DNA of 64,000 nucleotides from positions 4,171 through 68,170 of the forward strand of contig JASHOK010000055.1 in NCBI GenBank assembly GCA_030041175.1, given 5' to 3'. Origin of the DNA: Thermoplasmata archaeon (GTDB lineage: Archaea; Thermoplasmatota; Thermoplasmata; Lutacidiplasmatales; UBA184). Shown here in pieces: positions 1 through 64,000 of the stretch (within the stretch, counting starts at the first letter, position 1; each line of letters starts with the position of its first letter). The notes under the pieces were generated by a model. It had not been told where the DNA came from. It worked only from the letters and a program-made list of their open reading frames with translations, and did not search any database. The translations under genes and the position numbers were made by a program.

Positions 1-87
1 TCGCCGGAGCGCAGTCATCTCGAAACCGAGCCCGGCGGTCAGGGACCGAGATGGGTCACAGGAGAAAACCACGACAGGTGAGCTAAG

Positions 88-121
88 TTCTAATATATGA
101 GTCGAAATTCCGATATCGGAA
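88..121 (+). promoter_or_regulatory. AT-rich TATA-like box (ttctaatatatgag) followed by a perfect 14-bp palindrome TTCCGATATCGGAA (108-121), ending 10 nt upstream of the PadR start
   Basis: Read directly from the sequence. It is an AT-rich island in an otherwise about 70% GC context, with a perfect palindrome immediately before the start codon at 131. Confidence 0.5.
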
Positions 122-130
122 AAGCGAGCC

Positions 131-541
131 ATGTGGGGTCGAAAGAAGCGCGGACTCCGGCACTGGGTGATACTCATTCTCCGCCGGCAGCCGAGGAACG
201 GTGCGGAGATCATGGACGACATGGAGTTTATGACTCATGGCTGGTGGAGGCCGTCCCCCGGGTCGGTGTACCCACTCCTCGACGAGATGCTGAAGGACGG
301 GACAATCCGGAAGCGGGACGATAGCCGGTACGAACTGGTGCCGTCCGCGGCGACCGAGGACCTCTGGGGGCACGGGTGGCGGATGGGAGCCGGACCGCGA
401 ACTCCGCAGGATATCGTCCAGGAACTGTCCGGACTCACGGCGTACCTGGAGGATCTCCGCCGGACGCAACCCCACGCCACGGATCCGGTCCAGGGAGATC
501 TCGACTCGGTCGCCGAACGACTTCGGAAGATGAGGAACTGA
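131..541 (+). CDS. PadR-family transcriptional regulator
   Basis: 136 aa. Winged-helix PadR signature (HWVILILRR...SPGSVYPLLDEMLKDGTI) and typical PadR length. Confidence 0.75.
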   Translation: MWGRKKRGLRHWVILILRRQPRNGAEIMDDMEFMTHGWWRPSPGSVYPLLDEMLKDGTIRKRDDSRYELVPSAATEDLWGHGWRMGAGPRTPQDIVQELSGLTAYLEDLRRTQPHATDPVQGDLDSVAERLRKMRN

Positions 542-551
542 GGGGAATCTG

Positions 552-1574
552 ATGCAGCAGCAAGGAATCATCCACGCGGAAGGTCTGGTCAAGGTCTACA
601 ACGGGAAGGTCAAAGCGGTCAACGGGGTCAGTTTCGACGTACGGCCCGGAGAGATCTTCGGCTTCCTCGGTCCGAACGGCGCCGGCAAGACCACCACGGT
701 GTCGATGCTCTCCGCCGGCCTGGCTCCCACTTCGGGACAGGCGGTCGTGGAGGGGCTGAACGTCAGCGTAGATCCCGAGGGCGTCAAGCGTCGCATCGGT
801 GTGATCTTTCAGGAATCGACCGCGGACCAGGACCTCACGGGCCGGGAGAACCTCGAGGTTGCGGCCGGCTGTTACAACATTCCCGCCGCGGAAGCCCGGA
901 CCCGGTCGGAGAGCCTGATCGAGCTCATGCAGCTCAAGGACGCCGCAGACCGGCTCGTCAAGACGTACTCCGGCGGGATGCGTCGCCGACTCGAACTCGC
1001 CGTCGGGCTGGTCCACCAGCCCCGGGTGCTCTTCCTGGACGAGCCGACGCTCGGGCTCGACCCGCAGGGTCGCGCCGGCTTCTGGTCGTTCATCCAGAAG
1101 CTGCGGAACGAACACGGCCTCACCGTCTTTGTCACGACTCACTATCTCGACGAGGCCGACACGATGTGCGACCGCATCGCAATCATCGACCACGGGAACA
1201 TCGTCGCCACCGGTAGCGCGAACGAGCTCAAGGACCGGCTCGGCGGCGACATCGTCACCCTCAAGACGACCCCCGGATCCATGGACCTGACCTCCCTGAT
1301 CACGGGTCTGCCCGGCGTCAACTCGGTCCAGAAACAGGACAGCAGCTACCGGGTCAAGTGCACGAACGGAGAGCCGTTCGTTCCGCTGGCGGTGGAAGCG
1401 TGCACGCGGGCTGGCGTCGGCGTGACCGGCGTCACCGTGAAGCGACCGAGCCTCGACGAGGTGTTCCTAGAGTTCACCGGGCGAGAATACCGGGAGGAAG
1501 GTGAGGGCCTCACGGCCACCGACCGTGCGGTCATGCTGCAACGGGTGCAGGGCCGGCTCGGAGGACGGCGCTGA
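552..1574 (+). CDS. ABC transporter ATP-binding protein (ABC-2 / daunorubicin-resistance type)
   Basis: Walker A GPNGAGKTT, ABC signature YSGGMRRR, Walker B LLFLDEPT. Confidence 0.9.
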   Translation: MQQQGIIHAEGLVKVYNGKVKAVNGVSFDVRPGEIFGFLGPNGAGKTTTVSMLSAGLAPTSGQAVVEGLNVSVDPEGVKRRIGVIFQESTADQDLTGRENLEVAAGCYNIPAAEARTRSESLIELMQLKDAADRLVKTYSGGMRRRLELAVGLVHQPRVLFLDEPTLGLDPQGRAGFWSFIQKLRNEHGLTVFVTTHYLDEADTMCDRIAIIDHGNIVATGSANELKDRLGGDIVTLKTTPGSMDLTSLITGLPGVNSVQKQDSSYRVKCTNGEPFVPLAVEACTRAGVGVTGVTVKRPSLDEVFLEFTGREYREEGEGLTATDRAVMLQRVQGRLGGRR

Positions 1575-2425
1575 TGTTGCGTGAACTCGGCGCCCTCACG
1601 CGGCGCGAGTTCCTCAAGATCTCGCGGAACCCGCAGGCGATCTTCACGTCCCTGCTGCTTCCGCTCCTGTATCTGCTCCTCTTCGGACAAGGCTTCAACA
1701 TCAACCCGGCGGCGTTCCTTCCCGCCGGCACTCCGGAGTCGGTCAAGCTCGCCGTGATCCACGCCTACTTCCGAGGCGCTCCGAGCTACTACTCGTACTT
1801 CGCCGCGGGCATGGTCGGTTTCGTTTCCGTCACCGCCACCCTGTTCATCGGCGCGAACGTGATCTTCGACAAGCTCTTCGGAATCTTCAAGCGGACCCGG
1901 GGCACCCCGGCGCCGTCGGCCGCGGTCTTCGGGTCGCGGCTCATTGCCGGGTCCGCGCAGCCGGTGCTGCTCGCGTTCTTCGTCCTGGGGCTGGCCATCC
2001 TGTTCGCCCACGTTCCGGGCCTCACCGGGATGCAGATCACCCAGTCGGTCGGCATCGTGGGAGGTCTCGAGATCCTCGCGGCCATCCTCCTGATCTCGCT
2101 CCTGTTCGCCACGATCTTCCTGACGTTCGGCATCCTGCTGGAGCAGCCGCAGACCTACTTCGCCGCCGTGAACGTGATCAATCTGCCGGTACTGCTCACG
2201 TCGGACGCGCTCTACCCCTGGGGCGCGATGCCGAAGTGGCTGCAGACCGCCTCGCAGTACAACCCGGTCTCGCTGGCGGTCAACGTCCTCCGGGAAACGC
2301 TCTACGGCTCGTCGGCCTATCCGTTTCCGCCGGGAATCTACCTCCTGGGTCTGTTCGCGTGGTTCGCCGTTCTGGGAACGATTGCCGTGCTGCTCGTGCG
2401 ACGGGCCCTGCGGCCCCTCGCCTAG
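1574..2425 (+). CDS. ABC-2 family transporter permease
   Basis: Hydrophobic multi-TM protein with its start overlapping the upstream ATPase stop; classic ABC-2 pair. Confidence 0.8.
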   Translation: MLRELGALTRREFLKISRNPQAIFTSLLLPLLYLLLFGQGFNINPAAFLPAGTPESVKLAVIHAYFRGAPSYYSYFAAGMVGFVSVTATLFIGANVIFDKLFGIFKRTRGTPAPSAAVFGSRLIAGSAQPVLLAFFVLGLAILFAHVPGLTGMQITQSVGIVGGLEILAAILLISLLFATIFLTFGILLEQPQTYFAAVNVINLPVLLTSDALYPWGAMPKWLQTASQYNPVSLAVNVLRETLYGSSAYPFPPGIYLLGLFAWFAVLGTIAVLLVRRALRPLA

Positions 2426-3159
2426 TCGGCCCCCCGCTCGTCGGACGGGACCGGGACCTCGCCCCGGGGCGGGGCCTCGGTCGTCGCGAGGAACCGCGCC
2501 ACCAGACGACCCTCGGCCCTTCGCAGCATCTTGCTGAGGGCCGGCGGACTCTGTCCTGTCACTTTGGCGAGCCGCGTGAGCGACGTCCGTCGAGGAACTC
2601 CGTAGTAGCCGAGGGCCCAGGCGCGCGAGAGAATGCTCCGCTGACGATCGGTGAGCTCCTCGGAGCCCGACGGTCCCCCGTACGGTCGGCCCGAGGTCCG
2701 GAGTACCTGGAACGGCATCCCGTCCCGACCCAGCCGGGCGACCACGCGACGGAGGGCGACCTCGTCGCCGTAGAACGTGGCGACCGTGTGTTCAGGGTCC
2801 GCCCGGAACGGGGCCACGGGAGTGATCTCGCCTCCCGCCACGGTGAGCAGGCGGGCGATCTCCGGAGGGTTCCGCTGCCGGACGAGGAGAATGTAGTCCC
2901 GGGTGCGCGGGCGTCGCTCCACCAGCTCGAGACTCTCGAGTCCGTACATCCGACGGATGCGGAGAGACTCCCGCGCGAGCTCTGCTGCCGTACGCAGCGG
3001 GCCCCGGCGTCGGACGCGGAGCAGCTGCAGCCGCCAGCCGCGCTCGAGGCGCAGGGTCTCGAGCAGTTCCACCTCCTCGTATCGGGAGAAAAACCCCGGT
3101 GGGATGAGCCCGATGGCCTCGAGGTCGGCGGTCCGGAACCGGAAGGAGATCGTCTTCAT
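2422..3159 (-). CDS. HTH_10 (bacterio-opsin-activator-type) transcriptional regulator
   Basis: The C-terminal HTH motif LTDRQRSILSRAWALGYYGVPRRTSLTRLAKVTGQSPPALSKMLRRAEGRL is typical of the archaeal Bat/HTH_10 family. Start taken at MKTISF (ATG at 3157-3159). The long upstream extension of the six-frame ORF is rejected. Confidence 0.6.
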   Translation of the reverse strand: MKTISFRFRTADLEAIGLIPPGFFSRYEEVELLETLRLERGWRLQLLRVRRRGPLRTAAELARESLRIRRMYGLESLELVERRPRTRDYILLVRQRNPPEIARLLTVAGGEITPVAPFRADPEHTVATFYGDEVALRRVVARLGRDGMPFQVLRTSGRPYGGPSGSEELTDRQRSILSRAWALGYYGVPRRTSLTRLAKVTGQSPPALSKMLRRAEGRLVARFLATTEAPPRGEVPVPSDERGAD

Positions 3160-3217
3160 CGGCCGCCCGCGGAGGGCTGTGACGAGGTTCTCATATGAAC
3201 CCCCGGTTCGGAGTCGG

Positions 3218-3259
3218 ACGCCGCCCTCGGTTAAATAACGTCCCGCGCTGAGCGGCGTC
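3218..3259 (+). promoter_or_regulatory. TATA-like box TTAAATAA (3231-3238) flanked by an 8-bp inverted repeat GACGCCGC...GCGGCGTC, located 24 nt upstream of the ubiD ATG
   Basis: Read from the sequence. Sits in the divergent intergenic region between the HTH_10 regulator and ubiD. Confidence 0.45.
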
Positions 3260-3261
3260 CG

Positions 3262-4743
3262 ATGGGCTTCCGAGCACTGGGAGACTTCCTCGCCGCCCTC
3301 GAGGCGCAGGGCGACCTCCGCCGGATTCGGGAGCCGGTCAGTCGGGATCTGGAGATCACCGAAATCACACAGCGGACGATCCGCAAGGACGGACCGGCGT
3401 TGCTCTTCGAGAACGTCACCGGCAGCTCGATGCCGGTAGCGATGAACGTCCTCGGGTCGTCTCGACGCATCGCTCGGGCGCTCGGCGCCGCGTCTCTCGA
3501 GGCGCCGATGGATCGCATCGCTCGCCTCGTCCGGCTTCGACCCCCGGCGGGCGTGGTGGGCGCGCTCAAGGACCTTGGCGGGACCCTCCAGACACTCGAT
3601 GTGCTGCGCACGCTGGCGCCGAAGCGGGTGTCCAGCGCTCCCTGTCAGGAGACGGAAACCTCCTCCGTGAATCTCGACTCCCTTCCCATCCTGAGATGCT
3701 GGCCGGGGGACGGTGGCCGTACCGTCACCTTTCCGATCGTCGTGACCCAGGATCCGGAGACGGGCGAGAGCCACACGGGCATCTACCGGCTCCAGCAGTA
3801 CGGGCCCGACACCCTCGGCATGCATTTCCAGGTCCATCGGGTCGGGGCCAACAACTACCGAAAGTGGTGCGCCCGGGGCGAACGGATGCCGGTCGCGGCG
3901 GTGATCGGTTCCGACCCGGCGACCGTTCTGGCAGGGCTCGCTCCCGTTCCGGAGGGAATCTCCAATTTCGTCTTCGCCGGATTCCTCCGGGAAGAACCGC
4001 TCGAGCTCGTTCCGTGCCGAACGATCCCGCTCGAGGTGCCGGCCCAAGCGGAGCTGGTTCTCGAGGGCTTCGTCGACCCGACCGAGCGCCACGTGGAAGG
4101 CCCGTTCGGCGACCACACCGGCTATTACTCAGCCCCGGAACCGTTTCCGGTCTTCCATGTCACCCACATCACGAGCCGCCGCCAGCCGGTCTATCTGGGG
4201 ACGGTCACAGGCAAACCCCCGACCGAGGACTCCGTACTGGGGAAGGCGGTCGAGCGCCTCTTTCTACCGGTGATCCGCCTCGTACTGCCCGAGATCGTCG
4301 ACATGGACCTCCCGGCGGAGGGCCTCTTCATCAACGTCGCTGTCGTCTCGATCCGGAAGGCCTACCCGTATCACGCGCGCAAGGTCATGCACGCGCTCTG
4401 GGGCCTCGGCCAGATGATGTTCACCCGATACATCATCGTGGTCGACGAAGACGTCAACGTCCACGACCGTTCCGAAGTGCTCTATCGGGTCGGGCTGCAA
4501 GCCGATCCGGAACGGGACCTGGAGCTGGTGCATGGCCCGGTCGACCAGCTATCGATCTCGAACCCGGTGCCGAACCTGGGGGGAAAGATCGGCATCGACG
4601 CCACTCGAAAGCGCCCGGATGAGAACTTTCCGCGGCCCTGGCCCGAGGAGATTCGGATGGACCCCGCCGTCGTCGCCCGAATCGATCAGCTGGTGGCCCG
4701 GGCGCCGTCGCTGGCGTTCCTCCGGGACGCGCGGGCGTCGTGA
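3262..4743 (+). CDS. ubiD: UbiD-family (prenylated-FMN-dependent) decarboxylase
   Basis: 493 aa with UbiD-family similarity across the whole length; stop overlaps the start of the downstream UbiA gene. Confidence 0.8.
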   Translation: MGFRALGDFLAALEAQGDLRRIREPVSRDLEITEITQRTIRKDGPALLFENVTGSSMPVAMNVLGSSRRIARALGAASLEAPMDRIARLVRLRPPAGVVGALKDLGGTLQTLDVLRTLAPKRVSSAPCQETETSSVNLDSLPILRCWPGDGGRTVTFPIVVTQDPETGESHTGIYRLQQYGPDTLGMHFQVHRVGANNYRKWCARGERMPVAAVIGSDPATVLAGLAPVPEGISNFVFAGFLREEPLELVPCRTIPLEVPAQAELVLEGFVDPTERHVEGPFGDHTGYYSAPEPFPVFHVTHITSRRQPVYLGTVTGKPPTEDSVLGKAVERLFLPVIRLVLPEIVDMDLPAEGLFINVAVVSIRKAYPYHARKVMHALWGLGQMMFTRYIIVVDEDVNVHDRSEVLYRVGLQADPERDLELVHGPVDQLSISNPVPNLGGKIGIDATRKRPDENFPRPWPEEIRMDPAVVARIDQLVARAPSLAFLRDARAS

Positions 4744-5621
4744 ACGCCGACGCCGCGTCGCCCTCCGGATGGGCCCGGGAGCTCGGACGGTTCCTCGAGA
4801 TCCAGAACCTGGGCCTCAATCTTCCCTTCGGCCTCGCGTTCCTGCTGGCGGCGGCGAACGGCCTCCCCCGATGGCAGACGTTCCTGCTGGTGATCGTCGC
4901 GCTGCTCGCCGCTCGTAACGCGGGGCACTCCTTCAATCGATGGACCGACCGGTTCCTCGACGCGCGGAATCCACGGACCCAGGGGCGCGCCCTGGTCACG
5001 GGCCGGATGACCCCCCGGATGGCCCTGACCTTGACCGTACTCAGCGCCGCTGTCCTCGTGATCGCGGCGTTCTTCCTGAACCGGCTCTCCCTCGAGCTCT
5101 CGCCGCTCGCGCTGCTCCTGATTTTCGGGTACAGCTACACGAAACGGTTCACCGCGTTCACCACGGTGTTCTTGGGACTGGTCGAGGCCCTCGTTCCGGC
5201 GGGCGTGTTCATCGCCGTGACCGGAGCGTTGCCGGTCGCGGCGGTGGTGGCCGTGTTCGCCGTCCTCGCCTGGGGCACCGCCTTTGAGACGATCCACAGC
5301 TTGGGCGACCTGTCCACCGACCAGGCTCTCGGACTCTACTCGTTACCCCGACAGCTCGGCCGAGATCGCAGCATCCTTCTCGTTGCGCTCAGTCACGCGG
5401 TCGCGCTCGGGCTGTTCGCCCTCTTCGGCCTCCTGGAACACTTCAGCCTCCCCTACTGGGCGGCGTGGGCGGCGATGGTGGCGGTCGTGATCCCCTCCGA
5501 CGTGGCCCTCCCCCGGGAGCTTGGCCAGACGCGGGTGCCGTTCCAGCGGCACTTCGTCCTGGCGATGATCTTTCTGGTCGGCGTAGCCACCGCCCTGGCG
5601 TTCCCGGGCCTTCGACTCTAG
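4740..5621 (+). CDS. ubiA: UbiA-family aromatic prenyltransferase
   Basis: Polytopic membrane protein with an NRWTDRFLDARNPRT Asp-rich motif; 4-nt overlap with ubiD. Confidence 0.8.
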   Translation: MNADAASPSGWARELGRFLEIQNLGLNLPFGLAFLLAAANGLPRWQTFLLVIVALLAARNAGHSFNRWTDRFLDARNPRTQGRALVTGRMTPRMALTLTVLSAAVLVIAAFFLNRLSLELSPLALLLIFGYSYTKRFTAFTTVFLGLVEALVPAGVFIAVTGALPVAAVVAVFAVLAWGTAFETIHSLGDLSTDQALGLYSLPRQLGRDRSILLVALSHAVALGLFALFGLLEHFSLPYWAAWAAMVAVVIPSDVALPRELGQTRVPFQRHFVLAMIFLVGVATALAFPGLRL

Positions 5622-5729
5622 AGTTCCTGTCGCCGGACACATGGTTGTACGGAGGGAGCCCACAGGTTCGAGGCCTCTCCACGCGTCCCGGTGACAACCG
5701 CCATAACCCGGGGCCGACTCGTCCCCGCC

Positions 5730-6086
5730 ATGCCGCAGGTGATGATCGGCCTCTCGGCGCGGGACTACAAGACCACGAACGAGGTCTGGCGGCTCGCGAA
5801 ACGCCACCTCAATCCGATCGTGCGTCGGCGGATCGGCTGGCGCGGACGCTCGAGCTTCCTCCGCCAGCTCATCCTCTACGGATTCGAACGAGCGAGTGAA
5901 AACCCGGCCGCCTTCCTCCACGAGGTTCGAGAGACCCACGACCCCCTGATCGGAAAGCGCGGGCGCTCGGAGGCCGGAGCCGAGCGACGCGAGGCGCTGA
6001 TCACCGCCTGGGCCGGGTTCTTCCCCTCGGACGCCGTTCCCGCGCGGCGGTCGCGCAAGACCTCACCCGGCCGTGGAGCGGAGTGA
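5730..6086 (+). CDS. hypothetical protein, possible ribbon-helix-helix DNA-binding protein
   Basis: ORF with GC3-biased codons. The N-terminus MPQVMIGLSARDYKTTNEVWRLAKRH resembles an RHH beta-strand and helix. The start could instead be at 5691. Confidence 0.4.
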   Translation: MPQVMIGLSARDYKTTNEVWRLAKRHLNPIVRRRIGWRGRSSFLRQLILYGFERASENPAAFLHEVRETHDPLIGKRGRSEAGAERREALITAWAGFFPSDAVPARRSRKTSPGRGAE

Positions 6087-8029
6087 CGGGCGCGGGGGCC
6101 ATCGACTCCCCTGTGTCAGCGCCGGAATCGCGGCCGCGGCCCGCCGTTCATCGTTCCCTGGTGCCGGGGACGGGGGCGCTCCTACCGGGCGCCGCTCAGC
6201 TGGGTCCGCTCCAGCTGGAATCACCGACGGTCCTCTGGGCCCGACCCGACGGATCGCGCCTGGGCGAGGGTCGCTCGGGCACTCCAGTCGAGCTCCTGGT
6301 GGATGATTCCGTACCCGCCGGGCAACGGGCGCTTCGACTCCGGCAGGGCCCGCTCGAATTGCGCCTCCGGTTTCCCGTCCCGACGCCCGAGATCTCGGGG
6401 ACCTCCGGCCTCTGGTTCCGGGTCGTTCCGGGGGTCGCCTACGTGCACGGCCCTCTGTCGGAGGCACAGTGGACGGAACTCCGCACCGAACGCCCCGACC
6501 TGATGGTCCTCGGAAATGCGCGAGCGCTCTGGCAGGATGGAGAGCCGTTCGTCCAGACGGTCGCAGACCTCCGTCGCCGCATGGGCGGCTACCCGTTTCT
6601 GTGGACCCCCCGGGTGGCGCTCCCCCACCGGTTGAGTCTGCTGGCCTGGCTCGGCGTGGATCTCGTCGATACGACGGAGGGCCTCTGGGCCGCTGCCCAG
6701 GGAACGTACCTCGATGCCACCCTGGGGTCCGTCGAGTCCCAGACCGCACGTCGTCACGGGACCTGCCCGTGTCCGGCCTGTCAATCCGAGGAACCGGGAT
6801 CTCTCGAAGCGCATGCCGAGTGGGTGTTCGCCCACGAGAACGCCCGGGTTCGACTCGCCGTCCACGAGGGGCGGCTCCGCGAACTGGTCGAGGCCCGGCT
6901 GACGGCCGAACCGGCGATGGCCGAGATGCTGCGGTTCGCGGATCAGCGGCTGGGACCCTTGCTCGAAGGTCGGACCCCGGTGGCAAACCGGCAGACCCGG
7001 ACCTATGTCCTCCGCGAGTCGCGCCGTCGGCCCGAGGTCACCCGGTTCCTCACCCGGGTCCGGGAGCGGTACCGTCCTCCGCCGTCGAAGCGAGTGCTCC
7101 TGCTCGTGCCCTGCTCGCGGACGAAACCGTATCGGAACTCGCGGAGCCATCGTCGCTTCGCCCGGTCGTGGGAGAGCTGGGGACCCGCCCCGCTCCTGCA
7201 CGTGGTCTCTGTCTCCTCCCCCCTCGGCCTCGTTCCTCGCGACCTGGAGGACGTGTTCCCGGCCCGGGACTACGATATTCCGGTCACCGGCGAATGGGAC
7301 GAGGACGAGCGAGAGGCCGTTCTGCGGGCGCTGGAAATCTTCGTCGGGCGGGGACAGTACACCCAGGCCGTTGTTCATCTGGACCCGGTCGAGTACCGGT
7401 TCCTGCACGGGGCCCTTCCCGGGCGACTGCACCCCCGATGGACCCTCGAGGACGAGCACACGACGAGCGCCGGCGCCCTGCAGTCCCTGAGGTCCGCGCT
7501 GGAGGAGAGCGACCTCGGCCCGTCGCCCCCTGCCCTCGGACCGCTGGGGGCCGCGAAGGAAGGACTGAAGGCCCTGGCCCGCTTTCAGTTCGGTCCCGAG
7601 GGCAGCGAACGTCTCTTCGCCCCGCCGACGCGACTCGAGGGGCGCCCGTGGAGCCTACGACTGAACGACGGGCGGGGCGTGACTCTCGCTACCTGGGCTG
7701 AGGAGCGGGGGCTCTTCCAGCTGACGGCGGCGGGTGGAGAACGGCTGCTCCCGGCCAACACGCTCTGGGTCGAGGTCGACCCCGGTGTTTCGCTGTCGGG
7801 AGACCTGTTCACCCCCGGCGTCCGCGGAGCGGATCCCGCTATCGCGCCGGGGGATGCCGTACTCCTGCGCCGAGACAACCTCCTCCTCGGAGTGGGCGAG
7901 GCGGTGCTCTCGGGACCCCTGATGACCGAGCTGCCGCGCGGTCTCGCCGTGAGGGTCCGGCACCGGGCGCACCGAACCGACAGTTCCATGTCGCCGGCGT
8001 CGTCTAGCGTGGGTGGGCCGGTAGTCTAG
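6083..8029 (+). CDS. arcS: archaeosine synthase ArcS-like protein (TGT-like Zn-binding region, DUF5591-like core and C-terminal PUA domain)
   Basis: Cys cluster CPCPAC, a conserved LLLVPCSRTKPY...DYDIPVTGEWD block and a PUA-like C-terminus (LWVEVDPGV...GDAVLL). The stop at 8027-8029 lies inside tRNA-Val. Confidence 0.6.
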   Translation: MTGAGAIDSPVSAPESRPRPAVHRSLVPGTGALLPGAAQLGPLQLESPTVLWARPDGSRLGEGRSGTPVELLVDDSVPAGQRALRLRQGPLELRLRFPVPTPEISGTSGLWFRVVPGVAYVHGPLSEAQWTELRTERPDLMVLGNARALWQDGEPFVQTVADLRRRMGGYPFLWTPRVALPHRLSLLAWLGVDLVDTTEGLWAAAQGTYLDATLGSVESQTARRHGTCPCPACQSEEPGSLEAHAEWVFAHENARVRLAVHEGRLRELVEARLTAEPAMAEMLRFADQRLGPLLEGRTPVANRQTRTYVLRESRRRPEVTRFLTRVRERYRPPPSKRVLLLVPCSRTKPYRNSRSHRRFARSWESWGPAPLLHVVSVSSPLGLVPRDLEDVFPARDYDIPVTGEWDEDEREAVLRALEIFVGRGQYTQAVVHLDPVEYRFLHGALPGRLHPRWTLEDEHTTSAGALQSLRSALEESDLGPSPPALGPLGAAKEGLKALARFQFGPEGSERLFAPPTRLEGRPWSLRLNDGRGVTLATWAEERGLFQLTAAGGERLLPANTLWVEVDPGVSLSGDLFTPGVRGADPAIAPGDAVLLRRDNLLLGVGEAVLSGPLMTELPRGLAVRVRHRAHRTDSSMSPASSSVGGPVV

Positions 8030-8090
8030 CGGTGATGATGCCGCGCTTACAACGCGGAGATCGGCGGTTCGAATCCGTCCCGGCCCACCA
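8015..8090 (+). tRNA. tRNA-Val (anticodon TAC) with encoded CCA
   Basis: Acceptor stem GGGCCGG/CCGGCCC, anticodon stem CCGCG/CGCGG with loop CTTACAA, T-loop GGTTCGAATCC, discriminator A, then CCA. Confidence 0.85.
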
Positions 8091-8143
8091 TCGGTCCACC
8101 GCTCCGGCGAGGATCGGCCGCCCGACAGTGGGCGGAAAGCGCC

Positions 8144-9037
8144 CTAGCCGGCGGCCGGCGTCTTTCGGTTCATCCAGTCGACGACCGGCCCGAACGTCGC
8201 CGGCGGAATCACGGCGTGTCGAGCACCGTTCAGGACCAGGACTTCCTTGTCGGGAGCCGGTACGCTGGCGGCAAACTCCCGGACGCTCTCCGCGGTGAAC
8301 AGCTCGTCCTTGTCGCCGACGGCAAAGAGAATCGGAAACCGGGGAGATCCCTCGAAGCGCAGGTTCGGACTGTCGAGCCGGCCCTCGCGGAGCATGCGCG
8401 CTAGTCGGAGGGCCCCGACCCCGTACAGCACGGAATAGAAACGGGCCGAGTATCGGAAGTTGAAGAGCGGGTCACTCAGTCCGCGCATTCCCTGACGGGA
8501 ATAGGGGATCATCGGCACGCCCCGGAGGAGGGTCGCTGCGACGAGCCCCCGCAGTGCGGAGCCAACGGTCGGCCGGGCGAACGCGTGAACCTGGATCCGC
8601 GTCGCCGCGCTCAGGAGGACTAGTCCGTTCACCGCGTCCGGCACGGTCCGCTGAGCGACGACCGCCACCATGGCTCCGAGACTGTGACCGAGCAGGATCA
8701 GCTGTCGCGCCGAGCGGCGCACGTGCGTCACGGTTTCCCGGAGGTCGGCGCGAAACCTCTCCGCGCTGGGATAGTCGCCCCGTCGTCCGTCGGAGAGCCC
8801 GTGCCCGCGGAGGTCCAGGGCGATGGTCGTGTATCCGGCCTCCGCGAGCGGGGCGGCGATCATCGGTCCGTAGGGTCCTCCGTACGCCGTGATCCCGTGG
8901 AATAGCAGCACCGTAGCGCGAGCCGGACCGGCCGGATCCCACCGATGCAGGAAGAGGGTCCGGCCATCCGAGGCTTGCAGCAGCTCGTGGGGCCCCGCGA
9001 ACGCGGCGCGCAATCCGGCCACATCGACGTCGCTCAT
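8144..9037 (-). CDS. alpha/beta-fold hydrolase (lysophospholipase / carboxylesterase-like)
   Basis: GHSLGA nucleophile elbow and HGITAYGGPY. Start taken at MSDVDV, where the ATG forms an ATGA overlap with the upstream gene's stop. Confidence 0.7.
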   Translation of the reverse strand: MSDVDVAGLRAAFAGPHELLQASDGRTLFLHRWDPAGPARATVLLFHGITAYGGPYGPMIAAPLAEAGYTTIALDLRGHGLSDGRRGDYPSAERFRADLRETVTHVRRSARQLILLGHSLGAMVAVVAQRTVPDAVNGLVLLSAATRIQVHAFARPTVGSALRGLVAATLLRGVPMIPYSRQGMRGLSDPLFNFRYSARFYSVLYGVGALRLARMLREGRLDSPNLRFEGSPRFPILFAVGDKDELFTAESVREFAASVPAPDKEVLVLNGARHAVIPPATFGPVVDWMNRKTPAAG

Positions 9038-10956
9038 GGCTGGAAGCCCACGCTCCGCCACAGCCGAGCGCACTCGTAGAGCCGACCCGCCATCAGCACC
9101 TGCTCCACGTTCCGAAGGTCTCGGATGCGGACGAGGGGATTTCCCCGTACGACGATCAGCTCCGCGCGCTTACCGGGCTCGATCGTCCCCACCTCCGCCC
9201 CCATCCCCATGACGCGGGCCGGCACCGCGGAGGCCGCTCGGATCGCCTCCAGGGGCGTCATCCCGGCCTCCACATAGAGCTCGACCTCCCGGTGCAAGCT
9301 GTGGCCCGGCACCGCCTGGTCGGTGCCCGCGACCAGCACAATGCCCGCCGTATGGAGCTGGGTGAGGAGGCCGAGCTGCCGTCGGAAAGCCTCGCCCAAC
9401 TGCTCGGTCTCTACCGTGGCCGGGCCGGGGTTCAGGAACAGGGCCCGCAGCGGCGTCGGTACTTTGGGTACCCCGGGCTCCCACTCCTCGGGGGGATGAG
9501 ACGTCGACATGGTGTACAGCTCCTGCAGTGCCATCGTCGGGTCCACGACCGTTCCGTGGCTTCGCAGAAACTCGATGGCCTCGCGAGCGGCACCGGAGTG
9601 GCAGTCGAGTCGGGCCATGGCGGCGATGCGCTCCGACCGCGGAGCGTCGGGTGCGAGCGGAGGCAGCATCATCGACGCGACGAACCCGATGTGATTGATC
9701 TGGTCCTGACCGGCCTCCACCGCCTCGCGGGTGGTGACCGATGCCGGAACGTGTCCGGTTACCGTGAGCCCTCGGCGGTGGGCCTCGCGGATGACGGCCT
9801 GGAGCGCAGCTTTCGACAAGGAGCTGTACACTTTGATTTGCTGAAACCCGGCCGCAGCGTAGCGTTCGACCCAGTCGGCGGCCTGCTCATCGGTATCAAC
9901 CCGAGCGACGCCGACCGCAGCGGGACCGGACCCGTCCACGACTCCGGCCGCCAGAATCCGGGGTCCGATGCCATGTCCGGTAGCCAGGGCATCTCGGACC
10001 GCCGTGATGAATTCCAGTTCGTTCCCGCAGTCGCGGACCGTCGTGACGCCGGCCGCCAGGTAGATCGGTCCCCACTCGACCTGCTGGAAGTGGGCGTGCA
10101 TGTCCCAGAGACCGGGGAGCAGCGTGCGGCCCGTGGCATCCATCACCGTGGCGCCGGGAGGGACTGCGACCGACGAACCTGGTCCGGCCGCAACGATCCG
10201 CTCTCCGGACACGAGCACCGTGGCCCCGGAGACCGGCGGCGCGCCAGTGCCGTCGATCAGGGTGGCGTTCTCGAACGCGAGTACCCCGGCCGCCCGGGCC
10301 GAGACGCTGTCTCGCGTCTCCCCGAGGGACTGCATTCCATCGGCTCCCGCTAGCCGGATGAAACTCCGGAGGCCGGACTCGTACCCGGCCCGGACGGCCT
10401 CAAAGTGATCGAGCTCGGCGTCGAGGGTGACCACGGCCACCAGGTCGCGGCGGCTGTCGAACCAGAGAGTTTCCCGACCCCAGATGAGGCCCTCGACCGA
10501 GATCCGGTCGAGGGTTTCGGTTCGATCCCCCACCTCGAGGCGGTCCTGCCCTCGGGCCACGATGCGTACGCGGCCCACGGGATAGGTCGGAATCTCAGCG
10601 GGAGAACCCTGCGAGAGCCAGTACCGGACGAGGAGCATCTGCTGGGCCATCGGCGCATAGCCAACGGTCGGGAAGTATCGCCCGGGTCTAGGCACGCTCG
10701 TCGGGCGGTCCCGGTCACGCAGCTCGAGCGTGCCGTCCGTCGCCGCCACGCGTACGTGGACTTCCACCGATCGGGCCATCTTGCCGTCCGCCTCGAAGTG
10801 GAGGGGCCGCAGCGACGAGTCGGCGGTGAATGTGGCCACCAGGGCGACCTCCTGGCCCCGGTCCCGGAACCGGAAGTCCATGCGAGCGCAGAGCTCCCCG
10901 GCCGAGCGGCGAATCTCGTAGGTCTCCTCCCCGACGGCCTGCTGGAACTTGTGCAA
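9034..10956 (-). CDS. amidohydrolase-family metal-dependent hydrolase with an N-terminal extra domain
   Basis: PGLWDMHAHF metal-binding HxH motif, downstream His and Asp ligands (GHVPAS, VAGTDQ), 640 aa. Confidence 0.75.
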   Translation of the reverse strand: MHKFQQAVGEETYEIRRSAGELCARMDFRFRDRGQEVALVATFTADSSLRPLHFEADGKMARSVEVHVRVAATDGTLELRDRDRPTSVPRPGRYFPTVGYAPMAQQMLLVRYWLSQGSPAEIPTYPVGRVRIVARGQDRLEVGDRTETLDRISVEGLIWGRETLWFDSRRDLVAVVTLDAELDHFEAVRAGYESGLRSFIRLAGADGMQSLGETRDSVSARAAGVLAFENATLIDGTGAPPVSGATVLVSGERIVAAGPGSSVAVPPGATVMDATGRTLLPGLWDMHAHFQQVEWGPIYLAAGVTTVRDCGNELEFITAVRDALATGHGIGPRILAAGVVDGSGPAAVGVARVDTDEQAADWVERYAAAGFQQIKVYSSLSKAALQAVIREAHRRGLTVTGHVPASVTTREAVEAGQDQINHIGFVASMMLPPLAPDAPRSERIAAMARLDCHSGAAREAIEFLRSHGTVVDPTMALQELYTMSTSHPPEEWEPGVPKVPTPLRALFLNPGPATVETEQLGEAFRRQLGLLTQLHTAGIVLVAGTDQAVPGHSLHREVELYVEAGMTPLEAIRAASAVPARVMGMGAEVGTIEPGKRAELIVVRGNPLVRIRDLRNVEQVLMAGRLYECARLWRSVGFQP

Positions 10957-11070
10957 CCGGAACTGCCCGGTCTCGGAGTCGCCGGTCCGGGGCGGGGCCG
11001 CCGTCGCGTCCGCCCCCTAGTGCGGCGAGGGGCGAGTCACGGTCCTCGCCTGCTCGACCGGATCCATGGG

Positions 11071-11841
11071 CTACCGTATCGCGACGAGGACCCGATCTTC
11101 GAGGACCTGCCAGACCGTCATCGTGGTCCGGAAACCGGCTCGGCGGAGCGCCGCTACCTGCCCGGGAAGCGGGAGGGCCTTCACGCGCGGGTGCTGCGCG
11201 TGCCGCCGTTCGTGTTCCGCGAAGCTCTCCGCCAACGGCGGCGCACGAGCCGCTTCCTTCCACCAACGCGTCCAGGGCTCGCGTCCCTTCTCCCGAGGCC
11301 GGCCGTGTCGATGGACTCGGTAGATCCGGCGGACCAAGCGCTGGATCTCGGCGTCCCGTGGGCTCTCGGGCAGATGGTCCCCGTTCACGAAAACCCCGCC
11401 CGGGCGAAGGACTCGGGCCAGGTCCCGGTAGGTTTGCCGGAGGGTGGTTGGGGGGAGCCAATGGAGTGCGGTCGTGCTGACCGCTGCGTCGAACCGCCGG
11501 TACGGCAGCCGGTCGGTCCATCCGGGCGCACCGATCTTCGTGTCGAGCCACTGCAGCCGACCGTGGTAGCTTCCGAGCGCCCCTCGGCCGATCCGCAGGA
11601 CCACGGGGTCATAGTCGACCGCGACGCACCGGGCCCGGGGAAAGCGGCGCAGGACCCGGAGGCTGAGAGGTCCGGGCCCGGAGCCGAGGTCAAGTACCCG
11701 GGGAGCGGACCCGACCGCGGCTTCCAAGACATCCATCATGAGATGGAACCGGCGTTCGCGGGCGGGGACGACGGCCTCCTGCTGAGCATCCCACCGCCCC
11801 AGCCACCGGTTCCAGTAGGCGCGAGTCGGAGCTCGAGGCAT
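11071..11841 (-). CDS. class I SAM-dependent methyltransferase
   Basis: VLDLGSGPG motif I and a Rossmann-fold pattern. Start taken at MPRAPTR. The further N-terminal ORF extension is antisense to nothing recognisable and is rejected. Confidence 0.65.
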   Translation of the reverse strand: MPRAPTRAYWNRWLGRWDAQQEAVVPARERRFHLMMDVLEAAVGSAPRVLDLGSGPGPLSLRVLRRFPRARCVAVDYDPVVLRIGRGALGSYHGRLQWLDTKIGAPGWTDRLPYRRFDAAVSTTALHWLPPTTLRQTYRDLARVLRPGGVFVNGDHLPESPRDAEIQRLVRRIYRVHRHGRPREKGREPWTRWWKEAARAPPLAESFAEHERRHAQHPRVKALPLPGQVAALRRAGFRTTMTVWQVLEDRVLVAIR

Positions 11842-11894
11842 GGGCGGTCCAACCCCTGGTCCCAAATGAAACCGGCCTGCCGGCGCACGGGCCT

Positions 11895-12317
11895 TCAGCG
11901 GCGCACGCGCTCGGCCAGTCGGACCAGGTCGTCTCGAGCTGGCGTGCTGGCCTTGGTCTCCCACCACTCGGTCAACCGCAGGCCATCGTCCTGGACCCGA
12001 GGGATGACATGCAGATGGAGGTGGAAGACGCTCTGCTCCGACCCGGGCCCACTCGCGACGAGGAGGTTCTCTCCGGTCGTTCCCAGGGCTTGGCGGAGGC
12101 GCCGCTGCACCTCGGTAGTGAGCTCGCACACCGCCCGCCAATCTTCCGGGGCAATCGAAGCGAGATCGAGCGTATGCGCCTTCGGAATCACGAGCGCGTG
12201 ACCGGGCCGCAGCGGACGAATATCCAGGAAGGCGAAGGCCCGTTCGGTCTCGGCAATCCAGTACGGGACCATCGACCGGTCGTGAATGAGTCGACAGAAG
12301 ATGCAGTCCTCGGGCAC
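11895..12317 (-). CDS. HIT-family (histidine triad) nucleotide hydrolase
   Basis: HLHLHVIP histidine triad; 140 aa. Confidence 0.85.
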   Translation of the reverse strand: MPEDCIFCRLIHDRSMVPYWIAETERAFAFLDIRPLRPGHALVIPKAHTLDLASIAPEDWRAVCELTTEVQRRLRQALGTTGENLLVASGPGSEQSVFHLHLHVIPRVQDDGLRLTEWWETKASTPARDDLVRLAERVRR

Positions 12318-12370
12318 AGCCTCCCGAGAGTGCCCTGAGGGAAAACCCCTCCGGAGCGGCCGGCTCGCCC

Positions 12371-15133
12371 TTACCGCCGGGCCGGCGGGGCACGCTCGCC
12401 GACCTTTCGGAGGACGAACGGCAAGATGCCGCCCGAGCGGTAGTACTCCATCTCGGGCTCGGAGTCGATGCGGATCCGGGCCCGGAAGCGTCGCTCCGTA
12501 CCCCCCTCGTCGGTCGCGACGACCTCGAGTTCCCCGTGGGGCCCGAAAGCTCCCCCCTCGGGGACTCGGAGGGCAAAGGTCTCACGACCGGTGAGCCCGA
12601 GGGAATTCACGCTCTCCCCGGGCCGGAATTCCAGCGGCAGAACGCCCATCCCGACGAGGTTGCTCCGGTGGATCCGCTCGTAACTTTGGGCGATCACGGC
12701 CCGAACTCCGAGCAGCCGGGGGCCCTTGGCCGCCCAGTCCCGCGAACTGCCCTGTCCGTAATTCGCTCCCGCGAGCACGAGTAAGGGAACTCCTTCCGTC
12801 CGGTACCGCTCAGCGGCCCCGAACACCGTCAGCAGGTCATTGGAGGGCAGGTGCCGGGTCCACCCGCCTTCCTGGGGCGCGACCAGGGCGTTCTTGATGC
12901 GGACATTCGCAAAGGTCCCGCGGATCATGACCTCGTGGTTGCCTCGACGCGTGCCAAAGGTGTTGAAGTCGGCCGGCGCCACGCCGTGCGACTGAAGGTA
13001 CTGTCCCGCAGGGCCGTCCGCCGGAATCTCGCCCGCCGGCGAGATGTGGTCCGTGGACACCCGATCCCCGAGCACCACGAGCGCTCGCGCCCCATCCAGG
13101 ACCCGGGACTGGGTGGGCAACGCCGGGGGCGAGAGATCGAAGTAGGGCGGCTCGCGGAGGTAGGTCGAGTCCGGGTCCCAGCGATACACGGGTCCTTGCA
13201 GATCCGGGAGCTGCTCCCAGTGCGGGTCCCCGATGGTGATCTTCCGGTACTCGTCCACGTACATGCCGGCGGTCAAACTCTTCTCGACCATGGCGCGGAC
13301 CTCTTCGGGTCGGGGCCACAGATCCCGAAGGTAGACCGGGTGACCCTCGGCATCGCGGCCGAGCGCCTCGCGCGTGAGGTCGATATCCATCCGCCCCGCG
13401 AGCGCGTAGGCGACGACGAGCATCGGGGACATCAGATAATTGGCCCGGACCAGGTTGTGGATCCGAGCCTCAAAGTTCCGGTTCCCGCTCAGGACGGCGG
13501 CGACGTAGAGATCGCCGTCCTTGACCGCGGATTCGACGGCCGGCGGGAGCGGCCCGGCGTTGCCGATGCACGTGGTACATCCGTAGCCCACCAGGTTGAA
13601 TCCTAGCGCGTTCAACGAGGGCGTGAGACCGGCACGATCGAGGTAGTCCGTGACGACCTTGGACCCCGGCGCGAGCGAAGTTTTCACGTACGAAGGCGGA
13701 TGCAGGCCCTTGGCCTGGGCCTTCTGCGCCAGCAGCCCGGCACCGATCATCACCGACGGATTCGATGTGTTGGTGCAGCTGGTGATGGCCGCAATAACGA
13801 CAGTGCCGTCGTGGACTCGGCCATTCGCGGGCGCTACTCCGCCGCTTCCCGGCGCGCCGTCGGGCTGGAGAGGGTCATCGGCCGGATAGGCGGGACTGGC
13901 GGAAGCAGCCGCGGGGCGACTCGTTCGATAGGCTGCGAGAGCTGCACGGAAGGACGTCGGAGCTTGGGAGAGCGGCACGCTTTCGTCCGGGTTTCGGGGC
14001 CCCGAAACGGTTGGCACGATGCTCGACAGGTCGAGCAGGAGTTCTTCGTCAAACTCGAGCGACTCCGACTCGGGGTCACTCCAGAGGCCCTGGCGCTTGG
14101 CATACGCCTCCACGCGAGCGAGGACCGGCTCGGGCCGTCCGGTCCCGCGGAGATACGATAGCGTCGCCTCGTCGACGGGGAACAATGCCGAGGTTGCGCC
14201 GTACTCGGGACACATGTTGGAGATTGTCGCCCGATCGGGAACGGTCAGATGGCGAAGGCCGGGGCCGTAGAATTCCACGAACTTGTCGACCACGCCGTGC
14301 TCCCGCAGCTTGCGAGCGACCGTCAGCACCAGATCGGTCGCCGTGGAGCCGGCCGGGAGCTCTCCGGTCAGGCGCACGCCCACCACGGTAGGGGTGGACA
14401 GAAAGTAGGGCTCCCCGAGCATGGCCGCTTCGGCTTCGATACCCCCGACGCCCCAACCGAGGACACCGGCTCCGTTGACCATGGTCGTGTGGGAGTCGGT
14501 GCCGATCACCGTGTCCGGATACACGACGGCGCCGCCGTCGTGCTCGGCTCTCGTAACGACCGACGCGAGGTACTCCAGGTTGACCTGGTGCACGATGCCG
14601 TTACCAGGCGGAACGACTCGGAATTGCTCGAAGGCGGTACGCGCCCATCGGAGGAGAACGTAGCGTTCGGAGTTTCTTTGATACTCGTGATCAAGGTTGA
14701 TCAGCAGGGACCCCGGCTTCCCGTAACTGTCGACCTGTACCGAGTGGTCCACGACCAGATCGACCGGAATGTCCGGGTTGACCAGGGTCGGGTCCAGCTT
14801 CCCGCGGAGCGCAGCCGACCGGAGCGCCGTGAGGTCGACCAGCACCGGAACGCCCGTGAAATCCTGCAGGAGGATCCGTTCCGGCCGGAACGGGAACTCC
14901 CCCTTCCACTGCCGGTGCTCTCCGTGGGCCAGCGCCCGAAGCATCTCGGCCTCCTCCCGAGAACCGCTCGCGTGACGGAGGAGATTTTCGAGGAGGACTC
15001 GGATGGTCTTCGGGCGTCGCTGCAGTCGGGAACGATCGATACCGGGAATCTTGTCGATCGCGTAGAGAACGGAGGTTTCCCCACCCGCGGAGAAGGGTTC
15101 GGTAACGCCCCACGAATCTCCCTGATGCCTCAT
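12371..15133 (-). CDS. acnA: aconitate hydratase A
   Basis: 920 aa with full-length aconitase family similarity, including Fe-S cluster Cys ligands (CTNTSNP, CTTCIGN) and the SGNRNFE motif. Confidence 0.9.
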   Translation of the reverse strand: MRHQGDSWGVTEPFSAGGETSVLYAIDKIPGIDRSRLQRRPKTIRVLLENLLRHASGSREEAEMLRALAHGEHRQWKGEFPFRPERILLQDFTGVPVLVDLTALRSAALRGKLDPTLVNPDIPVDLVVDHSVQVDSYGKPGSLLINLDHEYQRNSERYVLLRWARTAFEQFRVVPPGNGIVHQVNLEYLASVVTRAEHDGGAVVYPDTVIGTDSHTTMVNGAGVLGWGVGGIEAEAAMLGEPYFLSTPTVVGVRLTGELPAGSTATDLVLTVARKLREHGVVDKFVEFYGPGLRHLTVPDRATISNMCPEYGATSALFPVDEATLSYLRGTGRPEPVLARVEAYAKRQGLWSDPESESLEFDEELLLDLSSIVPTVSGPRNPDESVPLSQAPTSFRAALAAYRTSRPAAASASPAYPADDPLQPDGAPGSGGVAPANGRVHDGTVVIAAITSCTNTSNPSVMIGAGLLAQKAQAKGLHPPSYVKTSLAPGSKVVTDYLDRAGLTPSLNALGFNLVGYGCTTCIGNAGPLPPAVESAVKDGDLYVAAVLSGNRNFEARIHNLVRANYLMSPMLVVAYALAGRMDIDLTREALGRDAEGHPVYLRDLWPRPEEVRAMVEKSLTAGMYVDEYRKITIGDPHWEQLPDLQGPVYRWDPDSTYLREPPYFDLSPPALPTQSRVLDGARALVVLGDRVSTDHISPAGEIPADGPAGQYLQSHGVAPADFNTFGTRRGNHEVMIRGTFANVRIKNALVAPQEGGWTRHLPSNDLLTVFGAAERYRTEGVPLLVLAGANYGQGSSRDWAAKGPRLLGVRAVIAQSYERIHRSNLVGMGVLPLEFRPGESVNSLGLTGRETFALRVPEGGAFGPHGELEVVATDEGGTERRFRARIRIDSEPEMEYYRSGGILPFVLRKVGERAPPARR

Positions 15134-15295
15134 TCCACGCCCTCCCGCTGCGAACGGATTCCCGGGCGAGTCCCGGGACTCTTATCCCTGTTGCCCGGGG
15201 GCACGGCGGTCTCGGTCGACCCTTCGTCCGAAGGCCCGGCCATCGCACGAGGGAGTAAGTTCCGATTCACTCCGGAGTTAAGCCGCGGCCCCTGG

Positions 15296-16846
15296 ATGGA
15301 AAGCGCACGAGCTTTCCGTATGCATAGTCTCCCCCGCATCGTGGGTGCCATCACGGACCCGGATCGCCCCCTCGGGGTGGCGTTGCTGGACCGTCGGGGC
15401 CGTCTTAGGTCGGCCAACCCTGCGATGCTGGAGCTACTTGGGGGTGGCCCGGGACTCCTGAGTAGCAGTTTGCTCGAGCTCGCCGCCTTTGCGGAGGCCG
15501 GCTTGGAGGGCCCGCTGGGGCTCGCCCTCCGCGAGGGCCGGGCCTCTGCAGTCCGGGCGGCCCGGTACCAACCCCGACCGGGGAAGGAACTCCTGCTCGA
15601 CGTGGAGTTCCAACCGGTACTCGGTCCGGACGGGGAACCCGATGTCGTGGTCCTGCTCTTTGCCGACGTGACCGCAGGACCTTACCAGGCGGGCCGGGCC
15701 GCGATGTTCTTCCAGGCGTTCCAGCATAGCACCAACGCCATCGAAATCACTGATCGGGATGGCGTGTACGTCGACGTGAACCCGGCGTTCGAGCGTATCT
15801 ACGGGTACACTCGGGCCGAAGTCGTCGGGCAACGTCCTCGGCTGATCTCCAGCCCGAAGACGCCCCGGAGCGTCTTCGTCGACATGTGGGCGGCGCTGCG
15901 GGATCCCAAGCGTGGCGTGTGGTCCGGCGAGATCACGAACGTCGACCGGAACGGACGGGAACATCCTGTCTTCCTGGACGTGAGTGCCCTCCGTGACTCG
16001 TCCGGACAGCCCGTCTACTACGTCGGGGTGGCGACCGACCTGACAGAGCTCAAGACCATTCAGCTGCAGAGCATCCGGGCGGAGCGACTGGCTTCGCTGG
16101 GACAGCTTGCTGCCGGCGTAGCCCACGAACTCAACACCCCGCTGGCGAACATCATGCTCATTGCCGAGTCCCTCCAACGCCGCGGTCGATCTCCCTGGGT
16201 CGCCTCTCGGGCCGAGGCGGTCATCGGGCAGGTGGATGTGGCTTCCCACGTTGTCTCGGGCCTACTCGATTTCGGCCGATACCACCCCGCAGTGACCGAA
16301 CCGGTAGAGCTGGAGCCGCTCGTCAAGGAGGCCATCTCCTTCGTCAAGGGAAAACGATCCCCCGACGTCGAGGTCGTGGTTACGTCGACGCTCGGCGGTC
16401 TCCAGGTCCCAGTGAACCGGGTTCAGATCCTTCAGGTGCTGGTGAATATTCTGAACAACGCGTACGATGCCATGAACGACCACGGGCAGATCCGGGTCGA
16501 GAGTCGTCTCGCCGGACGTGTGGTCGAAATTGCGGTCTCGGACAACGGTCCGGGGATTCCGGACGAAGTACTCCCGCACATTTTCGAGCCGTTCTTCACG
16601 ACCAAGAGCGACGGGAAGGGTACCGGCTTGGGCCTAGCGATCTGCCACGGGATCGTCACGAGCCACGGCGGGACCCTCGGCGTAGGCACCGCGCTAGGTA
16701 AGGGAACGACCTTTACGATCCGGCTGCCACTCCCAGCCCTCCCGGCCCTGAACTCCGAGGGTAGGAAAACTCCGGCCTCACAACCGACCAGCGTTAAGTC
16801 GCCGAGGACCTCACCCAGTCATGCGCATCCTCGTCGTGGACGATGA
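15296..16846 (+). CDS. PAS-domain sensor histidine kinase
   Basis: PAS domain (NAIEITDRDGVYVDVNPAFERIYGY), HisKA H-box (AAGVAHELNTPL), and HATPase N, G1 and G2 boxes (NAYDAM, DNGPGI, GTGLGL). The upstream 349 codons of the six-frame ORF are rejected. Confidence 0.8.
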   Translation: MESARAFRMHSLPRIVGAITDPDRPLGVALLDRRGRLRSANPAMLELLGGGPGLLSSSLLELAAFAEAGLEGPLGLALREGRASAVRAARYQPRPGKELLLDVEFQPVLGPDGEPDVVVLLFADVTAGPYQAGRAAMFFQAFQHSTNAIEITDRDGVYVDVNPAFERIYGYTRAEVVGQRPRLISSPKTPRSVFVDMWAALRDPKRGVWSGEITNVDRNGREHPVFLDVSALRDSSGQPVYYVGVATDLTELKTIQLQSIRAERLASLGQLAAGVAHELNTPLANIMLIAESLQRRGRSPWVASRAEAVIGQVDVASHVVSGLLDFGRYHPAVTEPVELEPLVKEAISFVKGKRSPDVEVVVTSTLGGLQVPVNRVQILQVLVNILNNAYDAMNDHGQIRVESRLAGRVVEIAVSDNGPGIPDEVLPHIFEPFFTTKSDGKGTGLGLAICHGIVTSHGGTLGVGTALGKGTTFTIRLPLPALPALNSEGRKTPASQPTSVKSPRTSPSHAHPRRGR

Positions 16847-17912
16847 CCCCATCTTCCGCGAGGAATTGACCACCTTCCTCTCGGACCAGGGACACACCAC
16901 CTTCGAGGCGCCCTCGGTACGCCGGGCACTGGAGATCCTGGAGTCCGAGAGCGTAGATGTGCTCTTTTCGGACCTGAAGATGCCGCGGCAGAGCGGCCTG
17001 GACCTCCTCGGTGAAGTTCACCGACGGTGGCCGAGCATCTTCACCGTGATGGTCACCGGATTCGCCACAGTCCAGACCGCGGTCGAAGCGATGAAGGAGG
17101 GCGCCTTCGACTACATCGCCAAGCCGTTCCGAACGGCCCAGCTCGAGCAGGTCCTTCACCTCATCGAAGAACAGCGAGCCTTCCGCGACAGCCATCTGCC
17201 GACCGGGACCGCTGTCGAACTGGCCCGCGAGCTGGCGCGCCGAAACCATACGCGAATTCTGTACGCCGACGTGCCTCCGGCCCCGAAGGGAGAGGCCCTC
17301 GAGTTCCTGGCCTTCGACGGGCGTTCTCCCTCGGAGCTCCCCCATGCGCTAGAGACCTTTCTGCAGCAGAACCCGACGGGGGGCCTCGTCGTTGCGCAAG
17401 CCGACCGGATGGTGGCGGGTCACCGGCTCGAGGATATCGTCGCAGTCCTCGAGAACCTCCGCCAGCGCCTCGAGGGTAAGGGGCCGTTGGCGATCAGCAT
17501 CGATCCGACCCGGCTATCCAAAGGCCAGGCCGAGGCGCTCCGGACCGCGGTCACCGCCCCCGCGGTGCAGACGGCGCTGGAAGCGCTGTCGAGTCCGATT
17601 CGGCGACGGGTGCTCTTCCGGCTGACCAAGGGACCGGCCAGCTTCAGCGAGGCGATGCACGCGGCCGAGCTGGACGACTCCCCGAAGCTGGCCTTTCATC
17701 TACACCGGCTCGTCGACGAGGGGCTGATCGCCCACCTGGGAGAGCAGTACCGTCTCACACCCAAGGGCCAGAGCGCCGTGACCGTACTCCGAGAGATGGA
17801 GGACATTGCCGCCGGCAAGGGCTCGAAGACGGTCGTCTATCAGACCCCGCCGACGGCCGCGCCGGTAAGTGGGACCCCTGCTGCGGCCGCAGTTCGAAAG
17901 AAGCGGCGGTGA
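16821..17912 (+). CDS. response regulator: CheY-like receiver plus middle domain of unknown function plus C-terminal ArsR-like winged helix
   Basis: Receiver motifs MRILVVDDD...DVLFSDLKMP. C-terminal wHTH (IRRRVLFRLTKGPASFSE...HLHRLVDEGLI). Overlaps the HK by 26 nt. Confidence 0.75.
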   Translation: MRILVVDDDPIFREELTTFLSDQGHTTFEAPSVRRALEILESESVDVLFSDLKMPRQSGLDLLGEVHRRWPSIFTVMVTGFATVQTAVEAMKEGAFDYIAKPFRTAQLEQVLHLIEEQRAFRDSHLPTGTAVELARELARRNHTRILYADVPPAPKGEALEFLAFDGRSPSELPHALETFLQQNPTGGLVVAQADRMVAGHRLEDIVAVLENLRQRLEGKGPLAISIDPTRLSKGQAEALRTAVTAPAVQTALEALSSPIRRRVLFRLTKGPASFSEAMHAAELDDSPKLAFHLHRLVDEGLIAHLGEQYRLTPKGQSAVTVLREMEDIAAGKGSKTVVYQTPPTAAPVSGTPAAAAVRKKRR

Positions 17913-18001
17913 ACCCGGTCGTCGGCACGAGCGGGACGTCCGGGGGTACTCGCGGGCACGTCAGCCCGGCTTGACTGGGTTTCCTAATACCGGTCCATCG
18001 G

Positions 18002-18631
18002 ATGGGAGCGGCGAGGCGGACACCGATGGTGGAACTGGTTCGCAAGCGCCAGGTCGAGCAAGGGTGGCTCGTCCAGCACTCGGAGGGACTGAAGACCGCA
18101 TTCCGAGTGATCTTCGGCGGCGTCTGGCTCATCGATGGGGCCCTGAAGTTTGCCCCGGGGCTCGTCGCGCAATTTCCGGCCATGGTCGCCCAGGCTGGAC
18201 AGGGCCAACCCGCCTGGTTGCATCCCTGGTTCAGTTTCTGGGCCAGTCAAGCCGCCGCGGCTCCGGCGTTCTGGGTCTACGCCACCGGAACGTTGGAACT
18301 GGCCCTCGCCTTCTGCCTGATCTTTGGCTTCCTCCGGAAGGTCGCGTACGCCGGTGGAATTGTGCTGAGTCTGCTCATCTGGGCGGTCCCGGAGGGCTTC
18401 GGTGGGCCGTACGGCCCGGGGGCCACCGACATTGGAACCGGCATCGTCTATGCGATCATGTTCCTCGCGCTGATCACGCTGAACGCGGGATACGGGCCCA
18501 GCCGCTGGAGCCTCGACTACTACATCGAGGAACGGTGGCCTCGGTGGGGCGCTTACGCCGAGTTCCAGAAGCTTGTCCCGCCGGAAGACCTGGACTCGAT
18601 CCCCGTCGAGCGGGCGGGATCGGGCGCCTAG
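18002..18631 (+). CDS. DoxX-like integral membrane protein
   Basis: Four predicted TM helices with a DoxX-like N-terminal pattern (VIFGGVWLIDGALKF). Confidence 0.55.
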   Translation: MGAARRTPMVELVRKRQVEQGWLVQHSEGLKTAFRVIFGGVWLIDGALKFAPGLVAQFPAMVAQAGQGQPAWLHPWFSFWASQAAAAPAFWVYATGTLELALAFCLIFGFLRKVAYAGGIVLSLLIWAVPEGFGGPYGPGATDIGTGIVYAIMFLALITLNAGYGPSRWSLDYYIEERWPRWGAYAEFQKLVPPEDLDSIPVERAGSGA

Positions 18632-18799
18632 CGACTCCCACACGCTGCGTCAAGCCGACTTGAGATGGGATATTTCCCCGCGCCACGGCATTCCCTGTCG
18701 TCGGGTCGTTGGTGGTATCGCTGTCGCAGCCAGCGGTGCTTCTAAGGGCCCGGCACCGAGGGTCGGGTCGCTACAGACGGAATGAGTCCGCCCTGACAG

Positions 18800-20443
18800 T
18801 CAGAGGAGGCCGATGACCCGACCCTCGGATGTGAGGTCAATCTGTTCGGACAGAGGCCGCCGGGGGAGCCCGGGCATGGTCTGAATCTCACCGAGATACG
18901 CCACGGTGAAGCCGGCCCCGGCCGACCGGGAGAACCGGCGAACGGTCGGGACAAACCCGGTCGGACGGCCGCGGACCGTCGGGTCGTCGGACAACGAGAG
19001 GGGCGTCTTCGCGACACAGACCGGGCCCTCGGCCTCCTGGATTCGCCGGAGCATCGCGAGAGTTTCCTGGGCCGCCGGGGCGATCGTCAGGCCCGCGCCA
19101 CCGTAAATCTGCCGAACGATCATCTCAACCGCAGCCTCGATGGAGGTCGTCGGAGGATAGAGCGCACGAGAGTGGCCTCCCCGTCCGCAGACCTCTACGA
19201 CCTTCGCGGCCACGTCCGACGCCCCCTTTGCCCCGTCCACGAACGCGGTGGACTCGGCGTAGGCCAGGTGCCGCTCCTCGCAGAACGCCTTCAGCAATCC
19301 GAGCTCCTCTGCGGTGTCGCCGGGGAATCGGTTCGCCACCACAACGGGCTCGATGCCTAGCGTCCGGAGATTGCCCACGTGCTGCTCGAGGTTGGGGAGG
19401 CCGCGGGACACCGCGGCCGGGTCCGGGAGCGAGTCCCGGTCATCGGGGACCCCGCCATGATACCGGAGTCCACGTAGAGTAGCGACGAGGACAGCGCCCG
19501 CAACGTCGAACCCGGCGAGCCGACCGACGATGTCCACGAACTTTTCCGCTCCGAGGTCCGTCGCAAATCCGGCCTCGACGACACAGTAGTCCGCCGTGGC
19601 TAGGCCTAGCTCAATCGAAAGACGGCTGCAAGTGCCGTGAGCAATGTTGGCGAAGGGTCCCCCGTGGATGAGCGCGGGTGTCCCATCTCCGGTCTGGAGC
19701 AGATTCGGTTCGAGCGCGAATCGGAGAAGGGCGGCGGCCGCCCCGGCAGCTTTGAGGTCCTCCACGCGCACAGGCTCTCCGGTCTTCCGGAATCCCAACA
19801 GAATGCGGCCGATCCGCGCCTTCAGGTCCGCGTAGTCCTGCGCGAGTCCCAGGACCGCTGTGATCTCCGAGGCGGCGGCGATGACGAAGCTCCCGGGTTG
19901 TGGCGGCTCGCGGGGCCCGCCCTGAGCGCTGGTGACGATCTGGCGCAGCGGGCGATCCTCGACGTCCAGCGTGCGGGGCCAGAGCCGAACGCTGCCGTCG
20001 ATGCCAAGGGGATTCCCTTGGAAGATGTGGTTGTCGAAAACGGCGGCGATCAGGTTGTGGGCGGCAGCAATCGCGTCCAGGTCGCCCGTCAATCCGAGGT
20101 TGATGGTCTCCGCGGGCTCGACGGTGGCCTGGCCCCCTCCCGCAGCGCCACCCTTGATTCCGAAGACCGGTCCCAGCGAGGGCTGCCGAAGGCAGACCAC
20201 TGCACGGTAGCCCGCCAGGCGGAGCGCCATCGCGACCGCGATCGAGGTCACGGTCTTGCCCTCGCCGTGCTTCGTCGGAGTCATCGCCGAAACCAGGACG
20301 ATCCTTCCGCGGCGTGAACCAGCCGCCAGAGACCGGACCAACCCGACCGGGACCTTCAGGGCCTCTCCACGGTACGGTCGGAGGTCCGACGGAGTGAGAC
20401 CAAGGTCCTGGGCCACGTCGTCGATAGGTCGCACCGTGCTCAC
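18800..20443 (-). CDS. fhs: formate--tetrahydrofolate ligase
   Basis: TPTKHGEGKTVTSIAV P-loop region and VEPAETINLGLTGDLDAIAAAHNL. Start proposed at the GTG (VSTVRPIDD). An in-frame ATG also exists at 20557. Confidence 0.85.
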   Translation of the reverse strand: MSTVRPIDDVAQDLGLTPSDLRPYRGEALKVPVGLVRSLAAGSRRGRIVLVSAMTPTKHGEGKTVTSIAVAMALRLAGYRAVVCLRQPSLGPVFGIKGGAAGGGQATVEPAETINLGLTGDLDAIAAAHNLIAAVFDNHIFQGNPLGIDGSVRLWPRTLDVEDRPLRQIVTSAQGGPREPPQPGSFVIAAASEITAVLGLAQDYADLKARIGRILLGFRKTGEPVRVEDLKAAGAAAALLRFALEPNLLQTGDGTPALIHGGPFANIAHGTCSRLSIELGLATADYCVVEAGFATDLGAEKFVDIVGRLAGFDVAGAVLVATLRGLRYHGGVPDDRDSLPDPAAVSRGLPNLEQHVGNLRTLGIEPVVVANRFPGDTAEELGLLKAFCEERHLAYAESTAFVDGAKGASDVAAKVVEVCGRGGHSRALYPPTTSIEAAVEMIVRQIYGGAGLTIAPAAQETLAMLRRIQEAEGPVCVAKTPLSLSDDPTVRGRPTGFVPTVRRFSRSAGAGFTVAYLGEIQTMPGLPRRPLSEQIDLTSEGRVIGLL

Positions 20444-20486
20444 GCCCCTCGGCGACCGCGCTTGGGAGTGCGTCGGTACAGAAGCG

Positions 20487-21032
20487 TCACCCCGACACAG
20501 CGTCGAGGATGGTGCGGGAAGCGGCGACCGCTTCGTCCTCCGTCCATGCCTGCACAATGAAGTACCAGCCGAGTACCAGGAGCAGCAGTAGGTTCGGGTC
20601 GCTGCGGCCCTCCGGACTGACGCTGACCAAGCCGCCCGCGAGCCGTGCCTCCTCTCGAACCGGCTCGAAGCTCGCGAGCTCCTTGCCAGCCGCGCTCTGA
20701 AACTCCCACGCCGGGATCCAGAAACCTGTACGGGCCCACCGGTACACCGTTCCGTCCGAAAGCTGAGCCAGGCTCTGGCTCACGTGCACATGGAGCTCGG
20801 CCACCGGCTTGCCCGAATCGGCGTCGTGGACGGCCACGATGGGCCGAACGAATCCATGCCGGCGGAGCGTCCACTTCACTCCCGCTCCCTCGGCGACCGC
20901 GAGTGACTCGACCGGCCGATCCCACCGCAAGGTCGCAATCGGATCCTTCCCAGACTCCAAGTGGTACGAGTGGGCCTCCGGCCCCCTTGTCCAGCGGAGC
21001 CCTTCCATCTCGGCGGCGGACAGCGGCTGCAT
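20487..21032 (-). CDS. hypothetical protein
   Basis: Codon-biased ORF upstream of fhs; start taken at MQPLSAAEM. No recognisable domain. Confidence 0.35.
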   Translation of the reverse strand: MQPLSAAEMEGLRWTRGPEAHSYHLESGKDPIATLRWDRPVESLAVAEGAGVKWTLRRHGFVRPIVAVHDADSGKPVAELHVHVSQSLAQLSDGTVYRWARTGFWIPAWEFQSAAGKELASFEPVREEARLAGGLVSVSPEGRSDPNLLLLLVLGWYFIVQAWTEDEAVAASRTILDAVSG

Positions 21033-21160
21033 ATGGCTAGCGCGTTCCCACGGACCGCGCGGGCAAAAAGGCCACGGTAGGCGGCCCGGGGGCCCCGCCC
21101 GCCCCGGACCCCCAGCCCTCCTCCACCCTTGGCTGCTCGGGAGGAGCGGACCCCTCCCCC

Positions 21161-21240
21161 AATAGACTCTGCATGTCAACACGTAGCAAATGGAGCCCAA
21201 TATATGCGTCTATATTCTATACTCATGTCCTACATATATT
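21161..21240 (+). promoter_or_regulatory. 80-bp AT-rich island with three TATA-like elements (aatatatg, tctatattc, tacatatatt), 23 nt upstream of the AbrB-PhoU regulator ATG
   Basis: A sharp drop in GC (to roughly 35%) inside an about 70% GC genome. Positioned for an archaeal TATA/BRE promoter of the pst locus regulator. Confidence 0.55.
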
Positions 21241-21262
21241 CCGGTTCCCTCGCTCCGGCGAG

Positions 21263-22513
21263 ATGGATGAACCAAGCAGCGCTCGGACTCGGTCGGCGAG
21301 TCCGTGGACCCCCTCCTCGCTCGTGGAGGAGGATGACAGAGCAAACCTCGCCCGAAGACTCCAACGGATGGGCACCGTGACGATCGGTGTTTCCCTGCCT
21401 CGAGAGTGGGTCGGTACCCGCAACCTCTCGGTCGGCAGCACGGTGTTCCTGCGCGCACTGGCCGATGGGTCCTTGCTCATTCAGGACCGGGACCCCTCCC
21501 TCGACCGGGCCTCTGTGGAGGTCCTCGTTCAGCCGGATCGTTCCCGGGAGCATACCTTCCGGGACCTCGTGGCGGCGTACCTTGCCGGCGCCCGGGAATT
21601 CGTGATCCGGGAGAAGGACGGCATTACCCCGGAGACCATGGCGGTCGCCAAGACCTTCGCACGGCGTACCCTCCAGCCCGAGATTGTCTCGGAGGACCGG
21701 GGGGTCCTCGTGCTGCGGGACGTTTCGCGGGGTGCTGAGCTCGACGTCGTGCCACTCCTCCGGCGGATGTTTCAGATCGTCCTGGGGCTGCAGCAGGAAG
21801 CCGCGCGCACCTGGTCCGAACCGGACCGGTGGCGAGGCACTCGGTGGGAGCAGCGGGACGACGAGGTCGACCGACACGCTTGGTTGATCGAGCGCATCCT
21901 GGCCCTCCGTCTCGCGGGTGCCGTTCCGGGAGCCGACGGAGGCTCCCCGACGGACCGCCCATTGCAGACTCTCATCCTGGTGCGGTCCCTCGAACGGATC
22001 GGCGACCACGCCGTCCAGATCGCCGACCAGGGCCTCCGGTGGGCTGAAACGTCCCCTCCCGACCGCGTAGTGCGCCCCGTCTCGGAGTTCCATGGCCAAG
22101 TGATGGACCAGCTCCGGGCGGCCTTCCGCGTGGCGTCTGAGGAACGAGACGCCCTCCACGCCAACGACGTGATCGATGTCGGGGAGGCGCTTCACGCCAC
22201 CTATACGACGCTGACCGAGGGCTTGTTCACTCGGAGCGCGGGGACCGGACTTTCGGCTCTTGCGGCCGTCCCCCTCGGGCTGATCCTCCAATCCATAGAC
22301 CGGACGGTGTCGTATGCCCAGGACATCGCCGAAGTCGGACTGGACCGGAGCACCGTCGTTTCCATCGAGGACGGCGCGGCTGCGGCGAATCCGTCCGCAA
22401 TTCCCCCCACCCCTCGGACGCCCCGAGGCACCCCTCGAGCACCGAGCCGGGTGGGCGGACCCCTTAACGCGCCACGGAATCGAAGGAGAAAACAGGAGAA
22501 GGAACCAGAATGA
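21263..22513 (+). CDS. phosphate uptake regulator (N-terminal AbrB/SpoVT swapped-hairpin domain fused to tandem PhoU domains)
   Basis: TVTIGVSLPREWVG AbrB-like N-terminus followed by PhoU-like helical repeats (ERIGDHAVQIADQ). Sits immediately upstream of pstS. Confidence 0.7.
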   Translation: MDEPSSARTRSASPWTPSSLVEEDDRANLARRLQRMGTVTIGVSLPREWVGTRNLSVGSTVFLRALADGSLLIQDRDPSLDRASVEVLVQPDRSREHTFRDLVAAYLAGAREFVIREKDGITPETMAVAKTFARRTLQPEIVSEDRGVLVLRDVSRGAELDVVPLLRRMFQIVLGLQQEAARTWSEPDRWRGTRWEQRDDEVDRHAWLIERILALRLAGAVPGADGGSPTDRPLQTLILVRSLERIGDHAVQIADQGLRWAETSPPDRVVRPVSEFHGQVMDQLRAAFRVASEERDALHANDVIDVGEALHATYTTLTEGLFTRSAGTGLSALAAVPLGLILQSIDRTVSYAQDIAEVGLDRSTVVSIEDGAAAANPSAIPPTPRTPRGTPRAPSRVGGPLNAPRNRRRKQEKEPE

Positions 22514-23706
22514 GCGCACCAAACCAACAGAGCGAGACGATTCAGAGCAAGGGGTCCAGCCGAACCGGCTGGTACGCCGCGGTTGCGGTGATCATCGTTG
22601 TGATCATCCTGTTCGCGGGACTGTACGCTGCCGGCTACATCGGCAAGAAGACCACGACCCCGTCGGGCCCTGGAGCGTGTACGAGTGTCACAATCCTGGG
22701 CGCGGGCTCGACCTTTGTGGAACAGCTACAGGACGAGTGGGCGTCGGTCTACAAGACCGGCTCCGTGGACTATGACGCGGTCGGCAGCGGTGCCGGTATC
22801 TCCGACATCACGGCCAAGACCGTGACCTATGGAGCGAGTGACGCACCGTTGAACACCACCCAAGCCGCCGCTGCGCCCGGGCTCCTAACGATGCCCGAGA
22901 CGGCGGGTGCAGTTGCGGTGATTTTCAACCTGCCGGGCGTTAGCTTCCCCCTCGGCTACTCCCTGAACGTCACCGGGCAGATCCTCGCGGCGATCTACCT
23001 CGGCACCATCTCAACGTGGAACAACTCGGCCCTGGTCGCGCTGAACCCGAAGCTCGCCGACGTCAACCAGACGATTGCGGTCTACCACCGGTCCGATGGA
23101 AGCGGAACGAGCTACGCCTTCACGCAGTTCCTCTCGGACAGCAACGCGACCTGGAAGAACACCATTGGCTACAGCACCCTTCCCAACTGGCCGGCCACCC
23201 CCTTGGGCGGCGGTGAAAAGGGTAGCTCGGGGATTGCGGGAACCGTCAAGATCACCCCGTACTCGCTTGGGTACGTCGATCTCGGCGAAGCCGCGTCCAA
23301 CGTCATCTCGTACGCCGCAGTGGAGAACCCCTCCGGAAAGTTCGTGATCCCGACGGTCAACGACACGGCCTCGGCCATCTCGGACATCCTGGCGACGGTA
23401 ACCCTCCCCGCGGGCAGTGCGAGCTGGGCGGACGTGTCGATGATCAACGCGCCGGGCGCCAAGGACTACCCGCTCGCGACGTTCTCGTACATGCTGTTCT
23501 ACCAGGCGGCCAACGACAACCCCGTGATCACCAGCTCATCCTACGCCTCGACGTTCGCGAACTGGTTGAACTGGACCGTCACCAAGGGTCAGTCCTACTC
23601 GGGCCAGCTGTACTACATCCCACTCCCCTCCTCCGTCGTGACGGCGGACCAGACGACCATCGCGTCGATGACCTACAACGGGGCCGCGATCGCGTCGTGC
23701 ACGTAG
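22510..23706 (+). CDS. pstS: phosphate ABC transporter substrate-binding protein PstS
   Basis: N-terminal membrane anchor. GAGSTFVEQL...AVGSGAGISD and DGSGTSYAFTQFL PstS motifs. Confidence 0.9.
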   Translation: MSAPNQQSETIQSKGSSRTGWYAAVAVIIVVIILFAGLYAAGYIGKKTTTPSGPGACTSVTILGAGSTFVEQLQDEWASVYKTGSVDYDAVGSGAGISDITAKTVTYGASDAPLNTTQAAAAPGLLTMPETAGAVAVIFNLPGVSFPLGYSLNVTGQILAAIYLGTISTWNNSALVALNPKLADVNQTIAVYHRSDGSGTSYAFTQFLSDSNATWKNTIGYSTLPNWPATPLGGGEKGSSGIAGTVKITPYSLGYVDLGEAASNVISYAAVENPSGKFVIPTVNDTASAISDILATVTLPAGSASWADVSMINAPGAKDYPLATFSYMLFYQAANDNPVITSSSYASTFANWLNWTVTKGQSYSGQLYYIPLPSSVVTADQTTIASMTYNGAAIASCT

Positions 23707-23752
23707 AGGCGAGTTCAGCTAGGTAGACACGCCAGGCCGGGATTCTGCGTCG

Positions 23753-24754
23753 ATGCTCCGAGGCGCGCGGACTCCCGGCCGAACCTTTTCCAGTCGGCTA
23801 CGACGGGCCCTCGACCTGGGCTTCATGGGCCTCACGCTCGCGGTGGCCGTCGGAATCCTCGCTCTGCTCACGGCGTTCGTCCTAGTGCTCATCCACGGAG
23901 CCCAGCTGTCCATCGCTCGATTCGGCATCTCCCTCCTGGGCAACCCGCACTGGAACCCGAGTGCGAATGTGCTGGGTCTTCTCCCCTTCATCATCGGAAC
24001 GCTCCTTACGTCGGCGATTGCACTCATCATCGCGGTGCCGCTCAGCATCGGCATCGCGGTGTTCCTGTCGGAGCTGACCCCCCGATGGATCTCGGAGCCG
24101 TTCGGATACCTGGTGGAGCTGCTCGCCGCGGTACCGTCCGTGATCTTCGGCGTCTGGGGGATCTTCATCCTGATCCCGTTCATGCGTACGACAATCGACC
24201 CTGCGCTCGAGAAGTGGAATCTCTCGTTCAACCGACTGCTCCACGTGAACGTTCCCGTCTTCACGGGCCCGATCCTCGGTTCGGGGGTGCTGACCGCCGG
24301 CGTGATCCTGGCGATCATGATCATTCCAACGATCTCGGCCATCAGCCGGGAGGCCCTCCGGGCCGTCCCGCAGCAGCAACGGGAGGCCGCGCTGGGCCTC
24401 GGGGCCACTCACTGGGAGAGTACGCGCATCTCGGTGCTGAGCTACGCGCGCATCGGCATCGTGGGCGCGGTCATCCTCGGATTGGGACGAGCGGTCGGAG
24501 AAACGATGGCCGTTACGATGGTCATCGGCAACTCGAACTTCATCCCGCGGAGCCTCTTCGACCAGGGGCAGACGATCGCGAGCCTCATCGCCAACGACTT
24601 CCTCTCGGAGTACAGCTCTCCGCTCGCCGCGAGCGCCTTCATCGAAGCCGCCCTCGTGCTTCTGGTGATCACACTCGCGATCAACGTCGGTGCCCGCATC
24701 CTGGTCTGGCGACTGGTGGCCCGGGGCGGCGGAGGAGGGGCGAATGAAATTTAA
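23753..24754 (+). CDS. pstC: phosphate ABC transporter permease PstC
   Basis: Multi-TM protein with an EAA-like loop (ISREALRAVPQQQREAALGLGAT). Confidence 0.85.
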   Translation: MLRGARTPGRTFSSRLRRALDLGFMGLTLAVAVGILALLTAFVLVLIHGAQLSIARFGISLLGNPHWNPSANVLGLLPFIIGTLLTSAIALIIAVPLSIGIAVFLSELTPRWISEPFGYLVELLAAVPSVIFGVWGIFILIPFMRTTIDPALEKWNLSFNRLLHVNVPVFTGPILGSGVLTAGVILAIMIIPTISAISREALRAVPQQQREAALGLGATHWESTRISVLSYARIGIVGAVILGLGRAVGETMAVTMVIGNSNFIPRSLFDQGQTIASLIANDFLSEYSSPLAASAFIEAALVLLVITLAINVGARILVWRLVARGGGGGANEI

Positions 24755-25607
24755 CCGGGATGGCCGCCGTCGGATCTTCAACTGGGTCGTGAGCGGACTC
24801 TGCTTCCTCTGTGTCGTTGCTGCGCTGATCCCGCTCCTGAGCATCATTTACACGGCCGTGATCAACGGAGGCCGCGTCCTGAGTTTCAACTTCCTGGTCG
24901 CACCCCTCTCGTTCGGGTTCTGCACACCGGGTGTCAGTTGCTACGGAGGCATCGGGCCGGCGCTAGCAGCGACCCTGATCGTCGTGGGCATCGCGTCCGG
25001 TATTTCCGTTCCGACGGGCGTTCTGGCGGGAATCTACCTCTCAGAGTATGGGAAGAACCGGCTCGGGCGATCCATCAGTTTCTTCACCGACGTGATGACC
25101 GGCTCGCCGTCGATCGTGGTCGGGCTGTTCGTCTACGCGGCCTTCGTCTACTTCGAACCCCGACTGGCCTTCAGTGCCCTATCGGGCTCCGTGGCGCTCG
25201 CGGTGATCATGATCCCCATCGTGACGCGGACGACCGAGGAGGGGCTCCGTCTAGTCCCGAACGCGCTTCGGGAAGGCGCCTACGCACTCGGAATCCCCCG
25301 ATACCGGGCCGTGGTGCAGATCGTGCTCAGTACCGGCCGGAGCGTCGTGATCACCGGGGTGGTGCTCGCGGTGATGCGGGCGGCGGGCGAGGTAGCGCCG
25401 CTCCTGCTCACGGCCTTCTGGAACAACAATGGGTTCACCGGCATCAACCAGCCGGCCGGTCTCCTCGGGCCGCTCATCTACATGGACGCGGAGAGCCCGT
25501 CGCCCTATCTCGTCGCCGCGGCGTGGGGCGCCTCGCTCATTCTGATCCTGCTCATGCTCGGAATCAGCCTGGCCGCCCGGATCGCGTTGCGCAAACGTTT
25601 CACGTAG
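24744..25607 (+). CDS. pstA: phosphate ABC transporter permease PstA
   Basis: Multi-TM protein with a permease loop (TTEEGLRLVPNALREGAYALG). Start taken at MKFNR, overlapping pstC by 11 nt. Confidence 0.8.
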   Translation: MKFNRDGRRRIFNWVVSGLCFLCVVAALIPLLSIIYTAVINGGRVLSFNFLVAPLSFGFCTPGVSCYGGIGPALAATLIVVGIASGISVPTGVLAGIYLSEYGKNRLGRSISFFTDVMTGSPSIVVGLFVYAAFVYFEPRLAFSALSGSVALAVIMIPIVTRTTEEGLRLVPNALREGAYALGIPRYRAVVQIVLSTGRSVVITGVVLAVMRAAGEVAPLLLTAFWNNNGFTGINQPAGLLGPLIYMDAESPSPYLVAAAWGASLILILLMLGISLAARIALRKRFT

Positions 25608-25625
25608 CCAAGGAGAGCGAACGAC

Positions 25626-26426
25626 GTGCAGGGAGAGGCGTTTGGCAAGTCCACTCAACTGAATCACGATGCGTCGCCGGCGAAGATGTCGGTGGCCGGC
25701 CTCTCCGCCTACTACGGGAAGAAGAAGGCCATCTCCAACGTTTCTCTCGATTTCCGGCAGAACAGCGTGACGGCCATCATCGGTCCGTCGGGTTGCGGGA
25801 AGTCCACCCTGATCCGGTGCCTCAACCGGATGCACGAGGTCACGCCGGGTGGCTGGGTGGAGGGGAAGGTCCTCTTGGACGGGGAGGATATCCTCGACCA
25901 GGACCCGGTGTCGGTCCGCCGTCGGATCGGGATGGTCTTCCAGAAGCCGAACCCGTTCCCCACAATGTCGGTCTATGACAACGTCGCGGCGGGGCTCCGG
26001 CTCAACGGGGTCCGCAAACGCGAGATCCTCGACGCGGCCGTGTTGCGGAGCCTGAAGCAGGCGGCGCTCTGGGACGAGGTCAAGGAGAACGTGCACGGCT
26101 CCGGGAACCGGCTCTCGGGCGGACAACAGCAGCGGCTGTGCATCGCCCGAGCACTGGCCATCGAGCCCGAGGTTATCCTGATGGACGAGCCGTGTTCCGC
26201 CCTCGACCCGATCGCGACCGCGAAGATCGAGGACCTGATCTTCGACCTCCAAAAGACCTACACCGTCGTGATCGTGACCCACAACATGCAGCAGGCGGCG
26301 CGGGTGGCGGAGTATACCGCGTTCATGTACCTGGGCGAACTCATCGAGTTCGACCGAACGAAGAAGATCTTCGAGCAGCCGGCGCAGAAACTGACCGAGA
26401 ATTACATCACCGGGAGGTTTGGATAA
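25626..26426 (+). CDS. pstB: phosphate ABC transporter ATP-binding protein PstB
   Basis: Walker [10 protein letters not shown], signature LSGGQQQRL, Walker [12 protein letters not shown]. Confidence 0.9.
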
Positions 26427-27157
26427 TGCCCACGGCCGTCGAGCGAAAGGCGCTCTCCGAGGCGCTCGAACACCTCAATGAGAACATGCGCACCATGTCG
26501 GAGCTCGCCGTCCTGGCGATCCGAAAGGCCGTCGAGGCGCTGGAGAAGGGCCGCAGCCATGACGCCGACGAAGTCTTCACCCTCGACCAGGAGATCTACG
26601 GTCTCAAGCAGAAGATCGAGCACTCCTGCATTGAGCTCATCGCCCTGTACGCTCCCGTGGCGAGCGACCTCCGGACGATCACCGCCTCCCTCGAGATCAC
26701 CACGGACCTGGACCGCATCGGGCGCTACTCCAAGGACATCGCCGAAGCGGCGGAGAAGCTCCGGGGGATGAGCCGGGAGAGCCTCGGGAAGGTGGGAAAC
26801 CTGACCCGGATGGCCGACCTCACGATCCAGATGATCGAGACGTCGGTCAACGCCTTCGCGCAGCGCCAGGCGGAGCCGGTCCGGGACATCGTCCGCACCG
26901 ACGACGCGATCGATGCCCTGCACGACGAGGTCTTTCAGGAACTCGTCGAGAAGATGACCGACCAGTCGGTTTCGCCGCGAGTCGGCGCCCAGTACATCCT
27001 CATCAACCGCTATTTCGAGCGGCTCGCCGACCACGCGGTCAACATCGGTCTGGACGTGATCTACATGATCACCGCCGAGCGGCCCATCAAAACGAAGCGG
27101 CGGGACGCGACTCCCCGGGGCACCGAGCCCGCTGCGTCGTCCACCGGAACCAGCTAG
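26426..27157 (+). CDS. phoU: phosphate signalling complex protein PhoU
   Basis: Two PhoU repeats (DLDRIGRYSKDIAE, NRYFERLADHAVNI). ATG overlaps the pstB stop (TAATG). Confidence 0.85.
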   Translation: MPTAVERKALSEALEHLNENMRTMSELAVLAIRKAVEALEKGRSHDADEVFTLDQEIYGLKQKIEHSCIELIALYAPVASDLRTITASLEITTDLDRIGRYSKDIAEAAEKLRGMSRESLGKVGNLTRMADLTIQMIETSVNAFAQRQAEPVRDIVRTDDAIDALHDEVFQELVEKMTDQSVSPRVGAQYILINRYFERLADHAVNIGLDVIYMITAERPIKTKRRDATPRGTEPAASSTGTS

Positions 27158-27178
27158 GGCCGTCGGAACGGAAGCTCC

Positions 27179-28690
27179 ATGGGCCGACCCGGTGCCCCGC
27201 TCGTACCGCGGTCCCTGCGGCGGGCACTGACTGAAACCGGGCCGATCGGCTCCACCACGCATCAGCTCTCGGTCCGCCTCGAGACGCCGGAATCCGAATT
27301 GGACGCCCTCCTGGAGCGTCTGGCCCTCCACGGGGACGTCGTCCGGATCGGCCGGGGGCTCTGGCTCCTCGCAGCCTACGCGGAGCTCGACCGGCGGGAG
27401 GATTTCCATGCTCCCGAAGAGTATGTCGAACGCTTCGCACACGAGAACGGAGTGGTCCTCGGCCGGTACGAGGGGCCGATCACCTTCTCCGACAACACGG
27501 TAGCCCCAGTCCATCGGTGGTGGCCCTATGTGCAGGGTTTTTCCGCCGACTTCGTGGCCGGCGTCCTCCAGGACGAAGGGCTGAGTCCCGGCTCGACCGT
27601 GCTGGACCCATTCGCCGGCAGTGGAACCACCCTCGTCGAGGCGCGGAGAGCGGGTCATCGTCCCTGGGGGACGGAGCTGCTGCCACCGGCGGCGCTGGCC
27701 GCCCGGGTGAAGACGCGTTTCGAGCTGCCGAGTGCCCGGCTGCTCTCCCAAGCCCGGACGGTCCTCCGAACTGCCGCCCGTCGGACGCCGTCTTCGGTGC
27801 CCTTCCTACGGGAGACCTCTCGGCAGTTTCTGGCCGCCACCCTCCGTGACCTGACGCGGCTGCGGGACGCGCTCCCGGGCGCCACCGACCCGATGAGCGA
27901 AGCGCTGCGTGTGGCGTTCGGCCGCATACTGATTCCCGTGAGTCGGCTCCGTCGGTCCCCGTGCTTGGGCTACGGTCGGCCGGACGCGGACCAGCCGCGG
28001 GATCCGTTCACCGAGTTCCGGAACGCGGTTGACGAAATGGCTCAGGACCTGGACTTCCTGACGCAATCCCGTTCGCGCTGGGGCCCGGCCGGCCACGTCT
28101 GGCAGCGCGACGCTCGGAACCTGGATCTACCCCCCAGCTCGGTCGACCTCGCGGTGACCAGCCCGCCCTACGTCAACGGCATGGACTACGTGAACAACTA
28201 CAAGCTCGACCTCGCCTGGCTCGGGTACGCGAAGGGGTATGCCGACCTGCGGCGACTTCGCGAAGCCCTGGTGGCCTGCGACAATCTCGGCCGCGCGGCG
28301 GTCCGGCCCCATCTGGGCACGGACGATGTGCCGGACCGGTGGCTCCGGGAGATTCTCCGGCAAATCCGGAGCAACGTGGACCAGAAACGAAGTTATCGTA
28401 GAGACGACGCCCACGGAGTGGTCAAGCGATACTTCTTGGACCTCCGGCCGGTGCTTGCCGCCGTGTACCGTGCACTCCGGCCCGGGGGCCGCTTCCGATT
28501 GGTCGTGGGCGACTCGCTCCTCGCGGGCACCTACGTTCCCGGCGACCTGTTGACGGCTCGACTGGGCGCCGACGTCGGGTTTCACATCACCGCCGTCGAC
28601 ATCGCTCGGCGCCGGTGGTCCGGACAACGGCGCGATTTCCCGCTTCGAGAGACGGTCGTCACTCTGCAACGTCCGGTGGGAGACTCGTAG
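27179..28690 (+). CDS. site-specific DNA methyltransferase (N6-adenine/N4-cytosine class) with an N-terminal winged-helix region
   Basis: SAM motif I VLDPFAGSGTT preceded by a HRWWPY...FSADFV block, and catalytic motif IV SPPY (in LAVTSPPYVNGMDY) about 185 aa downstream. The order I then IV with an intervening TRD-sized region indicates an alpha-class enzyme. Confidence 0.7.
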   Translation: MGRPGAPLVPRSLRRALTETGPIGSTTHQLSVRLETPESELDALLERLALHGDVVRIGRGLWLLAAYAELDRREDFHAPEEYVERFAHENGVVLGRYEGPITFSDNTVAPVHRWWPYVQGFSADFVAGVLQDEGLSPGSTVLDPFAGSGTTLVEARRAGHRPWGTELLPPAALAARVKTRFELPSARLLSQARTVLRTAARRTPSSVPFLRETSRQFLAATLRDLTRLRDALPGATDPMSEALRVAFGRILIPVSRLRRSPCLGYGRPDADQPRDPFTEFRNAVDEMAQDLDFLTQSRSRWGPAGHVWQRDARNLDLPPSSVDLAVTSPPYVNGMDYVNNYKLDLAWLGYAKGYADLRRLREALVACDNLGRAAVRPHLGTDDVPDRWLREILRQIRSNVDQKRSYRRDDAHGVVKRYFLDLRPVLAAVYRALRPGGRFRLVVGDSLLAGTYVPGDLLTARLGADVGFHITAVDIARRRWSGQRRDFPLRETVVTLQRPVGDS

Positions 28691-28704
28691 CGCCGGAGGG
28701 ATGG

Positions 28705-29583
28705 ATGCCGCGGTCCAAGCCCAGCGCTCGGGAGGCCACGTTCCTTCGGGCCGAGATCGCCCGCTCCGCGCGACGGGCCGAGGCGGGGCTTCGGGCCGCG
28801 GCCTATCGGGAGATGCCCGATCCCGAGACCCTGCATCGTCTGCATCGGGACCTCCGCGAACTTCGCGTTACGCACCGTCTGCTCCTACCCGTACCGAAGG
28901 CCGGAACCCCGGAGGACGCGATCGACCGTCGCCTGCGAAAATTGGCCGGCCTGGTCGGAGAGGTCCGGGACCGCGATGTGGCCATCGACCTCCTCCTGCG
29001 CGCGGGCCGCGACGCGGACCCGAAGCTTCGGCAGAATCTTCGGACACAGCTCCGGCACGAGGGCGAGGTGGGGCGGCAGCTCCTCCGAGCGGCGGCTCGT
29101 GCCGAAATAGACCGTCGCTTGCTCCAGACGGTCATCCGAGACGTGGCTGGGGCCTCGGTGCCTGGTCCCGCTCGGCTCCGCCGGGAGCTGCAGTCTGCGC
29201 TGGCCCAGCACCATCAGACGGTCGTCCGCGCGTTCCGTCGTGGCCTCAAGAAGCCCTCGACCCGTCGGCTGCATCGGCTCCGGATCGCTCTCCGCAACGC
29301 CCGGGCGCTGCGGGTCCTGGTCGGTCGCGCAACGGGGCACCCGGCCGAGTCCGTACCGGCCGAGCTCGAGAAGCTCCAGCGGACCCTCGGTCGCCTGCAC
29401 GACCTCGACATGGTCACCGAGCGGATCACGGGCCTTCCGTCCGGGGAGAATCTCGACCGCTGGGAGCGTCAATGGCGTCGGGCCCGCAAATCGGAGCGGA
29501 TCCAGGTCCTGGCGCGCATGCAACGGAAGCGGACCCGGAAGTCGCTTTCCTGGCTAGCCCTAGGACCTGCCGAGGACCAATGA
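28705..29583 (+). CDS. CHAD-domain protein
   Basis: All-alpha protein with the Arg/His-rich helical repeats characteristic of the CHAD (conserved histidine alpha-helical) domain; located next to ppx. Confidence 0.55.
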   Translation: MPRSKPSAREATFLRAEIARSARRAEAGLRAAAYREMPDPETLHRLHRDLRELRVTHRLLLPVPKAGTPEDAIDRRLRKLAGLVGEVRDRDVAIDLLLRAGRDADPKLRQNLRTQLRHEGEVGRQLLRAAARAEIDRRLLQTVIRDVAGASVPGPARLRRELQSALAQHHQTVVRAFRRGLKKPSTRRLHRLRIALRNARALRVLVGRATGHPAESVPAELEKLQRTLGRLHDLDMVTERITGLPSGENLDRWERQWRRARKSERIQVLARMQRKRTRKSLSWLALGPAEDQ

Positions 29584-29629
29584 CTGAATCTCTGCGTGAC
29601 CCGACGGGGAGTTCATAGGCCGGGGGGAC

Positions 29630-31201
29630 TTGCGCGTGACACCACTGACGATGTCGGCGAGTTCCCCTGTCCTCCTGACCGAGATCCGGCCCGGAGAGGC
29701 GAGCCAGCTGGCCGTCATCGACCTGGGCTCGAACACGGCACGGCTGGCAATCTTCGAGGTCACGGGCGAGGGCGGGCTGCGGACCGTCTATGAGGTGAAG
29801 GAGGTTCCACGGCTCGGGAAGGGTGTCCGTGACGACCTCTCCCTCTCGCCCGGAGCCATCGAGCGCGGGCTGGCCACCCTAACCCGATTTTCCCGACACC
29901 TCACGGTCATGGGGAATCCTCCCACCATCGCCGTCGCGACGAGTGCGGTACGCGACGCGCCGAACGGGCGAGCGTTCATCGAGCGGATCGCCCGGAGGAC
30001 CGGCATCCTGATGCGCGTGATCTCCGGCGAGGAGGAAGCTCGCCTGGGCTATCTGGGCGTGGCGTCGGCCTGGGAGCTCGACCGGGACGTGATCGCGGAC
30101 CTGGGCGGCGGCTCGCTCCAGCTTGCGTCGACCCGCAGCGGTCAGCTCGAGCGGTCGAGCAGCCTCCCCCTGGGCGCGCTCCGAATGACGCAGGACTTCC
30201 TGCGGCACGACCCTCCCAAGCGCAAGGAGCTGGAGGCAGCACGGGACCACATCCGGAAGGAGCTCGCCGCGACGCCGCTGCCCCGTCCTTCGGAGCGGCT
30301 GCGGATCTTCGGCGTCGGAGGAACGATCCGGTGCCTCGCCCGGGTGGCGATGGAGCTTCGGGAGTACCCGGTCCAGCGGGTCCATGGCTACCGGCTCAAC
30401 CGGAGGGATCTGGATGTTCTGGAGGGCATCTTGCTCGAAATGACGGCTCCGCAACGGCGGGAGGTACCCGGCATCAGCGCCGCGCGCGCGGATGTCATCG
30501 TGGCGGGGTTACTGGTCGTCGACGAGCTCCTACGTCGGACCGACCGGGATGAGCTCTGGGTGACCGGGCACGGAATCCGCGAGGGTGCGGTCATCGAGCG
30601 ACTCGCGATTCCGGTGCCGGCGTCGCAGGAGGTCCTGGCCTTCCGTTCCGTGACCGCCGCGGCTCGAGCGATGGGATTCTCCCTGATCCACGGCGAGCAG
30701 GTCCGCCGGCTGGCCCTCACACTCTTCGACCGGCTCCAGACCCGCTTCGGGTGGACGGCCAACGACCGGCTGGTCCTCTCGGTCGCGGCCTGGATGCACG
30801 ACGTGGGCGCCGTGGTGGACCCCTGGCATCACCCGCAGCACTCCGCCTACCTGATCCGGAACCTGGCCAGCCTTTCGCTCACCGACCGGGACGCGGTTCT
30901 GGCGTCCCTGGTGGCGTACCTTCATGAGGGGGATGAGATGCCCGAGGGCTGGGCCAAGACGTGGCGCGCCATCCTCACCCCGGACGACCTGCAGGTCGCT
31001 CGACAGCTCGGCACGATCGTTTACTTTGCCGAGACCCTCGAGGGCGCGCGCCTCACGGTGACCCTCCCGCGCGGATCTCAACGCCTGCGTATCGAGCCGT
31101 ACCGGAACGGCGGAGCCTCGGTGCCGCCCCGCGCCGTCGAGCGCCTGCGAAAGCCGATCGAGCGGGTCTTCGAACTGGAGCTGGTGGCCCCGGATGAGTG
31201 A
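29630..31201 (+). CDS. ppx: Ppx/GppA-family exopolyphosphatase / guanosine pentaphosphate phosphohydrolase with a C-terminal HD-like domain
   Basis: AVIDLGSNTARLAI and DLGGGS actin-like ATPase-fold motifs. C-terminal HD-related region (AAWMHDVG). Confidence 0.8.
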   Translation: MRVTPLTMSASSPVLLTEIRPGEASQLAVIDLGSNTARLAIFEVTGEGGLRTVYEVKEVPRLGKGVRDDLSLSPGAIERGLATLTRFSRHLTVMGNPPTIAVATSAVRDAPNGRAFIERIARRTGILMRVISGEEEARLGYLGVASAWELDRDVIADLGGGSLQLASTRSGQLERSSSLPLGALRMTQDFLRHDPPKRKELEAARDHIRKELAATPLPRPSERLRIFGVGGTIRCLARVAMELREYPVQRVHGYRLNRRDLDVLEGILLEMTAPQRREVPGISAARADVIVAGLLVVDELLRRTDRDELWVTGHGIREGAVIERLAIPVPASQEVLAFRSVTAAARAMGFSLIHGEQVRRLALTLFDRLQTRFGWTANDRLVLSVAAWMHDVGAVVDPWHHPQHSAYLIRNLASLSLTDRDAVLASLVAYLHEGDEMPEGWAKTWRAILTPDDLQVARQLGTIVYFAETLEGARLTVTLPRGSQRLRIEPYRNGGASVPPRAVERLRKPIERVFELELVAPDE

Positions 31202-31904
31202 GCGGCCGATGGCACCCCCGGCTCCGGGCAACAACGGCGGAACGGGCCGACTGCTCGTCGTCGAGGGCCTCGATGGCAGCGGGAAATCGACCCAGGCCCG
31301 ACTGCTGGTGAAGTGGCTCCAGTCGCGCGGGTATCGCGTTTTCTTCACGGAATGGAATTCGTCGGAGCTGGTCTCGGGCGTCATTCGTCGCGGAAAGAAG
31401 AAGGGACTGTTGACGCCGACGACCTTCGCACTCCTTCACGCTACGGACTTTGCGGACCGGCTCGAGCGGCAGATTCTCCCGCCGCTGCGCGCCGGGTACT
31501 TCGTGGTCTGCGACCGCTACTGCTACACCGCCTTCGCGCGGGATACCGCACGCGGCTGCGACCCGGCCTGGGTTCGGAACATGTACTCGTTCGCGCCCGT
31601 ACCGGACAAGGTGCTCTACTTCCGTGTCCCGGTCCAGGTCTCCCTGGACCGGAAGCTCGCGTCGCGGGAACCGATCTCGTACTACGAAGCCGGGATGGAC
31701 CTGCATCTCGCCGACGATGTCGTGGAGAGTTACCAGCGATTCCAGGCGGCCCTCCGGCGCGGCTACGAGAAGCTCGTGACGACCGACCACCTTGTCCCGA
31801 TCGACGCGGCGAAGCCGGTGGAGCAGGTGCTCACCCGGGTCCGCTCCGAGGTCAAGCCGCTGCTGAACGAATTCCCCAAGATGGAGACGCTGGTCCATGG
31901 TTAG
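31194..31904 (+). CDS. tmk: thymidylate kinase-like P-loop kinase (paralog 1)
   Basis: LLVVEGLDGSGKST P-loop and a DRYCYT DRY/H motif. Confidence 0.7.
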   Translation: MSERPMAPPAPGNNGGTGRLLVVEGLDGSGKSTQARLLVKWLQSRGYRVFFTEWNSSELVSGVIRRGKKKGLLTPTTFALLHATDFADRLERQILPPLRAGYFVVCDRYCYTAFARDTARGCDPAWVRNMYSFAPVPDKVLYFRVPVQVSLDRKLASREPISYYEAGMDLHLADDVVESYQRFQAALRRGYEKLVTTDHLVPIDAAKPVEQVLTRVRSEVKPLLNEFPKMETLVHG

Positions 31905-32673
31905 GACGTACGGGACGCGCATCCCCAATCTGCCGAAGAAGGAGCTTCCCGGCCACCTCATCGTGGTCGAAGGCGCGGACGGGTCCGGGCGGACGACCGA
32001 GGTCGAGATGCTCCGCGACTGGCTCGAGATCCAGGGACACCCGGTCGTGGACACGGGTCTCCGCCGCTCCACCCTCGTCAGCAAGCAGATCGACCGGGCG
32101 AAGCTCGGTCATACACTCGGCGCGACCACGATGGCGCTGTTCTACGCCGCCGACTTCGCCGACCAGCTGGAGAACAAGATCCTTCCGGCGCTCTCGGCCG
32201 GGAGCACCGTCCTCGCCGACCGGTACACGTACACCCTGATGGCCCGGGCGATTGTCCGCGGCGCTACCCGGGAGTACGCGGAAAAGCTGTATGCGTTCGC
32301 CTTCGAGCCGGACCTCATTATCTTCCTCGATGCGCGTACCGACATCCTCCTCCACCGGGCGATCGCGAAGTACGGGTCGCTCGACTACTGGGAGAGCGGG
32401 ATGGACCTCTCGCTCTCCCGCGACCGCTTCGAGAGTTTCTTCGCGTATCAGGGGCTGCTCAAGAAGGAGTTCGACTGGATGGCGCGAACGTACGGGTTCC
32501 AGCGCGTGGACGCGAACCGGACCCCGTTCCAGGTCCACCGCGACGTGAAGGCGGTCGTGGCGGCGCTCTTCGGCAAGAAGGTCCGCATCGAGGTAGGGGT
32601 CGAGGGGAGCCCGAAGGTCGCTACCGTGCCCGAGGTGTCGGGTCTCGGCCCCACGGAAGGACAGAACGCCTAA
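31897..32673 (+). CDS. thymidylate kinase-like P-loop kinase (paralog 2), with Arg replacing the P-loop Lys
   Basis: HLIVVEGADGSGRTT and ADRYTYT. Shares the unusual YWESGMDLSL block with paralog 1 (YYEAGMDLHL). 8-nt overlap with paralog 1. Confidence 0.6.
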   Translation: MVRTYGTRIPNLPKKELPGHLIVVEGADGSGRTTEVEMLRDWLEIQGHPVVDTGLRRSTLVSKQIDRAKLGHTLGATTMALFYAADFADQLENKILPALSAGSTVLADRYTYTLMARAIVRGATREYAEKLYAFAFEPDLIIFLDARTDILLHRAIAKYGSLDYWESGMDLSLSRDRFESFFAYQGLLKKEFDWMARTYGFQRVDANRTPFQVHRDVKAVVAALFGKKVRIEVGVEGSPKVATVPEVSGLGPTEGQNA

Positions 32674-33170
32674 CCCAACCGCTCGAGCTGCTTCCTCGTC
32701 AGGATCCAGTCGATCTCGGCGGCGCCCGCCCGGGCCTCGCGGGAGAAGTTGAGCTGGGCGACCCCGGCCTTGGCGAAGCGGGTGATCGGGACGGAATCGC
32801 CGGTGACCGCGAGACCGAGAAGCTCCCCGAGAGTGGGCTCATGACCGACCAGCGCGATTCCCCGGCGGCGGGAGTACCGCTGCACGCGCTCGAGAATCGG
32901 TCCGGGCGACGTGTCCGGCTCGAGCTCGTCCCAGAGTTCGAGCTCGGCCTCGACCTCGAGGACCTCTCGAAAGATCTCGGCGGTCGCCCGGGCGCGGACG
33001 GCCGGACTCGCCACGACCTTATCGACGGCAGGACGCAACTTCGCCAGCCCCTTCGCGGCGCGACGCGTCGACCGAACTCCGTCGGGCGTCAGTGGCCGTG
33101 TGCGATCATCCGGCCACCGGGACGGGTCGCGGTCGGCCGCCGGCCCGTGCCGGATCAGGAGCAGGTCCAT
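32670..33170 (-). CDS. histidine-phosphatase superfamily protein (SixA / phosphoglycerate-mutase-like)
   Basis: LLLIRHG catalytic RHG motif near the N-terminus and a downstream GHEP His motif. Start taken at MDLLLIRHG. Confidence 0.65.
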   Translation of the reverse strand: MDLLLIRHGPAADRDPSRWPDDRTRPLTPDGVRSTRRAAKGLAKLRPAVDKVVASPAVRARATAEIFREVLEVEAELELWDELEPDTSPGPILERVQRYSRRRGIALVGHEPTLGELLGLAVTGDSVPITRFAKAGVAQLNFSREARAGAAEIDWILTRKQLERLG

Positions 33171-33277
33171 CCCGAGCGTTCCCTCGCTCCGCGAGAATCG
33201 GCGGCCTATAACGACCCCTGCTTGTCGACCCAAACCCTTAGGGAGGTGATGCGCCGGCTGCCGGGTCGAGGTCCCCT

Positions 33278-34030
33278 ATGGAAGCGTCGATCCCCCCACC
33301 CTCGTTCACCGAACCCGCGCTGGGCATTGTCTTCGACCTGGATGGCACGCTCGTCGATAGCCAGCACGACTTTCCCCGGCTGCGTAAGACCGTCGTCCAC
33401 CTGGCCGAGAAGTACGGGGTTGCGCCGGGTCGGCTGTCCATCACCGAGACCGTGAACCGGCTCCTGCGGGACGCGACCGCCATTCTCGCGGCACAGAACG
33501 TCCCGGAAGGCCAGATCTTCCGCTTCGAGAAGGAGGTCAACGAGGCGATCGATACGATCGAGATGGAGGCGCTGCCACGGACGAAGGCAGCCCCCAATGC
33601 CGGTCCGGTGCTCAAGGCGCTCAGCGAGAAGGGATTCCGGCTGGGTCTCCTCACCCGGAGCTCCGACCACTTCGCCCGGTCCGCCCTGTCCAAGACGGAG
33701 CTCGCTCCGTACTTTCCATTCCTCCGAAGCCGCAGCTCACCGGGGCCGGTCAAGCCGTCGCCCGAGGCACTCCGATTGCTGCTCGACACGATGGGCGTGC
33801 CGACCGACCGCGCCGTGCTGGTGGGCGACCAACTCCTGGATTGTGAGTGTGCGGTGGCGGCCCGGGTCAAGTTCTACGGGGTCCTGCTTCCCGCCAAGGA
33901 CCCGCTCCACGTCGATATCGACAAGTTCCGGGCCGGTGGGGCGACCGCCGTGGCCCGAGATCTGGCGGAACTGGCGGGGTTCTTCGGGGCGAAAGTGGGG
34001 GCCGGACCCAGCGCGCCAGCACCCCGCTAG
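33278..34030 (+). CDS. HAD-superfamily hydrolase
   Basis: Motif I FDLDGTLVDS, motif II LLTRS and a motif IV VGDQLLD pattern. Confidence 0.75.
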   Translation: MEASIPPPSFTEPALGIVFDLDGTLVDSQHDFPRLRKTVVHLAEKYGVAPGRLSITETVNRLLRDATAILAAQNVPEGQIFRFEKEVNEAIDTIEMEALPRTKAAPNAGPVLKALSEKGFRLGLLTRSSDHFARSALSKTELAPYFPFLRSRSSPGPVKPSPEALRLLLDTMGVPTDRAVLVGDQLLDCECAVAARVKFYGVLLPAKDPLHVDIDKFRAGGATAVARDLAELAGFFGAKVGAGPSAPAPR

Positions 34031-35025
34031 CCGAGCGACTGGACGAACACATCGATCACCGCCCGCTCGGCGGTCGCCCAGGCCTCGGGAATCTGGTTCC
34101 ATCCCGAGCGGAGGTCCCCCACACAGTACAACCCCGGGATCGGCGCGCCATCCTTTTCGGAGAGCACCCGGCAATCCTCGTCCGTCTGAACGTAGCCGTC
34201 CGGATCCAGCGCAGCGCCCAGCTCGCGGGGAAGGTGCTGGTGCATATCGTACCAGCCGAGACCGGAGAACCCCCGGTCAAAGGTGCGCGCGGTTCCGTCC
34301 GCGAACTTCACGGTGAAGGTCTTCTCGCGGATCCCGTCGAAGCCGACCAAGACGCCCGAGGACCAGGGGATGCCCGCCGAACGGAGCCGACCCTCCAGCT
34401 CGGCCTTCTCGGCGGGTCCAAGGTCGCCGAGGAACGGTTCCCCGTGCGTCAGGATCTCCAACGATCGCGGCCCGAAATGCCGGAGTTCGAGCGCGAGCTC
34501 GCCCGCGTAGGCGGTCGACCCGAGAACGGCGACCGACTTCCCAGGGAGCTCATGGCCGTCGCAGAACTCGCAGAAGTACACGAGACCCTGGTTGGCCCAC
34601 GGAAAGATCGGGTCGATCTTGCCCCCGACCGCCGGAATTCGGTCCACCACGCCGTGGGCCAGGATCAGATGCTTTGCCCGAACTTTTCGAGGTTGCTTGA
34701 GCCACTCGAACTCAATCTCGTATCCGTCCCCGGACCGCCGGGCTGCCGAGGCGCGAGCCGGACTCACGTAGGTCACCCGTTCCTCGTACTTGCGCAGGGC
34801 TTCCACCTGTTTGTCGAGCAGCGCATGGCCCGAGATCCCCTCGCCGAATCCCGGAATGTTGTCCATTCGGGGAGAATAGTACGACCGGCTGTACTTCGGG
34901 CCCCGATCAATGACGACCGCCGTCAGGTGGAGCAGCGCCGCCTTGAGGCCGGCCTGGAGGCCCGCATGACCTCCCCCCACGATGGCGATGTCATACGACT
35001 CCTGCAACCGCGGGAACCCCGGCAT
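34027..35025 (-). CDS. FAD/NAD(P)-binding pyridine nucleotide-disulfide oxidoreductase (thioredoxin-reductase-like)
   Basis: N-terminal dinucleotide fold YDIAIVGGGHAG, a second Rossmann fold (VAVLGSTAYAGELA), and redox Cys pairs CEFCDG and GLYCVGD. Confidence 0.7.
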   Translation of the reverse strand: MPGFPRLQESYDIAIVGGGHAGLQAGLKAALLHLTAVVIDRGPKYSRSYYSPRMDNIPGFGEGISGHALLDKQVEALRKYEERVTYVSPARASAARRSGDGYEIEFEWLKQPRKVRAKHLILAHGVVDRIPAVGGKIDPIFPWANQGLVYFCEFCDGHELPGKSVAVLGSTAYAGELALELRHFGPRSLEILTHGEPFLGDLGPAEKAELEGRLRSAGIPWSSGVLVGFDGIREKTFTVKFADGTARTFDRGFSGLGWYDMHQHLPRELGAALDPDGYVQTDEDCRVLSEKDGAPIPGLYCVGDLRSGWNQIPEAWATAERAVIDVFVQSLG

Positions 35026-35246
35026 TCCTCCGAAGGAGAGCGGGTGGGGGATTTGACGAGGCAGGGTCGCCGATGTCAGCGCGGCGTCTCCGCCGGGAAT
35101 TGGACGGAGCAGCGCGCCGGGCGGAGCTCCCGGCGTCGCGCCCGGATTTCCTTGAGCAATGCTTATGTCGGCCGCCTTTGTCGTTCGACTTTGGGTCCAC
35201 CACGCCCGCGAGGTCGGCGTCCAATTCGCCGCGCCGACGGGGGACC

Positions 35247-36353
35247 TTGCTTCTCGAGGATGGAACCCGGTTCGATGGGGTCGGCTTCGGCGCCTCCACG
35301 ACCTCCATCGGTGAGGTCGTGTTCACGACCGGGATGGTCGGCTATCCGGAGTCGCTCACGGACCCGTCGTTCCGGGGTCAGATCCTGACCTTCACCTATC
35401 CTCTGCTCGGCAACTACGGAGTCCCGCCTACGACGGCCCGGGACGAGTGGGGCCTGCCTCGGTTCCTCGAGTCGAGCGAGGTTCAGGTTCGTGGCTTGGT
35501 CGTCCGGGGACTCACCTCCCCGAGCCACTGGCAGTCCCGGCATCCGCTGGAGCGGTGGCTCCAGGACTCCGGCGTTCCGGGCATCGCCGGGGTCGACACC
35601 CGACGCCTGACCGAGCATCTGAGAGCCGAGGGCGTCGTCCGGGGCGCTCTGCATGTCGGAGCGACACCCGCATCCGATGACGCGCTCCTGGACCGGATCC
35701 GTCGGGCCCCGGAGTACGCCGAAGAGGATTACATGGCGGCGGTGTCCGTCCGCCACCCGGTCGCGTATGGCGATGCGTCGGCTCCGCTGGTCGCGGTGAT
35801 CGACTGCGGGGTCAAGGCAAGCATCCTCCGGGCGCTCCTGAATCGGAAACTCGGCGTGCTCCGCCTTCCGCACGATGCTCCGGTCCCCGATCGGTGGGAA
35901 GGGCGTCGCGTTCGGGGACTGGTGGTCGGGAACGGACCGGGGGATCCCGAGCGCTTGACGGTGACGGTCTCCGAGGTCGGGCGGGCGGTGGATGCGCGAC
36001 TGCCGGTTCTGGGAATCTGTCTCGGAAACCAGCTGCTGGCCCTGTCCCGGGGCGGGCGGACGTTCAAGCTGAAGTACGGTCACCGGGGACAGAACAAGAC
36101 CGTCTGCTTCCCGAACGGCCGGTCCCTGATCATGAGCGAGAATCACGGCTACGCGGTCGACCCCGCGTCCCTTCGAGGCACGGGGCTTGTCCCCTGGGCC
36201 ACCAACCCCGATGATGGGACCTTGGAGGGCCTGCGGGACCGACCGGGCCGCGTTCTGGCGCTCCAAGGACATCCGGAGGGACACCCGGGTCCGCAGGAGG
36301 CCGGCTTCGTCTTCGATCAATTCGCGAGCCGGGTGACCCGGAGGGGCGCATGA
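35247..36353 (+). CDS. carA: carbamoyl-phosphate synthase small (glutamine amidotransferase) subunit
   Basis: CarA N-domain (LLLEDGTRFDGVGFGA...GEVVFTTGMVGYPESLTDPS) and a GATase triad region (GICLGNQLL, HGYAVD). Start proposed at the TTG at 35247. An in-frame ATG at 35073 would add an atypical 58-aa leader. Confidence 0.8.
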   Translation: MLLEDGTRFDGVGFGASTTSIGEVVFTTGMVGYPESLTDPSFRGQILTFTYPLLGNYGVPPTTARDEWGLPRFLESSEVQVRGLVVRGLTSPSHWQSRHPLERWLQDSGVPGIAGVDTRRLTEHLRAEGVVRGALHVGATPASDDALLDRIRRAPEYAEEDYMAAVSVRHPVAYGDASAPLVAVIDCGVKASILRALLNRKLGVLRLPHDAPVPDRWEGRRVRGLVVGNGPGDPERLTVTVSEVGRAVDARLPVLGICLGNQLLALSRGGRTFKLKYGHRGQNKTVCFPNGRSLIMSENHGYAVDPASLRGTGLVPWATNPDDGTLEGLRDRPGRVLALQGHPEGHPGPQEAGFVFDQFASRVTRRGA

Positions 36354-39300
36354 GGCCCCCGCGGTACGAGAAGATCGTCGTGCTCGGCTCCGGCGCCCTC
36401 AAGATCGGTGAGGCGGGTGAATTCGATTACTCCGGCAGTCAGTGCCTCCGCGCCCTGGAGGAAGAAGGGGTCTACGCGGTAGTGGTGAATCCCAACATCG
36501 CCACCCTCCAGACCGACCCCCCGAAGCACGGTCGCGTGTATCTTCAACCGGTCCGGCCCGAGTTCGTCGAACCCATCCTCGAGGCGGAACGGCCCGACGG
36601 CATGATGCTCAGCTTCGGCGGGCAGACGGCCCTCGATTGCGGAATCCGGCTGGCCGACCGCGGGGCGTACCGGCGCTCCGGGGTCAAGGTGCTGGGGACA
36701 CCGCTGCAGGGGATTCGGGACACGGAGGACCGGGCCCTGTTCGTCCAGGCCATGGGCCGGGCTCGGGTTCCGGTACTGCCCAGCCGGGCCGTTTACTCCG
36801 TCGATGACGCGCTGGCCGCCGCCGAAGTACTGGGCACCCCGGTCATGATCCGGGTCGCGTACACGTTGGGCGGAAAGGGGGGCGGAGTTGCGCGGGACCG
36901 GGCCGGCGTCCGGGAGATCGCGGAGCGGGGACTTCGGCTGAGTCCGGTAGGCCAGATCCTGCTGGAACGATATGTTGGCGACTTCAAGCAGATCGAGTAC
37001 GAGATCGTCCGGGACCGGAAAGGGAACACGCTCACCGTCTGCAACATGGAGAACGTGCTCGCCATGCGCGTGCACACGGGCGACAACATCGTCATCGCCC
37101 CTTCGCAGACCCTGAACGACTCCGAGTACCAGCTGCTCCGCCAGGCCGCACTTCGCGCGGCGACCGAGGTCGGTATCGTGGGAGAGTGCAACATCCAGTT
37201 CGCCCTCGACCCCCGGAGCGAGGAGTACTATGCCATCGAGATCAACGCCCGACTCTCCCGTTCGAGTGCGCTGGCGAGCAAGGCGACCGGGTATCCGCTG
37301 GCGTACGTAGCCGCCAAGCTCGCCCTCGGATACACTCTGCCCGAACTCAAGAATCGGGTGACCGGCGTCACGACCGCCTGCTTTGAGCCGGCGCTGGACT
37401 ACGTGGTGGTCAAGCTGCCCCGCTGGGACCTCGACAAGTTCGAGCGCGCCGATCGCCGGCTCGGTCCCTCGATGAAGTCGGTCGGGGAGGTCATGGGAAT
37501 CGGCGCCTCCTTCCCCGAGGCGATCCAGAAGGCCGTCCGGATGAGCGACCCGACGGGCGACCTGGTGCCTCCAGAGGCTCCCAGACCGTTGGCCGAGGTC
37601 GAGCCGGAACTCAAGCACGCCGGGCCGGAGATCCTTTTCCGGGTCCTAGAAGCCCTCGAGACGGGCGCGTCCGTAGATCACATCGCGAAGCTGTCCGCGA
37701 TCGACCCGTGGTTCGTGGAGCAGCTTTCCGGGATCGTCCGGGAGAGCCGGGCCCTGCGGCGTCGGGCCGGGCACCCGCTCCCGGCGAGCCGACTGCAATC
37801 CGCGAAAGAGCTCGGGTTCTCGGACCGCGCGATCGGTCGGATCACGCACCATTCCGAGGCGGCGGTACGGTCTCGGCGGCTCCACCTGGGCGTCCGACCG
37901 CACGTTCGCATGATCGACACGCTCGCAGGAGAATGGCCGGCGCGGACGAACTACCTCTACCTCACCTACCGGGCGGACGCCGACGACGTGCGTCCATCGC
38001 CCAAGGGCAGCGCCCTCGTGCTCGGAGCCGGCCCGTATCGGATCGGGTCGAGTGTCGAGTTTGACTGGTCGACCACGAACCTGGTCGCCGGGCTCAAGGC
38101 GGCCGGCATCCCATCGGTCACCATCCTGAACTCGAACCCGGAGACGGTTTCGACGGACTACGACCGCTCGGACCGGCTCTACTTCGAGGAGATCACGCTC
38201 GAGCGGGTCCAGGACCTGTTCGACCTCGAGCGGTTCCGCGGCGTCGTGACCTGCGTCGGGAGCCAACTCGCCCAGAACCTGACGCCGGGCCTCAAGCGGA
38301 CCGGGGTCCCGGTCCTCGGAACGACCCCGGAGGCGATCGAGACCGCGGAGGATCGTTCGCAGTTCGCCCGATTGTTGGAGCGGCTGGGCATCCCGCAGCC
38401 GGCCTGGAAGGCGTTCACCACTCTGGAGGAAGCGTCGGCGTTCGCCGATGAGGTCGGCTACCCGGTGCTGGTGCGACCGTCCTTCGTGCTCAGCGGTCAA
38501 GCGATGCGAGTGATCTGGGGCCGCCCCGACCTCGGCCGCTTTCTCGAGCTGGCCCTGCGGATCTCCCGCGAGCACCCCGTCGTCGTCACCAAGTTCGTCC
38601 AGGGCGCGGACGAACTCGAGCTGGACGCGATTTCGGACGGGGAGAAGATCCTCGTCGCCGGCGTGCTGGAGCACGTGGAACGGGCCGGGGTCCACTCGGG
38701 CGACGCCATCTTCTCGATCCCCCCGCGGCGGACGGCGGTGGCGGTCCAGGAGGAACTAGTTCGGGCGGCCGAGCAGATCGCGCAGGCGCTCCGGATTCGC
38801 GGTCCCTTCAACATCCAGTACCTCGTGAAGGACGGGCAGTTCCAGATCATCGAACTCAACCTCCGGGCCAGTCGCTCCCTGCCCTTCCTCTCCAAGTTCA
38901 CCGGTCTTCCGCTCATCGAGGAGGCTGCGCGAGCGCTGCTCGGCGAGCCGCTCTCCCGCTCCGGCTGGAATCCTCCGCCGCCGGACCGCTGGGGGGTGAA
39001 GGTACCCCAGTTCTCGTTCCTGCAGCTGGTCGGCGCCGACCCTCTCCTCGGCGTCGAGATGCAATCCACCGGCGAGGTCGCCTGCTTCGGGTCGAGCTTC
39101 CCGGATGCGCTGATGCGCGGCCTCTTTGCCGCGGGCTGGTCGGCGCCCCGGGCCGCGGGCCGAGCCTTCGTCTCCGTGGGGGGACCGGCCCTGAAGGCCG
39201 AGATGCTCCCGATCGTGGAGCGGCTCGTGTCGCTCGGCTTCGGCCTGGCTGCGACGGAGGATACGGCGCTGTACCTCTCCCAGGCCGGGTTTTCGGACGT

Positions 39301-39652
39301 CACCGTACTCTACAAGGTCAGCGAGCCGGACCGGCACCCGAACATTCTCGAGGCGCTCGCCGACCAGGGGGTGTCGATCGTCCTCAACGTGCCGCTGTCG
39401 CTCTCGCAGGAGAAGCTCGAACAGATGCTGGAGGACGAATACGTGCTCCGGCGCCGCGCCATCGAGCTCGGGATCCCCTTGTTCACGAGCCTCGAGGTGT
39501 TCCAGGCGTACGTTGAGGGACTCGCCTGGATGAAGGACCACGCGCTGACGGTGGAGCCAACCTACGGACCCCGGGGGTCGGCCCGGACCTCGGGTCCGGC
39601 CGTGACGCTGGGCGTCCGGTTGCCGCTGACCACGCCGCCGGCGTCCCGGTAG
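36350..39652 (+). CDS. carB: carbamoyl-phosphate synthase large subunit
   Basis: 1100 aa. Duplicated ATP-grasp halves and a C-terminal MGS-like domain. 4-nt overlap with carA. Confidence 0.92.
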   Translation: MRPPRYEKIVVLGSGALKIGEAGEFDYSGSQCLRALEEEGVYAVVVNPNIATLQTDPPKHGRVYLQPVRPEFVEPILEAERPDGMMLSFGGQTALDCGIRLADRGAYRRSGVKVLGTPLQGIRDTEDRALFVQAMGRARVPVLPSRAVYSVDDALAAAEVLGTPVMIRVAYTLGGKGGGVARDRAGVREIAERGLRLSPVGQILLERYVGDFKQIEYEIVRDRKGNTLTVCNMENVLAMRVHTGDNIVIAPSQTLNDSEYQLLRQAALRAATEVGIVGECNIQFALDPRSEEYYAIEINARLSRSSALASKATGYPLAYVAAKLALGYTLPELKNRVTGVTTACFEPALDYVVVKLPRWDLDKFERADRRLGPSMKSVGEVMGIGASFPEAIQKAVRMSDPTGDLVPPEAPRPLAEVEPELKHAGPEILFRVLEALETGASVDHIAKLSAIDPWFVEQLSGIVRESRALRRRAGHPLPASRLQSAKELGFSDRAIGRITHHSEAAVRSRRLHLGVRPHVRMIDTLAGEWPARTNYLYLTYRADADDVRPSPKGSALVLGAGPYRIGSSVEFDWSTTNLVAGLKAAGIPSVTILNSNPETVSTDYDRSDRLYFEEITLERVQDLFDLERFRGVVTCVGSQLAQNLTPGLKRTGVPVLGTTPEAIETAEDRSQFARLLERLGIPQPAWKAFTTLEEASAFADEVGYPVLVRPSFVLSGQAMRVIWGRPDLGRFLELALRISREHPVVVTKFVQGADELELDAISDGEKILVAGVLEHVERAGVHSGDAIFSIPPRRTAVAVQEELVRAAEQIAQALRIRGPFNIQYLVKDGQFQIIELNLRASRSLPFLSKFTGLPLIEEAARALLGEPLSRSGWNPPPPDRWGVKVPQFSFLQLVGADPLLGVEMQSTGEVACFGSSFPDALMRGLFAAGWSAPRAAGRAFVSVGGPALKAEMLPIVERLVSLGFGLAATEDTALYLSQAGFSDVTVLYKVSEPDRHPNILEALADQGVSIVLNVPLSLSQEKLEQMLEDEYVLRRRAIELGIPLFTSLEVFQAYVEGLAWMKDHALTVEPTYGPRGSARTSGPAVTLGVRLPLTTPPASR

Positions 39653-39658
39653 CCTCGC

Positions 39659-40369
39659 TCAGCTCTCGTCGGGAGACGGCACCGGCCGCGCCGGCTGCAT
39701 GGGGAACTTCGAGACCGAGTACTCGGGGACGAGCGTGCTGGTGTCCACCACCTCAGGGAGGCCCCGGATCCGTTCGGTGACGAAGTCGAGCACCTGACGC
39801 TTCCGCGTGTTGGCCTCCCGGAACTCGAGGACCAGGAAGGCGTCCCAGTCCCCGGTCAGCAGGTGCAGCTCCCGGACCTCCGGATAGGCGAGTACGATGT
39901 CCTTGATCCGGTCCAGGTCTCCGCCGCGGACCTTGATGTACGTGAAGGCGCGGAGCCGGAACATCTCGGTCGGCATCATGTCGCAGAGCCGTTCCTCCGT
40001 GAATGCCGAGACGCCCTCCAGCCGTTGGCCGGACGCCGAGATCAGGACGGGAAACCGCTCCACGCCCCGCAGATGTTCGGCCACGAGCTTGGTGAGCATG
40101 CTGCCCTTGCCGACATCCACGACCCGAACCCGGTAGCCCCGGCGGGCGGCGGTCTCTTCCGCCATCGCGAGGCAGTGGGCCTGGTCGTCGGACAGGAAGT
40201 AGGCCTCTTCGGCGGCTCCGGCTCCCTCGTCTCCGCCGATGCCCGACGGGAGCACGTCGGCGCGCTCGGCCGCGAGACCGACCCGAGAGGCCGGGGGGCG
40301 ATAGAAGCTGGTGACGACCTTCTTGCTCTGAACGTAGAGCGTGAGCTGTCGACTCTTGTCCTCGACCAT
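39659..40369 (-). CDS. Lrp/AsnC-type ligand-binding (RAM) domain protein with an N-terminal thioredoxin-like extension instead of the usual HTH
   Basis: C-terminal FRLRAFTYIKVRGGDLDRIKDIVLAYPEVRELHLLTGDWDAFLVLEFRE is a canonical AsnC C-terminal domain. The N-terminal 130 aa have no HTH and show a beta-alpha-beta pattern (TLYVQSKKVV...). Confidence 0.55.
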   Translation of the reverse strand: MVEDKSRQLTLYVQSKKVVTSFYRPPASRVGLAAERADVLPSGIGGDEGAGAAEEAYFLSDDQAHCLAMAEETAARRGYRVRVVDVGKGSMLTKLVAEHLRGVERFPVLISASGQRLEGVSAFTEERLCDMMPTEMFRLRAFTYIKVRGGDLDRIKDIVLAYPEVRELHLLTGDWDAFLVLEFREANTRKRQVLDFVTERIRGLPEVVDTSTLVPEYSVSKFPMQPARPVPSPDES

Positions 40370-40437
40370 GGGACCGGAACGGGCAACTGGGAGGCGGTAT
40401 TAAAGAAAAGGTGAGGGAAAAAAGGGGAAAGGGGTTC

Positions 40438-40462
40438 GGACCCGCCCGGTAAGGGCGGGTCC
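40438..40462 (-). terminator. perfect 10-bp stem hairpin (GGACCCGCCC ggtaa GGGCGGGTCC) followed on the minus strand by oligo-T tracts (CCCCTTTCCCCTTTTTTCCC...), located 27 nt downstream of the SSB stop
   Basis: Read from the sequence. The layout matches an archaeal intrinsic terminator (hairpin plus T-runs) for the minus-strand SSB gene. A TTTAATA box for the Lrp-like gene lies in the same spacer. Confidence 0.55.
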
Positions 40463-40488
40463 GGGGTTCCGGTCCGCGGATCGCGGGC

Positions 40489-40989
40489 CTAGTACCGCTT
40501 GTAGCTCTCGGAGCGTTCCCGGCCGCCGCTGTCGCCGCCGCCGCCGTACCGGGATCCGCCACCGCCATAGCCGCCGGAGCCACGGTCACGGTAGCCTCCG
40601 CCGCCGCCCCCGTAGGAGCGCCGCTCGGTTTCGAACTCTTGCTGGCTCATGTCGAGCTGCTGGTTCACGGACGCCACATCGTCGTTCGACTTGGACAGCT
40701 GGCCATACCGGCCCACGTTGAGGCGCATGTGGCCTCGGACCAGAGAGACGTAGCCGTTGTCGATGAGGATGTTCTCGTCCTTCGCGATCGAGCCAATCTG
40801 CTCGTTCCAGAGGGAGAGGGTGATGACCGCCGTGTCATCGCCGATGATCGCCTCCGCCACCTTTCGCGGGTCGCCGTACTTTCCCATCACCTGCTTCGCC
40901 TCGCCCACGTTGACAACCTTCGCGTGTACGTTGACTTGCTTCGAGCTCGGGGTTAGGTCTCGCACTTTCGTCAGGGGTTTGTCTGCCAT
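40489..40989 (-). CDS. ssb: single-OB-fold single-stranded DNA-binding protein (SSB/RPA-like) with a Gly/Arg-rich flexible C-terminal tail
   Basis: OB-fold region (VNVHAKVVNVGE...VITLSLWNEQ...DNGYVSLVRGHMRLNVGRYGQL) and a tail GGGGGYRDRGSGGYGGGGSRYGGGGDSGGRERSESYKRY. Confidence 0.8.
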   Translation of the reverse strand: MADKPLTKVRDLTPSSKQVNVHAKVVNVGEAKQVMGKYGDPRKVAEAIIGDDTAVITLSLWNEQIGSIAKDENILIDNGYVSLVRGHMRLNVGRYGQLSKSNDDVASVNQQLDMSQQEFETERRSYGGGGGGYRDRGSGGYGGGGSRYGGGGDSGGRERSESYKRY

Positions 40990-41278
40990 GTTCTCTGTCG
41001 CCTTCTCTTCGCGTTTCGCGCTTCGTTTTCTCGGGAAACGGCCCGGCCTCCCTCACATCGGGCTGTCGGGCGTCAACGTCCCACGAAAAGTAGGCGGTCT
41101 GACGGCGGCGGCTGGATGGGCTGGAGTCTCGGACCCTTTCAGCGGAAGGACCGGGCCCGGCTATTTAAAGGACCCGGCCCCGCGAGAGGGTGTGGCACGC
41201 CGAGCCGGCCCCGGGCCGGGGGCCGTCAATTCGTCTCGAACACTAGCTTTTTCTGCCTCCCACCGAGGTGAAACCTCG

Positions 41279-42058
41279 GTGAGCCCCGTGACGCGCGAGT
41301 TCGACGTCGGTCTGGAGCTCTTCTCCCGGAAGGAGTACTCACGAGCCGCCAAAGCGCTCGAAGAGGTCCTGCTCGGCGACCCGCACCACGCGCGTGCGTG
41401 GTCCTATCTCGGGATCGCCCTCGCGCATCTCGGACGCGCACCGGACGCCGAGGAGGCTCTCCACCGGGCCCTCGAACTGGCGCCCTGCAACGGGGAGTGC
41501 TGGTTCCACCTGGGCATCGCCGCCACTCTCCGGGGCGATTGGCATGAGGCTGCCGATTCCTTCCGACATGCCACGGCACTGATGCCGAACGACATGTCCA
41601 CCTGGCATCGGCTCGGGGTCGCATTGGCGGAAGCGGGGGATGTGGAGGGCAGCACGGCCGCCTTCGAGCGGGCGCTGATTCTCTCCCGGGAGACCGGTGC
41701 GCCGGACCCGGGCGCCCGACCGCACCGGGGCCCGGTCGACGACCACTTGTCGGAGCCGGGGGAACGCGAGGGTCCCAAGGAAGCCGAGAGCTGGATCTCG
41801 CTCGCCCTGTCGCTTCTTACCCTGGGGGAGGTGGAAGAGGCGGTCGCCGCCTACGAACGAGGGTACAGCGTGGACCCCGAGCGGGCGCGGCACTCGATGT
41901 TCCGCCCGATGCTGAAGCTGTTGACCGCCACTTCCGGGGACAATCCCGAGGACCTGCCGGGCGGCCGGGCCCTGGCCGATGCCCCGGCCTCGCCGCTGCG
42001 GCCGCCGAACCGGCCGGCTCCCCCGGACACGGATGGGCCGCTCTCCGGTATCGGCTGA
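41279..42058 (+). CDS. TPR-repeat protein
   Basis: Four or five 34-aa TPR units (ARAWSYLGIALAHLGRAPDAEEALHRALELAP, etc.). Start proposed at the GTG at 41279, since no ATG is available. The 3' arm of an 8-bp hairpin (41261-41281) covers this start codon. Confidence 0.65.
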   Translation: MSPVTREFDVGLELFSRKEYSRAAKALEEVLLGDPHHARAWSYLGIALAHLGRAPDAEEALHRALELAPCNGECWFHLGIAATLRGDWHEAADSFRHATALMPNDMSTWHRLGVALAEAGDVEGSTAAFERALILSRETGAPDPGARPHRGPVDDHLSEPGEREGPKEAESWISLALSLLTLGEVEEAVAAYERGYSVDPERARHSMFRPMLKLLTATSGDNPEDLPGGRALADAPASPLRPPNRPAPPDTDGPLSGIG

Positions 42059-42073
42059 CGCCGGCTCACGGAC

Positions 42074-43261
42074 CTACGGAAGGGGAATCTCGCCCCGGAC
42101 CACGGGTCCGGAGGCATCGGACCGCTCGCCGCCTTCCAGGATCAGCGACTCTGCAGTGCCGGCGACCGCTTCCTTCCGCTTGGCATGGTCGCTGAGGAAG
42201 TCCTGGACCCGAACGATCAAGCGGGATTTGCACTCGCCGCACAGGAGGGTGCCGGACCGGCAGCCGGCGGTGACCTCCTCGAACTCCGCGTCATTCTTCG
42301 CGAACTTGGACCGCCACTGGGCCCACACCGAGCAGATCTCGGGCACGGCTCCGAGGCGGCGCTGCTCTTCGACGGTCGCCCGTCCGCCCGTGAGGGCGTT
42401 CTTGATCTTCCGCTCGACGTCCTTCGGCCGGTCGGTCAGGAAGATCGCGTTCTCCTTCGAGTCCCCGGTCGTGGACATCACACGCTCGCCGAGCAGGCCC
42501 GGGAGCATGATCGAGTGCAGCAGTGCCGGCTTGGGGTAGCCCAGCGACTCGGCCAGGTCCCGGCTCACGCGGAAGTGGGGATCCTGGTCAATGCCACAGG
42601 GGATCAGGCACGGCACTGGGCGGCCGGCGTACCACGAGGGCCAGAAACAGGGCACCGTCTGGAGGGCAGTATAGAAGATGGCGCCGATGTTCTGGCTGGC
42701 CGAGAATCCGAAGACCGCCTTGACGGTCGAGAAGTTGACGCGTTTGGCCACGTCGACCGCGAGCGGATACATGGCGCCGATCGAGCGCGTGTCGAAGAAG
42801 ACCCGGGTCCGGGCCGGGTCGAAGCCGAGGGCCAGCAGGTCGGCGAGGTTGTCGAGACCCCACCGGTACGTCTCCTGCCGCGAGAGTCCGCCGCGGACCC
42901 AGAACTTCTCGTCGTCGGTGATCTGGATATACATCGGAGCGTCGAACTTCTCCTGGAGCCACCGGCACAGGTCGAAGGGCAGCAGGTGCGAGGTGTGCAG
43001 CGGACCCGAGGGTCCCCGGCCGGAGTAGAGGAAGAAGCCCTGACCACTCGCGGCCTTCTGCAGCGTCTCGGCGAGGTCTCGGTGGGAGAAGTAGATCCCG
43101 CGGGCGAGCAACGGATGGAGCTCTCCGTCTGCCCGGGCCCGGATCTGCGCGAGAAGGTCGGGCGTCAGGTCCTGGGTACCGAAGAGCTCCTTGAGCCGCC
43201 GATAATCGATGTGCCCTTTGACCTCGTACGGTGTGACGACGAACTCCTCCTTCGTCGGCAC
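42074..43261 (-). CDS. trpS: tryptophan--tRNA ligase (archaeal/eukaryotic type)
   Basis: Class I HIGH-like PSGPLHTSH, the archaeal/eukaryotic TrpRS block GIDQDPHFRVSRDLAESLGYPKPALLHSIMLPGLLG, and a KMSKS-like MSTTG. Confidence 0.8.
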   Translation of the reverse strand: MPTKEEFVVTPYEVKGHIDYRRLKELFGTQDLTPDLLAQIRARADGELHPLLARGIYFSHRDLAETLQKAASGQGFFLYSGRGPSGPLHTSHLLPFDLCRWLQEKFDAPMYIQITDDEKFWVRGGLSRQETYRWGLDNLADLLALGFDPARTRVFFDTRSIGAMYPLAVDVAKRVNFSTVKAVFGFSASQNIGAIFYTALQTVPCFWPSWYAGRPVPCLIPCGIDQDPHFRVSRDLAESLGYPKPALLHSIMLPGLLGERVMSTTGDSKENAIFLTDRPKDVERKIKNALTGGRATVEEQRRLGAVPEICSVWAQWRSKFAKNDAEFEEVTAGCRSGTLLCGECKSRLIVRVQDFLSDHAKRKEAVAGTAESLILEGGERSDASGPVVRGEIPLP

Positions 43262-43280
43262 GGCGAAGCCCCTCCCGGCT

Positions 43281-43589
43281 CTAGCCTTCCGGGAACGATA
43301 TCTTTCCGAGAATAACTTCCCGCTCGTGCATCGGAACGCCCATGGAAGAGAGGGCGGAGGCGATGCAGATCCGCTCGTGGGTGTGGTGGACCGTATTGCC
43401 GCAGGTCGGGCAGGTGGTGGAACCCTGGATCAGGCGCCGGAGGCTCTCGCGTCCCTCGGACGAGTCCCGGCGGGCGAATCGGTCGATCAGCACCGAGGCG
43501 CCGGTGGCATTCTCGAGTTCGGTCAACGGTACCCGGATCGGGGTGTTGCACACGAGGCAGCGCGGCATCCGCCGGCAGGTGCACGCCAT
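43281..43589 (-). CDS. small Cys-rich (zinc-ribbon) protein
   Basis: CxxC...CxxC pairs (CLVCNT...CPTCGN); 102 aa; directly upstream and co-directional with trpS. Confidence 0.4.
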   Translation of the reverse strand: MACTCRRMPRCLVCNTPIRVPLTELENATGASVLIDRFARRDSSEGRESLRRLIQGSTTCPTCGNTVHHTHERICIASALSSMGVPMHEREVILGKISFPEG

Positions 43590-43666
43590 AGGGTAGGAGC
43601 GGTAGAACCGTCTCGCCTTAAGCTGTTCTCGAGCCGGAAGGTCGGTCCGGAGCTTCTGCCCACGTC

Positions 43667-44080
43667 TTGGATTTGCGCTCGCGGCCGAAGGCCCGCCGAG
43701 GGATTCAAGTAGGGGAAGCCGAGCTACTTTTGCGTACGCAAGCGACGGATGGACGATCGGATCCGATTCGAGCGACGCTCCTCGCCGTGCTCCGACAGCT
43801 GAACCAGTCGGAGGCCCATCACGAGGGACACGAGCAGGACCAGGCGCTCGAACTCGCCGAGATCGAGTCGCGATTGTCGGACTTCTGGGCGGTCAAGCAG
43901 GGCAAGATCAAGATCCCGTTGGCCGTCGGGCTCCTGCTTCGGAACAAGATGGTCGAGACTCGGGCCGACACGAAGGACTCTTGGCAGCGGCAGCGGCAGG
44001 TCCAGCAGCGGTACCAGATCACGGTCGAAGGGAAGCGGTTTCTGACCGAGGCGGTCACCTCGGAATCTCGCATCAAGTGA
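43667..44080 (+). CDS. hypothetical protein
   Basis: 137-aa ORF with a K/R/Q-rich helical C-terminus, no recognised domain and an uncertain start. Confidence 0.3.
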   Translation: MDLRSRPKARRGIQVGEAELLLRTQATDGRSDPIRATLLAVLRQLNQSEAHHEGHEQDQALELAEIESRLSDFWAVKQGKIKIPLAVGLLLRNKMVETRADTKDSWQRQRQVQQRYQITVEGKRFLTEAVTSESRIK

Positions 44081-44147
44081 GCCCGTCGCACTGACGGTGG
44101 ACCGCCGCGCGCATAGCGTTTAATACGCATCCCTGTCTCGCTCGGTC

Positions 44148-44603
44148 GTGTCACGGATTCACTCCGGCCGGAAGGGTCGTTCCGGCTCCGACCGGCCGTT
44201 TCCGGCGGTTCCGCCCACGTGGCCGATTCCGGAGCCCGCGGAGATCGTGGACCAGGCGGTCCAGCTGGCCAAGGGAGGCCTCTCGGCCGCTCAGGTGGGC
44301 ACCGTGCTGCGCGATACCTACGGCGTCCCTTCCGTGCGCCTCGCTACCGGCGAGCGCTTGACGCCTTTGCTGGCCAAGCAGGGGGTTCGCCCGGAGCTTC
44401 CGGAGGATCTCGCGGCGCTGTTGCGTCGCGTTGTCACGCTGCAGCGCCACCTGACGGAGCATCCGAAGGACCACTCGAACCGTCGGGGCCTCGCGCTCAT
44501 CGAGTCTCGGATCCGGCGGCTGGCCCGGTACTATCGAGACCGGAAACTGCTCCCCGAGACCTGGCGGTACTCCGCCGCCGAGGCGGTCCTCCAGGTGGAG
44601 TGA
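44148..44603 (+). CDS. rps15: 30S ribosomal protein S15 (uS15, archaeal S15P/S13e type)
   Basis: 151 aa. The N-terminal MSRIHSGRKGRSGS and C-terminal RRGLALIESRIRRLARYYR are typical. A GTG start is preceded by TTTAATA about 25 nt upstream, consistent with a leaderless transcript. Confidence 0.85.
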   Translation: MSRIHSGRKGRSGSDRPFPAVPPTWPIPEPAEIVDQAVQLAKGGLSAAQVGTVLRDTYGVPSVRLATGERLTPLLAKQGVRPELPEDLAALLRRVVTLQRHLTEHPKDHSNRRGLALIESRIRRLARYYRDRKLLPETWRYSAAEAVLQVE

Positions 44604-45997
44604 TGCCCTCGGGGCCCGAGCAGTTCGTTGCCCACCCGCTCTATCAGCCGGAGTTCACCCGGGCCCGGGAGCTGCTGCTCGCGACTCCGGGACGCTGGCG
44701 GATCATCTACCACTACGATGGCGATGGGATCGGTGCGGCCTCCGCGCTCGTACGGGCGTTGCGTCGACTCGGCTACGGCTTCCAGACCACGGCACTGAAG
44801 GGGGTCGAACGGGCCCGGATCGAGGCCCTGCTCCAGGCCACGCCCGGGCCGGTGATCGTTACCGACACCGGGGCCAGCTGGCCGGAGTCCTACGTGGCGC
44901 ACCGGTTCCCGGTGATCGTCCTCGACCACCACACCTACCCGGGGTACCCCACCCCTCCGACGTTGCCCGCGCACGTGGCCTTCGTCAACCCGCTCGACTG
45001 GGGCGTCGACGGAATGAATGAGCTGTGCGCCTCGACATTGTGCTGGCTCTTCTCGATCTTCCTCGACCCCAAGAACTGGGACAACGTGCCTTGGGCGCTG
45101 TCCGGGGCCATCCACGACCGTCAGCACGTCGGCGGTTTCCGGGGACTCAACCATACCCTGGTCCAGGAAGCGATGCACCGGAACTTGCTGCACGAGCGGA
45201 AGGAGATCTCGCTGCGGGGATCTACGGTTGCGGCGGCACTCACTGCTTCGATCGACCCCTACTACGTGGGCCTCTCGGGCCGGCCGGAGGCGTCGACGGA
45301 GTTCGTACGCCGCTTGGGTGTGGCTCCCGACGGCCCGGTGGACGGCATCGAGTCGGCCGACCGGGACCGGCTCGCCGCGGCACTCACCGCACGGCTCACC
45401 CAGCAGGGCGCACGACCCGAGTTCTGCGAACGAGTGTGGACGGAACGCTGGACGTTTCCCGGCGAGACGGTCGATGCCGAAGAGCTGTCCCAGCTGCAGA
45501 ATGCCGCCGGCCGTGCGGAGGAGCCGGGGGTCGGGGTCGCGCTCGCCCTTGGCGACCCGGCCGCCGGTCACCGGTGCCGCGGGTTCTGGGAGACGTGGCT
45601 GACGGGCGTGCTGCGGGGGCTCCGTCGACTGGAGGACGAAGGGGCCCATCAAAAGACGGGCCTCCAGTGGTTCCAGAGCCCGGAGCTGACCCTCGCCGGC
45701 ACCCAGGCCGGCCTCGCGATCACCTATTTCCTGGACCCGTACAAGCCCGTCTTCGTGCTGTCCACCAGCGACGGGTCGACCAAGGTCTCCTCTCGAGGGA
45801 CGACCTGGCTGGTCGAGCGGGGCCTGGACCTCGCCACGGCCTGCCGGACCGCGGCCGCCAAGGTCGGCGGCGAGGGTGGCGGCCACCGCGTCGCGAGTGG
45901 CGCAACGATCCCTTCGGATCGAGAGGAGGAGTTCCTTCAAGAGGCCGATCGAATCATCGTTGAGCAGCTGCCGGTTCGCCCGGAGACCTCCTCATGA
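44603..45997 (+). CDS. DHH/DHHA1 phosphoesterase, archaeal RecJ-like (GAN-type) single-strand nuclease
   Basis: DHH motifs ([21 protein letters not shown]) and the DHHA1 GGGH motif ([13 protein letters not shown]). ATG overlaps the S15 stop (TGATG). Confidence 0.75.
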
Positions 45998-48609
45998 GCG
46001 CCCCCGCGAAGAAGCTCCCTCCGATCGACCCGACGGTCACCGTCGACCACGTGAAGGACCACTCGGTCGAGGCCGAGCTGCACAAGTCGTACATCGATTA
46101 CGCGATGAGCGTCATCGTCGGCCGGGCGCTGCCGGACGGCCGGGACGGCCTCAAGCCGGTCCACCGCCGCATCCTCTGGTCGATGTGGGACAGCGGCGGA
46201 ACCCACGACCGGCCGTACCGCAAGTCCGCGCGGATGGTCGGCGACGTGCTCGGGAAGTACCACCCGCACGGCGACATGGCAGTCTACGATGCGCTGGTCC
46301 GGATGGCCCAGCCGTTCTCGCTTCGGTACCTCCTCATCGACGGGCAGGGCAATTTCGGTTCCGTCGACGGCGACATGCCGGCGGCGATGCGGTACACCGA
46401 GGCTCGTCTGTCCTCGCTGTCCGAAGAACTGCTCCTCGATATCGAGAAGGAGACCGTCGAATGGACGGACAACTTCGACGGTTCGCTCAAGGAGCCCCTG
46501 GTCCTTCCGTCCAAGGTTCCGAATCTCCTGGTGAACGGATCCGCCGGGATCGCGGTCGGCATGGCGACCAACATGCCGCCGCACAACCTCTCCGAGATCG
46601 TCGACGCCCTCCTCCTGCTCCTCCAGAAGCCGGATGCGACCCTGGACGAGATCATGCAGCTCGTCCCGGGGCCCGACTTTCCCACCGGGGGCATGCTGGC
46701 GGCGAACGAAGGCATCCGGGAGGCCTACGAGACCGGCCGGGGACTGCTCCGGCTCCGGGGCCGAGCCGAGAAGCGCGAACGGGATGGAAAGGACGAGATC
46801 GTGATCACGGAGATCCCGTACGAGGTCAACAAGTCGCAGCTGCTCCAGCTGATGGCGGACCTGGTTCGCGACAAGCGGATCGACGGCGTCGCCGACCTCC
46901 GGGACGAGTCGGACCGACACGGCATGTCGATCGTCGTTGAGCTCAAGCGCGACGTGCCGGTCGAGATCGTCCTCAACCGGATCTACGAGCACACACCGCT
47001 CGAGACGACGTTCGGCGTGATCAATCTGTGTCTCATCGACGGCCGGCCGAAGGTCCTCGGCCTCAGGCCGCTGCTCGAGGTTCACCTGGAGCACCGGCGG
47101 AAGGTGTTGACCCGGCGGACGACCTTCGACCTCGCCCGAACGCAGGAGCGGCTCCACCTGCTGGAGGGGTTCCTGATCGCCATCGACCACATCGACGAGG
47201 TGATCCGCATCATCCGCCGGTCCAAGGATGCCGAGACCGCCTCCACGTCGCTGATGGGCAAGTTCCTCCTCTCCTCCGAGCAGGCGAAGGCGATCCTGGA
47301 CATGCGGCTCGCCCGCCTCACTCAGCTCGAGCGCGAGGCGGTCGAGAAGGAGACCCACGAGAAGGAGGCGCTCGTCGTCCGTCTCAAGGAGATCCTCGCC
47401 TCGCCCCACGAGCTCGACGGCCTCATCGCCGAGGAGCTTCGCGACGTCAAGGAGCGCTTCGGCGACGCCCGCCGCACCACGATCGTTCCGGGCTTTACCG
47501 AGCGTACGCTCGAGGACCTCATCCCGGACACCGATGTCGTCGTGCTCGTCACCCATGACGGGTACATCAAGCGGCTTCCGCTCGACAGCTACCGGCGGCA
47601 GCGGCGGGGCGGCAAGGGCCTCATCCAGATGGAAACCAAGGAGGAGGACTTCGTCACCCGGACCTTCGTGGGACGAACCCACGACAATATCCTGTTCTTC
47701 ACGACCCTGGGCCGCGTCTACCGGCTCAAGGCGTACGAGCTTCCCGAAGGAAGCCGTCACTCGAAGGGAAAGGCGATCATCAATCTCCTGCCGAAGCTCA
47801 AGGACGGGGAGAAGATCCAGACCCTGCTCCTGGTCCGCGACCTCGAGCAGACCGGCGACCTGGTCTTCGCCACCCGTGCCGGGCTCGTGAAGCGGACCGG
47901 CCTCGACCAGTTCCAGAACATCCGAACGAACGGTATCCAGGCCGTTCTCCTCGAGGAGACGGACGCGCTGGTGGATGTCCAGCTCATCGCGGACGAGGCG
48001 GTCGAGATCCTGCTGGCCACGCGGGCCGGCCAGCTCGTCCGGTTCCCCGTGGGCGAGATCCGGCGCATGGGCCGGGCCACCTACGGCGTTATCGGGGCCC
48101 GACTCTCCGATGAAAAGGATGACCAGGTCGTGTCCATGACGGTCGCCAGCGCGGCCTACCCGTACCTGCTCTCGCTCACCTCCACGGGCTTCGGCAAGCG
48201 CAGCCCGACCGAGGAGTACCGGCGCACCCACCGGGGGGCCAAGGGTGTACGGACGATCCGTACCGGCGGCCGGAACGGCCAGGTCGTGGCGGTGCTCCCG
48301 ACGCGGGACGACCAGGAGCTGCTCGTTACCACCCAGTGGGGCATCACGATCCGGGCCCCGATCGAGGGCATCCGGGCCCAGGGGAGGAACACGCTGGGCG
48401 TTCGGGTGATCCGACTGGAGGAAGGGGACACGGCCAAGGACGCGGTCGCCCTCATTCCCCCGGGCGAAACGGAGGAGAGCCGGCCCGGGAACCCCCCGAC
48501 GCCGCCGCCCGGCCCGACGCCTCCGGGCGAGGACGACGACGAGATGCCCGAGGGACCGGACGAGGAGCCTCCGGAGGACGACGATGAAGCGTCGCCGGCC
48601 CCGGGGTAA
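45994..48609 (+). CDS. gyrA: DNA gyrase subunit A, with an acidic Pro-rich C-terminal tail
   Basis: [26 protein letters not shown] and the active-site Tyr region; 871 aa. No gyrB is adjacent. Confidence 0.92.
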
Positions 48610-48763
48610 GATCGTCCGGAGCTGCCCCTACTGCCGGTCGAGCCGGCTGATCTTCGAGGGCGCGCTGATCCTGGGCCAGCTCTACCGGTGCCTCGACTGC
48701 GGCTACGTGGGACCGCTCGTGCTGGAAGAGGAGGTCCCGGACTCCGGGACTCCGCCGAGCTGA
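48584..48763 (+). CDS. small zinc-ribbon protein (59 aa), not in the provided ORF track because it falls below the size cutoff
   Basis: ATG at 48584 to TGA at 48761-48763. Sequence [59 protein letters not shown] carries two CxxC knuckles. It overlaps the gyrA 3' end (out of frame) and the folP 3' end (convergent). Confidence 0.35.
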
Positions 48764-50091
48764 CGGGCGGGGAAGCGACCACCGCGAACGGCGTCCGCCA
48801 CGGCCAGTGCCCGAACGGTCGGCGCCACGTCGTGGGCCCGAACGACGGCGGCATTCGCCAACGCCGCGACCACCGCGGCGGCGAGGCTCCCTTCGAGCCG
48901 CTGGTCCGGCGCCGTCTCGCCGGTCGCCTTTCCGATGAGGTGCTTCCGCGACGCACCCACGACCACGGGGCGGCCCAGGCTCCGGAACTCCCCCAGGTGA
49001 CGCAACAGGTCGAGTCCCTGCTCCGGCGACTTTCCGAAGCCGATGCCGGGGTCGACCAGCAGCTGTTCGGGCGAGACCCCATCGGCTTCGGCGGTGGCGA
49101 GGGCATGCGCGAGGCCGCCGTACACCTCGGACCGGAGGTCGGCGTATTCCGTGTTGGACTGCATCGTCGCCGGCGTTCCCCGCATGTGGACGAGGATCGC
49201 CGGCGCCTCGGTCCGCGCCAGCAGCCGACGCATCTCTGCGTCTCGAAGCCCCGACACGTCGTTCACGAGGTCGGCGCCCAGGTCGAGAGCCTCCCGGGCG
49301 ACCTCGGGCTTCTGGGTGTCCACCGAGATCGGGATCGTCAACCGGTCGTGGAGCGCGGGGAGCACGGCCCGCAGGCGGACGAGCTCCTGCTCCGCCGAGA
49401 TCGGCGTGGCCCCGGGCCGACTCGATTCGGCGCCAATATCCAGGATCCGGGCCCCCTCGGTCTCGATCTCGACCCCTCGGGCGATGGCGACCTCCGGCTG
49501 GTCGAAGAGGCCTCCATCACTGAAGGAGTCGGGGGTGACGTTCAGCACGCCCATCACCGCGGTGGAGTCTCCAAGTCGGACCGACCGGTGGAGGCCCTCG
49601 ATCAGCACCGGCGAGTGGCGCGAATAGTTCTCGAGCACCGCCTCCACCGCCGAGGCGACCGACCGGAGCTGGAACGGCTGACGGCGCAGCTTCGGGACCA
49701 GGCGCGAGTACTGCGACGGCGTACCGATCAGCACCACGGTGCTCTGGGGCACGGACAGGTCGGCGACGCCCTTCGCATGGGCGGAGTCGGCTCCCAGGGC
49801 GAGCATCTCCTGCTTGAGCAGCGGAGCGGCCTTCAGGGGGATGCCGTCCAGACGTACGAGAAGGGTCCGGCCCTTGCGGGTCATGATCCCGACGCCTTCG
49901 GGGTCCGAGTCGGTTCGCTCGACCTCCCGGGCGATCTCGAGGGGGGTCGAGACCTCCAGTACCCGGGCGCCGTACCGGGCGATCAGGTCGATCGGTGCGG
50001 GGGCGCTCGCACGCGGCACAGTACCGGGAGACGCGGGTCCTTCCCAAAAGGGTGGTCCCGGCCAGGTCGGGGTCGGGATTTTCCGCGGCAA
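48703..50091 (-). CDS. folP: dihydropteroate synthase with an about 180-aa N-terminal domain of unknown function
   Basis: Pterin-binding DHPS motifs (MGVLNVTPDSFSDGG, ILDIGAESSRPG, ISVDT, LVNDVSG, DPGIGFGK). The N-terminal 180 aa have no recognised motif, and the start may be internal. Confidence 0.8.
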   Translation of the reverse strand: MPRKIPTPTWPGPPFWEGPASPGTVPRASAPAPIDLIARYGARVLEVSTPLEIAREVERTDSDPEGVGIMTRKGRTLLVRLDGIPLKAAPLLKQEMLALGADSAHAKGVADLSVPQSTVVLIGTPSQYSRLVPKLRRQPFQLRSVASAVEAVLENYSRHSPVLIEGLHRSVRLGDSTAVMGVLNVTPDSFSDGGLFDQPEVAIARGVEIETEGARILDIGAESSRPGATPISAEQELVRLRAVLPALHDRLTIPISVDTQKPEVAREALDLGADLVNDVSGLRDAEMRRLLARTEAPAILVHMRGTPATMQSNTEYADLRSEVYGGLAHALATAEADGVSPEQLLVDPGIGFGKSPEQGLDLLRHLGEFRSLGRPVVVGASRKHLIGKATGETAPDQRLEGSLAAAVVAALANAAVVRAHDVAPTVRALAVADAVRGGRFPARQLGGVPESGTSSSSTSGPT

Positions 50092-50132
50092 CCAAGGTTA
50101 AACCCCCGAGGAACCGTCCCGCCCTTTCCTCG

Positions 50133-50351
50133 ATGAAGCCGCTCGACCTCCTGCAGCAAAGCCTCCGGAAGCCGGTCCTCGTGGAGCTCCGCGGGGGCCG
50201 CCGGATCCGGGGGACGCTGGAGTCCTACGACCAGCATCTGAATCTCGTGCTGTCGGCCGCCGAGGAACAGGACCCGTCGGCGACGGCGCCGACCCCACGG
50301 CCTGGGCTGACCCTGGTCCGGGGCGATAGCGTCATCTTCATCTCCCCGTAG
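50133..50351 (+). CDS. Sm-like archaeal protein (SmAP/LSm)
   Basis: 72 aa. Sm1 and Sm2 motifs (PVLVELRGGRRIRGTLESYDQHLNLVL). Located immediately upstream of rpl37e. Confidence 0.85.
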   Translation: MKPLDLLQQSLRKPVLVELRGGRRIRGTLESYDQHLNLVLSAAEEQDPSATAPTPRPGLTLVRGDSVIFISP

Positions 50352-50377
50352 GTTCCGCCCCACGACCCGGAGCACGT

Positions 50378-50539
50378 ATGGGAAAGGGAACTCCGTCCAG
50401 CGCCGGCGGCAAGATCGTCCACTTCCGTTGCCGCCGCTGTGGGAGGCACTCGTTCCACCGGCAAAAGCGCGTGTGTTCCTCCTGCGGCTTCGGAAAGACG
50501 ACAACGCTGCGCCAGTACGACTGGGCCAAGCGCCACTGA
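50378..50539 (+). CDS. rpl37e: 50S ribosomal protein L37e
   Basis: 53-aa ORF below the track cutoff: MGKGTPSSAGGKIVHFRCRRCGRHSFHRQKRVCSSCGFGKTTTLRQYDWAKRH, with the C4 zinc ribbon typical of eL37. Confidence 0.85.
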   Translation: MGKGTPSSAGGKIVHFRCRRCGRHSFHRQKRVCSSCGFGKTTTLRQYDWAKRH

Positions 50540-50548
50540 CCGGCCGCC

Positions 50549-51112
50549 TCACGACCGGCCCCTTCGGGACCGGCCCCGAGAGACCCATCGATTCCCGCTC
50601 AGGAGAAATCGCAGTCGCCGGGTACGCCCACGGGTGACACCGATCCTGGGGGTCCGGACCACCGTTTCGTCGGGCCGGGGGCCCGGTGCGATCCGCAGCC
50701 GAGGTCCGGTGACCGCACTGACGCCGTCGTCGGCCCGGGTCAGGTCGAAGGCGCGGCAGAGGCGACCCGGGCCCTGGGTGTTTCCGAGAGCCGGGGTCAG
50801 CGGTTCTGCGGCCCGGAGCAGCACCGCTTGCCCGGGGCGCGTCGTCAGGTTGACGCAATGGACCTGGTGTATCCGGTAGACGTAGACGGTCCCGGGTCCG
50901 GCGAACATCGCCCGGTTTCGTTCGGTCCTTCCCCGATACGCGTGGCTCGCCGGATCCTTGGCGACGTAGGCCTCCGTTTCCACGATCCGGGCCACCCGCC
51001 ACCCTTGACGCACCCGCAGGATCAGCCGGGCTCCGAGCAAGTCCCGGGCGACCGCGATCGTGGACCGGTCGTACCACGAGGCCGGATACGGGTGCCGGAA
51101 CGCTCGGCGCCA
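50549..51112 (-). CDS. mpg: DNA-3-methyladenine glycosylase (AAG/Mpg family); no canonical start codon at the expected N-terminus
   Basis: VETEAYVAKDPASHAYRGRTERNRAMFAGPGTVYVYRIHQVHCVNL matches the Mpg core. The homologous region begins around WYDRSTIAVARDLLG, but no ATG, GTG or TTG lies within 15 codons upstream. The coordinates are therefore approximate. Confidence 0.6.
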   Translation of the reverse strand, partial: WRRAFRHPYPASWYDRSTIAVARDLLGARLILRVRQGWRVARIVETEAYVAKDPASHAYRGRTERNRAMFAGPGTVYVYRIHQVHCVNLTTRPGQAVLLRAAEPLTPALGNTQGPGRLCRAFDLTRADDGVSAVTGPRLRIAPGPRPDETVVRTPRIGVTRGRTRRLRFLLSGNRWVSRGRSRRGRS

Positions 51113-51138
51113 GATCCCCGCCGAGTCCCGGCCCTCGG

Positions 51139-52248
51139 TCAGAGCAGCTTTCCCCGGTCGAGCAGGGGCTTTCCGTCGAGCGCGACCGTCGCTTCGCCGA
51201 CGACGAGCCAGGCGAGGAACGGATTGGCATTCTTTCCCCCGTACTCGGTGTTGCCCCCGATGGACACGGCCACCGCACCGGCTTCGGCATCCTCGAGACG
51301 CGGGACCCCGGGATCGAGCGCGGAATTCAGCCCCAGGGAGACGAACCCGCCCCGATTCCAACCCGGCGAGACGTCCTGGGTCGCCTGCTCGAAGGCGGTG
51401 CCTCCATCGGTGAACGAACAGCTGACCATCTGGCCGCGGTCGAACTCCCACTGGCCACCCTCGATCCGGCCCATCCGGGGGAAGCTCGGCCGGTTCGCCA
51501 CCACGAGACCCGCCGCACTCTTCTCGTCGATCGCCACGGCGACGTATCCCGGCGGCGCCGCCGTCATGTTGAAGCCGGCCCGGAGGTCGGTCCCGTCCAC
51601 GACCCCGTCGTCGACCACCGGCCTCCGTCCCCGGAGGGAGAGCTTGAGGTCGGTTCCGTTCGCGGCCGTCAGATGGAGCTCCTTGCCCTTCTGTAAGCGG
51701 GCGCCGAGCCGAGCCGCGTCCCGCTTGATCCCGGGGAGGTCCGCCTGGACGGAGGCCCGGACCAGCTGTTCGCGCCAGACGCTCGGGTCGACGCGATACT
51801 CCGCGGCCACCTCATTCGAGGCGTATCCGAGCAGGGACCGGAGGCCCCGGAGATGGGCGGCCTTGGCCCGTCGGTACCATTCCCGGTTGTAGGCGACGGA
51901 CTGTCGGGCGTCTCGACCCTGAGCCCGCCACCGGGCCCGGTCCGCAGGCCCCGGGAAGAACACGTACGCCTGGGTCTTCGCGAGCGCCGCCCACTCGTGG
52001 GCGCCGACGGTGCCGAGCTCCCGCTTGGAGGCTACCTCCCAGCTCTTCCAGTAGGCGCCCTCGTCCTCGTAGAGAAGGATCGGCCGGGCTCCGCGCCGAC
52101 GGGCCTCGGCGACGCAGGCCGTGGCGTAGGGAAGGGTGTGGGTCCAGCTCTCAATGATGACGTTCTCCCCGCGCTTCACGCCGAGCGCCGGGCCGAGGAA
52201 GACGCGCGCGAGCGCCTCGGCACCGGAACCGTCGGTGGCCATGCCCAC
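51139..52248 (-). CDS. aminopeptidase, M29 (AmpS/PepS thermophilic metalloprotease) family-like
   Basis: 369 aa with an overall pattern resembling M29 aminopeptidases (GENVIIESW...PLLY N-terminal region, an acidic Glu/His/Asp-rich C-terminal half). Assigned from motif resemblance only. Confidence 0.5.
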   Translation of the reverse strand: MGMATDGSGAEALARVFLGPALGVKRGENVIIESWTHTLPYATACVAEARRRGARPILLYEDEGAYWKSWEVASKRELGTVGAHEWAALAKTQAYVFFPGPADRARWRAQGRDARQSVAYNREWYRRAKAAHLRGLRSLLGYASNEVAAEYRVDPSVWREQLVRASVQADLPGIKRDAARLGARLQKGKELHLTAANGTDLKLSLRGRRPVVDDGVVDGTDLRAGFNMTAAPPGYVAVAIDEKSAAGLVVANRPSFPRMGRIEGGQWEFDRGQMVSCSFTDGGTAFEQATQDVSPGWNRGGFVSLGLNSALDPGVPRLEDAEAGAVAVSIGGNTEYGGKNANPFLAWLVVGEATVALDGKPLLDRGKLL

Positions 52249-52267
52249 CGGGATGCGATGGCTCGGT

Positions 52268-53569
52268 TTAAAGGCGTGAGGAACGGGCGCCGCCGACTGC
52301 CCTCACCCGGCGCACGAACGCCGATGCCGTCCCCTTCCACTCGCTCCAGGCCGTGACCCAGCCTTCGATGACCGCTCCCGCATCGTCGAGACCTGGCGGC
52401 ACCTCGACGGCGGCGTTGCGGTCGGGGAACTGCTGCCGCCAGTCCTCCCGGTCCCGGGCCTTCCGGACGATCGCTTCGACTCGCCGGAGCCGGGAGAAGT
52501 CGGAAAGGTCGGCGCAGAGCGAGCGGGAGACTCCGTGCCGGTGCCATGCGCGCAGCAAGGCGTCGATCTTCTCCGGCCGGTGGCGCCGCGTTCGCCGGCC
52601 CTGCTCCAGTACGCCGTTGAAGTAGAGGAACGGCCCTCCGAGGGCGAGGGCCTCCAGCAGCGTCCGGCTCCCGGTCACGATTCGGAGCTCGGCGCCGTCG
52701 AAGGCTCGGGCCCAGTCCCGAGGACCGGTTGGGGGCTGCCGCACCCATCGGACGCCCGGTGCCTCCGGCAGTTCGAACGGCTTGGGGCCCCGGACCTCGA
52801 TCTGGAGGGGAGACCCGGCCGGAAACGGTGCGGGCCCGACCTGGGCGACACGTACCGCGAGTCGATCGGACGACGACGGGCTGGCGTACCAGACCCAGTG
52901 CCCTGGTCTCTGCGACCCTCGGGTCCGGGCCCGATCCGGCCACAGGGGGCCGGTCTGGATCGCCTCCGGAAACTCCCGCTGGAAGGCCGCAGACCGCTGA
53001 AACCCGGTGTACAGATGGAGGACGTTCACTCGGTCGAAGGCCCTCCACGTACGGTAGGCATCGTGGAAGGCCCGGATTTCTGCCGCCGCGGAACGACGAC
53101 GGACTCTGCGAGCAATCTCGGCGGCCGCGATGCCACCTTCCCGCCAGCGCTCCTGGGTCTGCCGGCGGCTCGTCCAGGTCCGTGCAAACTCTTCGAGACT
53201 CAGATGAACGACCTGATCTCGGCCGTACAGCTGCTCGAGCCGGGCCGTCTCCTCGCTCCAGGCCCCGGGCCGGCCGGAACGCTCCTGCCCCGGAGCGGCG
53301 GAGACCCCCCACCACGGCGTTACGGTGAGGGCGCGAGGGGCCCGAACCTCCGGTACCGTTACCCGTCGGACGGCCGGCCAATCCCAGGGACCGTCGACCG
53401 ATGCGGGAACCGGATGTCCCTCCAGCCGATAGAGGTTCAGCGACCAGCCGGCCCCCGAGAGGCGTCGGCCCACTGCCAGCACCTCTTCGATATCACCGAG
53501 TCCGCCTCCGACGACGGCGGGCTGGAGATAGATATCGATGCCGGAGCGCCGGCCCGGCGGGACGGTCAT
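52268..53569 (-). CDS. hypothetical protein, possible GT-B-fold glycosyltransferase-like
   Basis: 433 aa; start taken at MTVPPG (ATGA overlap with the upstream GNAT stop). The C-terminal RIVTGSRTLLEALALGGPFLYF resembles the C-terminal Rossmann half of GT-B enzymes. Weak assignment. Confidence 0.4.
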   Translation of the reverse strand: MTVPPGRRSGIDIYLQPAVVGGGLGDIEEVLAVGRRLSGAGWSLNLYRLEGHPVPASVDGPWDWPAVRRVTVPEVRAPRALTVTPWWGVSAAPGQERSGRPGAWSEETARLEQLYGRDQVVHLSLEEFARTWTSRRQTQERWREGGIAAAEIARRVRRRSAAAEIRAFHDAYRTWRAFDRVNVLHLYTGFQRSAAFQREFPEAIQTGPLWPDRARTRGSQRPGHWVWYASPSSSDRLAVRVAQVGPAPFPAGSPLQIEVRGPKPFELPEAPGVRWVRQPPTGPRDWARAFDGAELRIVTGSRTLLEALALGGPFLYFNGVLEQGRRTRRHRPEKIDALLRAWHRHGVSRSLCADLSDFSRLRRVEAIVRKARDREDWRQQFPDRNAAVEVPPGLDDAGAVIEGWVTAWSEWKGTASAFVRRVRAVGGARSSRL

Positions 53570-54513
53570 GCCGTCAGCCGATGGAGCATCGTGATGTCGT
53601 GGAACTGCTCGGAGAATCCGAGTTCCGTCAGGACCGGCAAGCGGTCGTCTTGATGGTCCGGCAGCCAGGTGATCGCCCGGGCAGCGTTCCGCTGCTCCAC
53701 CCATCGGAGGGCCGTCAGGATCGCGTCGCGAACCGCCGGCATCGGTGCCGAATCGGCAAAGAGTGGAGAGCTGAGATTCGCCGCCGCCATCAGTCGGCTG
53801 ACCGTGGCGCGGAGATAGCCCGCGGGCTGGCCGTCCACTTCCAGCACCCAGGCCTGGCTGTCGGATTCCAACACGTGCGCGGCCCCGGTCCCGACCCGAA
53901 ATTCTCGAGCGGTGCGCGGCAGGACGGCCCGGACCGCAGGGGACATTCGCCGGTTGTCGATCTCGGCAAGCCGGCGTCCGTCGGCAGGCCTAAAGGGCCG
54001 GAGATGGGCCGCGCCCGAAGGGGTCGGGAGGGGGCGACCGGCTCCGAACTCCCGTATCATCCACCGGACCTCCCGGAGCCGCCCGAACCCGGCATGTTCG
54101 TAGAGTGCGATCGCCGGCGCGTTCTGGGCGAGGACATCCAGGACCACGTTGGGACGGCGATACCGACGGCCGAAGCGCTCGCCGATCTCGAGCATCGCCC
54201 GCGCCCGACCCTGGCGGCGGAACGCCTCGTCCACGACGACGCCGGAGACATACATGCCTCCCGGTACGAAGTTCAACACCGTGGTTGCGACGATCCGGCC
54301 CTCGACCTCGTCGACTAGGATCACCACGACGGGGCGTCCCACCCAGCGGGCCAGGCGCAGAACGAGACGGATCCCGGCGCCTTCCATTCGCTGGACGACT
54401 CTGCCCACGGCCTCCGGGCGGAGCCCCACGACCGGGAACTCGTCCGTGGGATTCCGGCGCCAAAGGTCGGCGACGCCAACCCAGTCCCCTCTCCGGTACT
54501 CGCGAACGGTCAC
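53566..54513 (-). CDS. GNAT-family N-acetyltransferase (tandem GNAT-like halves)
   Basis: Acetyl-CoA-binding motif A pattern (VDEAFRRQGRARAML) and a second half ending LGF. Confidence 0.65.
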   Translation of the reverse strand: MTVREYRRGDWVGVADLWRRNPTDEFPVVGLRPEAVGRVVQRMEGAGIRLVLRLARWVGRPVVVILVDEVEGRIVATTVLNFVPGGMYVSGVVVDEAFRRQGRARAMLEIGERFGRRYRRPNVVLDVLAQNAPAIALYEHAGFGRLREVRWMIREFGAGRPLPTPSGAAHLRPFRPADGRRLAEIDNRRMSPAVRAVLPRTAREFRVGTGAAHVLESDSQAWVLEVDGQPAGYLRATVSRLMAAANLSSPLFADSAPMPAVRDAILTALRWVEQRNAARAITWLPDHQDDRLPVLTELGFSEQFHDITMLHRLTA

Positions 54514-55997
54514 GACCGCTTCCGCGACCGCGGCGATCGAGGGACCACGAACAGCTCCGCCAGCGTCGGCGGGTCGGTCCCCCGACGGACCTCCGGCGCC
54601 GGGAGCCGAGCGGGTCGGTGCAGCTCCGAGGCGGGCAGCCGGCGCCGGGCCCGGGCCAGCGAACGTTCGATCGTCGGGTCGGGGCGGGCCTGGTAGAGCC
54701 GCCCGAGTGCCTGGACGACCGCGTCGAAGATCCGGTCATGGGCGTCGCTCTGCAGCGAGATCGCGCCGTCTCCCTCGGCGAACGTGATCCGCTCGCCGAC
54801 CTGAGAATCCGGTTTCTCCAGCAGCTGGAGGAGGCCGTCTCGGCTCTCGGCGTCCCCCAGGTGGCCCAGCGCCCACACCGCCGCCAGTCGAACCTCCGGT
54901 TCGGGATCTCCGAGATGCGCCCGGATCCGAGCCAGAGCATCTACCGCGCCGAGGCGACCGAGCGCGTAGACCGCGCCCCGACGCGGCCACATCTGCCGGT
55001 CATCCAGCAGGGGGAGCAGTACGGTAGAGTCCGCGGGCACGCCGACGCCGCCCAGGCACTCGGCCGCCGCCCCCCGGACCGACCAGACCGGGTCGGCAAG
55101 ATGTTCCCGAGCCGGAGCCGCGGCGTCCGGGGACCGCAGGTCGCCCAGGGCGTGGAACGCGCAGACCCGGGCCCAACTGGTCCGGTGCGACACGAAGCCG
55201 AGGAGCGCGGGAGCTGCCGCGGGATCCCCGATCCGGCCCAGCGCCACGAGCAGCGACGGGAGGACTCGGGCGTCGGTCTCCTTGGGTAGGCGGTCGAGCA
55301 GCCACGGCACCGCCTCTCGGACCCGGCGCTCCCCCAGCCCGACGGCGGCCGCGATCCGTACGCGCACCGCGGGATCCGTGAGGAACGGACGGAGCAACGC
55401 CCCGAGGTCCGGCGGGTCCAGATGCGCCAGCGCCAGCAGCGCTTCGCGTCGCACACGATCGTTGGGGTCTCCCCGAGCCAGTCGGAGGGCCTCGACGCAG
55501 CCCGGACACCCGAGCCGGCCCAGCGCCACGGCCGCACTCCAGCGGACGACCGGGTCCTCGTCGTCCATGCACGCGATGAGCGCCGCTTCCGAGCGGTCAT
55601 CGGCGATCGCCCACAGGGCCCACGCCGCCTGTTCCCGGACCCGGGCGCTGGGATCTCGCAAGGCCCCTTCCAGCTGGACCCGGCTCCGGGCGTCTCCGAG
55701 GGCACCTAGCGCAGCGGCGGCGGAGCGTCGCACCTCCGCCTCGGAGTCCCGGAGCGCACGTTCCAGCGCCGGCCGGCTCCGATGGACCTTCAGGTGGCCC
55801 AGGCCCCATGCGGCGGCCTGCCGGAGCACCGACTCGTCATCGTCGAGCCGTTCGACCAGGCGATGCGGGTCGTCATCGCCGCCTCGTGCGATCCAGTCCC
55901 GAATCTCCCGGAGTCGTTCCGCGACCGGACGGTCGGCGCCGGAGCCCGGGGACGGGCGTCGGACCCGGGACGGCCGGGACGAACGGGCGGGGGGCAC
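54510..55997 (-). CDS. HEAT-repeat (PBS-lyase-type) protein
   Basis: More than 10 tandem repeats of about 31 aa of the form xVRxxAAxALGxLGDxxAxxxLxxxLxD. Confidence 0.75.
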   Translation of the reverse strand: MPPARSSRPSRVRRPSPGSGADRPVAERLREIRDWIARGGDDDPHRLVERLDDDESVLRQAAAWGLGHLKVHRSRPALERALRDSEAEVRRSAAAALGALGDARSRVQLEGALRDPSARVREQAAWALWAIADDRSEAALIACMDDEDPVVRWSAAVALGRLGCPGCVEALRLARGDPNDRVRREALLALAHLDPPDLGALLRPFLTDPAVRVRIAAAVGLGERRVREAVPWLLDRLPKETDARVLPSLLVALGRIGDPAAAPALLGFVSHRTSWARVCAFHALGDLRSPDAAAPAREHLADPVWSVRGAAAECLGGVGVPADSTVLLPLLDDRQMWPRRGAVYALGRLGAVDALARIRAHLGDPEPEVRLAAVWALGHLGDAESRDGLLQLLEKPDSQVGERITFAEGDGAISLQSDAHDRIFDAVVQALGRLYQARPDPTIERSLARARRRLPASELHRPARLPAPEVRRGTDPPTLAELFVVPRSPRSRKRS

Positions 55998-56076
55998 GCC
56001 GATGGCTACCGCTGGGAACCTAAGGCCGTTTTGTGCCGGCGCCGCTCGACCGCTTCGCCGCCGGCTCCGGGCCTCC

Positions 56077-58389
56077 TCACGCCAGCCCTTCCGGCCACTC
56101 TTCGAGGCGGTGCTGGTCGAGGGCCTCCGGGGAACGGTACCGGCTGGGCACCCGGTCCGCCCGCACGCCCCAGCGGGCGAGGAGCGTCGCGCGACGCACG
56201 CCCATGGGTGCGAGGAGCGTCTCCGCCGACCGGGCCAGCAGCTCCAGGTACGCGTCGGGGTCGTACGTCTCCTGACCCGTCAGCGCCTCGGCCACGACCA
56301 CGCGGTCCCGCCAGGAGCGAGCCGTCCGGTCCGCGACCAGATAGCGGACCGTTTCCCCGGGAGCGCGTACGATACCGTGATGGGCCAGCTGGCGGAGCGC
56401 TGCCACCGAATCGCTGAACGTCACGTAGGCGCCGAGTTCCTGGACGATCCGACGGGAGATCAGCAGCTCCTCGCGCGGCCAGTGACCGTCCCGGATGCGC
56501 TCGGCGAAAGCGTCGGCCCGGGCCAGCGCCCGCGGGACGGAGGCCCGGAACTCGTCCGCGTTCCGGGCGCGGCCGAACAGCTGCAGCACCTCCGCTTCGA
56601 ACCGGCGCAGCAGGATGGGGGTGTCGTGGCGGCGGGAGCCGATCCCGCGGAGCTTGAACTCTCCCGTAGAGTAGAGGCCATAGTACCGGTTCGGCACGCC
56701 GAGGCCGTGCGTCACCGCCGGCAGAAACACGATCCAGCGGTACCGACCCTCGTAGCCGAGCGGCAGGTCGAACTCGCGGCTCATCGTCTCGGCGAAGCGC
56801 TCCGGATCCGGCGGATGCGCGGGGTCGGTCGGCCGGACCCACAGCGAGTCGACGATCCCGTGGATCACCTGGTATCCGTACTCCTCGGCCCGATGCAGGA
56901 GACCAGCCAGGAGCTCGCGGGCGTAGGCGTTGATCGATTCGTGACACTCGATCCGGCCGAATCGGGCGTTCCGGTACCCCTGGTAGCCGAAGGCGGTGAC
57001 GAGGATCCACTTGAGCATCTTCACCCGGCGCTGCAGGACCTCCCGCTCCGTCGGGGAGAGGCCCCGCTGCCGGAGTTGCGCCTTGTACGCGAGGCGGCGG
57101 ACGAGGAGCGGTTCGAGCGTCCGGGGAATGAGGCCGACCCGTCGGTCACACGACCGGTACCCCAGACCGGGCGCCCGTCGCCGGGCCGACGGACAGCACC
57201 GGCAGTCGAGCGTCTCGGCCGAGAGGTTCTGCCGGACCATGATGTGCGGATAGAGGCTCGCGAAATCGAACTCGTCGACGTGGTCGTGGACGCCGACCGG
57301 GGGCAGGAAGATCACGCCGCCGCGGTCCCCGTCGAGCAGTTTCCGGCCGGACTTCCACGCCTCGGGCCGGTTCTTCTTCCACGGAATGTGCACGCCATCC
57401 TCCCGGGCATGCGCCATCTCCATCGCCGTGAAGCAGGTGCCCGGGGACTGCCGGGCCACGGTCTGGAGTGATAGCCGGGAGAGGCGGGCCGCCTCGACGA
57501 GCCCGGGCACGGAGGCATCGCCCCAGAGGAACGAGTTCCCCCGGTCGACGTGGAACCGACCCGGCAGCAGGAACGCCGCCTCCCGATGCCGGATCTGCCC
57601 GTACGTCTGGTACGAGAACGCCTCCCGGTACGGCCGGAACCGGCCCGGCTCCCGGCCCAGGAAGAAGGTCGCTTCGGTGAAGCCGGCGGCCTGGGCACGT
57701 CGGTAGAGCCACGGAATGTCGCCTCCGTCCCCGCCGTCGGTCAGCAGGAGGTCCGGATCCTGCCGGACGACCTCGTCCCGGACCTCGGCGAGGAGCGCCT
57801 CCTCCGGACCCTCGAGCGTCACCTCCCCGACCCGGACCGCCGCGATCGGTTCGGTACCGCGGATGAATCCCTCCCGCTGACATCCCTGCAGCTCGACCTC
57901 GAGCGCCGCGCCGGACAACGGCGGCAGGTCGTAGTGGATCGTCTCCGCCGGCTCGAGCGCGACAACGGCGTCGGCGCTCCACCGGATCGGCGCGAACGGG
58001 TAGAGCTGGTGCTCGAGGTGGTAGAGATGCGGCGGCGTGAGGTCGACGTCGTAGAGGTGGAACCGCGTGTATCCGCCCCGAGCATCGATCGTCGTGGCGA
58101 GGCGTCGGCGGTCCGGGTTCCGCCGCGGAACCACTCCGAGCACCCGCCGGGGCCTCCGGTCGTAGAGCGATGGCCGAAGGACCTCGAAGCCCGTCGACGC
58201 GACCCGCGGGTCGTTCGCCAGCTCCCGGGCCAGAGAGTCCAGGTCGGCGCGAGGGCCGTCGACCCAGAACGGCGGGAGGAACGGTTCCACGCGTCGGGAG
58301 ACCGCGCCCCGGACGCCGTCCTTCAGCCAGAGGACGACCGAGACGCCGTCGCGTCCGTCGGTGATGTCGAGTAGCCAGCCTTCCGCCAT
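56077..58389 (-). CDS. polB: B-family DNA polymerase homolog with divergent catalytic motifs (possibly attenuated or inactivated PolB paralog)
   Basis: Motif A DFASLYPHIMV. Motif B-like KILVTAFGYQGY. Motif C reads HGIVDS instead of YGDTDS. Exo I-like region YDVD instead of FDIE. 770 aa. Confidence 0.75.
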   Translation of the reverse strand: MAEGWLLDITDGRDGVSVVLWLKDGVRGAVSRRVEPFLPPFWVDGPRADLDSLARELANDPRVASTGFEVLRPSLYDRRPRRVLGVVPRRNPDRRRLATTIDARGGYTRFHLYDVDLTPPHLYHLEHQLYPFAPIRWSADAVVALEPAETIHYDLPPLSGAALEVELQGCQREGFIRGTEPIAAVRVGEVTLEGPEEALLAEVRDEVVRQDPDLLLTDGGDGGDIPWLYRRAQAAGFTEATFFLGREPGRFRPYREAFSYQTYGQIRHREAAFLLPGRFHVDRGNSFLWGDASVPGLVEAARLSRLSLQTVARQSPGTCFTAMEMAHAREDGVHIPWKKNRPEAWKSGRKLLDGDRGGVIFLPPVGVHDHVDEFDFASLYPHIMVRQNLSAETLDCRCCPSARRRAPGLGYRSCDRRVGLIPRTLEPLLVRRLAYKAQLRQRGLSPTEREVLQRRVKMLKWILVTAFGYQGYRNARFGRIECHESINAYARELLAGLLHRAEEYGYQVIHGIVDSLWVRPTDPAHPPDPERFAETMSREFDLPLGYEGRYRWIVFLPAVTHGLGVPNRYYGLYSTGEFKLRGIGSRRHDTPILLRRFEAEVLQLFGRARNADEFRASVPRALARADAFAERIRDGHWPREELLISRRIVQELGAYVTFSDSVAALRQLAHHGIVRAPGETVRYLVADRTARSWRDRVVVAEALTGQETYDPDAYLELLARSAETLLAPMGVRRATLLARWGVRADRVPSRYRSPEALDQHRLEEWPEGLA

Positions 58390-58685
58390 CGTCGTGCCCT
58401 CCGGGTGGGTCTACCGCTCGGTGCCGCCGACGCACGGTCAGAGGTTCCCGGGGTCGCCGTTGTCTCCGTCCGTGTGCGCAGGTCGAGGAGAATCGACAGG
58501 AAGATCGTCTCCGTGAGGTCCGGCGTGCCGCCGTACGTGGACTGCGGGATGTACCGGCGCACCGAGGTACGGAGGTCCTCGAGTGCCGCACGCTCCTGCG
58601 GCGTGGGCAGGAGCGCCGCGAACCGGTCCCACCGCTTCAGCCGTTCCTCGAGTGCCTGCCGGTAGGTGGGAGCGGTGCGGCCCAT
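58323..58685 (-). CDS. hypothetical small protein
   Basis: 120-aa ORF between the RadA-like gene and polB; its 3' end overlaps the polB start by 67 nt. No domain recognised. Confidence 0.35.
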   Translation of the reverse strand: MGRTAPTYRQALEERLKRWDRFAALLPTPQERAALEDLRTSVRRYIPQSTYGGTPDLTETIFLSILLDLRTRTETTATPGTSDRASAAPSGRPTRRARRWRKAGYSTSPTDATASRSSSG

Positions 58686-59515
58686 GGGTTCACCTCCTCG
58701 GTCGCGTCGGCGGGAGCGAACTCTTCCAGGCCCCGCTGACCGGGCGGCCGATACACCATCAGCAGCCGTCGACCCTCGCGGACCGACCCGAGCTCGACAC
58801 CGACTGGTCGGGGGATCAGACGGATTAGGTCGGAGAACCGGGGACCGGCCTCCGAGAGCCCCGGGAAGGCCACGAGTCCGCCCGCCACCGTCAGCAGCAG
58901 CGGAAGGCCGGTGCCCTCGACGAGGTCGGCGAGCCGTTCCGACACGTACCGCAGCAATGGCTCGCGTTCCTCGGGGGGAAGTTCTTCCGGATTGTCGAAC
59001 AGCGTCGGCAGTTCGTGCCCGATGAGTAGCGTCGGGCGGTGACGGCGGGCCTCGGCCGACCAGCCATCCACCAGGGCGACCAGTTGGTAGGCCGTGAATG
59101 CCCGGGCGAGGTGGATCCCGTCGAGGACCGGGTCGGGTTCGAGTCCCAGCGCCTGCCCCTGTTCGACGATGCGGTAGGGATTGAATCGGTTCGCACCCTC
59201 GACCAGCGAGATTCGGCCGTGGGCAAGCGCGTTCCCGGCGTACAGCAACTCCAGTAGCCGGTCGATGGCGTACGGGGCGCCGGTCCAGACTGTGGCCTCA
59301 CCGGGAGCAAACCGTCGTCCGAGCCAGCCGAACAACGCCGGCGCTTCGGGGAGCACCCGCCGGGCCGGGAGCCGGCGGCGGAACCGCACCGGCACCTGCG
59401 GTCGGGGCCCGGCCGGTCCGGCCGGGGCCGGCGTCGACCCCGGAGCCGGCACTAGGTCCGGGACCGCCCACTCCGAATGGCCCACGGCGAGCGTGGCCGC
59501 CACTCCTCGAGACAC
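58637..59515 (-). CDS. RecA/RadA-superfamily protein with a degenerate (deleted) Walker A P-loop
   Basis: GRISLVEGANRFNPYRIVEQGQALGLEPDPVLDGIHLARAFTAYQLVALVDG aligns with the RadA core block vYIDTEgtFrPeRi...gld...vLdNI.yARAy.s.hQ. Where GxxGSGKT is expected, the sequence reads TVWTGAPYA. Codon GC3 bias supports coding. Confidence 0.55.
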   Translation of the reverse strand: MSRGVAATLAVGHSEWAVPDLVPAPGSTPAPAGPAGPRPQVPVRFRRRLPARRVLPEAPALFGWLGRRFAPGEATVWTGAPYAIDRLLELLYAGNALAHGRISLVEGANRFNPYRIVEQGQALGLEPDPVLDGIHLARAFTAYQLVALVDGWSAEARRHRPTLLIGHELPTLFDNPEELPPEEREPLLRYVSERLADLVEGTGLPLLLTVAGGLVAFPGLSEAGPRFSDLIRLIPRPVGVELGSVREGRRLLMVYRPPGQRGLEEFAPADATEEVNPWAAPLPPTGRHSRNG

Positions 59516-59577
59516 GGATGAAACCTCGAGCGGAACGAGCGGTTTGGTCGCCTCTTAAGTCGCCCTTCGGGGGACTT

Positions 59578-59603
59578 GAAACGCCCCGTCACACCGGCGT
59601 TTC
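59578..59603 (-). terminator. 8-bp perfect inverted repeat GAAACGCC (10-nt loop) GGCGTTTC, 20 nt downstream of the ornithine cyclodeaminase-like gene stop and upstream of the RadA-like gene
   Basis: Read from the sequence. There is no T-run, so it could be either a weak terminator or a protein-binding site. Confidence 0.35.
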
Positions 59604-59623
59604 AACGGCACTTACGCGATCAA

Positions 59624-60562
59624 CTAGCTCCGACGGAGCAATTCGGCCGCGAGCAGTACCTCGGTACCAGCCAGACCCTCGGAGAGGAACAGGGTGCGTT
59701 CGGCCGGCGCGGTGCGTCCCGGTGTCCGCCCGGCAACAATGTCGGCGAGGTCGACGATCCGGTTCCACGCCGACGTGTTTTGGAGGAGGTTCGGCTCGTC
59801 GTACCCGGTGAGCTGCCGCGGAGAGTCCGTGGCGATGCGGTCGGCCTGCTCCGCTACCGCGGTGTCGATCTCGTGTGATGTCACGGTCTTGCTGCCCATC
59901 GTCGTCACGTGCGTGCCGGCCCGTACCCAGCTGGCGTCAAGGACCGGCTGGCCGCTCACGGTGGAGCAGATGACCACCGGCGACGACTCCACCACCTCGC
60001 GTGCCGTCGCGCACGCCTCTGCTTCCAGGCCGTACGCGTCCCGGGCCGCGCGTGCGAACTTCTCTCGGTGGGCCGGGGTCGGGCTGAACACGCGGAGCCG
60101 CTTCAGCGGCAGCACAGCTCGGGCCGCTTCGAGCTGGGCGCTCGCCTGCAGGCCGGAGCCGAGGAAACCGATCCGGTCGGCGTCGGGAAGGGCGAGGTAC
60201 TTGAGGGCCACACCACCGATCGCAGACGTCCGGAGAACACCGAGTCGAGTCCCGAGCACGGTACCTTGCAGGGTGCCCGTCCGGGAATCGAAGACCATCG
60301 TAGCCTGTGTCCGGTCGGGGTGCACACCTCCGTCCTCGCTCGCGCCGGGAAACGTGTTGTACACTCGGAAACCGACGACGGACGACTGGGCGGTGTCGCC
60401 TCCGACGGTGAAGACGAGGGCTCCGGTGGGGAATCGCACGTAGTGCCGTGGGGGTGCTTGCAGCCGGCCGTCGCTCTTCGCCTGGAAGGCCTCCTCCATG
60501 ACCCGGATCGCGTCGGGCATCGGCAAGAGACGGTCGACGTCCGCGTCGACCAATGTCTTCAT
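59624..60562 (-). CDS. ornithine cyclodeaminase / mu-crystallin family NAD(P)-dependent enzyme
   Basis: Rossmann motif IGFLGSGLQA and OCD-family pattern. Start taken at MKTLVD. Confidence 0.7.
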   Translation of the reverse strand: MKTLVDADVDRLLPMPDAIRVMEEAFQAKSDGRLQAPPRHYVRFPTGALVFTVGGDTAQSSVVGFRVYNTFPGASEDGGVHPDRTQATMVFDSRTGTLQGTVLGTRLGVLRTSAIGGVALKYLALPDADRIGFLGSGLQASAQLEAARAVLPLKRLRVFSPTPAHREKFARAARDAYGLEAEACATAREVVESSPVVICSTVSGQPVLDASWVRAGTHVTTMGSKTVTSHEIDTAVAEQADRIATDSPRQLTGYDEPNLLQNTSAWNRIVDLADIVAGRTPGRTAPAERTLFLSEGLAGTEVLLAAELLRRS

Positions 60563-60663
60563 CGCCTCCACGAACCGGGACAGCCGTGGCGGTCCTTCAC
60601 GGTTCCGGAGCCGGCTTGGAGCCGGTCGCATAGCCTATCCGATGTAGCCTTCTCCCGGCTTCA

Positions 60664-61338
60664 ATGACCGGCTCTGCTCCCCCGGACTCCGGAAGTCTCG
60701 CCCGGCGCGATCGGACAGCCCTTACCTTCACCGTGGTCGGGACCGTAGCCTACGCGGCTCTGGACGTACTCGCCCAATCGCTTCCGCCGCACTACAGCCC
60801 GATCTCGCAGGCGGAAAGCGACCTGGCCGTCGGACCCTACGGCTACGTGATGACGATCAACTTCGTCCTTCGGGGCCTGATGGGCCTCGCCTTCCTGCTG
60901 GGGCTTGCGGGTACGACCCGGCTCGTCCGCGAAGCCCGTGTGGGGACGGCCCTGGTCGCGGTCTGGGGCGTCGGCGCGCTCCTCCTCGCCGCGTTCCCGA
61001 CGGATGTTGGCCCGCCGCTGACGGTACACGGGGCAATTCACATCGTGGTCGCCTTCCTCGCCTTCGCGGGCGGGTCGATCGGAGAGCTGCTGCTCTCGCT
61101 CCACTTTCGGGAGGAGGCTCGCTTGCGCGGCTGGGCGACCGGGGCCACCGCGGTTTCTGTTCTTGCGATCGTGATGATGCTCGTCTACTTCACCGGCGAC
61201 AAGATCCACCGGGTCGCCCCGTTCTCGGGCCTCCTCGAGCGCGTGTTCATCGGACTCGTGCTGCTCTGGATGCTCGTCACCGCGATCCAGCTCCTCCGGT
61301 CGGGCCGCGTTGCCCGCTCTTCGGCCGCGGCCGGGTGA
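60664..61338 (+). CDS. DUF998-like integral membrane protein
   Basis: Six hydrophobic segments; 224 aa. Confidence 0.5.
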   Translation: MTGSAPPDSGSLARRDRTALTFTVVGTVAYAALDVLAQSLPPHYSPISQAESDLAVGPYGYVMTINFVLRGLMGLAFLLGLAGTTRLVREARVGTALVAVWGVGALLLAAFPTDVGPPLTVHGAIHIVVAFLAFAGGSIGELLLSLHFREEARLRGWATGATAVSVLAIVMMLVYFTGDKIHRVAPFSGLLERVFIGLVLLWMLVTAIQLLRSGRVARSSAAAG

Positions 61339-62116
61339 GTCTGGCGTGGAGATACTCGGGCTGGACTGGATTGGAACCCGTACCCCACGCTTCCCGGAGA
61401 CCGTCGCATTCTTTGGGCGCAACCTGGGATTACCGATTGGGCTCGAGCGGGACGACTTCGTCCGGTTCGACTTACCCGACTTCTCGGCGGTCGAAGTGTT
61501 CGGCCCGGGCGACCGGGATCACGGCTACTTCACCACGGGTCCCGTTGTCGGCTTCCTCGTGCCGGACGCCCAGGGGGCCCGGGACGAGCTGAAGGCCGCG
61601 GGACTGGAGTTGCTGGGGCCACTCTCGGGCGAGGCCTCCGGTGTCCGATGGCAACACTTCCGGGCTCCGGACGGGTACGTCTACGAAGTCGTCCAGCACC
61701 CGAGGCGCCCGGGCCCCCGGGGCGGCGTCGGTCCCCTGGGCATCACTCACATTGCCTGGTTCGGAACCCGAAGCCCCCAGTACGCAGCGATGCAGGCGTT
61801 CTTCGGGAAGACCCTGAGCCTCCGGCTCGTCGAAGAGCTCCCCGGGCTCACCGAGTACGCTCTACCGGACGGATCGTCGGCGGAGGTCTTCCGGCCGGGC
61901 TCCTCGCTCGATCATCCGCACTTCTCGACGGGACCGGCCCCGGCGTTCGGCGTCACGGACATCGAAGTGGCGATGCGGGCTCTCGAGGCCCAGGGCATCG
62001 GGCTGATCGTGAGCAAGGTGCGGGATACGGGCGGCTGGGCCCACTTCCGGGCCCCGGACGGCAACGTGTACGAGGTGAAGGGCCCCCGACAGGGCGCGGG
62101 CGCCCCCTCCGCGTGA
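61310..62116 (+). CDS. VOC-family (glyoxalase/bleomycin-resistance/dioxygenase) protein with tandem domains
   Basis: Two beta-alpha-beta-beta-beta modules (LDWIGTRTP...VEVF; ITHIAWFGTRSP...AEVF). The start could be the GTG at 61346, just after the upstream stop. Confidence 0.65.
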   Translation: MPALRPRPGESGVEILGLDWIGTRTPRFPETVAFFGRNLGLPIGLERDDFVRFDLPDFSAVEVFGPGDRDHGYFTTGPVVGFLVPDAQGARDELKAAGLELLGPLSGEASGVRWQHFRAPDGYVYEVVQHPRRPGPRGGVGPLGITHIAWFGTRSPQYAAMQAFFGKTLSLRLVEELPGLTEYALPDGSSAEVFRPGSSLDHPHFSTGPAPAFGVTDIEVAMRALEAQGIGLIVSKVRDTGGWAHFRAPDGNVYEVKGPRQGAGAPSA

Positions 62117-62120
62117 CCGT

Positions 62121-62927
62121 TCACTCGAACGAGATGTCGGAGCGCAGATACGCCCGCGTGGCGAGGGCCAGGATGACCACCGCTTCGACGGTGAGGATCA
62201 GCAGTTCGTAGCCATCCATCGCTGTGAGAGAACCGGTGTAGCCGCCGCGCACCGCGTTCGCGACGTAGGTCAGCGGATTCACCCAGAACATCGCGCGGAG
62301 CACGAACGGCAGGCTGTTGCTCAGCGGGTAGAACACCGTGCTCGCGAAATTGACGACGAAGAGGACCAGGATCTGGATGCTGTTGTACGTCGTGTTCGAC
62401 TTGACCAACGCACCGAGGAGGAGCATCAGCCCGCCGAAGAACAGCGAGCCGAGCACGATGGTCCCGAACATCACGGCCAGCGAGAAGGGCAGGGTCGGGA
62501 TCGACCCCAGCAGCCCGAGGGCGACGACGAGCATCACGGCCGCACCGCCCAGTCCGAACAGCACGGAGGCGAGGATGATGCCGAGGAGATACTGGAACCG
62601 GGTGAAGGGGCCGGACAGCAGCTGGGAGAGCATGCCGTATCGTCGGTCCGCCCAAAGCATGCTCCCGCCGACCGTGCCTGCGAGAAGCACCTGGAACGAC
62701 ATGATACCGGGCGCGAGGAACGCCAGGTAGGCGTGACTCTGGCCGTCCGCCGATGCCAACGATCCGAATCCGAAGCCGAAGAAGATGAGGTACATCCCGG
62801 GGAGACCGACGAGGATCACGAGGCTCCCCGGGTCGGTGTTCACCCGGATGTTCCGGTAGATCAGCCGGAAGAGGTTAGGCAGTGCCACGCAAGCCCTCCG
62901 AATGCCCGACCGATTGGAGGAAGACAT
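62121..62927 (-). CDS. ABC-2 family transporter permease
   Basis: Six TM segments. Co-directional and overlapping with the upstream ATPase gene. Confidence 0.75.
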   Translation of the reverse strand: MSSSNRSGIRRACVALPNLFRLIYRNIRVNTDPGSLVILVGLPGMYLIFFGFGFGSLASADGQSHAYLAFLAPGIMSFQVLLAGTVGGSMLWADRRYGMLSQLLSGPFTRFQYLLGIILASVLFGLGGAAVMLVVALGLLGSIPTLPFSLAVMFGTIVLGSLFFGGLMLLLGALVKSNTTYNSIQILVLFVVNFASTVFYPLSNSLPFVLRAMFWVNPLTYVANAVRGGYTGSLTAMDGYELLILTVEAVVILALATRAYLRSDISFE

Positions 62928-63876
62928 CCTCCAGCGTGTTCCCCCGGACGTTCAGCCACTCGAGCTGGACCCCGAACGACTGGGAAAGGTGCGCGATCTC
63001 GGACAGAACCCCCTTGGTCTCGTCGCTCAGGATGACGCCCTCGTTCCCCCGCACGGTGACGGTCGCCCGGGACGCCAGCCGGTTCCCGAGCTCCCGGAAG
63101 AAGCCGGGAACATCAGCGCCGGAGACGGTGAGGTCCACGGTCTTCTTGCCGCCGTAGAGCCGCTTCAGATTCTCGACGGAGTCGAGCAGCAGGATCTTGC
63201 CCTCGTCAATGACAGCGACCCGGTCGCACAGGTAGTCGGCCTCCTCGAGGTTGTGCGTCGTAAAGACCACCGTGAGACCGCGCTGCGCCTCCGACCGGAT
63301 GGAATCCAGGAGCGTGTGGCGCATGATGACGTCGAGACCCACGGTCGGCTCGTCGAGAAAGAGGACGTCCATGTCGTGCATGAACTCCCGAGCGACCTGG
63401 ACGCGGCGCTTCTGTCCGCCCGAGAGGTCGAAGGCTCGGCGTTTCCGGACGTCGTCCAGGCCGAAGCGTTGGAGCAGTTGCTCCCGGCGCTTCACGCGCT
63501 CCGCCTTGGGCAAGCCCCACAGCACGCCGTAGATGTCCAGGTTTCCCTGGACCGTCGAGAAATCGAAGGACTCTCCCTGCTGCACCACGCCTACACGGTT
63601 CCGGATCCTCTGCCCGTCTCGGGCCGGGTCCATGCCGAGGATCCGGAGGGTCCCCGACGTCGTCTGGATCAGGGTCGTCATCGCCTTGATGAGGGTCGAC
63701 TTGCCGGCCCCGTTGCGGCCGAGCAAGCCGAAGATCTCCCCTCGGCGCACCGAGAAATTCACTCCATTCAACGCGAAGTGTTTCCCGTCGTAGGTGTGCC
63801 GCAGATCCTGAGCGAAGATCACCGGCTCCGGGCCCCCGGGGGACCGAGGAGACGACGGAGGATCGGGCAGCGCCAT
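62875..63876 (-). CDS. ABC transporter ATP-binding protein
   Basis: Walker A GRNGAGKSTL, signature LSGGQKRR, Walker B LFLDEPTVGLD. Confidence 0.9.
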   Translation of the reverse strand: MALPDPPSSPRSPGGPEPVIFAQDLRHTYDGKHFALNGVNFSVRRGEIFGLLGRNGAGKSTLIKAMTTLIQTTSGTLRILGMDPARDGQRIRNRVGVVQQGESFDFSTVQGNLDIYGVLWGLPKAERVKRREQLLQRFGLDDVRKRRAFDLSGGQKRRVQVAREFMHDMDVLFLDEPTVGLDVIMRHTLLDSIRSEAQRGLTVVFTTHNLEEADYLCDRVAVIDEGKILLLDSVENLKRLYGGKKTVDLTVSGADVPGFFRELGNRLASRATVTVRGNEGVILSDETKGVLSEIAHLSQSFGVQLEWLNVRGNTLEDVFLQSVGHSEGLRGTA

Positions 63877-64000
63877 GGGGGCCGGGTGTCTCCCGCCCCC
63901 GCAAAAGGTTTCGGGAGCGGCAGGGCCCCCCGGACGGTCTACCGAGCGACCGGGGACGAAGGCCCGGTCGGCAGCGATCAGGGGACCAGCTTACCCGCAG

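Follow-up and report, generated by a model that had tools for sequence, protein, structure and literature searches.

A probable PPK3-type polyphosphate module next to the phosphate uptake genes of an uncultured Thermoplasmata archaeon

Introduction

The heteromeric polyphosphate kinase PPK3, derived from thymidylate kinase (Tmk), was described in Sulfolobus acidocaldarius, where it consists of the subunits cPPK3 (Saci_2019) and rPPK3 (Saci_2020) (Hofmann et al., J Biol Chem 2026, PMC12995831; bioRxiv 2024.08.28.610084). Saci_2019 synthesizes polyphosphate (polyP) from ATP. Saci_2020 alone is inactive, with only trace ADP formation, and activates Saci_2019; the complex is an α2β2 assembly (PMC12995831). 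The ATP/ADP ratio exerts strong control over the enzyme (SaPPK3), which prefers ADP/ATP, shows some activity with GDP and does not use GTP as a donor; neither subunit phosphorylates dTMP, a reaction carried out only by Saci_0893 (PMC12995831). The published explanation of the inactivity of Saci_2020 is the loss of the arginine of the DRX motif, stated to be a property of rPPK3s (PMC12995831). The operon has the order SixA-ppx-c-r-CHAD; PPX, SixA, CHAD and Pst are listed as PPK3 neighbours and the surroundings have been likened to those of PPK1 (PMC12995831). The structures of the Sulfurisphaera tokodaii protein STK_15430 (ST1543; PDB 2plr, 4nzy, 4rzx, 5h70), deposited as those of a dTMP kinase, have been reinterpreted as belonging to a cPPK3 homologue.

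Here we compare with these systems a locus from an uncultured archaeon of the class Thermoplasmata, contained in a 64-kb stretch of DNA (the window) with a G+C content of ∼67%. We conclude that positions 28705–33170 very probably encode a PPK3-type polyP module (CHAD, PPX, cPPK3, rPPK3 and a SixA-like protein) that lies beside a high-affinity phosphate (Pi) uptake block and works in a PPK3-like manner.

Gene content and organization

Genes were called from open reading frames (ORFs) and Pfam/NCBIfam profile matches, and all genes named in a preliminary description of this DNA were recovered where it had placed them. The features are as follows.

21195..21245, no strand: AT-rich patch, candidate archaeal promoter; AATATA-N6-TATATT at 21199–21216, read from the sequence, 5' of the regulator gene
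21263..22513, +: PhoU-domain protein resembling a transcription regulator, with a weakly AbrB/SpoVT-like N-terminus (Pfam PhoU, E=1.5e-14)
22510..23706, +: PstS, phosphate-binding protein (PBP_like_2, E=1.6e-29)
23753..24754, +: PstC permease (BPD_transp_1, E=4.6e-13)
24744..25607, +: PstA permease (BPD_transp_1, E=3.8e-16; the ORF opens at 24690)
25626..26426, +: PstB ATPase (ABC_tran, E=5.8e-35)
26426..27157, +: PhoU with two PhoU repeats (PhoU, E=1.7e-39, two stretches)
27179..28690, +: methyltransferase-like protein of 503 aa with an N-terminal winged helix (N6_N4_Mtase, E=7.8e-11)
28705..29583, +: CHAD-domain protein, a family associated with polyP granules (CHAD, E=1.7e-24)
29651..31201, +: Ppx/GppA-family exopolyphosphatase (Ppx-GppA, E=6.9e-57; domain III also matched)
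31194..31904, +: Tmk-like 1, cPPK3-type, predicted catalytic polyphosphate kinase (PF02223, E=1e-27; GSGKST, DRY, YYEAGMD)
31897..32673, +: Tmk-like 2, rPPK3-type, predicted non-catalytic helper (PF02223, E=2e-18; GSGRTT, DRY, YWESGMDLSL)
32670..33170, −: SixA-like histidine phosphatase (TIGR00249, 81.9 bits, cut-off 74.5)

The window thus contains PPX, SixA, CHAD and Pst, the neighbours listed for PPK3. Gene content and overlaps can be read directly from the DNA. The two 8-nt overlaps reported earlier are indeed present, ppx/Tmk-like 1 sharing ATGAGTGA and Tmk-like 1/Tmk-like 2 sharing ATGGTTAG; the SixA-like gene is convergent with Tmk-like 2 and their 3' ends share 4 nt. The Ppx/GppA protein scores 282 bits against TIGR03706, under the cut-off of 307.

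The regulator ORF spans 21173–22513, its likely start being the ATG at 21263, and the AT-rich patch is a candidate promoter of this gene. Its earlier designation as an AbrB-PhoU protein is borne out for the PhoU part, although matches to PhoU structures in the PDB are weak; for the AbrB part the match of the N-terminus to MazE/AbrB-like domains is weak (E=0.0057, under the Pfam cut-off). Homologues of the regulator adjoin SixA in two other cases (L019 and L084), with no pst operon adjacent there.

The 503-aa methyltransferase gene lies between phoU and CHAD, which had been described as directly consecutive. In the encoded protein, motif I (FAGSGTT) is N-terminal to motif IV (SPPY), and the match to TTHA0409 (PDB 2zie) is permuted. 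Its homologues, with 60–80% identity, occur in more than 120 Thermoplasmata clusters; in L087–L089 the gene is accompanied by HAD, Pyr_redox and carAB, and the polyP genes are absent. Both the methyltransferase gene and HAD belong to the backbone of the lineage, and the polyP module was inserted beside them as an accessory element; the methyltransferase is probably not a part of the polyP system. Of the 'complete phosphate and polyP island' proposed for this region, the genes stand and the continuity does not, since a backbone methyltransferase gene stands between the pst/phoU genes and those for polyP.

Tmk-like 1 and the catalytic subunits

The two Tmk-like genes are in tandem and, as had been noticed, mutually similar (38% identity between the proteins). 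They share with canonical Tmk (EC 2.7.4.9; PF02223/TIGR00041) the P-loop kinase fold, the Walker A motif, the DRX motif and the lid architecture. ST1543 is the best solved-structure match of both proteins by sequence, over their full length. Tmk-like 1 matches it (PDB 2plr/5h70) with E=8.7e-55 and 189 bits, as against about 1e-14 and at best 56 bits for canonical Tmks; the corresponding figures for Tmk-like 2 are 8e-34 (2plr) and 48 bits. By fold, ST1543 is also the best match of the AF2 model of Tmk-like 2, the only one of the two proteins compared in this way (mean pLDDT 75): its structures head the Foldseek matches with TM 0.86–0.90, followed by Tmks, which indicates a fold of the dTMPK type and not of the PPK2 type.

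The preliminary description had suggested a phylogeny of the two paralogues against bona fide Tmks. In a neighbour-joining (NJ) tree with an outgroup of only four bacterial Tmks, both fall outside the canonical clade, the c and r types being split from the outgroup in 100 of 100 bootstraps. Tmk-like 1 belongs to the c clade (95–98/100 bootstraps) and is 47% identical to Saci_2019. Profile hidden Markov models of the two types, from whose construction Thermoplasmata and Sulfolobus sequences were excluded, gave the same assignment (314 bits with the c profile, 232 with r and 98 with the canonical one). By sequence, the first gene groups with the catalytic subunits Saci_2019/STK_15430, apart from canonical dTMP kinase (dTMPK).

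The motif states, likewise observed directly, agree with this placement. Tmk-like 1 has GSGKST, DRY, RRGKKK and the residues R116, R120, R153 and R158, and it keeps every invariant column of the c alignment (15 sequences). Walker A Lys and DR are kept in all 83 c-type genes surveyed. The lid differs: position 162, Lys in 95% of c-type genes, is Ser in Tmk-like 1, and in Thermoplasmata c subunits the Lys is missing at this place. The lid sequence KPQEAGADIFP of ST1543 corresponds to YYEAGMDLHL in Tmk-like 1. This block and its counterpart YWESGMDLSL in Tmk-like 2 had been flagged as atypical compared with the canonical Tmk lid, and the alignment bears this out: PPK3 proteins carry in the lid region an 11-residue insertion with the pattern E-[AS]-G-x-D, opposite a gap in Escherichia coli Tmk.

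That the pair are genuine thymidylate kinases which stand beside ppx by chance might be argued from the PF02223 matches of both, from the score of Tmk-like 1 above the cut-off of the TIGR00041 dTMP-kinase equivalog (101 vs 83.25 bits), from the database names, all of which read 'dTMP kinase', and from the first publication of ST1543 as an unusual Tmk. We consider this highly improbable. The dTMP-site positions 53–56, 86 and 116 (Tmk-like 1 numbering) are replaced in both the c and the r type compared with the E. coli and Thermus thermophilus Tmks: canonical TRxPGG becomes TEWNSS (c) or TGLRRS (r), and in PPK3-type proteins the canonical Arg after A-[AD] is Phe and the Gln of Y-Q-G is Arg. Scores, tree and profiles set both proteins apart from canonical Tmks, Tmk-like 2 (73.4 bits) is below the TIGR00041 cut-off, and neither Saci_2019 nor Saci_2020 makes dTDP (PMC12995831). 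A canonical Tmk identity was rejected on the replaced dTMP-site residues, the position outside the canonical clade and the sub-threshold score of Tmk-like 2. A genome with PPK3 would be expected to encode a canonical dTMPK as well, and usually neither PPK1 nor PPK2; the 64-kb window holds no third Tmk-like ORF.

PPK2 has no Pfam match at E≤0.01 in the window and is absent from the top 50 Foldseek matches of the Tmk-like 2 model, on which grounds membership in PPK2 was rejected as well. A polyP-dependent kinase working on another acceptor (NMPs, GDP or another phosphorylated metabolite), in the manner of class II/III PPK2, is a separate matter. It would accord with the second-substrate site, which is unlike that of Tmk, with the deviation of Thermoplasmata c subunits at the lid basic position and with the GDP activity of SaPPK3 (PMC12995831). 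The 47% identity to Saci_2019, the retention of all family-invariant residues and the shared synteny speak against it, as does the preference of SaPPK3 for ADP/ATP, with GTP no donor (PMC12995831), and we regard it as unlikely, if less so than a role in dTMP phosphorylation.

Tmk-like 2 and the r type

Tmk-like 2 scores highest with the r profile (301 bits, against 204 with c and 84 with the canonical profile). The same independent profiles place Saci_2020 (r 138 vs c 98) and the second genes of S. tokodaii and M. sedula in the r type. Tree support is weaker here: the r clade was recovered in 64 of 100 NJ replicates without Saci_2020, and Saci_2020 itself, on a long branch, has an ambiguous position, within the r type in 52 replicates and basal in 44. 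The r subunits are only 32% identical between Tmk-like 2 and Saci_2020, and both genes are located 3' of the c gene. Judged by sequence, the second gene is the Saci_2020-type regulatory counterpart of the first.

The Walker A motif of Tmk-like 2 is GSGRTT, with Arg in place of Lys, and its lid basic residues are missing; this motif, YYEAGMDLHL and YWESGMDLSL all read as initially reported. GSGRTT, pointed out in the preliminary description, is not a peculiarity of the locus, since Walker A Arg is found in 75 of 77 second-position (r-type) genes from more than 15 phyla and also in two of the three r genes examined from Sulfolobaceae (S. tokodaii and M. sedula), whereas Saci_2020 keeps Lys. The r type lacks lid R158 and K162 and keeps R116, R120 and R153. 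Tmk-like 2 also keeps the DRX arginine (ADRYTYT) and so does not conform to the published criterion that rPPK3s lose it. DR is kept in 76 of the 77 r-type genes, and DGY occurs, among those surveyed, only in the r genes of S. acidocaldarius, S. tokodaii and M. sedula, the S. tokodaii gene combining it with Walker A Arg. We therefore regard loss of the DRX arginine as a trait of the Sulfolobaceae examined, not as one that defines the family; the widespread signature of the r type is the Walker A Lys→Arg replacement. Because Tmk-like 2 keeps the DRX arginine, its predicted inactivity follows only from the Walker A replacement and the absent lid basic residues.

By analogy with Saci_2020, Tmk-like 2 is most likely a non-catalytic helper subunit rather than a second kinase. 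Of the two divergent kinases originally proposed, Tmk-like 1 is retained as a predicted kinase, and Tmk-like 2 probably is not one. Possible, though distinctly less probable, is a ligand-binding pseudo-kinase, in which the P-loop Arg and DRY bind ATP/ADP or the polyP end without turnover; such an r subunit would determine how the enzyme depends on ATP/ADP, or would itself have residual activity. This is a variant of the PPK3 explanation, not a replacement for it. The near-universal Walker A Arg looks like a substitution that became fixed, and not like random decay, and to the retained DR, R116, R120 and R153 can be added R32 and D108-R109-Y110, invariant across 25 Thermoplasmata r sequences. 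Lys→Arg mutants at the Walker A position of P-loop ATPases, for example RecA K72R, often bind the nucleotide and do not turn it over. The strong ATP/ADP control of SaPPK3 would also fit (PMC12995831). However, Saci_2020 is inactive apart from trace ADP formation (PMC12995831), the conservation may just as well stem from structural constraints where the subunits meet, and the r-equivalent P-loop of one c-r fusion protein (P0121) is GSDYSGHYQRS, in which the position of the Walker A Lys is occupied by neither Lys nor Arg.

Conservation of the pair and predicted function

Pairing and neighbourhood are conserved, as direct inspection of 80 PPK3 loci showed: a c-type gene is paired with an r-type gene in 77, from many phyla, and in 73 the two are in tandem. 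Neighbours include ppx (48 loci), SixA (28) and PstB (16). Natural c-r fusions exist, as do c-r-Ppx-domain-III fusions. The gene order of this region, with the place of PstS, is found again in a related Thermoplasmata contig (L083). Because this order is repeated and the pair recurs so widely, pairing and gene order are not due to chance; the conserved pairing and polyP surroundings also argue against genuine thymidylate kinases.

For the reaction, the assembly into a heteromer, the inactive second subunit and the direction in which the system would run in the cell, the Sulfolobus enzyme serves here as the model. With the PPK3 reading, cPPK3 would catalyse the reversible reaction ATP + polyP(n) = ADP + polyP(n+1), and rPPK3, as a catalytically weak or dead paralogue, would bind cPPK3 and raise its activity. 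PPX would free Pi from polyP, and polyP granules would be marked by the CHAD protein. Acting with Pst/PhoU, these proteins might allow Pi to be taken up and stored as polyP at a high ATP/ADP ratio; under energy or phosphate shortage, ATP could be recovered through PPK3 and Pi through PPX.

Comparison with known polyphosphate systems

The preliminary description had guessed that the ppx-coupled pair forms a distinct P-loop kinase subfamily acting on polyP rather than dTMP. The match with the characterized PPK3 (PMC12995831) supports this guess, although the family had already been published (JBC 2026, preprint 2024); what is described here is its probable occurrence in an uncultured Thermoplasmata archaeon. 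Like SaPPK3, the window has two tandem Tmk-superfamily paralogues directly 3' of ppx (ppx>c>r), with SixA and CHAD in the cluster and a c subunit whose Walker A, DRY and lid are intact. The host differs, the main text of the paper (PMC12995831) containing no mention of Thermoplasmata. Saci_2020 combines DGY with the Walker A Lys, whereas the r subunit of the window combines DRY with Arg. SixA leads the S. acidocaldarius operon and is convergent in the window; CHAD is 3'-terminal in the former and upstream in the latter; and, unlike the SaPPK3 operon, the module of the window adjoins pstSCAB-phoU.

The authors of PPK3 drew a comparison with two-domain class II PPK2 enzymes such as Pseudomonas aeruginosa PPK2C, in which an active P-loop polyP kinase unit goes together with an inactive paralogue that contributes to oligomerization (PMC12995831). 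The inactive domain of PPK2C is N-terminal and the active one C-terminal; PPK2C belongs to another P-loop family and its domains are fused, whereas the units of the window are separate genes. As in the ppk1-ppx operons of bacteria and their Pho regulon (pstSCAB-phoU), a polyP kinase gene of the window adjoins ppx and is tied to high-affinity Pi uptake and PhoU, but this kinase is unrelated to PPK1, and in place of PhoBR the candidate for regulation is a PhoU-domain (AbrB-like) protein.

Gene content of the phosphate and polyphosphate region

The window (G+C content ~67%) carries a phosphate and polyphosphate (polyP) gene cluster, counted as 12 co-directional genes (21173–32673) and a single convergent gene, with the following features.

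ORF from 21173 (likely start 21263), plus strand: PhoU-domain regulator; its AbrB-like N-terminus is a sub-threshold Pfam match
Downstream of the regulator gene, plus strand: pstS, pstC, pstA, pstB
After pstSCAB, plus strand: phoU
27179–28690, plus strand: N6/N4-methyltransferase-like gene (503 aa), after phoU and before CHAD
Upstream of the Tmk-like pair, plus strand: CHAD, then ppx
31194–31904, plus strand: first thymidylate kinase-like gene (Tmk1)
31897–32673, plus strand: second thymidylate kinase-like gene (Tmk2), end of the co-directional run
Convergent with Tmk2: SixA-like gene

Several elements of the preliminary description are present in the sequence: the two 8-nt gene overlaps (ATGAGTGA and ATGGTTAG) and the GSGRTT and YYEAGMDLHL / YWESGMDLSL blocks of the two Tmk-like proteins, which are 38% identical to each other. 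The regulator, described there as AbrB-PhoU, does have a PhoU domain but its AbrB part rests on the Pfam match below threshold and found no supporting match in PDB. The island had been called complete, which overlooked the 503-aa methyltransferase gene inside it. A sequence search of solved structures gave no match for the CHAD protein.

The first 30 codons of the ORF starting at 21173 are probably non-coding. An AT-rich patch (21195–21245) upstream of the regulator gene includes a perfect inverted repeat of 6 bp, AATATA-N6-TATATT (21199–21216); the patch resembles an archaeal promoter and may represent either a TATA/BRE region or an operator. Further upstream of the island, 16821–17912 encodes a fusion of a response-regulator receiver with a winged-helix domain (DUF7347/HTH_20), and 18800–20557 encodes a formate-tetrahydrofolate ligase (minus strand).

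The Tmk-like proteins are members of the PPK3 family

In Sulfolobus acidocaldarius, two 'thymidylate kinases' encoded 3' of ppx constitute the heteromeric polyphosphate kinase PPK3, in which Saci_2019 is the catalytic (c) subunit and Saci_2020, which has no activity alone, is the activator of Saci_2019 (r subunit); dTMP is phosphorylated by Saci_0893 and by neither of these two proteins (Hofmann et al., J Biol Chem 2026, PMC12995831; bioRxiv 2024.08.28.610084). Tmk1 and Tmk2 belong to this family. In a sequence search of solved structures, Tmk1 matched the cPPK3 homologue of S. tokodaii (ST1543, STK_15430; PDB 2plr, 5h70) with E=8.7e-55 and canonical Tmks with ~1e-14, and the respective values for Tmk2 were 8e-34 and ~1e-11. 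The top fold matches of the AF2 model of Tmk2 (mean pLDDT 75) were eight ST1543 chains (TM 0.86–0.90), followed by canonical Tmks, and there was no PPK2 among the top 50. The S. acidocaldarius locus reads SixA-like, ppx, c, r, so that ppx>c>r is common to it and the window; its c subunit and Tmk1 share 47% identity.

The assignment of Tmk2 to one of the two subunits required more than pairwise comparison. Tmk2 shows 32–33% identity to each Sulfolobus subunit, so that pairwise scores (by BLAST, 122 bits against Saci_2019 and 99 against Saci_2020) cannot decide its orthology. In a neighbour-joining tree of 164 sequences, with four bacterial canonical Tmks as the outgroup, the c and r proteins together were split from these Tmks in 100/100 bootstraps, which places both paralogues outside canonical Tmk. 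The c clade, including Tmk1, Saci_2019 and STK_15430, was recovered in 95–98/100 bootstraps, and the r clade in 64/100 without Saci_2020, which forms a long branch. The ambiguity left by pairwise BLAST and by the weak bootstraps of the r clade was settled by independent c and r profile HMMs, which assign Tmk1 to the c type and Tmk2 to the r type. All Thermoplasmata and Sulfolobus sequences had been excluded from the construction of these HMMs. By the same profiles, the second genes of S. tokodaii and M. sedula are also of the r type, and E. coli Tmk scores ~48 bits on each PPK3 profile.

Profile scores (bits) of the Tmk-like proteins and Saci_2020
Protein: c profile, r profile, canonical profile
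Tmk1: 314, 232, 98
Tmk2: 204, 301, 84
Saci_2020: 98, 138, 53.9

The preliminary description had proposed that the pair are polyP-related P-loop kinases set apart from Tmk, and the published PPK3 system together with the sequence, tree and profile placement supports this. The 120 best homologues of Tmk2 are 66–88% identical to it and all named ones come from 'Thermoplasmata archaeon' MAGs. The pair is a Thermoplasmata member of the PPK3 family and likely the polyphosphate kinase of a large uncultured group of Thermoplasmata. Our literature search found no report of PPK3 in Thermoplasmata; the 'PPK3' of certain other papers is a PPK2-class biocatalysis enzyme that shares the nickname.

Sequence motifs of the two subunits

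Both c and r types have an 11-residue insertion with the motif E-[AS]-G-x-D, at a position where E. coli Tmk, a canonical enzyme, has a gap, and in both types the canonical dTMP-site positions are replaced. In our motif survey, the Walker-A Lys and the DR motif were present in all 83 c-type genes. In the 77 genes found in second position, the Walker-A Lys is replaced by Arg in 75 and DR is retained in 76; GSGRTT is therefore not specific to the window. A passage of the founding paper states that rPPK3s have the DRX arginine replaced (Hofmann et al., 2026; PMC12995831). The survey indicates that this describes the three Sulfolobaceae examined (S. acidocaldarius, S. tokodaii and M. sedula), all of which have DGY instead of DRY in their r genes. 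Of these three, only Saci_2020 retains the P-loop Lys (SSGKTT; L081:5621–6253), which makes this model protein atypical in its P-loop, whereas the r genes of S. tokodaii and M. sedula encode GSGRTA and GSGRTY (L085:3626–4243 and L086:3624–4256). Judging from the sequences surveyed, the widespread r signature is the Walker-A Lys→Arg replacement combined with the loss of the basic lid residues R158 and K162.

Lid residue 162 is Lys in 95% of c-type genes and Ser or Asn in the Thermoplasmata c subunits (window 31194–31904, L019 and L040), as in the lid sequence SREPISYYEAG compared with the usual GRPKLKYYEAG.

Phylogenetic distribution and gene neighbourhoods

Scanning GTDB species with one genome each yielded 80 best loci from more than 15 phyla: eight from Nitrososphaerales and other Thermoproteota, two from Thermoplasmata, one from Methanoliparum and 69 from bacteria, including Acidobacteriota, Verrucomicrobiota, Planctomycetota, Nitrospirota and Chloroflexota. 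There were no Sulfolobaceae among these best loci, and the Sulfolobaceae reference operons were obtained through contig look-ups after searching for homologues of the PDB sequence. The Tmk-like gene pair was found in 77 of the 80 loci (in tandem in 73); of all 80, 48 have ppx, 28 SixA and 16 PstB. The abstract of the founding paper suggests a far narrower range of lineages for the pair than is seen here. In a related Thermoplasmata MAG (L083, a 670-kb contig), the gene order is identical to that of the window from the regulator through carAB.

Two loci depart from the c+r rule. A Thermoproteota contig (L004:3500–4240) has a c gene, and the 1.7 kb downstream of it contain no r gene. In a Gastranaerophilales locus (L017:6941–8313), the second gene still encodes GSGKST and takes a basal position in the c clade; it is possibly a recent duplicate.

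A link that is both physical and functional is supported by natural fusions of c with r (P0121) and of c and r with Ppx domain III (P0122, P0125, P0137). The c-r fusion has 460 aa and those with Ppx/GppA domain III/HD have 650–696 aa. Other cPPK3-like fusions combine an MFS transporter, a Tmk-like domain and DUF2252/APH (about 1000–1240 aa), and giant polyvalent ones include InPase and ADP-ribosyltransferase domains (1610–2575 aa). All fusion forms come from the above four proteins and P0185, P0190, P0191, P0198 and P0207.

Homologues of the PhoU-domain (AbrB-like) regulator occur in other archaeal PPK3 loci (L019:8975–10030, L084:11320–12369, L015:11226–11990 and L064:13076–13530). In Thermoplasmata, the regulator homologue adjoins SixA even without an adjacent pst operon. 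The regulator travels with the polyP block where pst is absent and may control the polyP genes directly.

The methyltransferase gene and the limits of the polyP module

The methyltransferase (27179–28690) combines an N-terminal winged helix with a permuted N6/N4 amino-methyltransferase core, in which motif I (FAGSGTT) precedes motif IV (SPPY), the opposite of the order in the beta-class TTHA0409. It is found in more than 120 Thermoplasmata clusters at 60–80% identity and a constant length of ~503 aa. Such conservation is unusually high for a DNA methyltransferase, and the gene occupies a fixed backbone site beside HAD, Pyr_redox_2 and carAB.

Since CHAD adjoins the methyltransferase gene in the window, L083, L019 and L084, the latter could be viewed as part of the polyP system. 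We reject this possibility: three Thermoplasmata contigs carry the methyltransferase gene with a 95-aa ORF, HAD, Pyr_redox_2 and carAB, and none of the CHAD, ppx, Tmk-like or SixA genes lies beside it. The CHAD-ppx-c-r-SixA-regulator block of L084 and L019 is on the opposite side of the methyltransferase gene and lacks pst. The methyltransferase and HAD genes accordingly belong to the backbone and the adjacency of CHAD reflects a module inserted beside a backbone gene. The island is not continuous: its polyP module is an accessory insertion adjoining backbone genes.

Annotation of PPK3 subunits

The public names of the c- and r-type proteins are all 'dTMP kinase' or 'thymidylate kinase', which looks like systematic misannotation. 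Tmk1 scores 101 bits against TIGR00041, the NCBIfam dTMP-kinase equivalog (cut-off 83.25), and because this model passes the catalytic subunit, the dTMP kinase label will propagate. A likely polyP kinase can now be named for uncultured Thermoplasmata whose genes read 'dTMP kinase' in databases.

Proposed functions and comparison with the Sulfolobus system

Our comparisons establish the family placement; what the pair catalyses, that the two proteins form a complex and that Tmk2 is inactive are inferred from the published system. By homology, Tmk1 would reversibly transfer phosphate between ATP/ADP and polyP, and Tmk2 would bind Tmk1 and raise its activity. PPX would release Pi from polyP, the CHAD protein would associate with polyP granules, and Pst/PhoU with the PhoU-domain regulator would couple the polyP module to phosphate supply.

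Tmk2 retains DRY, and its P-loop carries a fixed Arg and is not decayed; on these grounds we tentatively suggest that Tmk2 might still bind nucleotide or polyP. A similarly speculative reading is that Saci_2020 is an atypical, doubly degenerate protein and that elsewhere the partner is a conserved pseudo-kinase, binding ATP/ADP or polyP ends as an energy-charge sensor of PPK3. The Walker-A arginine of this pseudo-kinase would be fixed and its DRY intact throughout Thermoplasmata, Nitrososphaerales and bacteria of more than 15 phyla; PPK3 would then be a widespread environmental polyP kinase and not a niche crenarchaeal one. Independently of this reading, the hallmark of the helper is the Walker-A Lys→Arg replacement and not the loss of the DRX arginine, which bears on the study of the mechanism and on the choice of a representative model.

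The PPK3 family itself was published in 2024/2026 and the window pair is its Thermoplasmata member, so that our findings confirm and extend known work and do not open a new field. The Sulfolobus enzyme favours ATP formation from polyP and synthesizes polyP only at high ATP/ADP; its operon has the order SixA-ppx-c-r-CHAD, and the published neighbourhood of the family comprises PPX, SixA, CHAD, PstC and PstS (Hofmann et al., 2026; PMC12995831). The distribution of PPK3 has been described as patchy and transfer-prone (Hofmann et al., 2026; PMC12995831), in agreement with the accessory insertion of the polyP module in Thermoplasmata.

Follow-up and report, generated by a model that had tools for sequence, protein, structure and literature searches.

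The question raised by this locus is what a solitary methyltransferase gene is doing in a string of phosphate and polyphosphate genes, and how it came to be there. The initial annotation had described an alpha-class DNA methyltransferase with an N-terminal winged helix, and had regarded it as inserted into the string, possibly as an epigenetic regulator or as the remnant of a defence island. The methyltransferase and its surroundings were analysed within the window, that is the whole 64-kb stretch of DNA, and were compared with related loci from metagenomes; the window protein had no exact match in the assembly index, and wider gene context was therefore taken from relatives. The features of the locus are summarized in Table 1.

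Table 1. Features of the methyltransferase locus, in window positions
Feature	Position	Strand	Basis
AT-rich island, up to 75% AT	21161..21248	+	AT-window scan; sole strong one in 20.5-36.5 kb
AbrB/MazE-PhoU fusion regulator gene	21264..22513	+	Pfam PhoU and weak MazE_antitoxin match
pstS-pstC-pstA-pstB phosphate ABC transporter genes	22510..26426	+	ORFs; Pfam PBP_like_2 (pstS); orthologues in loci L001-L006
phoU	26423..27157	+	Pfam PhoU 5.3e-40; stop 21 nt before methyltransferase start
Orphan wHTH-methyltransferase gene, 503 aa	27179..28690	+	ORF list, Pfam, PADLOC, AlphaFold2, dN/dS
N-terminal winged helix-turn-helix (wHTH), aa 11-64, AbiEi_4-like	27209..27370	+	AlphaFold2 model and Pfam
Motif I, AdoMet binding, DPFAGSGTT, aa 143-151	27605..27631	+	Translation
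Helical insert 1, aa 181-305, separating the AdoMet half from the catalytic half; candidate region for target recognition	27719..28093	+	AlphaFold2 secondary structure
Motif IV, catalytic SPPY, aa 328-331	28160..28171	+	Translation; TSPPY at nt 28157-28171
CHAD-domain gene, polyphosphate-granule-binding type	28705..29583	+	Pfam CHAD 1.7e-24
ppx, exopolyphosphatase, Ppx/GppA family	29630..31201	+	Pfam Ppx-GppA 6.9e-57
Two tandem thymidylate-kinase-like genes	31194..32673 (31194-31904, 31897-32673)	+	Pfam Thymidylate_kin
SixA-type histidine phosphatase gene	32670..33233	-	Pfam His_Phos_1
HAD-family phosphatase gene	33278..34030	+	Pfam HAD_2 8e-22

The methyltransferase ORF is a real gene and not a chance ORF: it has a GC3 of 0.81 and, compared with orthologues, a dN/dS of 0.12-0.17, and its homologues number more than 1600, all of them from uncultured MAGs or metagenomes. 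The translation bore out the claimed distance from DPFAGSGTT to SPPY, which is 185 aa. Among 62 aligned family sequences the residues D143, P144, G147, S148, G149 and T150 of motif I were invariant, as were T327, S328, P329, P330 and Y331 around the catalytic site; judged by its sequence, the AdoMet-binding and catalytic motifs of the core are all intact. The Pfam N6_N4_Mtase profile (PF01555) matched at 42.8 bits against a cut-off of 26.7, the aligned part being aa 136-167 only, and it matched 62/62 of the aligned family members. The PADLOC profiles for Type II methyltransferases (MTase_II) spanned aa 95-493 with an E value of 2.6e-35, and the best profile reached 1.3e-40. The AlphaFold2 model (mean pLDDT 91.5, pTM 0.90) revealed a class I Rossmann methyltransferase fold with strands at 140-143, 161-165, 322-327, 433-444, 469-480 and 488-497 and flanking helices, and all fold matches of the model were methyltransferases.

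The linear order of AdoMet motifs, helical insert and catalytic motif is the alpha-class order, and in this respect the class given by the initial annotation was correct. By sequence, however, the enzyme is a circularly permuted member of the PF01555 N6A/N4C family, which is mostly beta-class, because three of its segments match TTHA0409 of Thermus thermophilus (2zie) in permuted order. The profile search of the PDB was led by beta-class DNA methyltransferases, with TTHA0409 at 2.7e-15 followed by N4C enzymes, CcrM, M.MboIIA and M.RsrI. With TTHA0409 and these beta-class PF01555 enzymes it shares the blocks at motif IV (TSPPY), the 'PGGR..VVGD' strand and the motif X/I stretch 'H....P....VLDPFAGSGTT', while it differs from them in being permuted with the AdoMet half first, in carrying two large helical inserts and in having the extra wHTH. 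The overall fold similarity to solved structures is low, and the Foldseek matches in the PDB were generic and weak, with TM not above 0.30 on the query, so that they did not decide the substrate class. Over the full length, the best structural match was S4VQ82 of Pandoravirus dulcis (E 7.4e-15, TM 0.50-0.52, 21% identity over 459 columns). This protein carries the annotation N4-cytosine DNA methyltransferase and is one of five DNA methyltransferases of a virus with N4-methylcytosine in its genome (PMC7253447). S4VQ82 is of similar size (485 aa) and is likewise solitary in its m4C-carrying genome (PMC7253447), but it comes from a eukaryotic giant virus, has low sequence identity and lacks the polyphosphate context.

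Some of the matches raise the alternative that the substrate is not DNA but RNA, in an m2G-type reaction as with Trm11 or RlmKL, or else an amide or amine of a protein, as with PrmC, perhaps even of CHAD. The RNA methyltransferase profile UPF0020 (PF01170, RlmKL-like) scored 27 bits against a cut-off of 22.3 in the window protein, and 60/62 relatives exceeded the cut-off too. The top Foldseek match in the PDB was Trm11, a tRNA m2G10 enzyme (E 2.5e-6, weak, TM 0.30/0.46), which was also among the sequence-search matches, and enzymes with (D/N/S)PPY include RNA and protein-glutamine methyltransferases. The likeness to Trm11 and RlmKL, which extends to the linear order with motif I before xPPY, is confined to the motif I region: the match covers about 30-90 residues, and UPF0020 was aligned over profile positions 18-47 of 197 only, on the same motif I stretch as N6_N4_Mtase. 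The NCBIfam matches to motif I (CcrM, Trm11/Trm14, PRK13699) were all below threshold. Neither THUMP nor any other RNA-binding domain was found with Pfam in the window protein or in 62 family members, and the matches of the inserts and of the C-terminal half are to DNA methyltransferases. The Type II DNA methyltransferase profiles and the pandoravirus enzyme match nearly the full length, DNA methyltransferases dominate the PDB profile search, and close paralogues are paired with a nuclease gene in restriction-modification fashion. The initial annotation had named a profile search as the means of exposing an RNA or protein methyltransferase; the searches favour DNA as the substrate and leave the other two a small share, a non-DNA substrate being improbable.

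The SPP(Y/F) motif is typical of m4C enzymes. Because SPPY is invariant in the family and of this type, N4 of cytosine is the most likely target and the product is probably m4C. The motif alone does not separate m4C from m6A enzymes, and the two types can be very similar (PMC10609329). As a DNA enzyme, the predicted methyltransferase would use AdoMet to methylate an exocyclic amino group wherever a short specific sequence occurs in the chromosome.

The N-terminal winged helix claimed for the protein was found again in the AlphaFold2 model and in wHTH Pfam matches within the family. It consists in the model of helices 11-20, 27-34 and 38-50 and a two-strand wing (54-57, 61-64), and is followed by a linker and then the core. 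The AbiEi_4 match was weak in the window protein (E 0.0095), and was obtained for 15/62 family members with a best value of 2.8e-5; MarR, GntR and similar wHTH profiles also matched among family members. The residues G24, T26, Q29, G58 and L61 of the wHTH were invariant in the 62 aligned sequences. The model has two helical inserts. Insert 1, between the AdoMet motifs and the catalytic motif, is about 130-150 aa long, and within it lies the invariant loop RSPCLGY (aa 259-265), in which residues 261-264 have low pLDDT. Insert 1, the wHTH and the linker were the parts most diverged between the orphan clade and the clade of paralogues linked to a GIY-YIG nuclease (0.32-0.34 vs 0.50-0.63 in the core), which is the pattern expected of specificity regions. 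The wHTH and insert 1 may provide sequence recognition, and the wHTH might in addition bind an operator as in M.SsoII. M.SsoII is built of N-terminal residues 1-71 and a methyltransferase part of residues 72-379 (PMC3978073), and the N-terminal region of M.SsoII and M.Ecl18kI binds an operator and regulates transcription (PMC3978073, PMC2760811). The window protein resembles both in having an HTH region of about 70 aa ahead of the methyltransferase domain (PMC3978073, PMC2760811), whereas those two are C5-cytosine enzymes of complete bacterial restriction-modification systems. It was also considered whether the orphan shields the chromosome against the related GIY-YIG system by a common specificity; this idea found no support, as the likely recognition regions are those that diverge most between the two clades.

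The gene string around the methyltransferase was delimited from its gaps and its AT content. The location within a phosphate/polyphosphate string was as claimed, with phoU on one side and CHAD and ppx on the other. The pst genes are separated by -11 to +46 nt, and the CHAD gene starts 14 nt past the methyltransferase stop, with GGAGGGA ahead of it and with orthologues that begin at the same Met. The AT island is probably the promoter region of the whole string, and the true start of the AbrB-PhoU gene is probably 21264 and not 21173, as the ATG at 21264 comes after the island. The best PDB match of both kinase-like genes was 2plr/5h70 (STK_15430, a homologue of the catalytic PPK3 subunit) at 8.7e-55 and 8.1e-34, compared with about 1e-14 and 1e-11 only for true dTMP kinases; by these matches the tandem genes are probably a PPK3-type polyphosphate kinase pair. 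The methyltransferase would be transcribed in an 11-gene unit of 11.4 kb comprising abrB-phoU, pstSCAB, phoU, the methyltransferase, CHAD, ppx and ppk3. The gaps of 21 and 14 nt on its two sides and the single AT-rich island upstream of abrB-phoU support such an operon. Since the gene lies inside this predicted unit, its expression probably follows that of the Pho/polyphosphate genes. The rest of the window is housekeeping chromosome, with genes for aconitase, FTHFS, carbamoyl-phosphate synthase, gyrase A, PolB and a tRNA synthetase.

The inheritance of the gene was then compared with that of its neighbours. The orthologues at 57-81% identity form a single clade of Thermoplasmata MAGs; the relatives' records are labelled 'Thermoplasmata archaeon', and one is labelled Ca. 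Lutacidiplasmatales. Clustering of the 71 full-length orthologues pooled from all fetched loci gave 63 groups at 90% identity and 34 groups at 80%. Because antisense ORFs are long at 67% GC, mapping by longest ORF produced a noisy picture of the loci, and their genes were mapped by tblastn and by GC3-filtered ORFs instead. The methyltransferase and ppx have diverged in step (r = 0.90 for pairwise identity, Mantel p about 0.001), the mean pairwise identities being 0.69 and 0.66, respectively. The Pearson correlation with the second kinase-like gene was 0.17; picking of best matches had probably mixed two kinase paralogues there, so this value was left unused. The methyltransferase adjoins CHAD in 61/65 (94%) of the informative ppx-anchored metagenome loci, a count of loci and not of genomes that is biased upwards, as the ppx query was built from loci found via the methyltransferase. 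In the 55 relatives or loci measured, the CHAD-to-methyltransferase spacer had a median of 37 nt and a range of -4 to 68 nt, with both genes on the same strand.

These data bear directly on the insertion of the gene between phoU and CHAD, which the initial annotation had considered as what may be left of a defence island and had wanted checked for signs of a recent event. The family does have restriction-modification relatives, and the gene is functionally foreign to its neighbours. The suggested comparison with the neighbours, run on composition, codon-position GC and skew, revealed no anomaly in GC, GC3 or skew, both GC3 and dN/dS of the methyltransferase being like those of the neighbours. 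The catalytic motifs are intact and invariant under the purifying selection indicated by dN/dS, which does not agree with decay. The position is conserved across dozens of lineages of a single clade that has co-diverged with ppx, the surroundings are housekeeping genes, and no integrase, transposase or other defence gene was found among the scanned window ORFs. Recent insertion or a decaying remnant is contradicted on all these grounds and is the least credible of the explanations considered. On the sequence comparisons, the methyltransferase is an old resident of the phosphate/polyphosphate cluster, vertically inherited under purifying selection in one conserved chromosomal neighbourhood of a large clade of uncultured Thermoplasmata.

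The solitary state of the enzyme was also upheld. Pfam scans of 47 of the 48 selected window ORFs detected neither a restriction endonuclease nor a specificity subunit, helicase, integrase or transposase. In 8 loci, a GIY-YIG nuclease gene lies convergent to a paralogue of 42-47% identity and overlaps its 3' end; the nuclease was recognised by Pfam GIY-YIG (24.7 bits vs a cut-off of 22.6) and by PADLOC as PDC-S14. Because of this pairing, the methyltransferase family probably came from Type II restriction-modification systems, and the orphan would descend from a restriction-modification methyltransferase that lost its nuclease. The adjacent nuclease of a Type II system was seen only beside the GIY-YIG-paired paralogues and not at the window locus; none lay beside the methyltransferase in the orthologous loci, and tblastn found no homologue of the GIY-YIG partner in the 64-kb window. 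The protein could instead be the modification half of an active restriction-modification system with the nuclease elsewhere in the genome or unrecognisable. The visible part of the genome is 64 kb, restriction enzymes evolve fast and often have no Pfam match, and two window ORFs, 18002-18631 and 20487-21200, are without one. Those two ORFs lie 6-9 kb from the methyltransferase and beyond the operon boundary, while Type II partners are almost always adjacent and both neighbours are here identified and tightly packed. Long-term vertical persistence is moreover atypical of full Type II systems (PMC10609329), and a hidden active system is accordingly very improbable.

Orphan methyltransferases of long standing are common in archaea, and most of the persistent ones are m4C enzymes (PMC10609329). 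In that survey a persistent group is one present in at least 75% of a taxon with at least 5 genomes, and it is usually without a nuclease (PMC10609329). No persistent group was reported in Thermoplasmata/Thermoplasmatota among 18 genomes, because only few cultured genomes of the phylum were covered (PMC10609329). The window enzyme resembles the archaeal persistent orphans, such as the CTAG m4C group HG1 of Halobacteria, in being solitary, conserved within a taxon, vertically inherited, under purifying selection and probably m4C-forming, and in lacking a partner nuclease that related copies elsewhere possess (PMC10609329). It differs from them in belonging to another family, with a permuted PF01555 core and an N-terminal wHTH, in coming from uncultured Thermoplasmata and in residing in a polyphosphate operon (PMC10609329). 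The evidence taken together makes it fairly likely that the methyltransferase is a persistent, that is conserved and vertically inherited, orphan DNA amino-methyltransferase of Type II derivation which is co-transcribed with Pho/polyphosphate genes. The putative mark may serve gene regulation, the timing of replication or repair, or protection against related restriction systems. The dam gene of E. coli sits with unrelated genes in the operon aroK-aroB-damX-dam-rpe-gph-trpS. As with the dam operon, co-transcription of the methyltransferase need not imply a common function with its neighbours.

A different reading makes the methyltransferase a working, selected component of the phosphate/polyphosphate module. 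It would be co-expressed with CHAD from a promoter region shared with ppx-ppk3 or, as here, from the Pho operon promoter, and it would either couple phosphate and energy status to genome-wide methylation, which then reads that status out, or bind, mark and regulate the polyP/Pho promoters of its own cluster through the winged helix, as a phosphate-responsive epigenetic switch in archaea. The pairing with CHAD, directly adjoining on the same strand at the spacers given above, is preserved in at least three gene orders: phoU-MTase-CHAD-ppx in the window, abrB-phoU-MTase-CHAD in one locus (L007) and, in most loci, CHAD-MTase-(Zn ribbon)-HAD oriented divergently from ppx. All other cluster genes are, where annotated, phosphate-related; downstream of the methyltransferase, the HAD gene is the partner that relatives keep most consistently, and one natural MTase-HAD fusion (P0213) was found among them. 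The position inside the apparent Pho transcription unit and the conserved, predicted DNA-binding wHTH agree with such a role, and the tight and repeatedly kept CHAD pairing exceeds what a hitch-hiking model requires. The link nevertheless breaks in both directions: in three loci (L009, L044, L051) MTase-(Zn ribbon)-HAD persists with neither CHAD nor ppx, and four (L057, L059, L075, L091) have polyP genes without the methyltransferase. The wHTH is also present in paralogues located in unrelated gene contexts and is therefore not a polyP-specific addition. The two conserved AT boxes of the relatives' CHAD/ppx spacer resemble TATA elements of archaea more than palindromic operators. The window lacks both boxes, and it has no homologue of the relatives' 95-aa zinc-ribbon gene, whose product has no Pfam match. 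The dam precedent counts against the module role as well. The library searched gave no literature linking CHAD or polyP to a DNA methyltransferase and nothing relevant on Thermoplasmatota polyphosphate in peat; within it the CHAD-methyltransferase operon partnership is unreported. A functional tie to polyphosphate may exist; the module role, at about one chance in several, is unlikely while clearly ahead of the other alternatives. A part for the enzyme as an epigenetic regulator, as the initial annotation had suggested, may likewise be considered.

Where an orphan methyltransferase occurs throughout a lineage, as do Dam and CcrM in bacteria and the CTAG enzyme in haloarchaea, it usually points to a housekeeping epigenetic function. 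The present methyltransferase may have a function of this kind in its widespread clade of uncultured Thermoplasmata. If the CHAD partnership is functional, it would provide a link between phosphate/energy storage and DNA methylation. The family holds nuclease-paired as well as orphan branches, which makes it a useful case for the domestication of restriction-modification genes.

The polyphosphate genes themselves were compared with the polyP operon of Sulfolobus acidocaldarius, sixA-ppx-cPPK3-rPPK3-CHAD, in which a methyltransferase is not among the described components (PMC12995831); this absence also speaks against the module role. All five gene types of that operon are clustered in the window at 28705-33233 (PMC12995831). 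Unlike the Sulfolobus operon, the window adds pstSCAB-phoU, the AbrB-PhoU regulator, the HAD phosphatase and the methyltransferase between phoU and CHAD. The Sulfolobus-type PPK3 polyphosphate operon thus appears to occur in Thermoplasmata too.

Translation, Pfam and PADLOC searches and structure modelling upheld the initial annotation of the gene: the encoded 503-aa protein carries motif I (DPFAGSGTT), SPPY 185 residues further on and an N-terminal winged helix (wHTH). Pfam N6_N4_Mtase was matched with 42.8 bits against a cut-off of 26.7 in an alignment limited to the surroundings of motif I, and PADLOC Type II methyltransferase profiles covered aa 95-493 (E 2.6e-35; best profile 1.3e-40). 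The AlphaFold2 model, built with 62 homologues as input, was confident (pLDDT 91.5, pTM 0.90) and showed an intact AdoMet-dependent amino-methyltransferase fold with a predicted DNA-binding-type wHTH. AbiEi_4 was matched by the window protein (weakly) and by 15 of the 62 relatives, and further relatives matched MarR, GntR, Crp or IclR-type wHTH families. The winged helix of the family profile showed weak similarity to FeoC and, at E 6e-4 to 3e-3, to Z-alpha domains (chains of the vaccinia E3 type and of ADAR1), a resemblance that is probably generic to wHTH folds.

The family profile retrieved mostly DNA N4C/N6A methyltransferases from the PDB. The beta-class DNA methyltransferase TTHA0409 (2zie), to which three sequence blocks correspond in permuted order, was matched at 2.7e-15 and Trm11 at 8e-6; other matches were the N4C enzymes 8s9n and 8s9m, CcrM, M.MboIIA and M.RsrI. 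Foldseek against the PDB was uninformative (TM at most 0.30, Trm11 first). The best match among viral models, nearly full length, was Pandoravirus dulcis S4VQ82 (E 7.4e-15, TM about 0.5), annotated as N4-cytosine DNA methyltransferase; the virus has five methyltransferases in all, and N4-methylcytosine is present in its DNA (PMC7253447). An exhaustive search of 1.8 billion representatives revealed a widespread core (aa about 100-498; 130 representatives at E < 1e-30) and a wHTH extension restricted to the closest relatives. The tie between SPPY and m4C is established motif statistics. The invariant SPPY favours an m4C product, although a survey cautions that enzymes making m4C and m6A may closely resemble each other (PMC10609329).

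The gene lies 21 nt after phoU and 14 nt before CHAD, whose ATG is preceded by GGAGGGA, in a string of eleven same-strand genes with intergenic gaps of -11 to +46 nt. A strong AT-rich island lies just upstream of the first of them, abrB-phoU; in this sequence of 67% GC there is no second one from 20.5 to 36.5 kb, and we infer that the eleven genes form one long transcription unit. As the island precedes the ATG at 21264, abrB-phoU probably starts there and not at the listed 21173. Its product joins an AbrB/MazE-like DNA-binding domain to PhoU. A related gene flanks the polyphosphate (polyP) cluster in nearly all related loci, which makes this protein a candidate for regulating the entire cluster. 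The remainder of the window is ordinary chromosome, encoding an archaeosine-TGT-like protein, aconitase, formate-tetrahydrofolate ligase, a response regulator, carbamoyl-phosphate synthase, an AsnC regulator, a tRNA synthetase, a DHH phosphoesterase, gyrase A, dihydropteroate synthase and PolB. Pfam revealed no nuclease, integrase or transposase among the 47 scanned of 48 selected window ORFs; within the window the enzyme is solitary, as first described, with phoU and CHAD as neighbours. Two ORFs without Pfam match (18002-18631 and 20487-21200) had coding-like GC3 of 0.82 and 0.80.

Coordinates of the features discussed (nt unless marked aa)
Feature	Position	Strand	Remark
ORF without Pfam match	18002-18631	+	
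ORF without Pfam match	20487-21200	-	
AT-rich island	21161-21248		88 nt, up to 75% AT, several TATA-like runs
Eleven-gene string	21264 to 32673	+	abrB-phoU, pstS, pstC, pstA, pstB, phoU, methyltransferase, CHAD, ppx, two thymidylate-kinase-like genes
abrB-phoU	21264-22513	+	
Methyltransferase	27179-28690	+	
Z-alpha/FeoC-like segment	aa 1-64 (27179-27370)		
N-terminal winged helix	aa 11-64		three helices, two strands; AlphaFold2 model
Motif I	aa 143-151		
SPPY	aa 328-331		
Rossmann core			AlphaFold2 model
Two helical inserts	about aa 181-305 and 337-432		AlphaFold2 model
Kinase-like gene 1	31194-31904	+	
Kinase-like gene 2	31897-32673	+	
L048, clade-B methyltransferase	6001-7578	+	34-nt tail-to-tail overlap with next
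L048, GIY-YIG gene	7545-8462	-	
Third-group homologues	about 8001-9476		
1164-aa gene beside third group	about 10771-14265	-	
L065, CHAD|ppx spacer	about 9890-10000		
L050, P0213	8001-10361		JGI 3300075764
L008, zinc-ribbon ORF	9529-9813		
L051, zinc-ribbon ORF	9567-9854		
L058, zinc-ribbon ORF	7089-7373	-	
Zinc-ribbon ORF			41 further loci
L007, zinc-ribbon ORF	14144-14425		directly upstream of HAD

The initial interpretation of a solitary DNA-type methyltransferase with a wHTH stands, while the suggested recent insertion is contradicted by composition, dN/dS and synteny. Compared with the neighbouring genes, GC and GC skew were unremarkable, and GC3 was 0.81 against 0.76-0.91. The dN/dS values of 0.12-0.17 against five orthologues lay in the range of CHAD and pstS. 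Homologues of about 500 aa number more than 1600; those that carry a name come without exception from MAGs of Thermoplasmata or Euryarchaeota, or else from metagenomes. Two groups were drawn from 47 species-representative genomes: clade A (57-81% identity to the window protein), a single clade with a constant chromosomal neighbourhood, and clade B (38-49%), located elsewhere. One MAG has a copy of each (loci L002 and L029), hence the two are paralogues. When the full-length clade-A proteins of all fetched loci were pooled, the 71 sequences fell into 63 clusters at 90% identity (34 at 80%), so that many lineages and not one population are represented. Pairwise identities of methyltransferase and ppx were correlated (r = 0.90; Mantel p about 0.001), and with means of 0.69 and 0.66, respectively, the former is conserved as well as the latter.

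The related loci with at least 73% identity showed the window gene order or abrB-phoU-methyltransferase-CHAD-ppx (L007). Most loci of 57-63% read abrB-phoU(+), sixA(+), two kinase-like genes(-), ppx(-), CHAD(+), methyltransferase(+) and a HAD-family phosphatase gene, HAD(+). As a reverse anchor, 80 metagenome loci were fetched via ppx, and in 61 of the 65 with sufficient flank the methyltransferase adjoined CHAD, the four exceptions being L057, L059, L075 and L091. This proportion overstates prevalence because the loci behind the ppx query had themselves been located via the methyltransferase. Between the CHAD stop and the methyltransferase start lay -4 to 68 nt (median 37, n = 55). Two AT-rich boxes, (CAC)GTAAAYCATTCGG and CCGAGYCCTATTAGAG, are conserved in the otherwise GC-rich divergent CHAD|ppx spacer (about 112 nt) of loci L058-L131, each some 25-40 nt from a start codon. 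These are probably divergent TATA/BRE elements for CHAD-methyltransferase and ppx-ppk3; neither box was found in the window.

The clade-B genes pointed to the origin of the family. In eight loci, including two repeat fetches of the L029 region, a convergent gene for a 305-aa protein overlaps the methyltransferase 3' end. A GIY-YIG nuclease domain was recognised in this protein at 24.7 bits, above the cut-off of 22.6, along with a weak match to PDC-S14, a PADLOC candidate defence family. The wHTH-methyltransferases paired in this way have 42-47% identity and occur in L048, L026, L031, L032, L037 and L042, and the pairs are surrounded by small ORFs without Pfam matches. The genes are arranged as in a Type II restriction-modification pair and, judged by sequence, probably make up an uncharacterised system of this type in Thermoplasmata. 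Taken together, the profile and fold matches and this pairing favour a DNA substrate and a restriction-modification origin. The two clades differ most in wHTH, linker and insert 1, where identity was 0.32-0.34 compared with 0.50-0.63 for the core; this would fit a role of these parts in specificity and suggests that the clades have no common target.

The gene probably encodes a persistent orphan DNA methyltransferase, a known kind of enzyme: no nuclease partner was found in the window ORFs scanned, the gene has persisted vertically, and it is packed operon-like with Pho/polyP genes. In the closest published concept, a 'persistent' orphan methyltransferase is present in at least 75% of a taxon; archaeal ones are mostly m4C, and none was reported for Thermoplasmatota among 18 genomes (PMC10609329). 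The enzyme would methylate chromosomal DNA sequence-specifically, probably to m4C, and would recognise its target via insert 1 and/or the wHTH. The latter may also bind an operator, as does the N-terminal region of M.SsoII (PMC3978073), and the gene is probably expressed together with the Pho/polyP genes.

For the two tandem 'thymidylate kinase' genes that follow ppx, E-values were 8.7e-55 and 8.1e-34 with 2plr/5h70, the structure of Sulfurisphaera tokodaii STK_15430 (a homologue of the catalytic PPK3 subunit), but about 1e-14 and 1e-11 with true dTMP kinases. With sixA, ppx and CHAD, the pair looks, by its sequence matches, like a Sulfolobus-type PPK3 polyphosphate operon in Thermoplasmata; the PPK3 paper makes no mention of Thermoplasma (PMC12995831).

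A functional link between the methyltransferase and the phosphate/polyphosphate module was also considered and appears rather improbable. Plain hitch-hiking would not require so tight and durable a pairing of CHAD and methyltransferase, which persists through at least three gene orders, one with both genes swapped. One contig encodes an in-frame fusion of a clade-A methyltransferase with the downstream HAD phosphatase (P0213, 786 aa), which may reflect either a genuine fusion or the loss of the stop codon through a sequencing error. However, the Sulfolobus operon, unlike the window cluster, has no methyltransferase (PMC12995831), and the wHTH is common to paralogues in other contexts. The association is also lost both ways: L009, L044 and L051 retain methyltransferase-HAD without polyP genes, and L057, L059, L075 and L091 have polyP genes but no methyltransferase. 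Orphan methyltransferases can moreover ride in operons of unrelated genes, as in the E. coli dam operon. The literature search gave no report tying CHAD/polyP to a DNA methyltransferase; the conserved polyphosphate-operon context is curious and unreported in the literature searched.

A third group of homologues (44-48% identity; L024, L028, L041 and L043) is convergent to a gene for a 1164-aa protein, which we take, by eye from its sequence, to be the DNA polymerase D large subunit; this group may be another orphan lineage in core-gene context. A 95-aa ORF without Pfam match or homologue in the window is conserved between methyltransferase and HAD in 44 related loci and carries two CPxCG...CxxCG zinc-ribbon repeats.

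Follow-up and report, generated by a model that had tools for sequence, protein, structure and literature searches.

PolB2, the RadA homolog iRadA and the small protein PPB2 are encoded by a conserved archaeal operon, in the type 1a version of which the genes follow the order iRadA-PPB2-PolB2 (Makarova et al. 2014, PMC4104785; Timinskas et al. 2025, PMC11791011). PolB2 is recognized by a motif C from which the first Asp of DxD has been lost and by a decayed proofreading domain, and PPB2 (arCOG07300) is a small (~90 aa) three-helix protein (PMC4104785; PMC11791011). Translesion activity and DNA-damage-inducible expression are known only for Sulfolobales (PMC6061795). In that order Orc1-2 binds the DNA-damage-response element 5'-ANTTTC-3', and the PolB2 gene of S. 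islandicus, dpo2, is Orc1-2-dependent (Sun et al. 2018, PMC6061795). Models in the literature liken the assembly to the Pol V mutasome of E. coli (UmuC-UmuD'2-RecA): both would join a specialized polymerase to a partner of the RecA/RadA family and a small accessory protein, under damage-responsive control (PMC11791011). Unlike in Pol V, the polymerase belongs to family B rather than Y and the RadA homolog is inactive.

We examined a window of 64 kb (the whole stretch of DNA analyzed here, from a Thermoplasmata MAG) in which such an operon heads a string of eight co-directional minus-strand genes running from 59515 down to 50549. Our preferred reading, to which we assign a probability of about 0.6, is that the string consists of three tandem, tightly packed transcription units, iRadA-PPB2-PolB2, HEAT-GNAT-GT-B and M29-like-Mpg, conserved in a Lutacidiplasmatales-like clade of soil Thermoplasmata. 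Codon-position GC (high GC3, low GC2) backs seven of the ORFs in their frames (58637-59515, 56077-58389, 54510-55997, 53566-54513, 52268-53569, 51139-52248 and 50549-~51142), and the eighth, a 120-aa ORF at 58323-58685, is backed by conservation in relatives. Neighboring genes are separated by -67 to +79 nt. The preliminary description of this DNA had recognized the eight co-directional genes and had named PolB, RadA-like, HEAT, GNAT, GT-B-like, M29 and Mpg proteins; these identities hold, on evidence of varying strength, and some details of the layout change. Of the two ATGA overlaps it listed, that at 53566/53569 is confirmed and that at 54510/54513 reads GTGA; the gap of about 80 bp that it placed before polB is 79 nt long and lies 3' of the PolB stop, ahead of HEAT. 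Between GT-B and M29 there are 19 nt if the latter starts at GTG 52248 and 25 nt if it starts at ATG 52242. Chance is far from sufficient to explain the arrangement, as dozens of species-level relatives share this order and spacing.

The first gene (58637-59515, minus strand) encodes a RadA/Rad51-core protein that matches Pfam Rad51 with E 6e-5 and whose family profile matches RadA/Rad51 structures with E 1.4e-10. In the family-profile alignment LLVGHE occupies the Walker B position where RadA has LLIVDS, and the GSGKT of Walker A is not alignable, GPxxAxE standing in its place in the consensus as read by eye. By these signatures the protein is a RadA/Rad51 homolog without ATPase active-site residues. 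The PPB2-like ORF (58323-58685, minus strand) shares 49 nt with iRadA and 67 nt with PolB2, and it recurs at this position, with 50-85% identity, in the related loci that cover the region. Its conserved part comprises approximately the first 75 aa, and a low-confidence model (pLDDT 56) predicts three helices at residues 8-23, 29-45 and 57-76; these helices, the size and the position would suit PPB2. The ORF has no match in the local Pfam copy; in two related loci, 84-aa ORFs at the PPB2 position carry PF26485. The 770-aa polymerase (56077-58389, minus strand) has PF00136 (66 bits) as its sole Pfam match, the exonuclease domain PF03104 not being detected, and scores 414 bits against NF004418, which is below the cutoff. 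Motif A (DFASLYPH) is retained and motif C reads HGIVDS, that is, IxD and not DxD. In the motif B-C segment 39 of 61 residues are identical, by manual count, to a Thermoplasmata PolB2 from the published supplement. Judged by motif C and the lack of a detectable exonuclease domain, the polymerase is of PolB2 type.

The three genes thus compare closely with the published PolB2 mutasome operon (PMC4104785; PMC11791011), with which we identify them on sequence grounds: they share the type 1a order and orientation, the IxD motif C, the lack of a detectable exonuclease domain and a RadA homolog without ATPase motifs, and relatives have the DUF72 neighbor. Between iRadA and PolB2 lies a candidate PPB2, a small protein predicted to have three helices. 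The differences are that in this clade the operon is followed, within 79 nt, by five more genes in the same orientation and that the PPB2-like ORF is 120 aa long here and overlaps both neighbors. What had been described as a degenerate PolB/RadA pair does have degenerate sites, and is the known translesion operon rather than an unexplained pair. By homology with Sulfolobales Dpo2, its products would form a DNA-damage-tolerance (translesion) complex. The two junctions iRadA-PPB2-PolB2 are intact in 75/75 and 74/76 loci. With this core already known, the extended array, the promoter dyad and the pairing of a degenerate M29 protein with Mpg are modest new variants.

The first unit would have its own promoter. 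A TATA-like box, CTTAAGA (59553-59559, minus strand), lies upstream of iRadA and is nearly invariant as CTT(T/A)AG in the alignment. Eighteen nucleotides further upstream is a dyad, GAAAC-N16-GTTTC (59578-59603, not strand-specific), the only exact match within the 64-kb window. Fifty related loci have it in the corresponding place, with a spacer of N15-18, and an alignment of 32 sequences with a mean column identity of 58% shows no variation in either GAAAC or GTTTC. One relative, in which PolB2 has been separated from iRadA-PPB2, has another exact copy directly upstream of PolB2. The dyad is therefore a candidate operator or activator site, probably bound by the regulator of the PolB2 operon. 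It resembles the Orc1-2 element, resemblance being all that we claim, in that a short conserved motif with a GTTTC core sits in a PolB2 (dpo2) operon promoter, ahead of the start codon. Unlike ANTTTC, it lies upstream of the TATA box and pairs two half-sites, GAAAC and GTTTC, in inverted orientation with 15-18 nt between them, and its GTTTC is preceded by C or T and not by A. No Orc1/Cdc6 gene was seen in the annotated parts of the window or loci.

The second unit begins with a 495-aa HEAT-repeat protein (54510-55997, minus strand; HEAT_2, 242 bits in seven stretches) whose translation, read by eye, has no His-Glu motifs of the deoxyhypusine-hydroxylase type. It is followed, through the GTGA overlap, by a 315-aa GNAT acetyltransferase (53566-54513, minus strand; Acetyltransf_1, 56 bits) in which RRQGRA, a CoA-binding-type motif, can be read by eye, and then, through the ATGA overlap, by a 433-aa protein (52268-53569, minus strand). 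The HEAT/GNAT junction is intact in 52/55 loci. The AlphaFold2 model of the 433-aa protein (pLDDT 87, pTM 0.87) retrieves EarP as its top seven PDB matches in Foldseek, followed by other GT-B enzymes, with E 1.7e-7 and TM 0.44-0.53 against EarP. The model accordingly predicts a GT-B fold with two Rossmann domains, like that of EarP, the EF-P arginine rhamnosyltransferase (PDB 6J7L, 5WXK). An N-terminal G-D-I motif is, we presume, reminiscent of EarP as well. Membership of the EarP family is another matter: unlike EarP, the protein has no match in Pfam or NCBIfam, its family profile finds no sequence in the PDB, EarP chains included, and we do not assign it to that family. Its own family is small: a set of 1.84 billion representatives holds only 88 clusters of it at 50% identity. 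We suggest that the 4-nt start/stop overlaps translationally couple the three genes and that their products may constitute a modification module, in which a repeat scaffold would carry an acetyltransferase and an enzyme with a glycosyltransferase fold.

The third unit couples an M29-like protein (51139-52248, minus strand) to an Mpg/AAG-type 3-methyladenine DNA glycosylase (50549-51142, minus strand). The former resembles the M29 aminopeptidases PepS, AmpS and AmpT (PF02073) through a Pfam match that is weak yet clears the threshold (38.5 bits, cutoff 27), and its family profile matches PepS (4ICQ) over PepS residues 212-306 with E 6.6e-4, the alignment covering only some 25% of the protein. 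Unlike in M29 aminopeptidases, PPGxV is aligned against the PTEEV of PepS, and among 18 homologs no His past residue 35 is invariant or nearly so, with none invariant in the C-terminal half; the gene is, moreover, always in an operon with Mpg. We take the PTEEV segment of PepS and the histidines of the C-terminal half to belong to the Glu/His/Asp metal ligands of M29 enzymes. Because PPGxV replaces PTEEV and no C-terminal His is conserved, the metallopeptidase site has probably been lost, and the protein is probably not a metallopeptidase, the missing ligands being a strong indication rather than proof. Mpg is a full-length match to its families above curated cutoffs (PF02245, 156 bits; TIGR00567, 123.9 bits with a cutoff of 116.35). 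It differs from typical Mpg/AAG genes in having no canonical start codon in the window, there being none in frame from TTG 51361 to the conserved N-terminus, and in overlapping or abutting the M29-like gene in all 46 assessable relatives (junction intact in 46/46 loci). The candidate starts are CTG 51142, which forms a CTGA overlap with the M29 stop, ATC 51115 and the distant TTG 51361; since only CTG and ATC are available short of TTG 51361, the non-canonical start proposed earlier is plausible.

The division into three units draws on the distribution of promoter-like boxes. We scanned for AT-rich, TATA-like hexamers 22-42 nt upstream of start codons, which occur at 1.5% in a random control. 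Such boxes precede SmAP in 91%, M29 in 85%, HEAT in 73% and iRadA in 70% of assessable loci, the last figure counting 20 loci only, few being assessable because the iRadA N-terminus is poorly conserved. They are rare or absent before PPB2 (0%), PolB2 (3%), GNAT (4%), GT-B (2%) and Mpg (0%). Ahead of HEAT in the window, the AT-rich stretch ACAAAACGGCCTTAGG (56019-56034, minus strand) lies 22-37 nt upstream of GTG 55997; the box is weak here (CCTTAGG / ACAAAA), weaker than in most relatives, which have TTTTAG, ATATTAG or TTAAAG at the same distance. The candidate promoter of M29-like-Mpg is TTTAAA (52267-52272, minus strand), which overlaps the GT-B stop 30 nt upstream of ATG 52242 and is the sole all-A/T hexamer in the 13.5 kb between 48 and 61.5 kb. 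Relatives carry a conserved (T/C)TTAA(T/G) at this position, and the GT-B stop is TAA, inside the TTAA box, in 45/54 loci, compared with 0-13% TAA in the other genes. As the boxes hold the stop codon of the preceding gene in many relatives, stop-codon context could account for some of the conservation; our promoter calls use conserved AT-rich boxes and spacing only.

The preliminary description had suggested that the whole string is co-transcribed and had named internal promoters and terminators that split it as grounds for rejection. Expressed as an explanation of the present data, a single eight-gene operon would be transcribed from the iRadA promoter upon DNA damage, the HEAT, GNAT, GT-B, M29-like and Mpg proteins being made along with the PolB2 mutasome and any internal promoters adding basal expression only. 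The eight genes share one orientation and are closely packed, the median PolB2-HEAT gap in relatives being 27 nt. No runs of A or T of at least five occur in 48-61.5 kb, including between units, so there is no obvious archaeal terminator, and with no oligo-T terminators between units read-through from the iRadA promoter could yield one long transcript. Against this, the comparative evidence points to internal promoters, with conserved TATA-like boxes before HEAT and the M29-like gene and the TAA bias at the latter, and the dyad is restricted to the iRadA/PolB2 promoter, being missing upstream of HEAT, M29 and Mpg. The enriched PolB2 neighbors in published surveys are Orc1/Cdc6, LexA, SRAP and DUF72 (PMC4104785; PMC11791011); in the accessible part of the survey supplement, HEAT, acetyltransferase, glycosylase, aminopeptidase and M29 are not among the terms used.

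Comparison of gene order bears on the same question. Among 51 species-level relatives whose loci have at least 6 kb downstream of PolB2, 47-49 keep the order iRadA-PPB2-PolB2-HEAT-GNAT-GT-B-M29-like-Mpg, as a single operon would predict, and the order recurs in metagenome loci found via GT-B and not PolB2. Lack of synteny had been named as grounds for rejecting the string, and these grounds fall away, since gene order is strongly conserved. The junctions are not equally stable, with integrity of 95-100% within units. PolB2/HEAT is intact at 77%, 15/64 loci being broken by insertions or by loss or relocation of HEAT, and GT-B/M29 at 90% (5/50 broken). Breakpoints fall only between the three modules. 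In a more distant relative, L085, HEAT-GNAT-GT-B-M29-Mpg-DUF72 forms a block near which no PolB2 operon was found within 7.5 kb upstream or ~8 kb downstream, and two other loci have PolB2 and lack the downstream block. The genes therefore do not stay together upon rearrangement, and the adjacency of the second and third units to PolB2 is lineage-specific and separable. Taken with the internal boxes and the dyad, this makes the single operon improbable.

The same data invite the question of whether the units need have anything to do with each other. Under plain inherited synteny, three functionally unrelated units of housekeeping or accessory genes would simply be neighbors in a region where the chromosome rearranges slowly. 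The string is bordered downstream, on the plus strand, by the convergent pair of SmAP (50133-50351; NF001963, 74 bits) and ribosomal protein L37e (50378-50539; PF01907, 61 bits), which lies outside it, and in most relatives ~20 kb is collinear, comprising ATP synthase genes, ferredoxin, DUF72, the string, SmAP-L37e, FolP and GyrA. Because flanks that are not part of an operon (SmAP, ATP synthase genes, GyrA) are also syntenic, conserved adjacency is weak evidence either way on function. Consistent with mere inheritance, the convergent control junction Mpg/SmAP is 89% intact, and between-unit junctions break about as often. Several observations fit it poorly: the DNA-damage theme is common to DUF72, PolB2 and Mpg; DUF72 accompanies the block at either of two places, lying upstream of iRadA in most relatives and directly 3' of Mpg, in the same orientation, in L085; and the tight packing, with promoters inside preceding stop codons, persists where protein identity is 30-50%. 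We consider an explanation by inheritance alone rather unlikely, somewhat less so than the single operon.

The opposite possibility is that HEAT-GNAT-GT-B-M29-like-Mpg and DUF72 make up an integrated repair or damage-tolerance module that cooperates with PolB2. Mpg and DUF72 might, for example, generate or process abasic or incised sites for PolB2 to bypass, and the HEAT-scaffolded acetyl- and glycosyltransferases would act on a factor of repair or replication. The association of DUF72 with PolB2 has been published (PMC4104785; PMC11791011), DUF72 accompanies the block in L085 where PolB2 does not, and the M29-like gene and Mpg are never apart. The shared DNA-damage theme proposed earlier does fit PolB2, Mpg and the DUF72 of relatives; HEAT, GNAT and GT-B are tied to it only by adjacency, and their domain and fold searches gave nothing pointing to DNA or repair proteins. 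The promoters of the second and third units lack the dyad, and the proposal is drawn from adjacency in one order-level clade and a single outgroup locus. We regard such cooperation as quite unlikely, and find it equally doubtful that the five genes and DUF72 represent an undescribed archaeal damage-processing cluster that aids or replaces the PolB2 mutasome. If they did, the inactivated M29 peptidase would partner the Mpg glycosylase as a subunit, the acetyl-/glycosyltransferase pair on its HEAT scaffold would modify a repair or replication protein, and a DNA-damage regulon of euryarchaeal type would have the GAAAC-N16-GTTTC dyad as its operator.

Rearranged loci show what moves with what. Upstream of the string in the window lies a co-directional OCD gene (59624-60631) that is not conserved beside it. 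An inversion has shifted everything from DUF72 through SmAP as a single block in five loci, as expected of an integrated module; the unrelated SmAP-L37e pair travels along, so the integrity of the block is not specific to function. In three loci where HEAT has been displaced, it still adjoins DUF72.

The minus strand from 59515 down to 50549 carries eight co-directional genes, as first described: seven ORFs are backed by codon-position G+C (the window is ~68% G+C) and an eighth bridges the first two. We read these as three tandem transcription units (probability about 0.6), based on sequence patterns. The first putative unit consists of iRadA, a degenerate RadA homologue with a RadA/Rad51 core match (58637-59515), the conserved bridging ORF of 120 aa, which is PPB2-like (58323-58685), and the family-B polymerase PolB2 (56077-58389). 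The second holds a HEAT protein (54510-55997) and a GNAT protein (53566-54513), both of unambiguous identity, and a 433-aa protein assigned a GT-B fold from a structure model (52268-53569); the third holds an M29-like protein (51139-52248; weak match, 38.5 bits) and the glycosylase Mpg (50549-~51142; full-length match above curated cutoffs). The gene boundaries in the preliminary description were nearly right. The overlap at 53566/53569 is indeed ATGA, but that at 54510/54513 is GTGA; the 80-bp gap placed before polB is real (79 nt) but lies after the PolB2 stop; and the gap of 19 nt, the short end of the range reported, separates the 433-aa and M29-like genes.

Downstream, the string is limited by a convergent plus-strand pair, SmAP and the 53-aa ribosomal protein L37e (50378-50539), which sits between SmAP and the Mpg stop and is too short for the ORF list; only 9 nt separate the L37e and Mpg stops. 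The upstream neighbor is an ornithine-cyclodeaminase-family gene that is not conserved there, and the wider surroundings are housekeeping and transport genes (FolP, GyrA, a DHH protein, an aminoacyl-tRNA synthetase, DUF998, an ABC transporter). A search of the window for a DUF72 gene found none, and Rfam returned no RNA families in the region. An anti-phage defence system was considered and rejected, as PADLOC matched only generic HEAT models and an intein-type polymerase model.

Two of the first three genes had been singled out as a degenerate PolB/RadA pair, and the degeneracy is real. PF00136 is the sole domain match of the polymerase, the top-scoring NCBIfam models stay under their thresholds, and the domain search found no exonuclease domain. 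Motif A (DFASLYPH) is retained and motif C reads HGIVDS, with Ile replacing the first Asp of DxD. iRadA matches RadA/Rad51 cores only downstream of the Walker A region, has no GKT and reads VGHE at the Walker B position (IVDS in RadA). PolB2, inactivated RadA (iRadA) and a small helical arCOG07300 protein, renamed PPB2, form a conserved operon that occurs in several gene orders, and the first Asp of DxD is missing in most PolB2 (PMC4104785, PMC11791011). The window matches the published type 1a order, iRadA-PPB2-PolB2, so the pair is already accounted for. The closest homologues of the polymerase are all from Thermoplasmata MAGs, one labelled Candidatus Lutacidiplasmatales.

The PPB2-like ORF lies in the expected place and has three predicted helices, at low model confidence (single-sequence AF2, pLDDT 56; too poor for a fold search). 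Precomputed annotation assigns PF26485 to the same-position ORFs of the related loci L081 and L083; a profile search of our local Pfam copy gave no match for the window ORF, nor for the relatives pre-annotated PF26485. The window ORF runs 67 nt into PolB2, whereas many relatives have an 84-aa version that ends ahead of PolB2; the additional tail is of low complexity, with predicted disorder. Among other relatives, a PolB2 ORF of 1315 aa (L075:6062-10009) suggests an intein, duplication or fusion. PolB2 is uncalled in a long-read contig (L082), probably due to indel errors, since L083, with identical neighbors, has it intact; L082 also has a LAGLIDADG-domain intein in the catalytic subunit of a nearby A-type ATP synthase (L082:14293-17184).

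Upstream of iRadA lies a dyad, GAAAC-N15-18-GTTTC (59578-59603), which has no other exact match in the window and stands 17-18 nt upstream of a TATA-like box. It is found at the equivalent place in 50 loci among L001-L083, its pentamers GAAAC and GTTTC never varying in an alignment with a mean identity of 58% over the remaining columns, and was never found upstream of HEAT, M29-like or Mpg. In one locus (L032), an insertion parts PolB2 from iRadA-PPB2, and a second exact copy of the dyad lies directly upstream of PolB2. The dyad core resembles, and this is a resemblance only, the ANTTTC element that Orc1-2 binds in damage-response promoters of Sulfolobales, including that of dpo2 (PMC6061795). 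Sharply defined and clade-wide, the dyad is a possible handle for a PolB2 regulator and its regulon in Thermoplasmata. Unit 1 would be the PolB2 mutasome already described, driven by a promoter that carries the dyad. In Sulfolobales, work on damage-tolerance polymerases has centred mainly on this mutasome.

Conservation of gene order was evaluated with one genome per GTDB species, which yielded 80 loci with PolB2 at 61-95% identity. The order proved well conserved: HEAT, GNAT, GT-B, M29-like and Mpg keep order and orientation in 47-49 of the 51 loci that extend at least 6 kb downstream of PolB2, with protein identities in this block of only 32-60%. Median gaps in these loci are 27 nt for PolB2-HEAT, then -7, -8, 19 and -8 nt. 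Loci sampled via GT-B rather than PolB2 have an identical context. A DUF72 gene, a published PolB2 neighbor (PMC11791011), lies upstream of iRadA in most relatives. Collinearity in the clade takes in the whole neighborhood, from ATP synthase genes at one end to SmAP-L37e, FolP and GyrA at the other, so adjacency by itself says little about function, and plain inherited synteny is a live, if tentative, alternative to any functional relation. In five loci (L047, L056, L057, L064, L066) an inversion has shifted the DUF72-through-SmAP block whole relative to its ATP synthase and FolP-GyrA flanks.

As the host is archaeal, A/T-rich hexamers and A/T runs were listed directly. A hexamer made up of A and T alone is a rarity in this G+C-rich genome: the 64 kb hold 27 such positions, several of them 29-40 nt ahead of a start codon. 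From 48 to 61.5 kb there is just one, TTTAAA (52267-52272), which overlaps the GT-B stop and lies 30 nt upstream of the M29-like ATG at 52242. Across relatives, an A/T-rich hexamer starting -42 to -22 before the start occurs at 91% of SmAP genes (which must possess a promoter of their own), 85% of M29-like, 73% of HEAT, 70% of iRadA and 45% of DUF72 genes. It is nearly never present before PPB2, PolB2, GNAT, GT-B or Mpg (0-4%; random coding sites 1.5%). GT-B ends in TAA at 45 of 54 loci, against a TAA share of 0-13% among the stops of the other genes, which argues that the TTAA box itself may be under selection. Junctions within units are intact in nearly all loci (iRadA/PPB2 100%, PPB2/PolB2 97%, HEAT/GNAT 95%, GNAT/GT-B 98%, M29/Mpg 100%), and those between units in 77% (PolB2/HEAT) and 90% (GT-B/M29), similar to the convergent control Mpg/SmAP (89%). 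Co-transcription of all eight genes, as originally proposed, thus fares less well than three units, given the conserved boxes before HEAT and M29-like; the lack of oligo-T tracts between units would permit read-through, and because of it we retain a single operon as an unlikely but not negligible reading.

Metagenomes scanned with a divergent GT-B subfamily as the seed gave two informative loci only. In L085 (L085:7324-13893), HEAT-GNAT-GT-B-M29-Mpg-DUF72 are co-directional and tightly packed, with GT-B at 30% and Mpg at 55% identity and an A/T-rich box before M29 again, and iRadA, PPB2 and PolB2 are absent within 7.5 kb upstream and ~8 kb downstream. This block is preceded by a divergent HFX_2341-like gene that has a winged-helix domain. 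The other locus, L084, has a GT-B relative alone, among unrelated neighbors (CysRS, SecY). L078 and L074, in contrast, have PolB2 and lack the downstream block. Together, L085, L078 and L074 indicate that the five downstream genes are an older, separable block; DUF72 accompanies it in two different positions. The suggested DNA-damage theme, common to PolB2, Mpg and DUF72, gives some scope for a functional supercluster, which we consider improbable. The stable PolB2/DUF72/Mpg neighborhood hints at base excision coordinated with lesion bypass. Our estimates for supercluster and synteny concern functional relation and overlap the two architectural readings, so the four need not sum to one.

Within the three-unit reading, unit 2 would be a translationally coupled HEAT-GNAT-GT-B modification module. 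The 433-aa protein has no Pfam or NCBIfam sequence family and no sequence-level tie to solved structures; its confident model (pLDDT 87) predicts a GT-B glycosyltransferase fold, with EarP as best PDB match (E 1.7e-7, TM 0.44-0.53). The family is tiny, forming 88 clusters at a 50% identity level in a set of 1.84 billion representatives. This very small, clade-restricted family, always paired with GNAT and usually with HEAT, deserves biochemistry. A deoxyhypusine-hydroxylase-like role for the HEAT protein was rejected, as its repeats lack His-Glu motifs. Two public proteins, P0393 (757 aa) and P0402 (505 aa), are apparent GNAT-GT-B fusions that may be real or reflect 1-nt errors at the ATGA overlap, and they were left out of the evidence.

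Unit 3 would couple an M29-derived pseudo-enzyme to Mpg. In the alignment of the M29-like family profile to PepS, PPGxV falls opposite PTEEV, and the C-terminal half retains no conserved histidines; the metallopeptidase site has therefore probably been lost. This probable pseudo-enzyme, always coupled to Mpg, is a second pairing deserving biochemistry. Within 51040-51451 (minus strand), Mpg has no ATG, GTG or TTG downstream of TTG 51361 as far as its conserved N-terminus, leaving only CTG 51142 and ATC 51115 as candidate starts. Every relative has some canonical Mpg start within or near the M29 3' end, the usable codon varying by locus and often lying inside it. By gap length, the Mpg frame relative to M29 is +1 in most relatives, -1 in the window and four others and 0 in three; on the strength of this variation and of those starts, a programmed frameshift or read-through fusing the two was rejected.

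The PolB2 operon core is already known. New but modest, to our knowledge, are its clade-wide extension, the dyad, the putative promoters embedded in stop codons and two pairings, M29-like with Mpg and GNAT with GT-B; a search of the available literature for these names found nothing apart from the PolB2 papers. If the neighbors are unrelated to repair, the locus would still be a clean case of archaeal promoters within the preceding gene's stop codon. Beyond the string, the FolP ORF (48703-50091, minus strand, 462 aa) is extended at its N-terminus, and the start of this extension overlaps the SmAP ORF (49995-50351, plus strand) in its upstream part; the true FolP start is probably farther downstream. 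Relatives have a kinase-like gene between FolP and SmAP, which are ~0.8-1 kb apart there; this gene is missing in the window.
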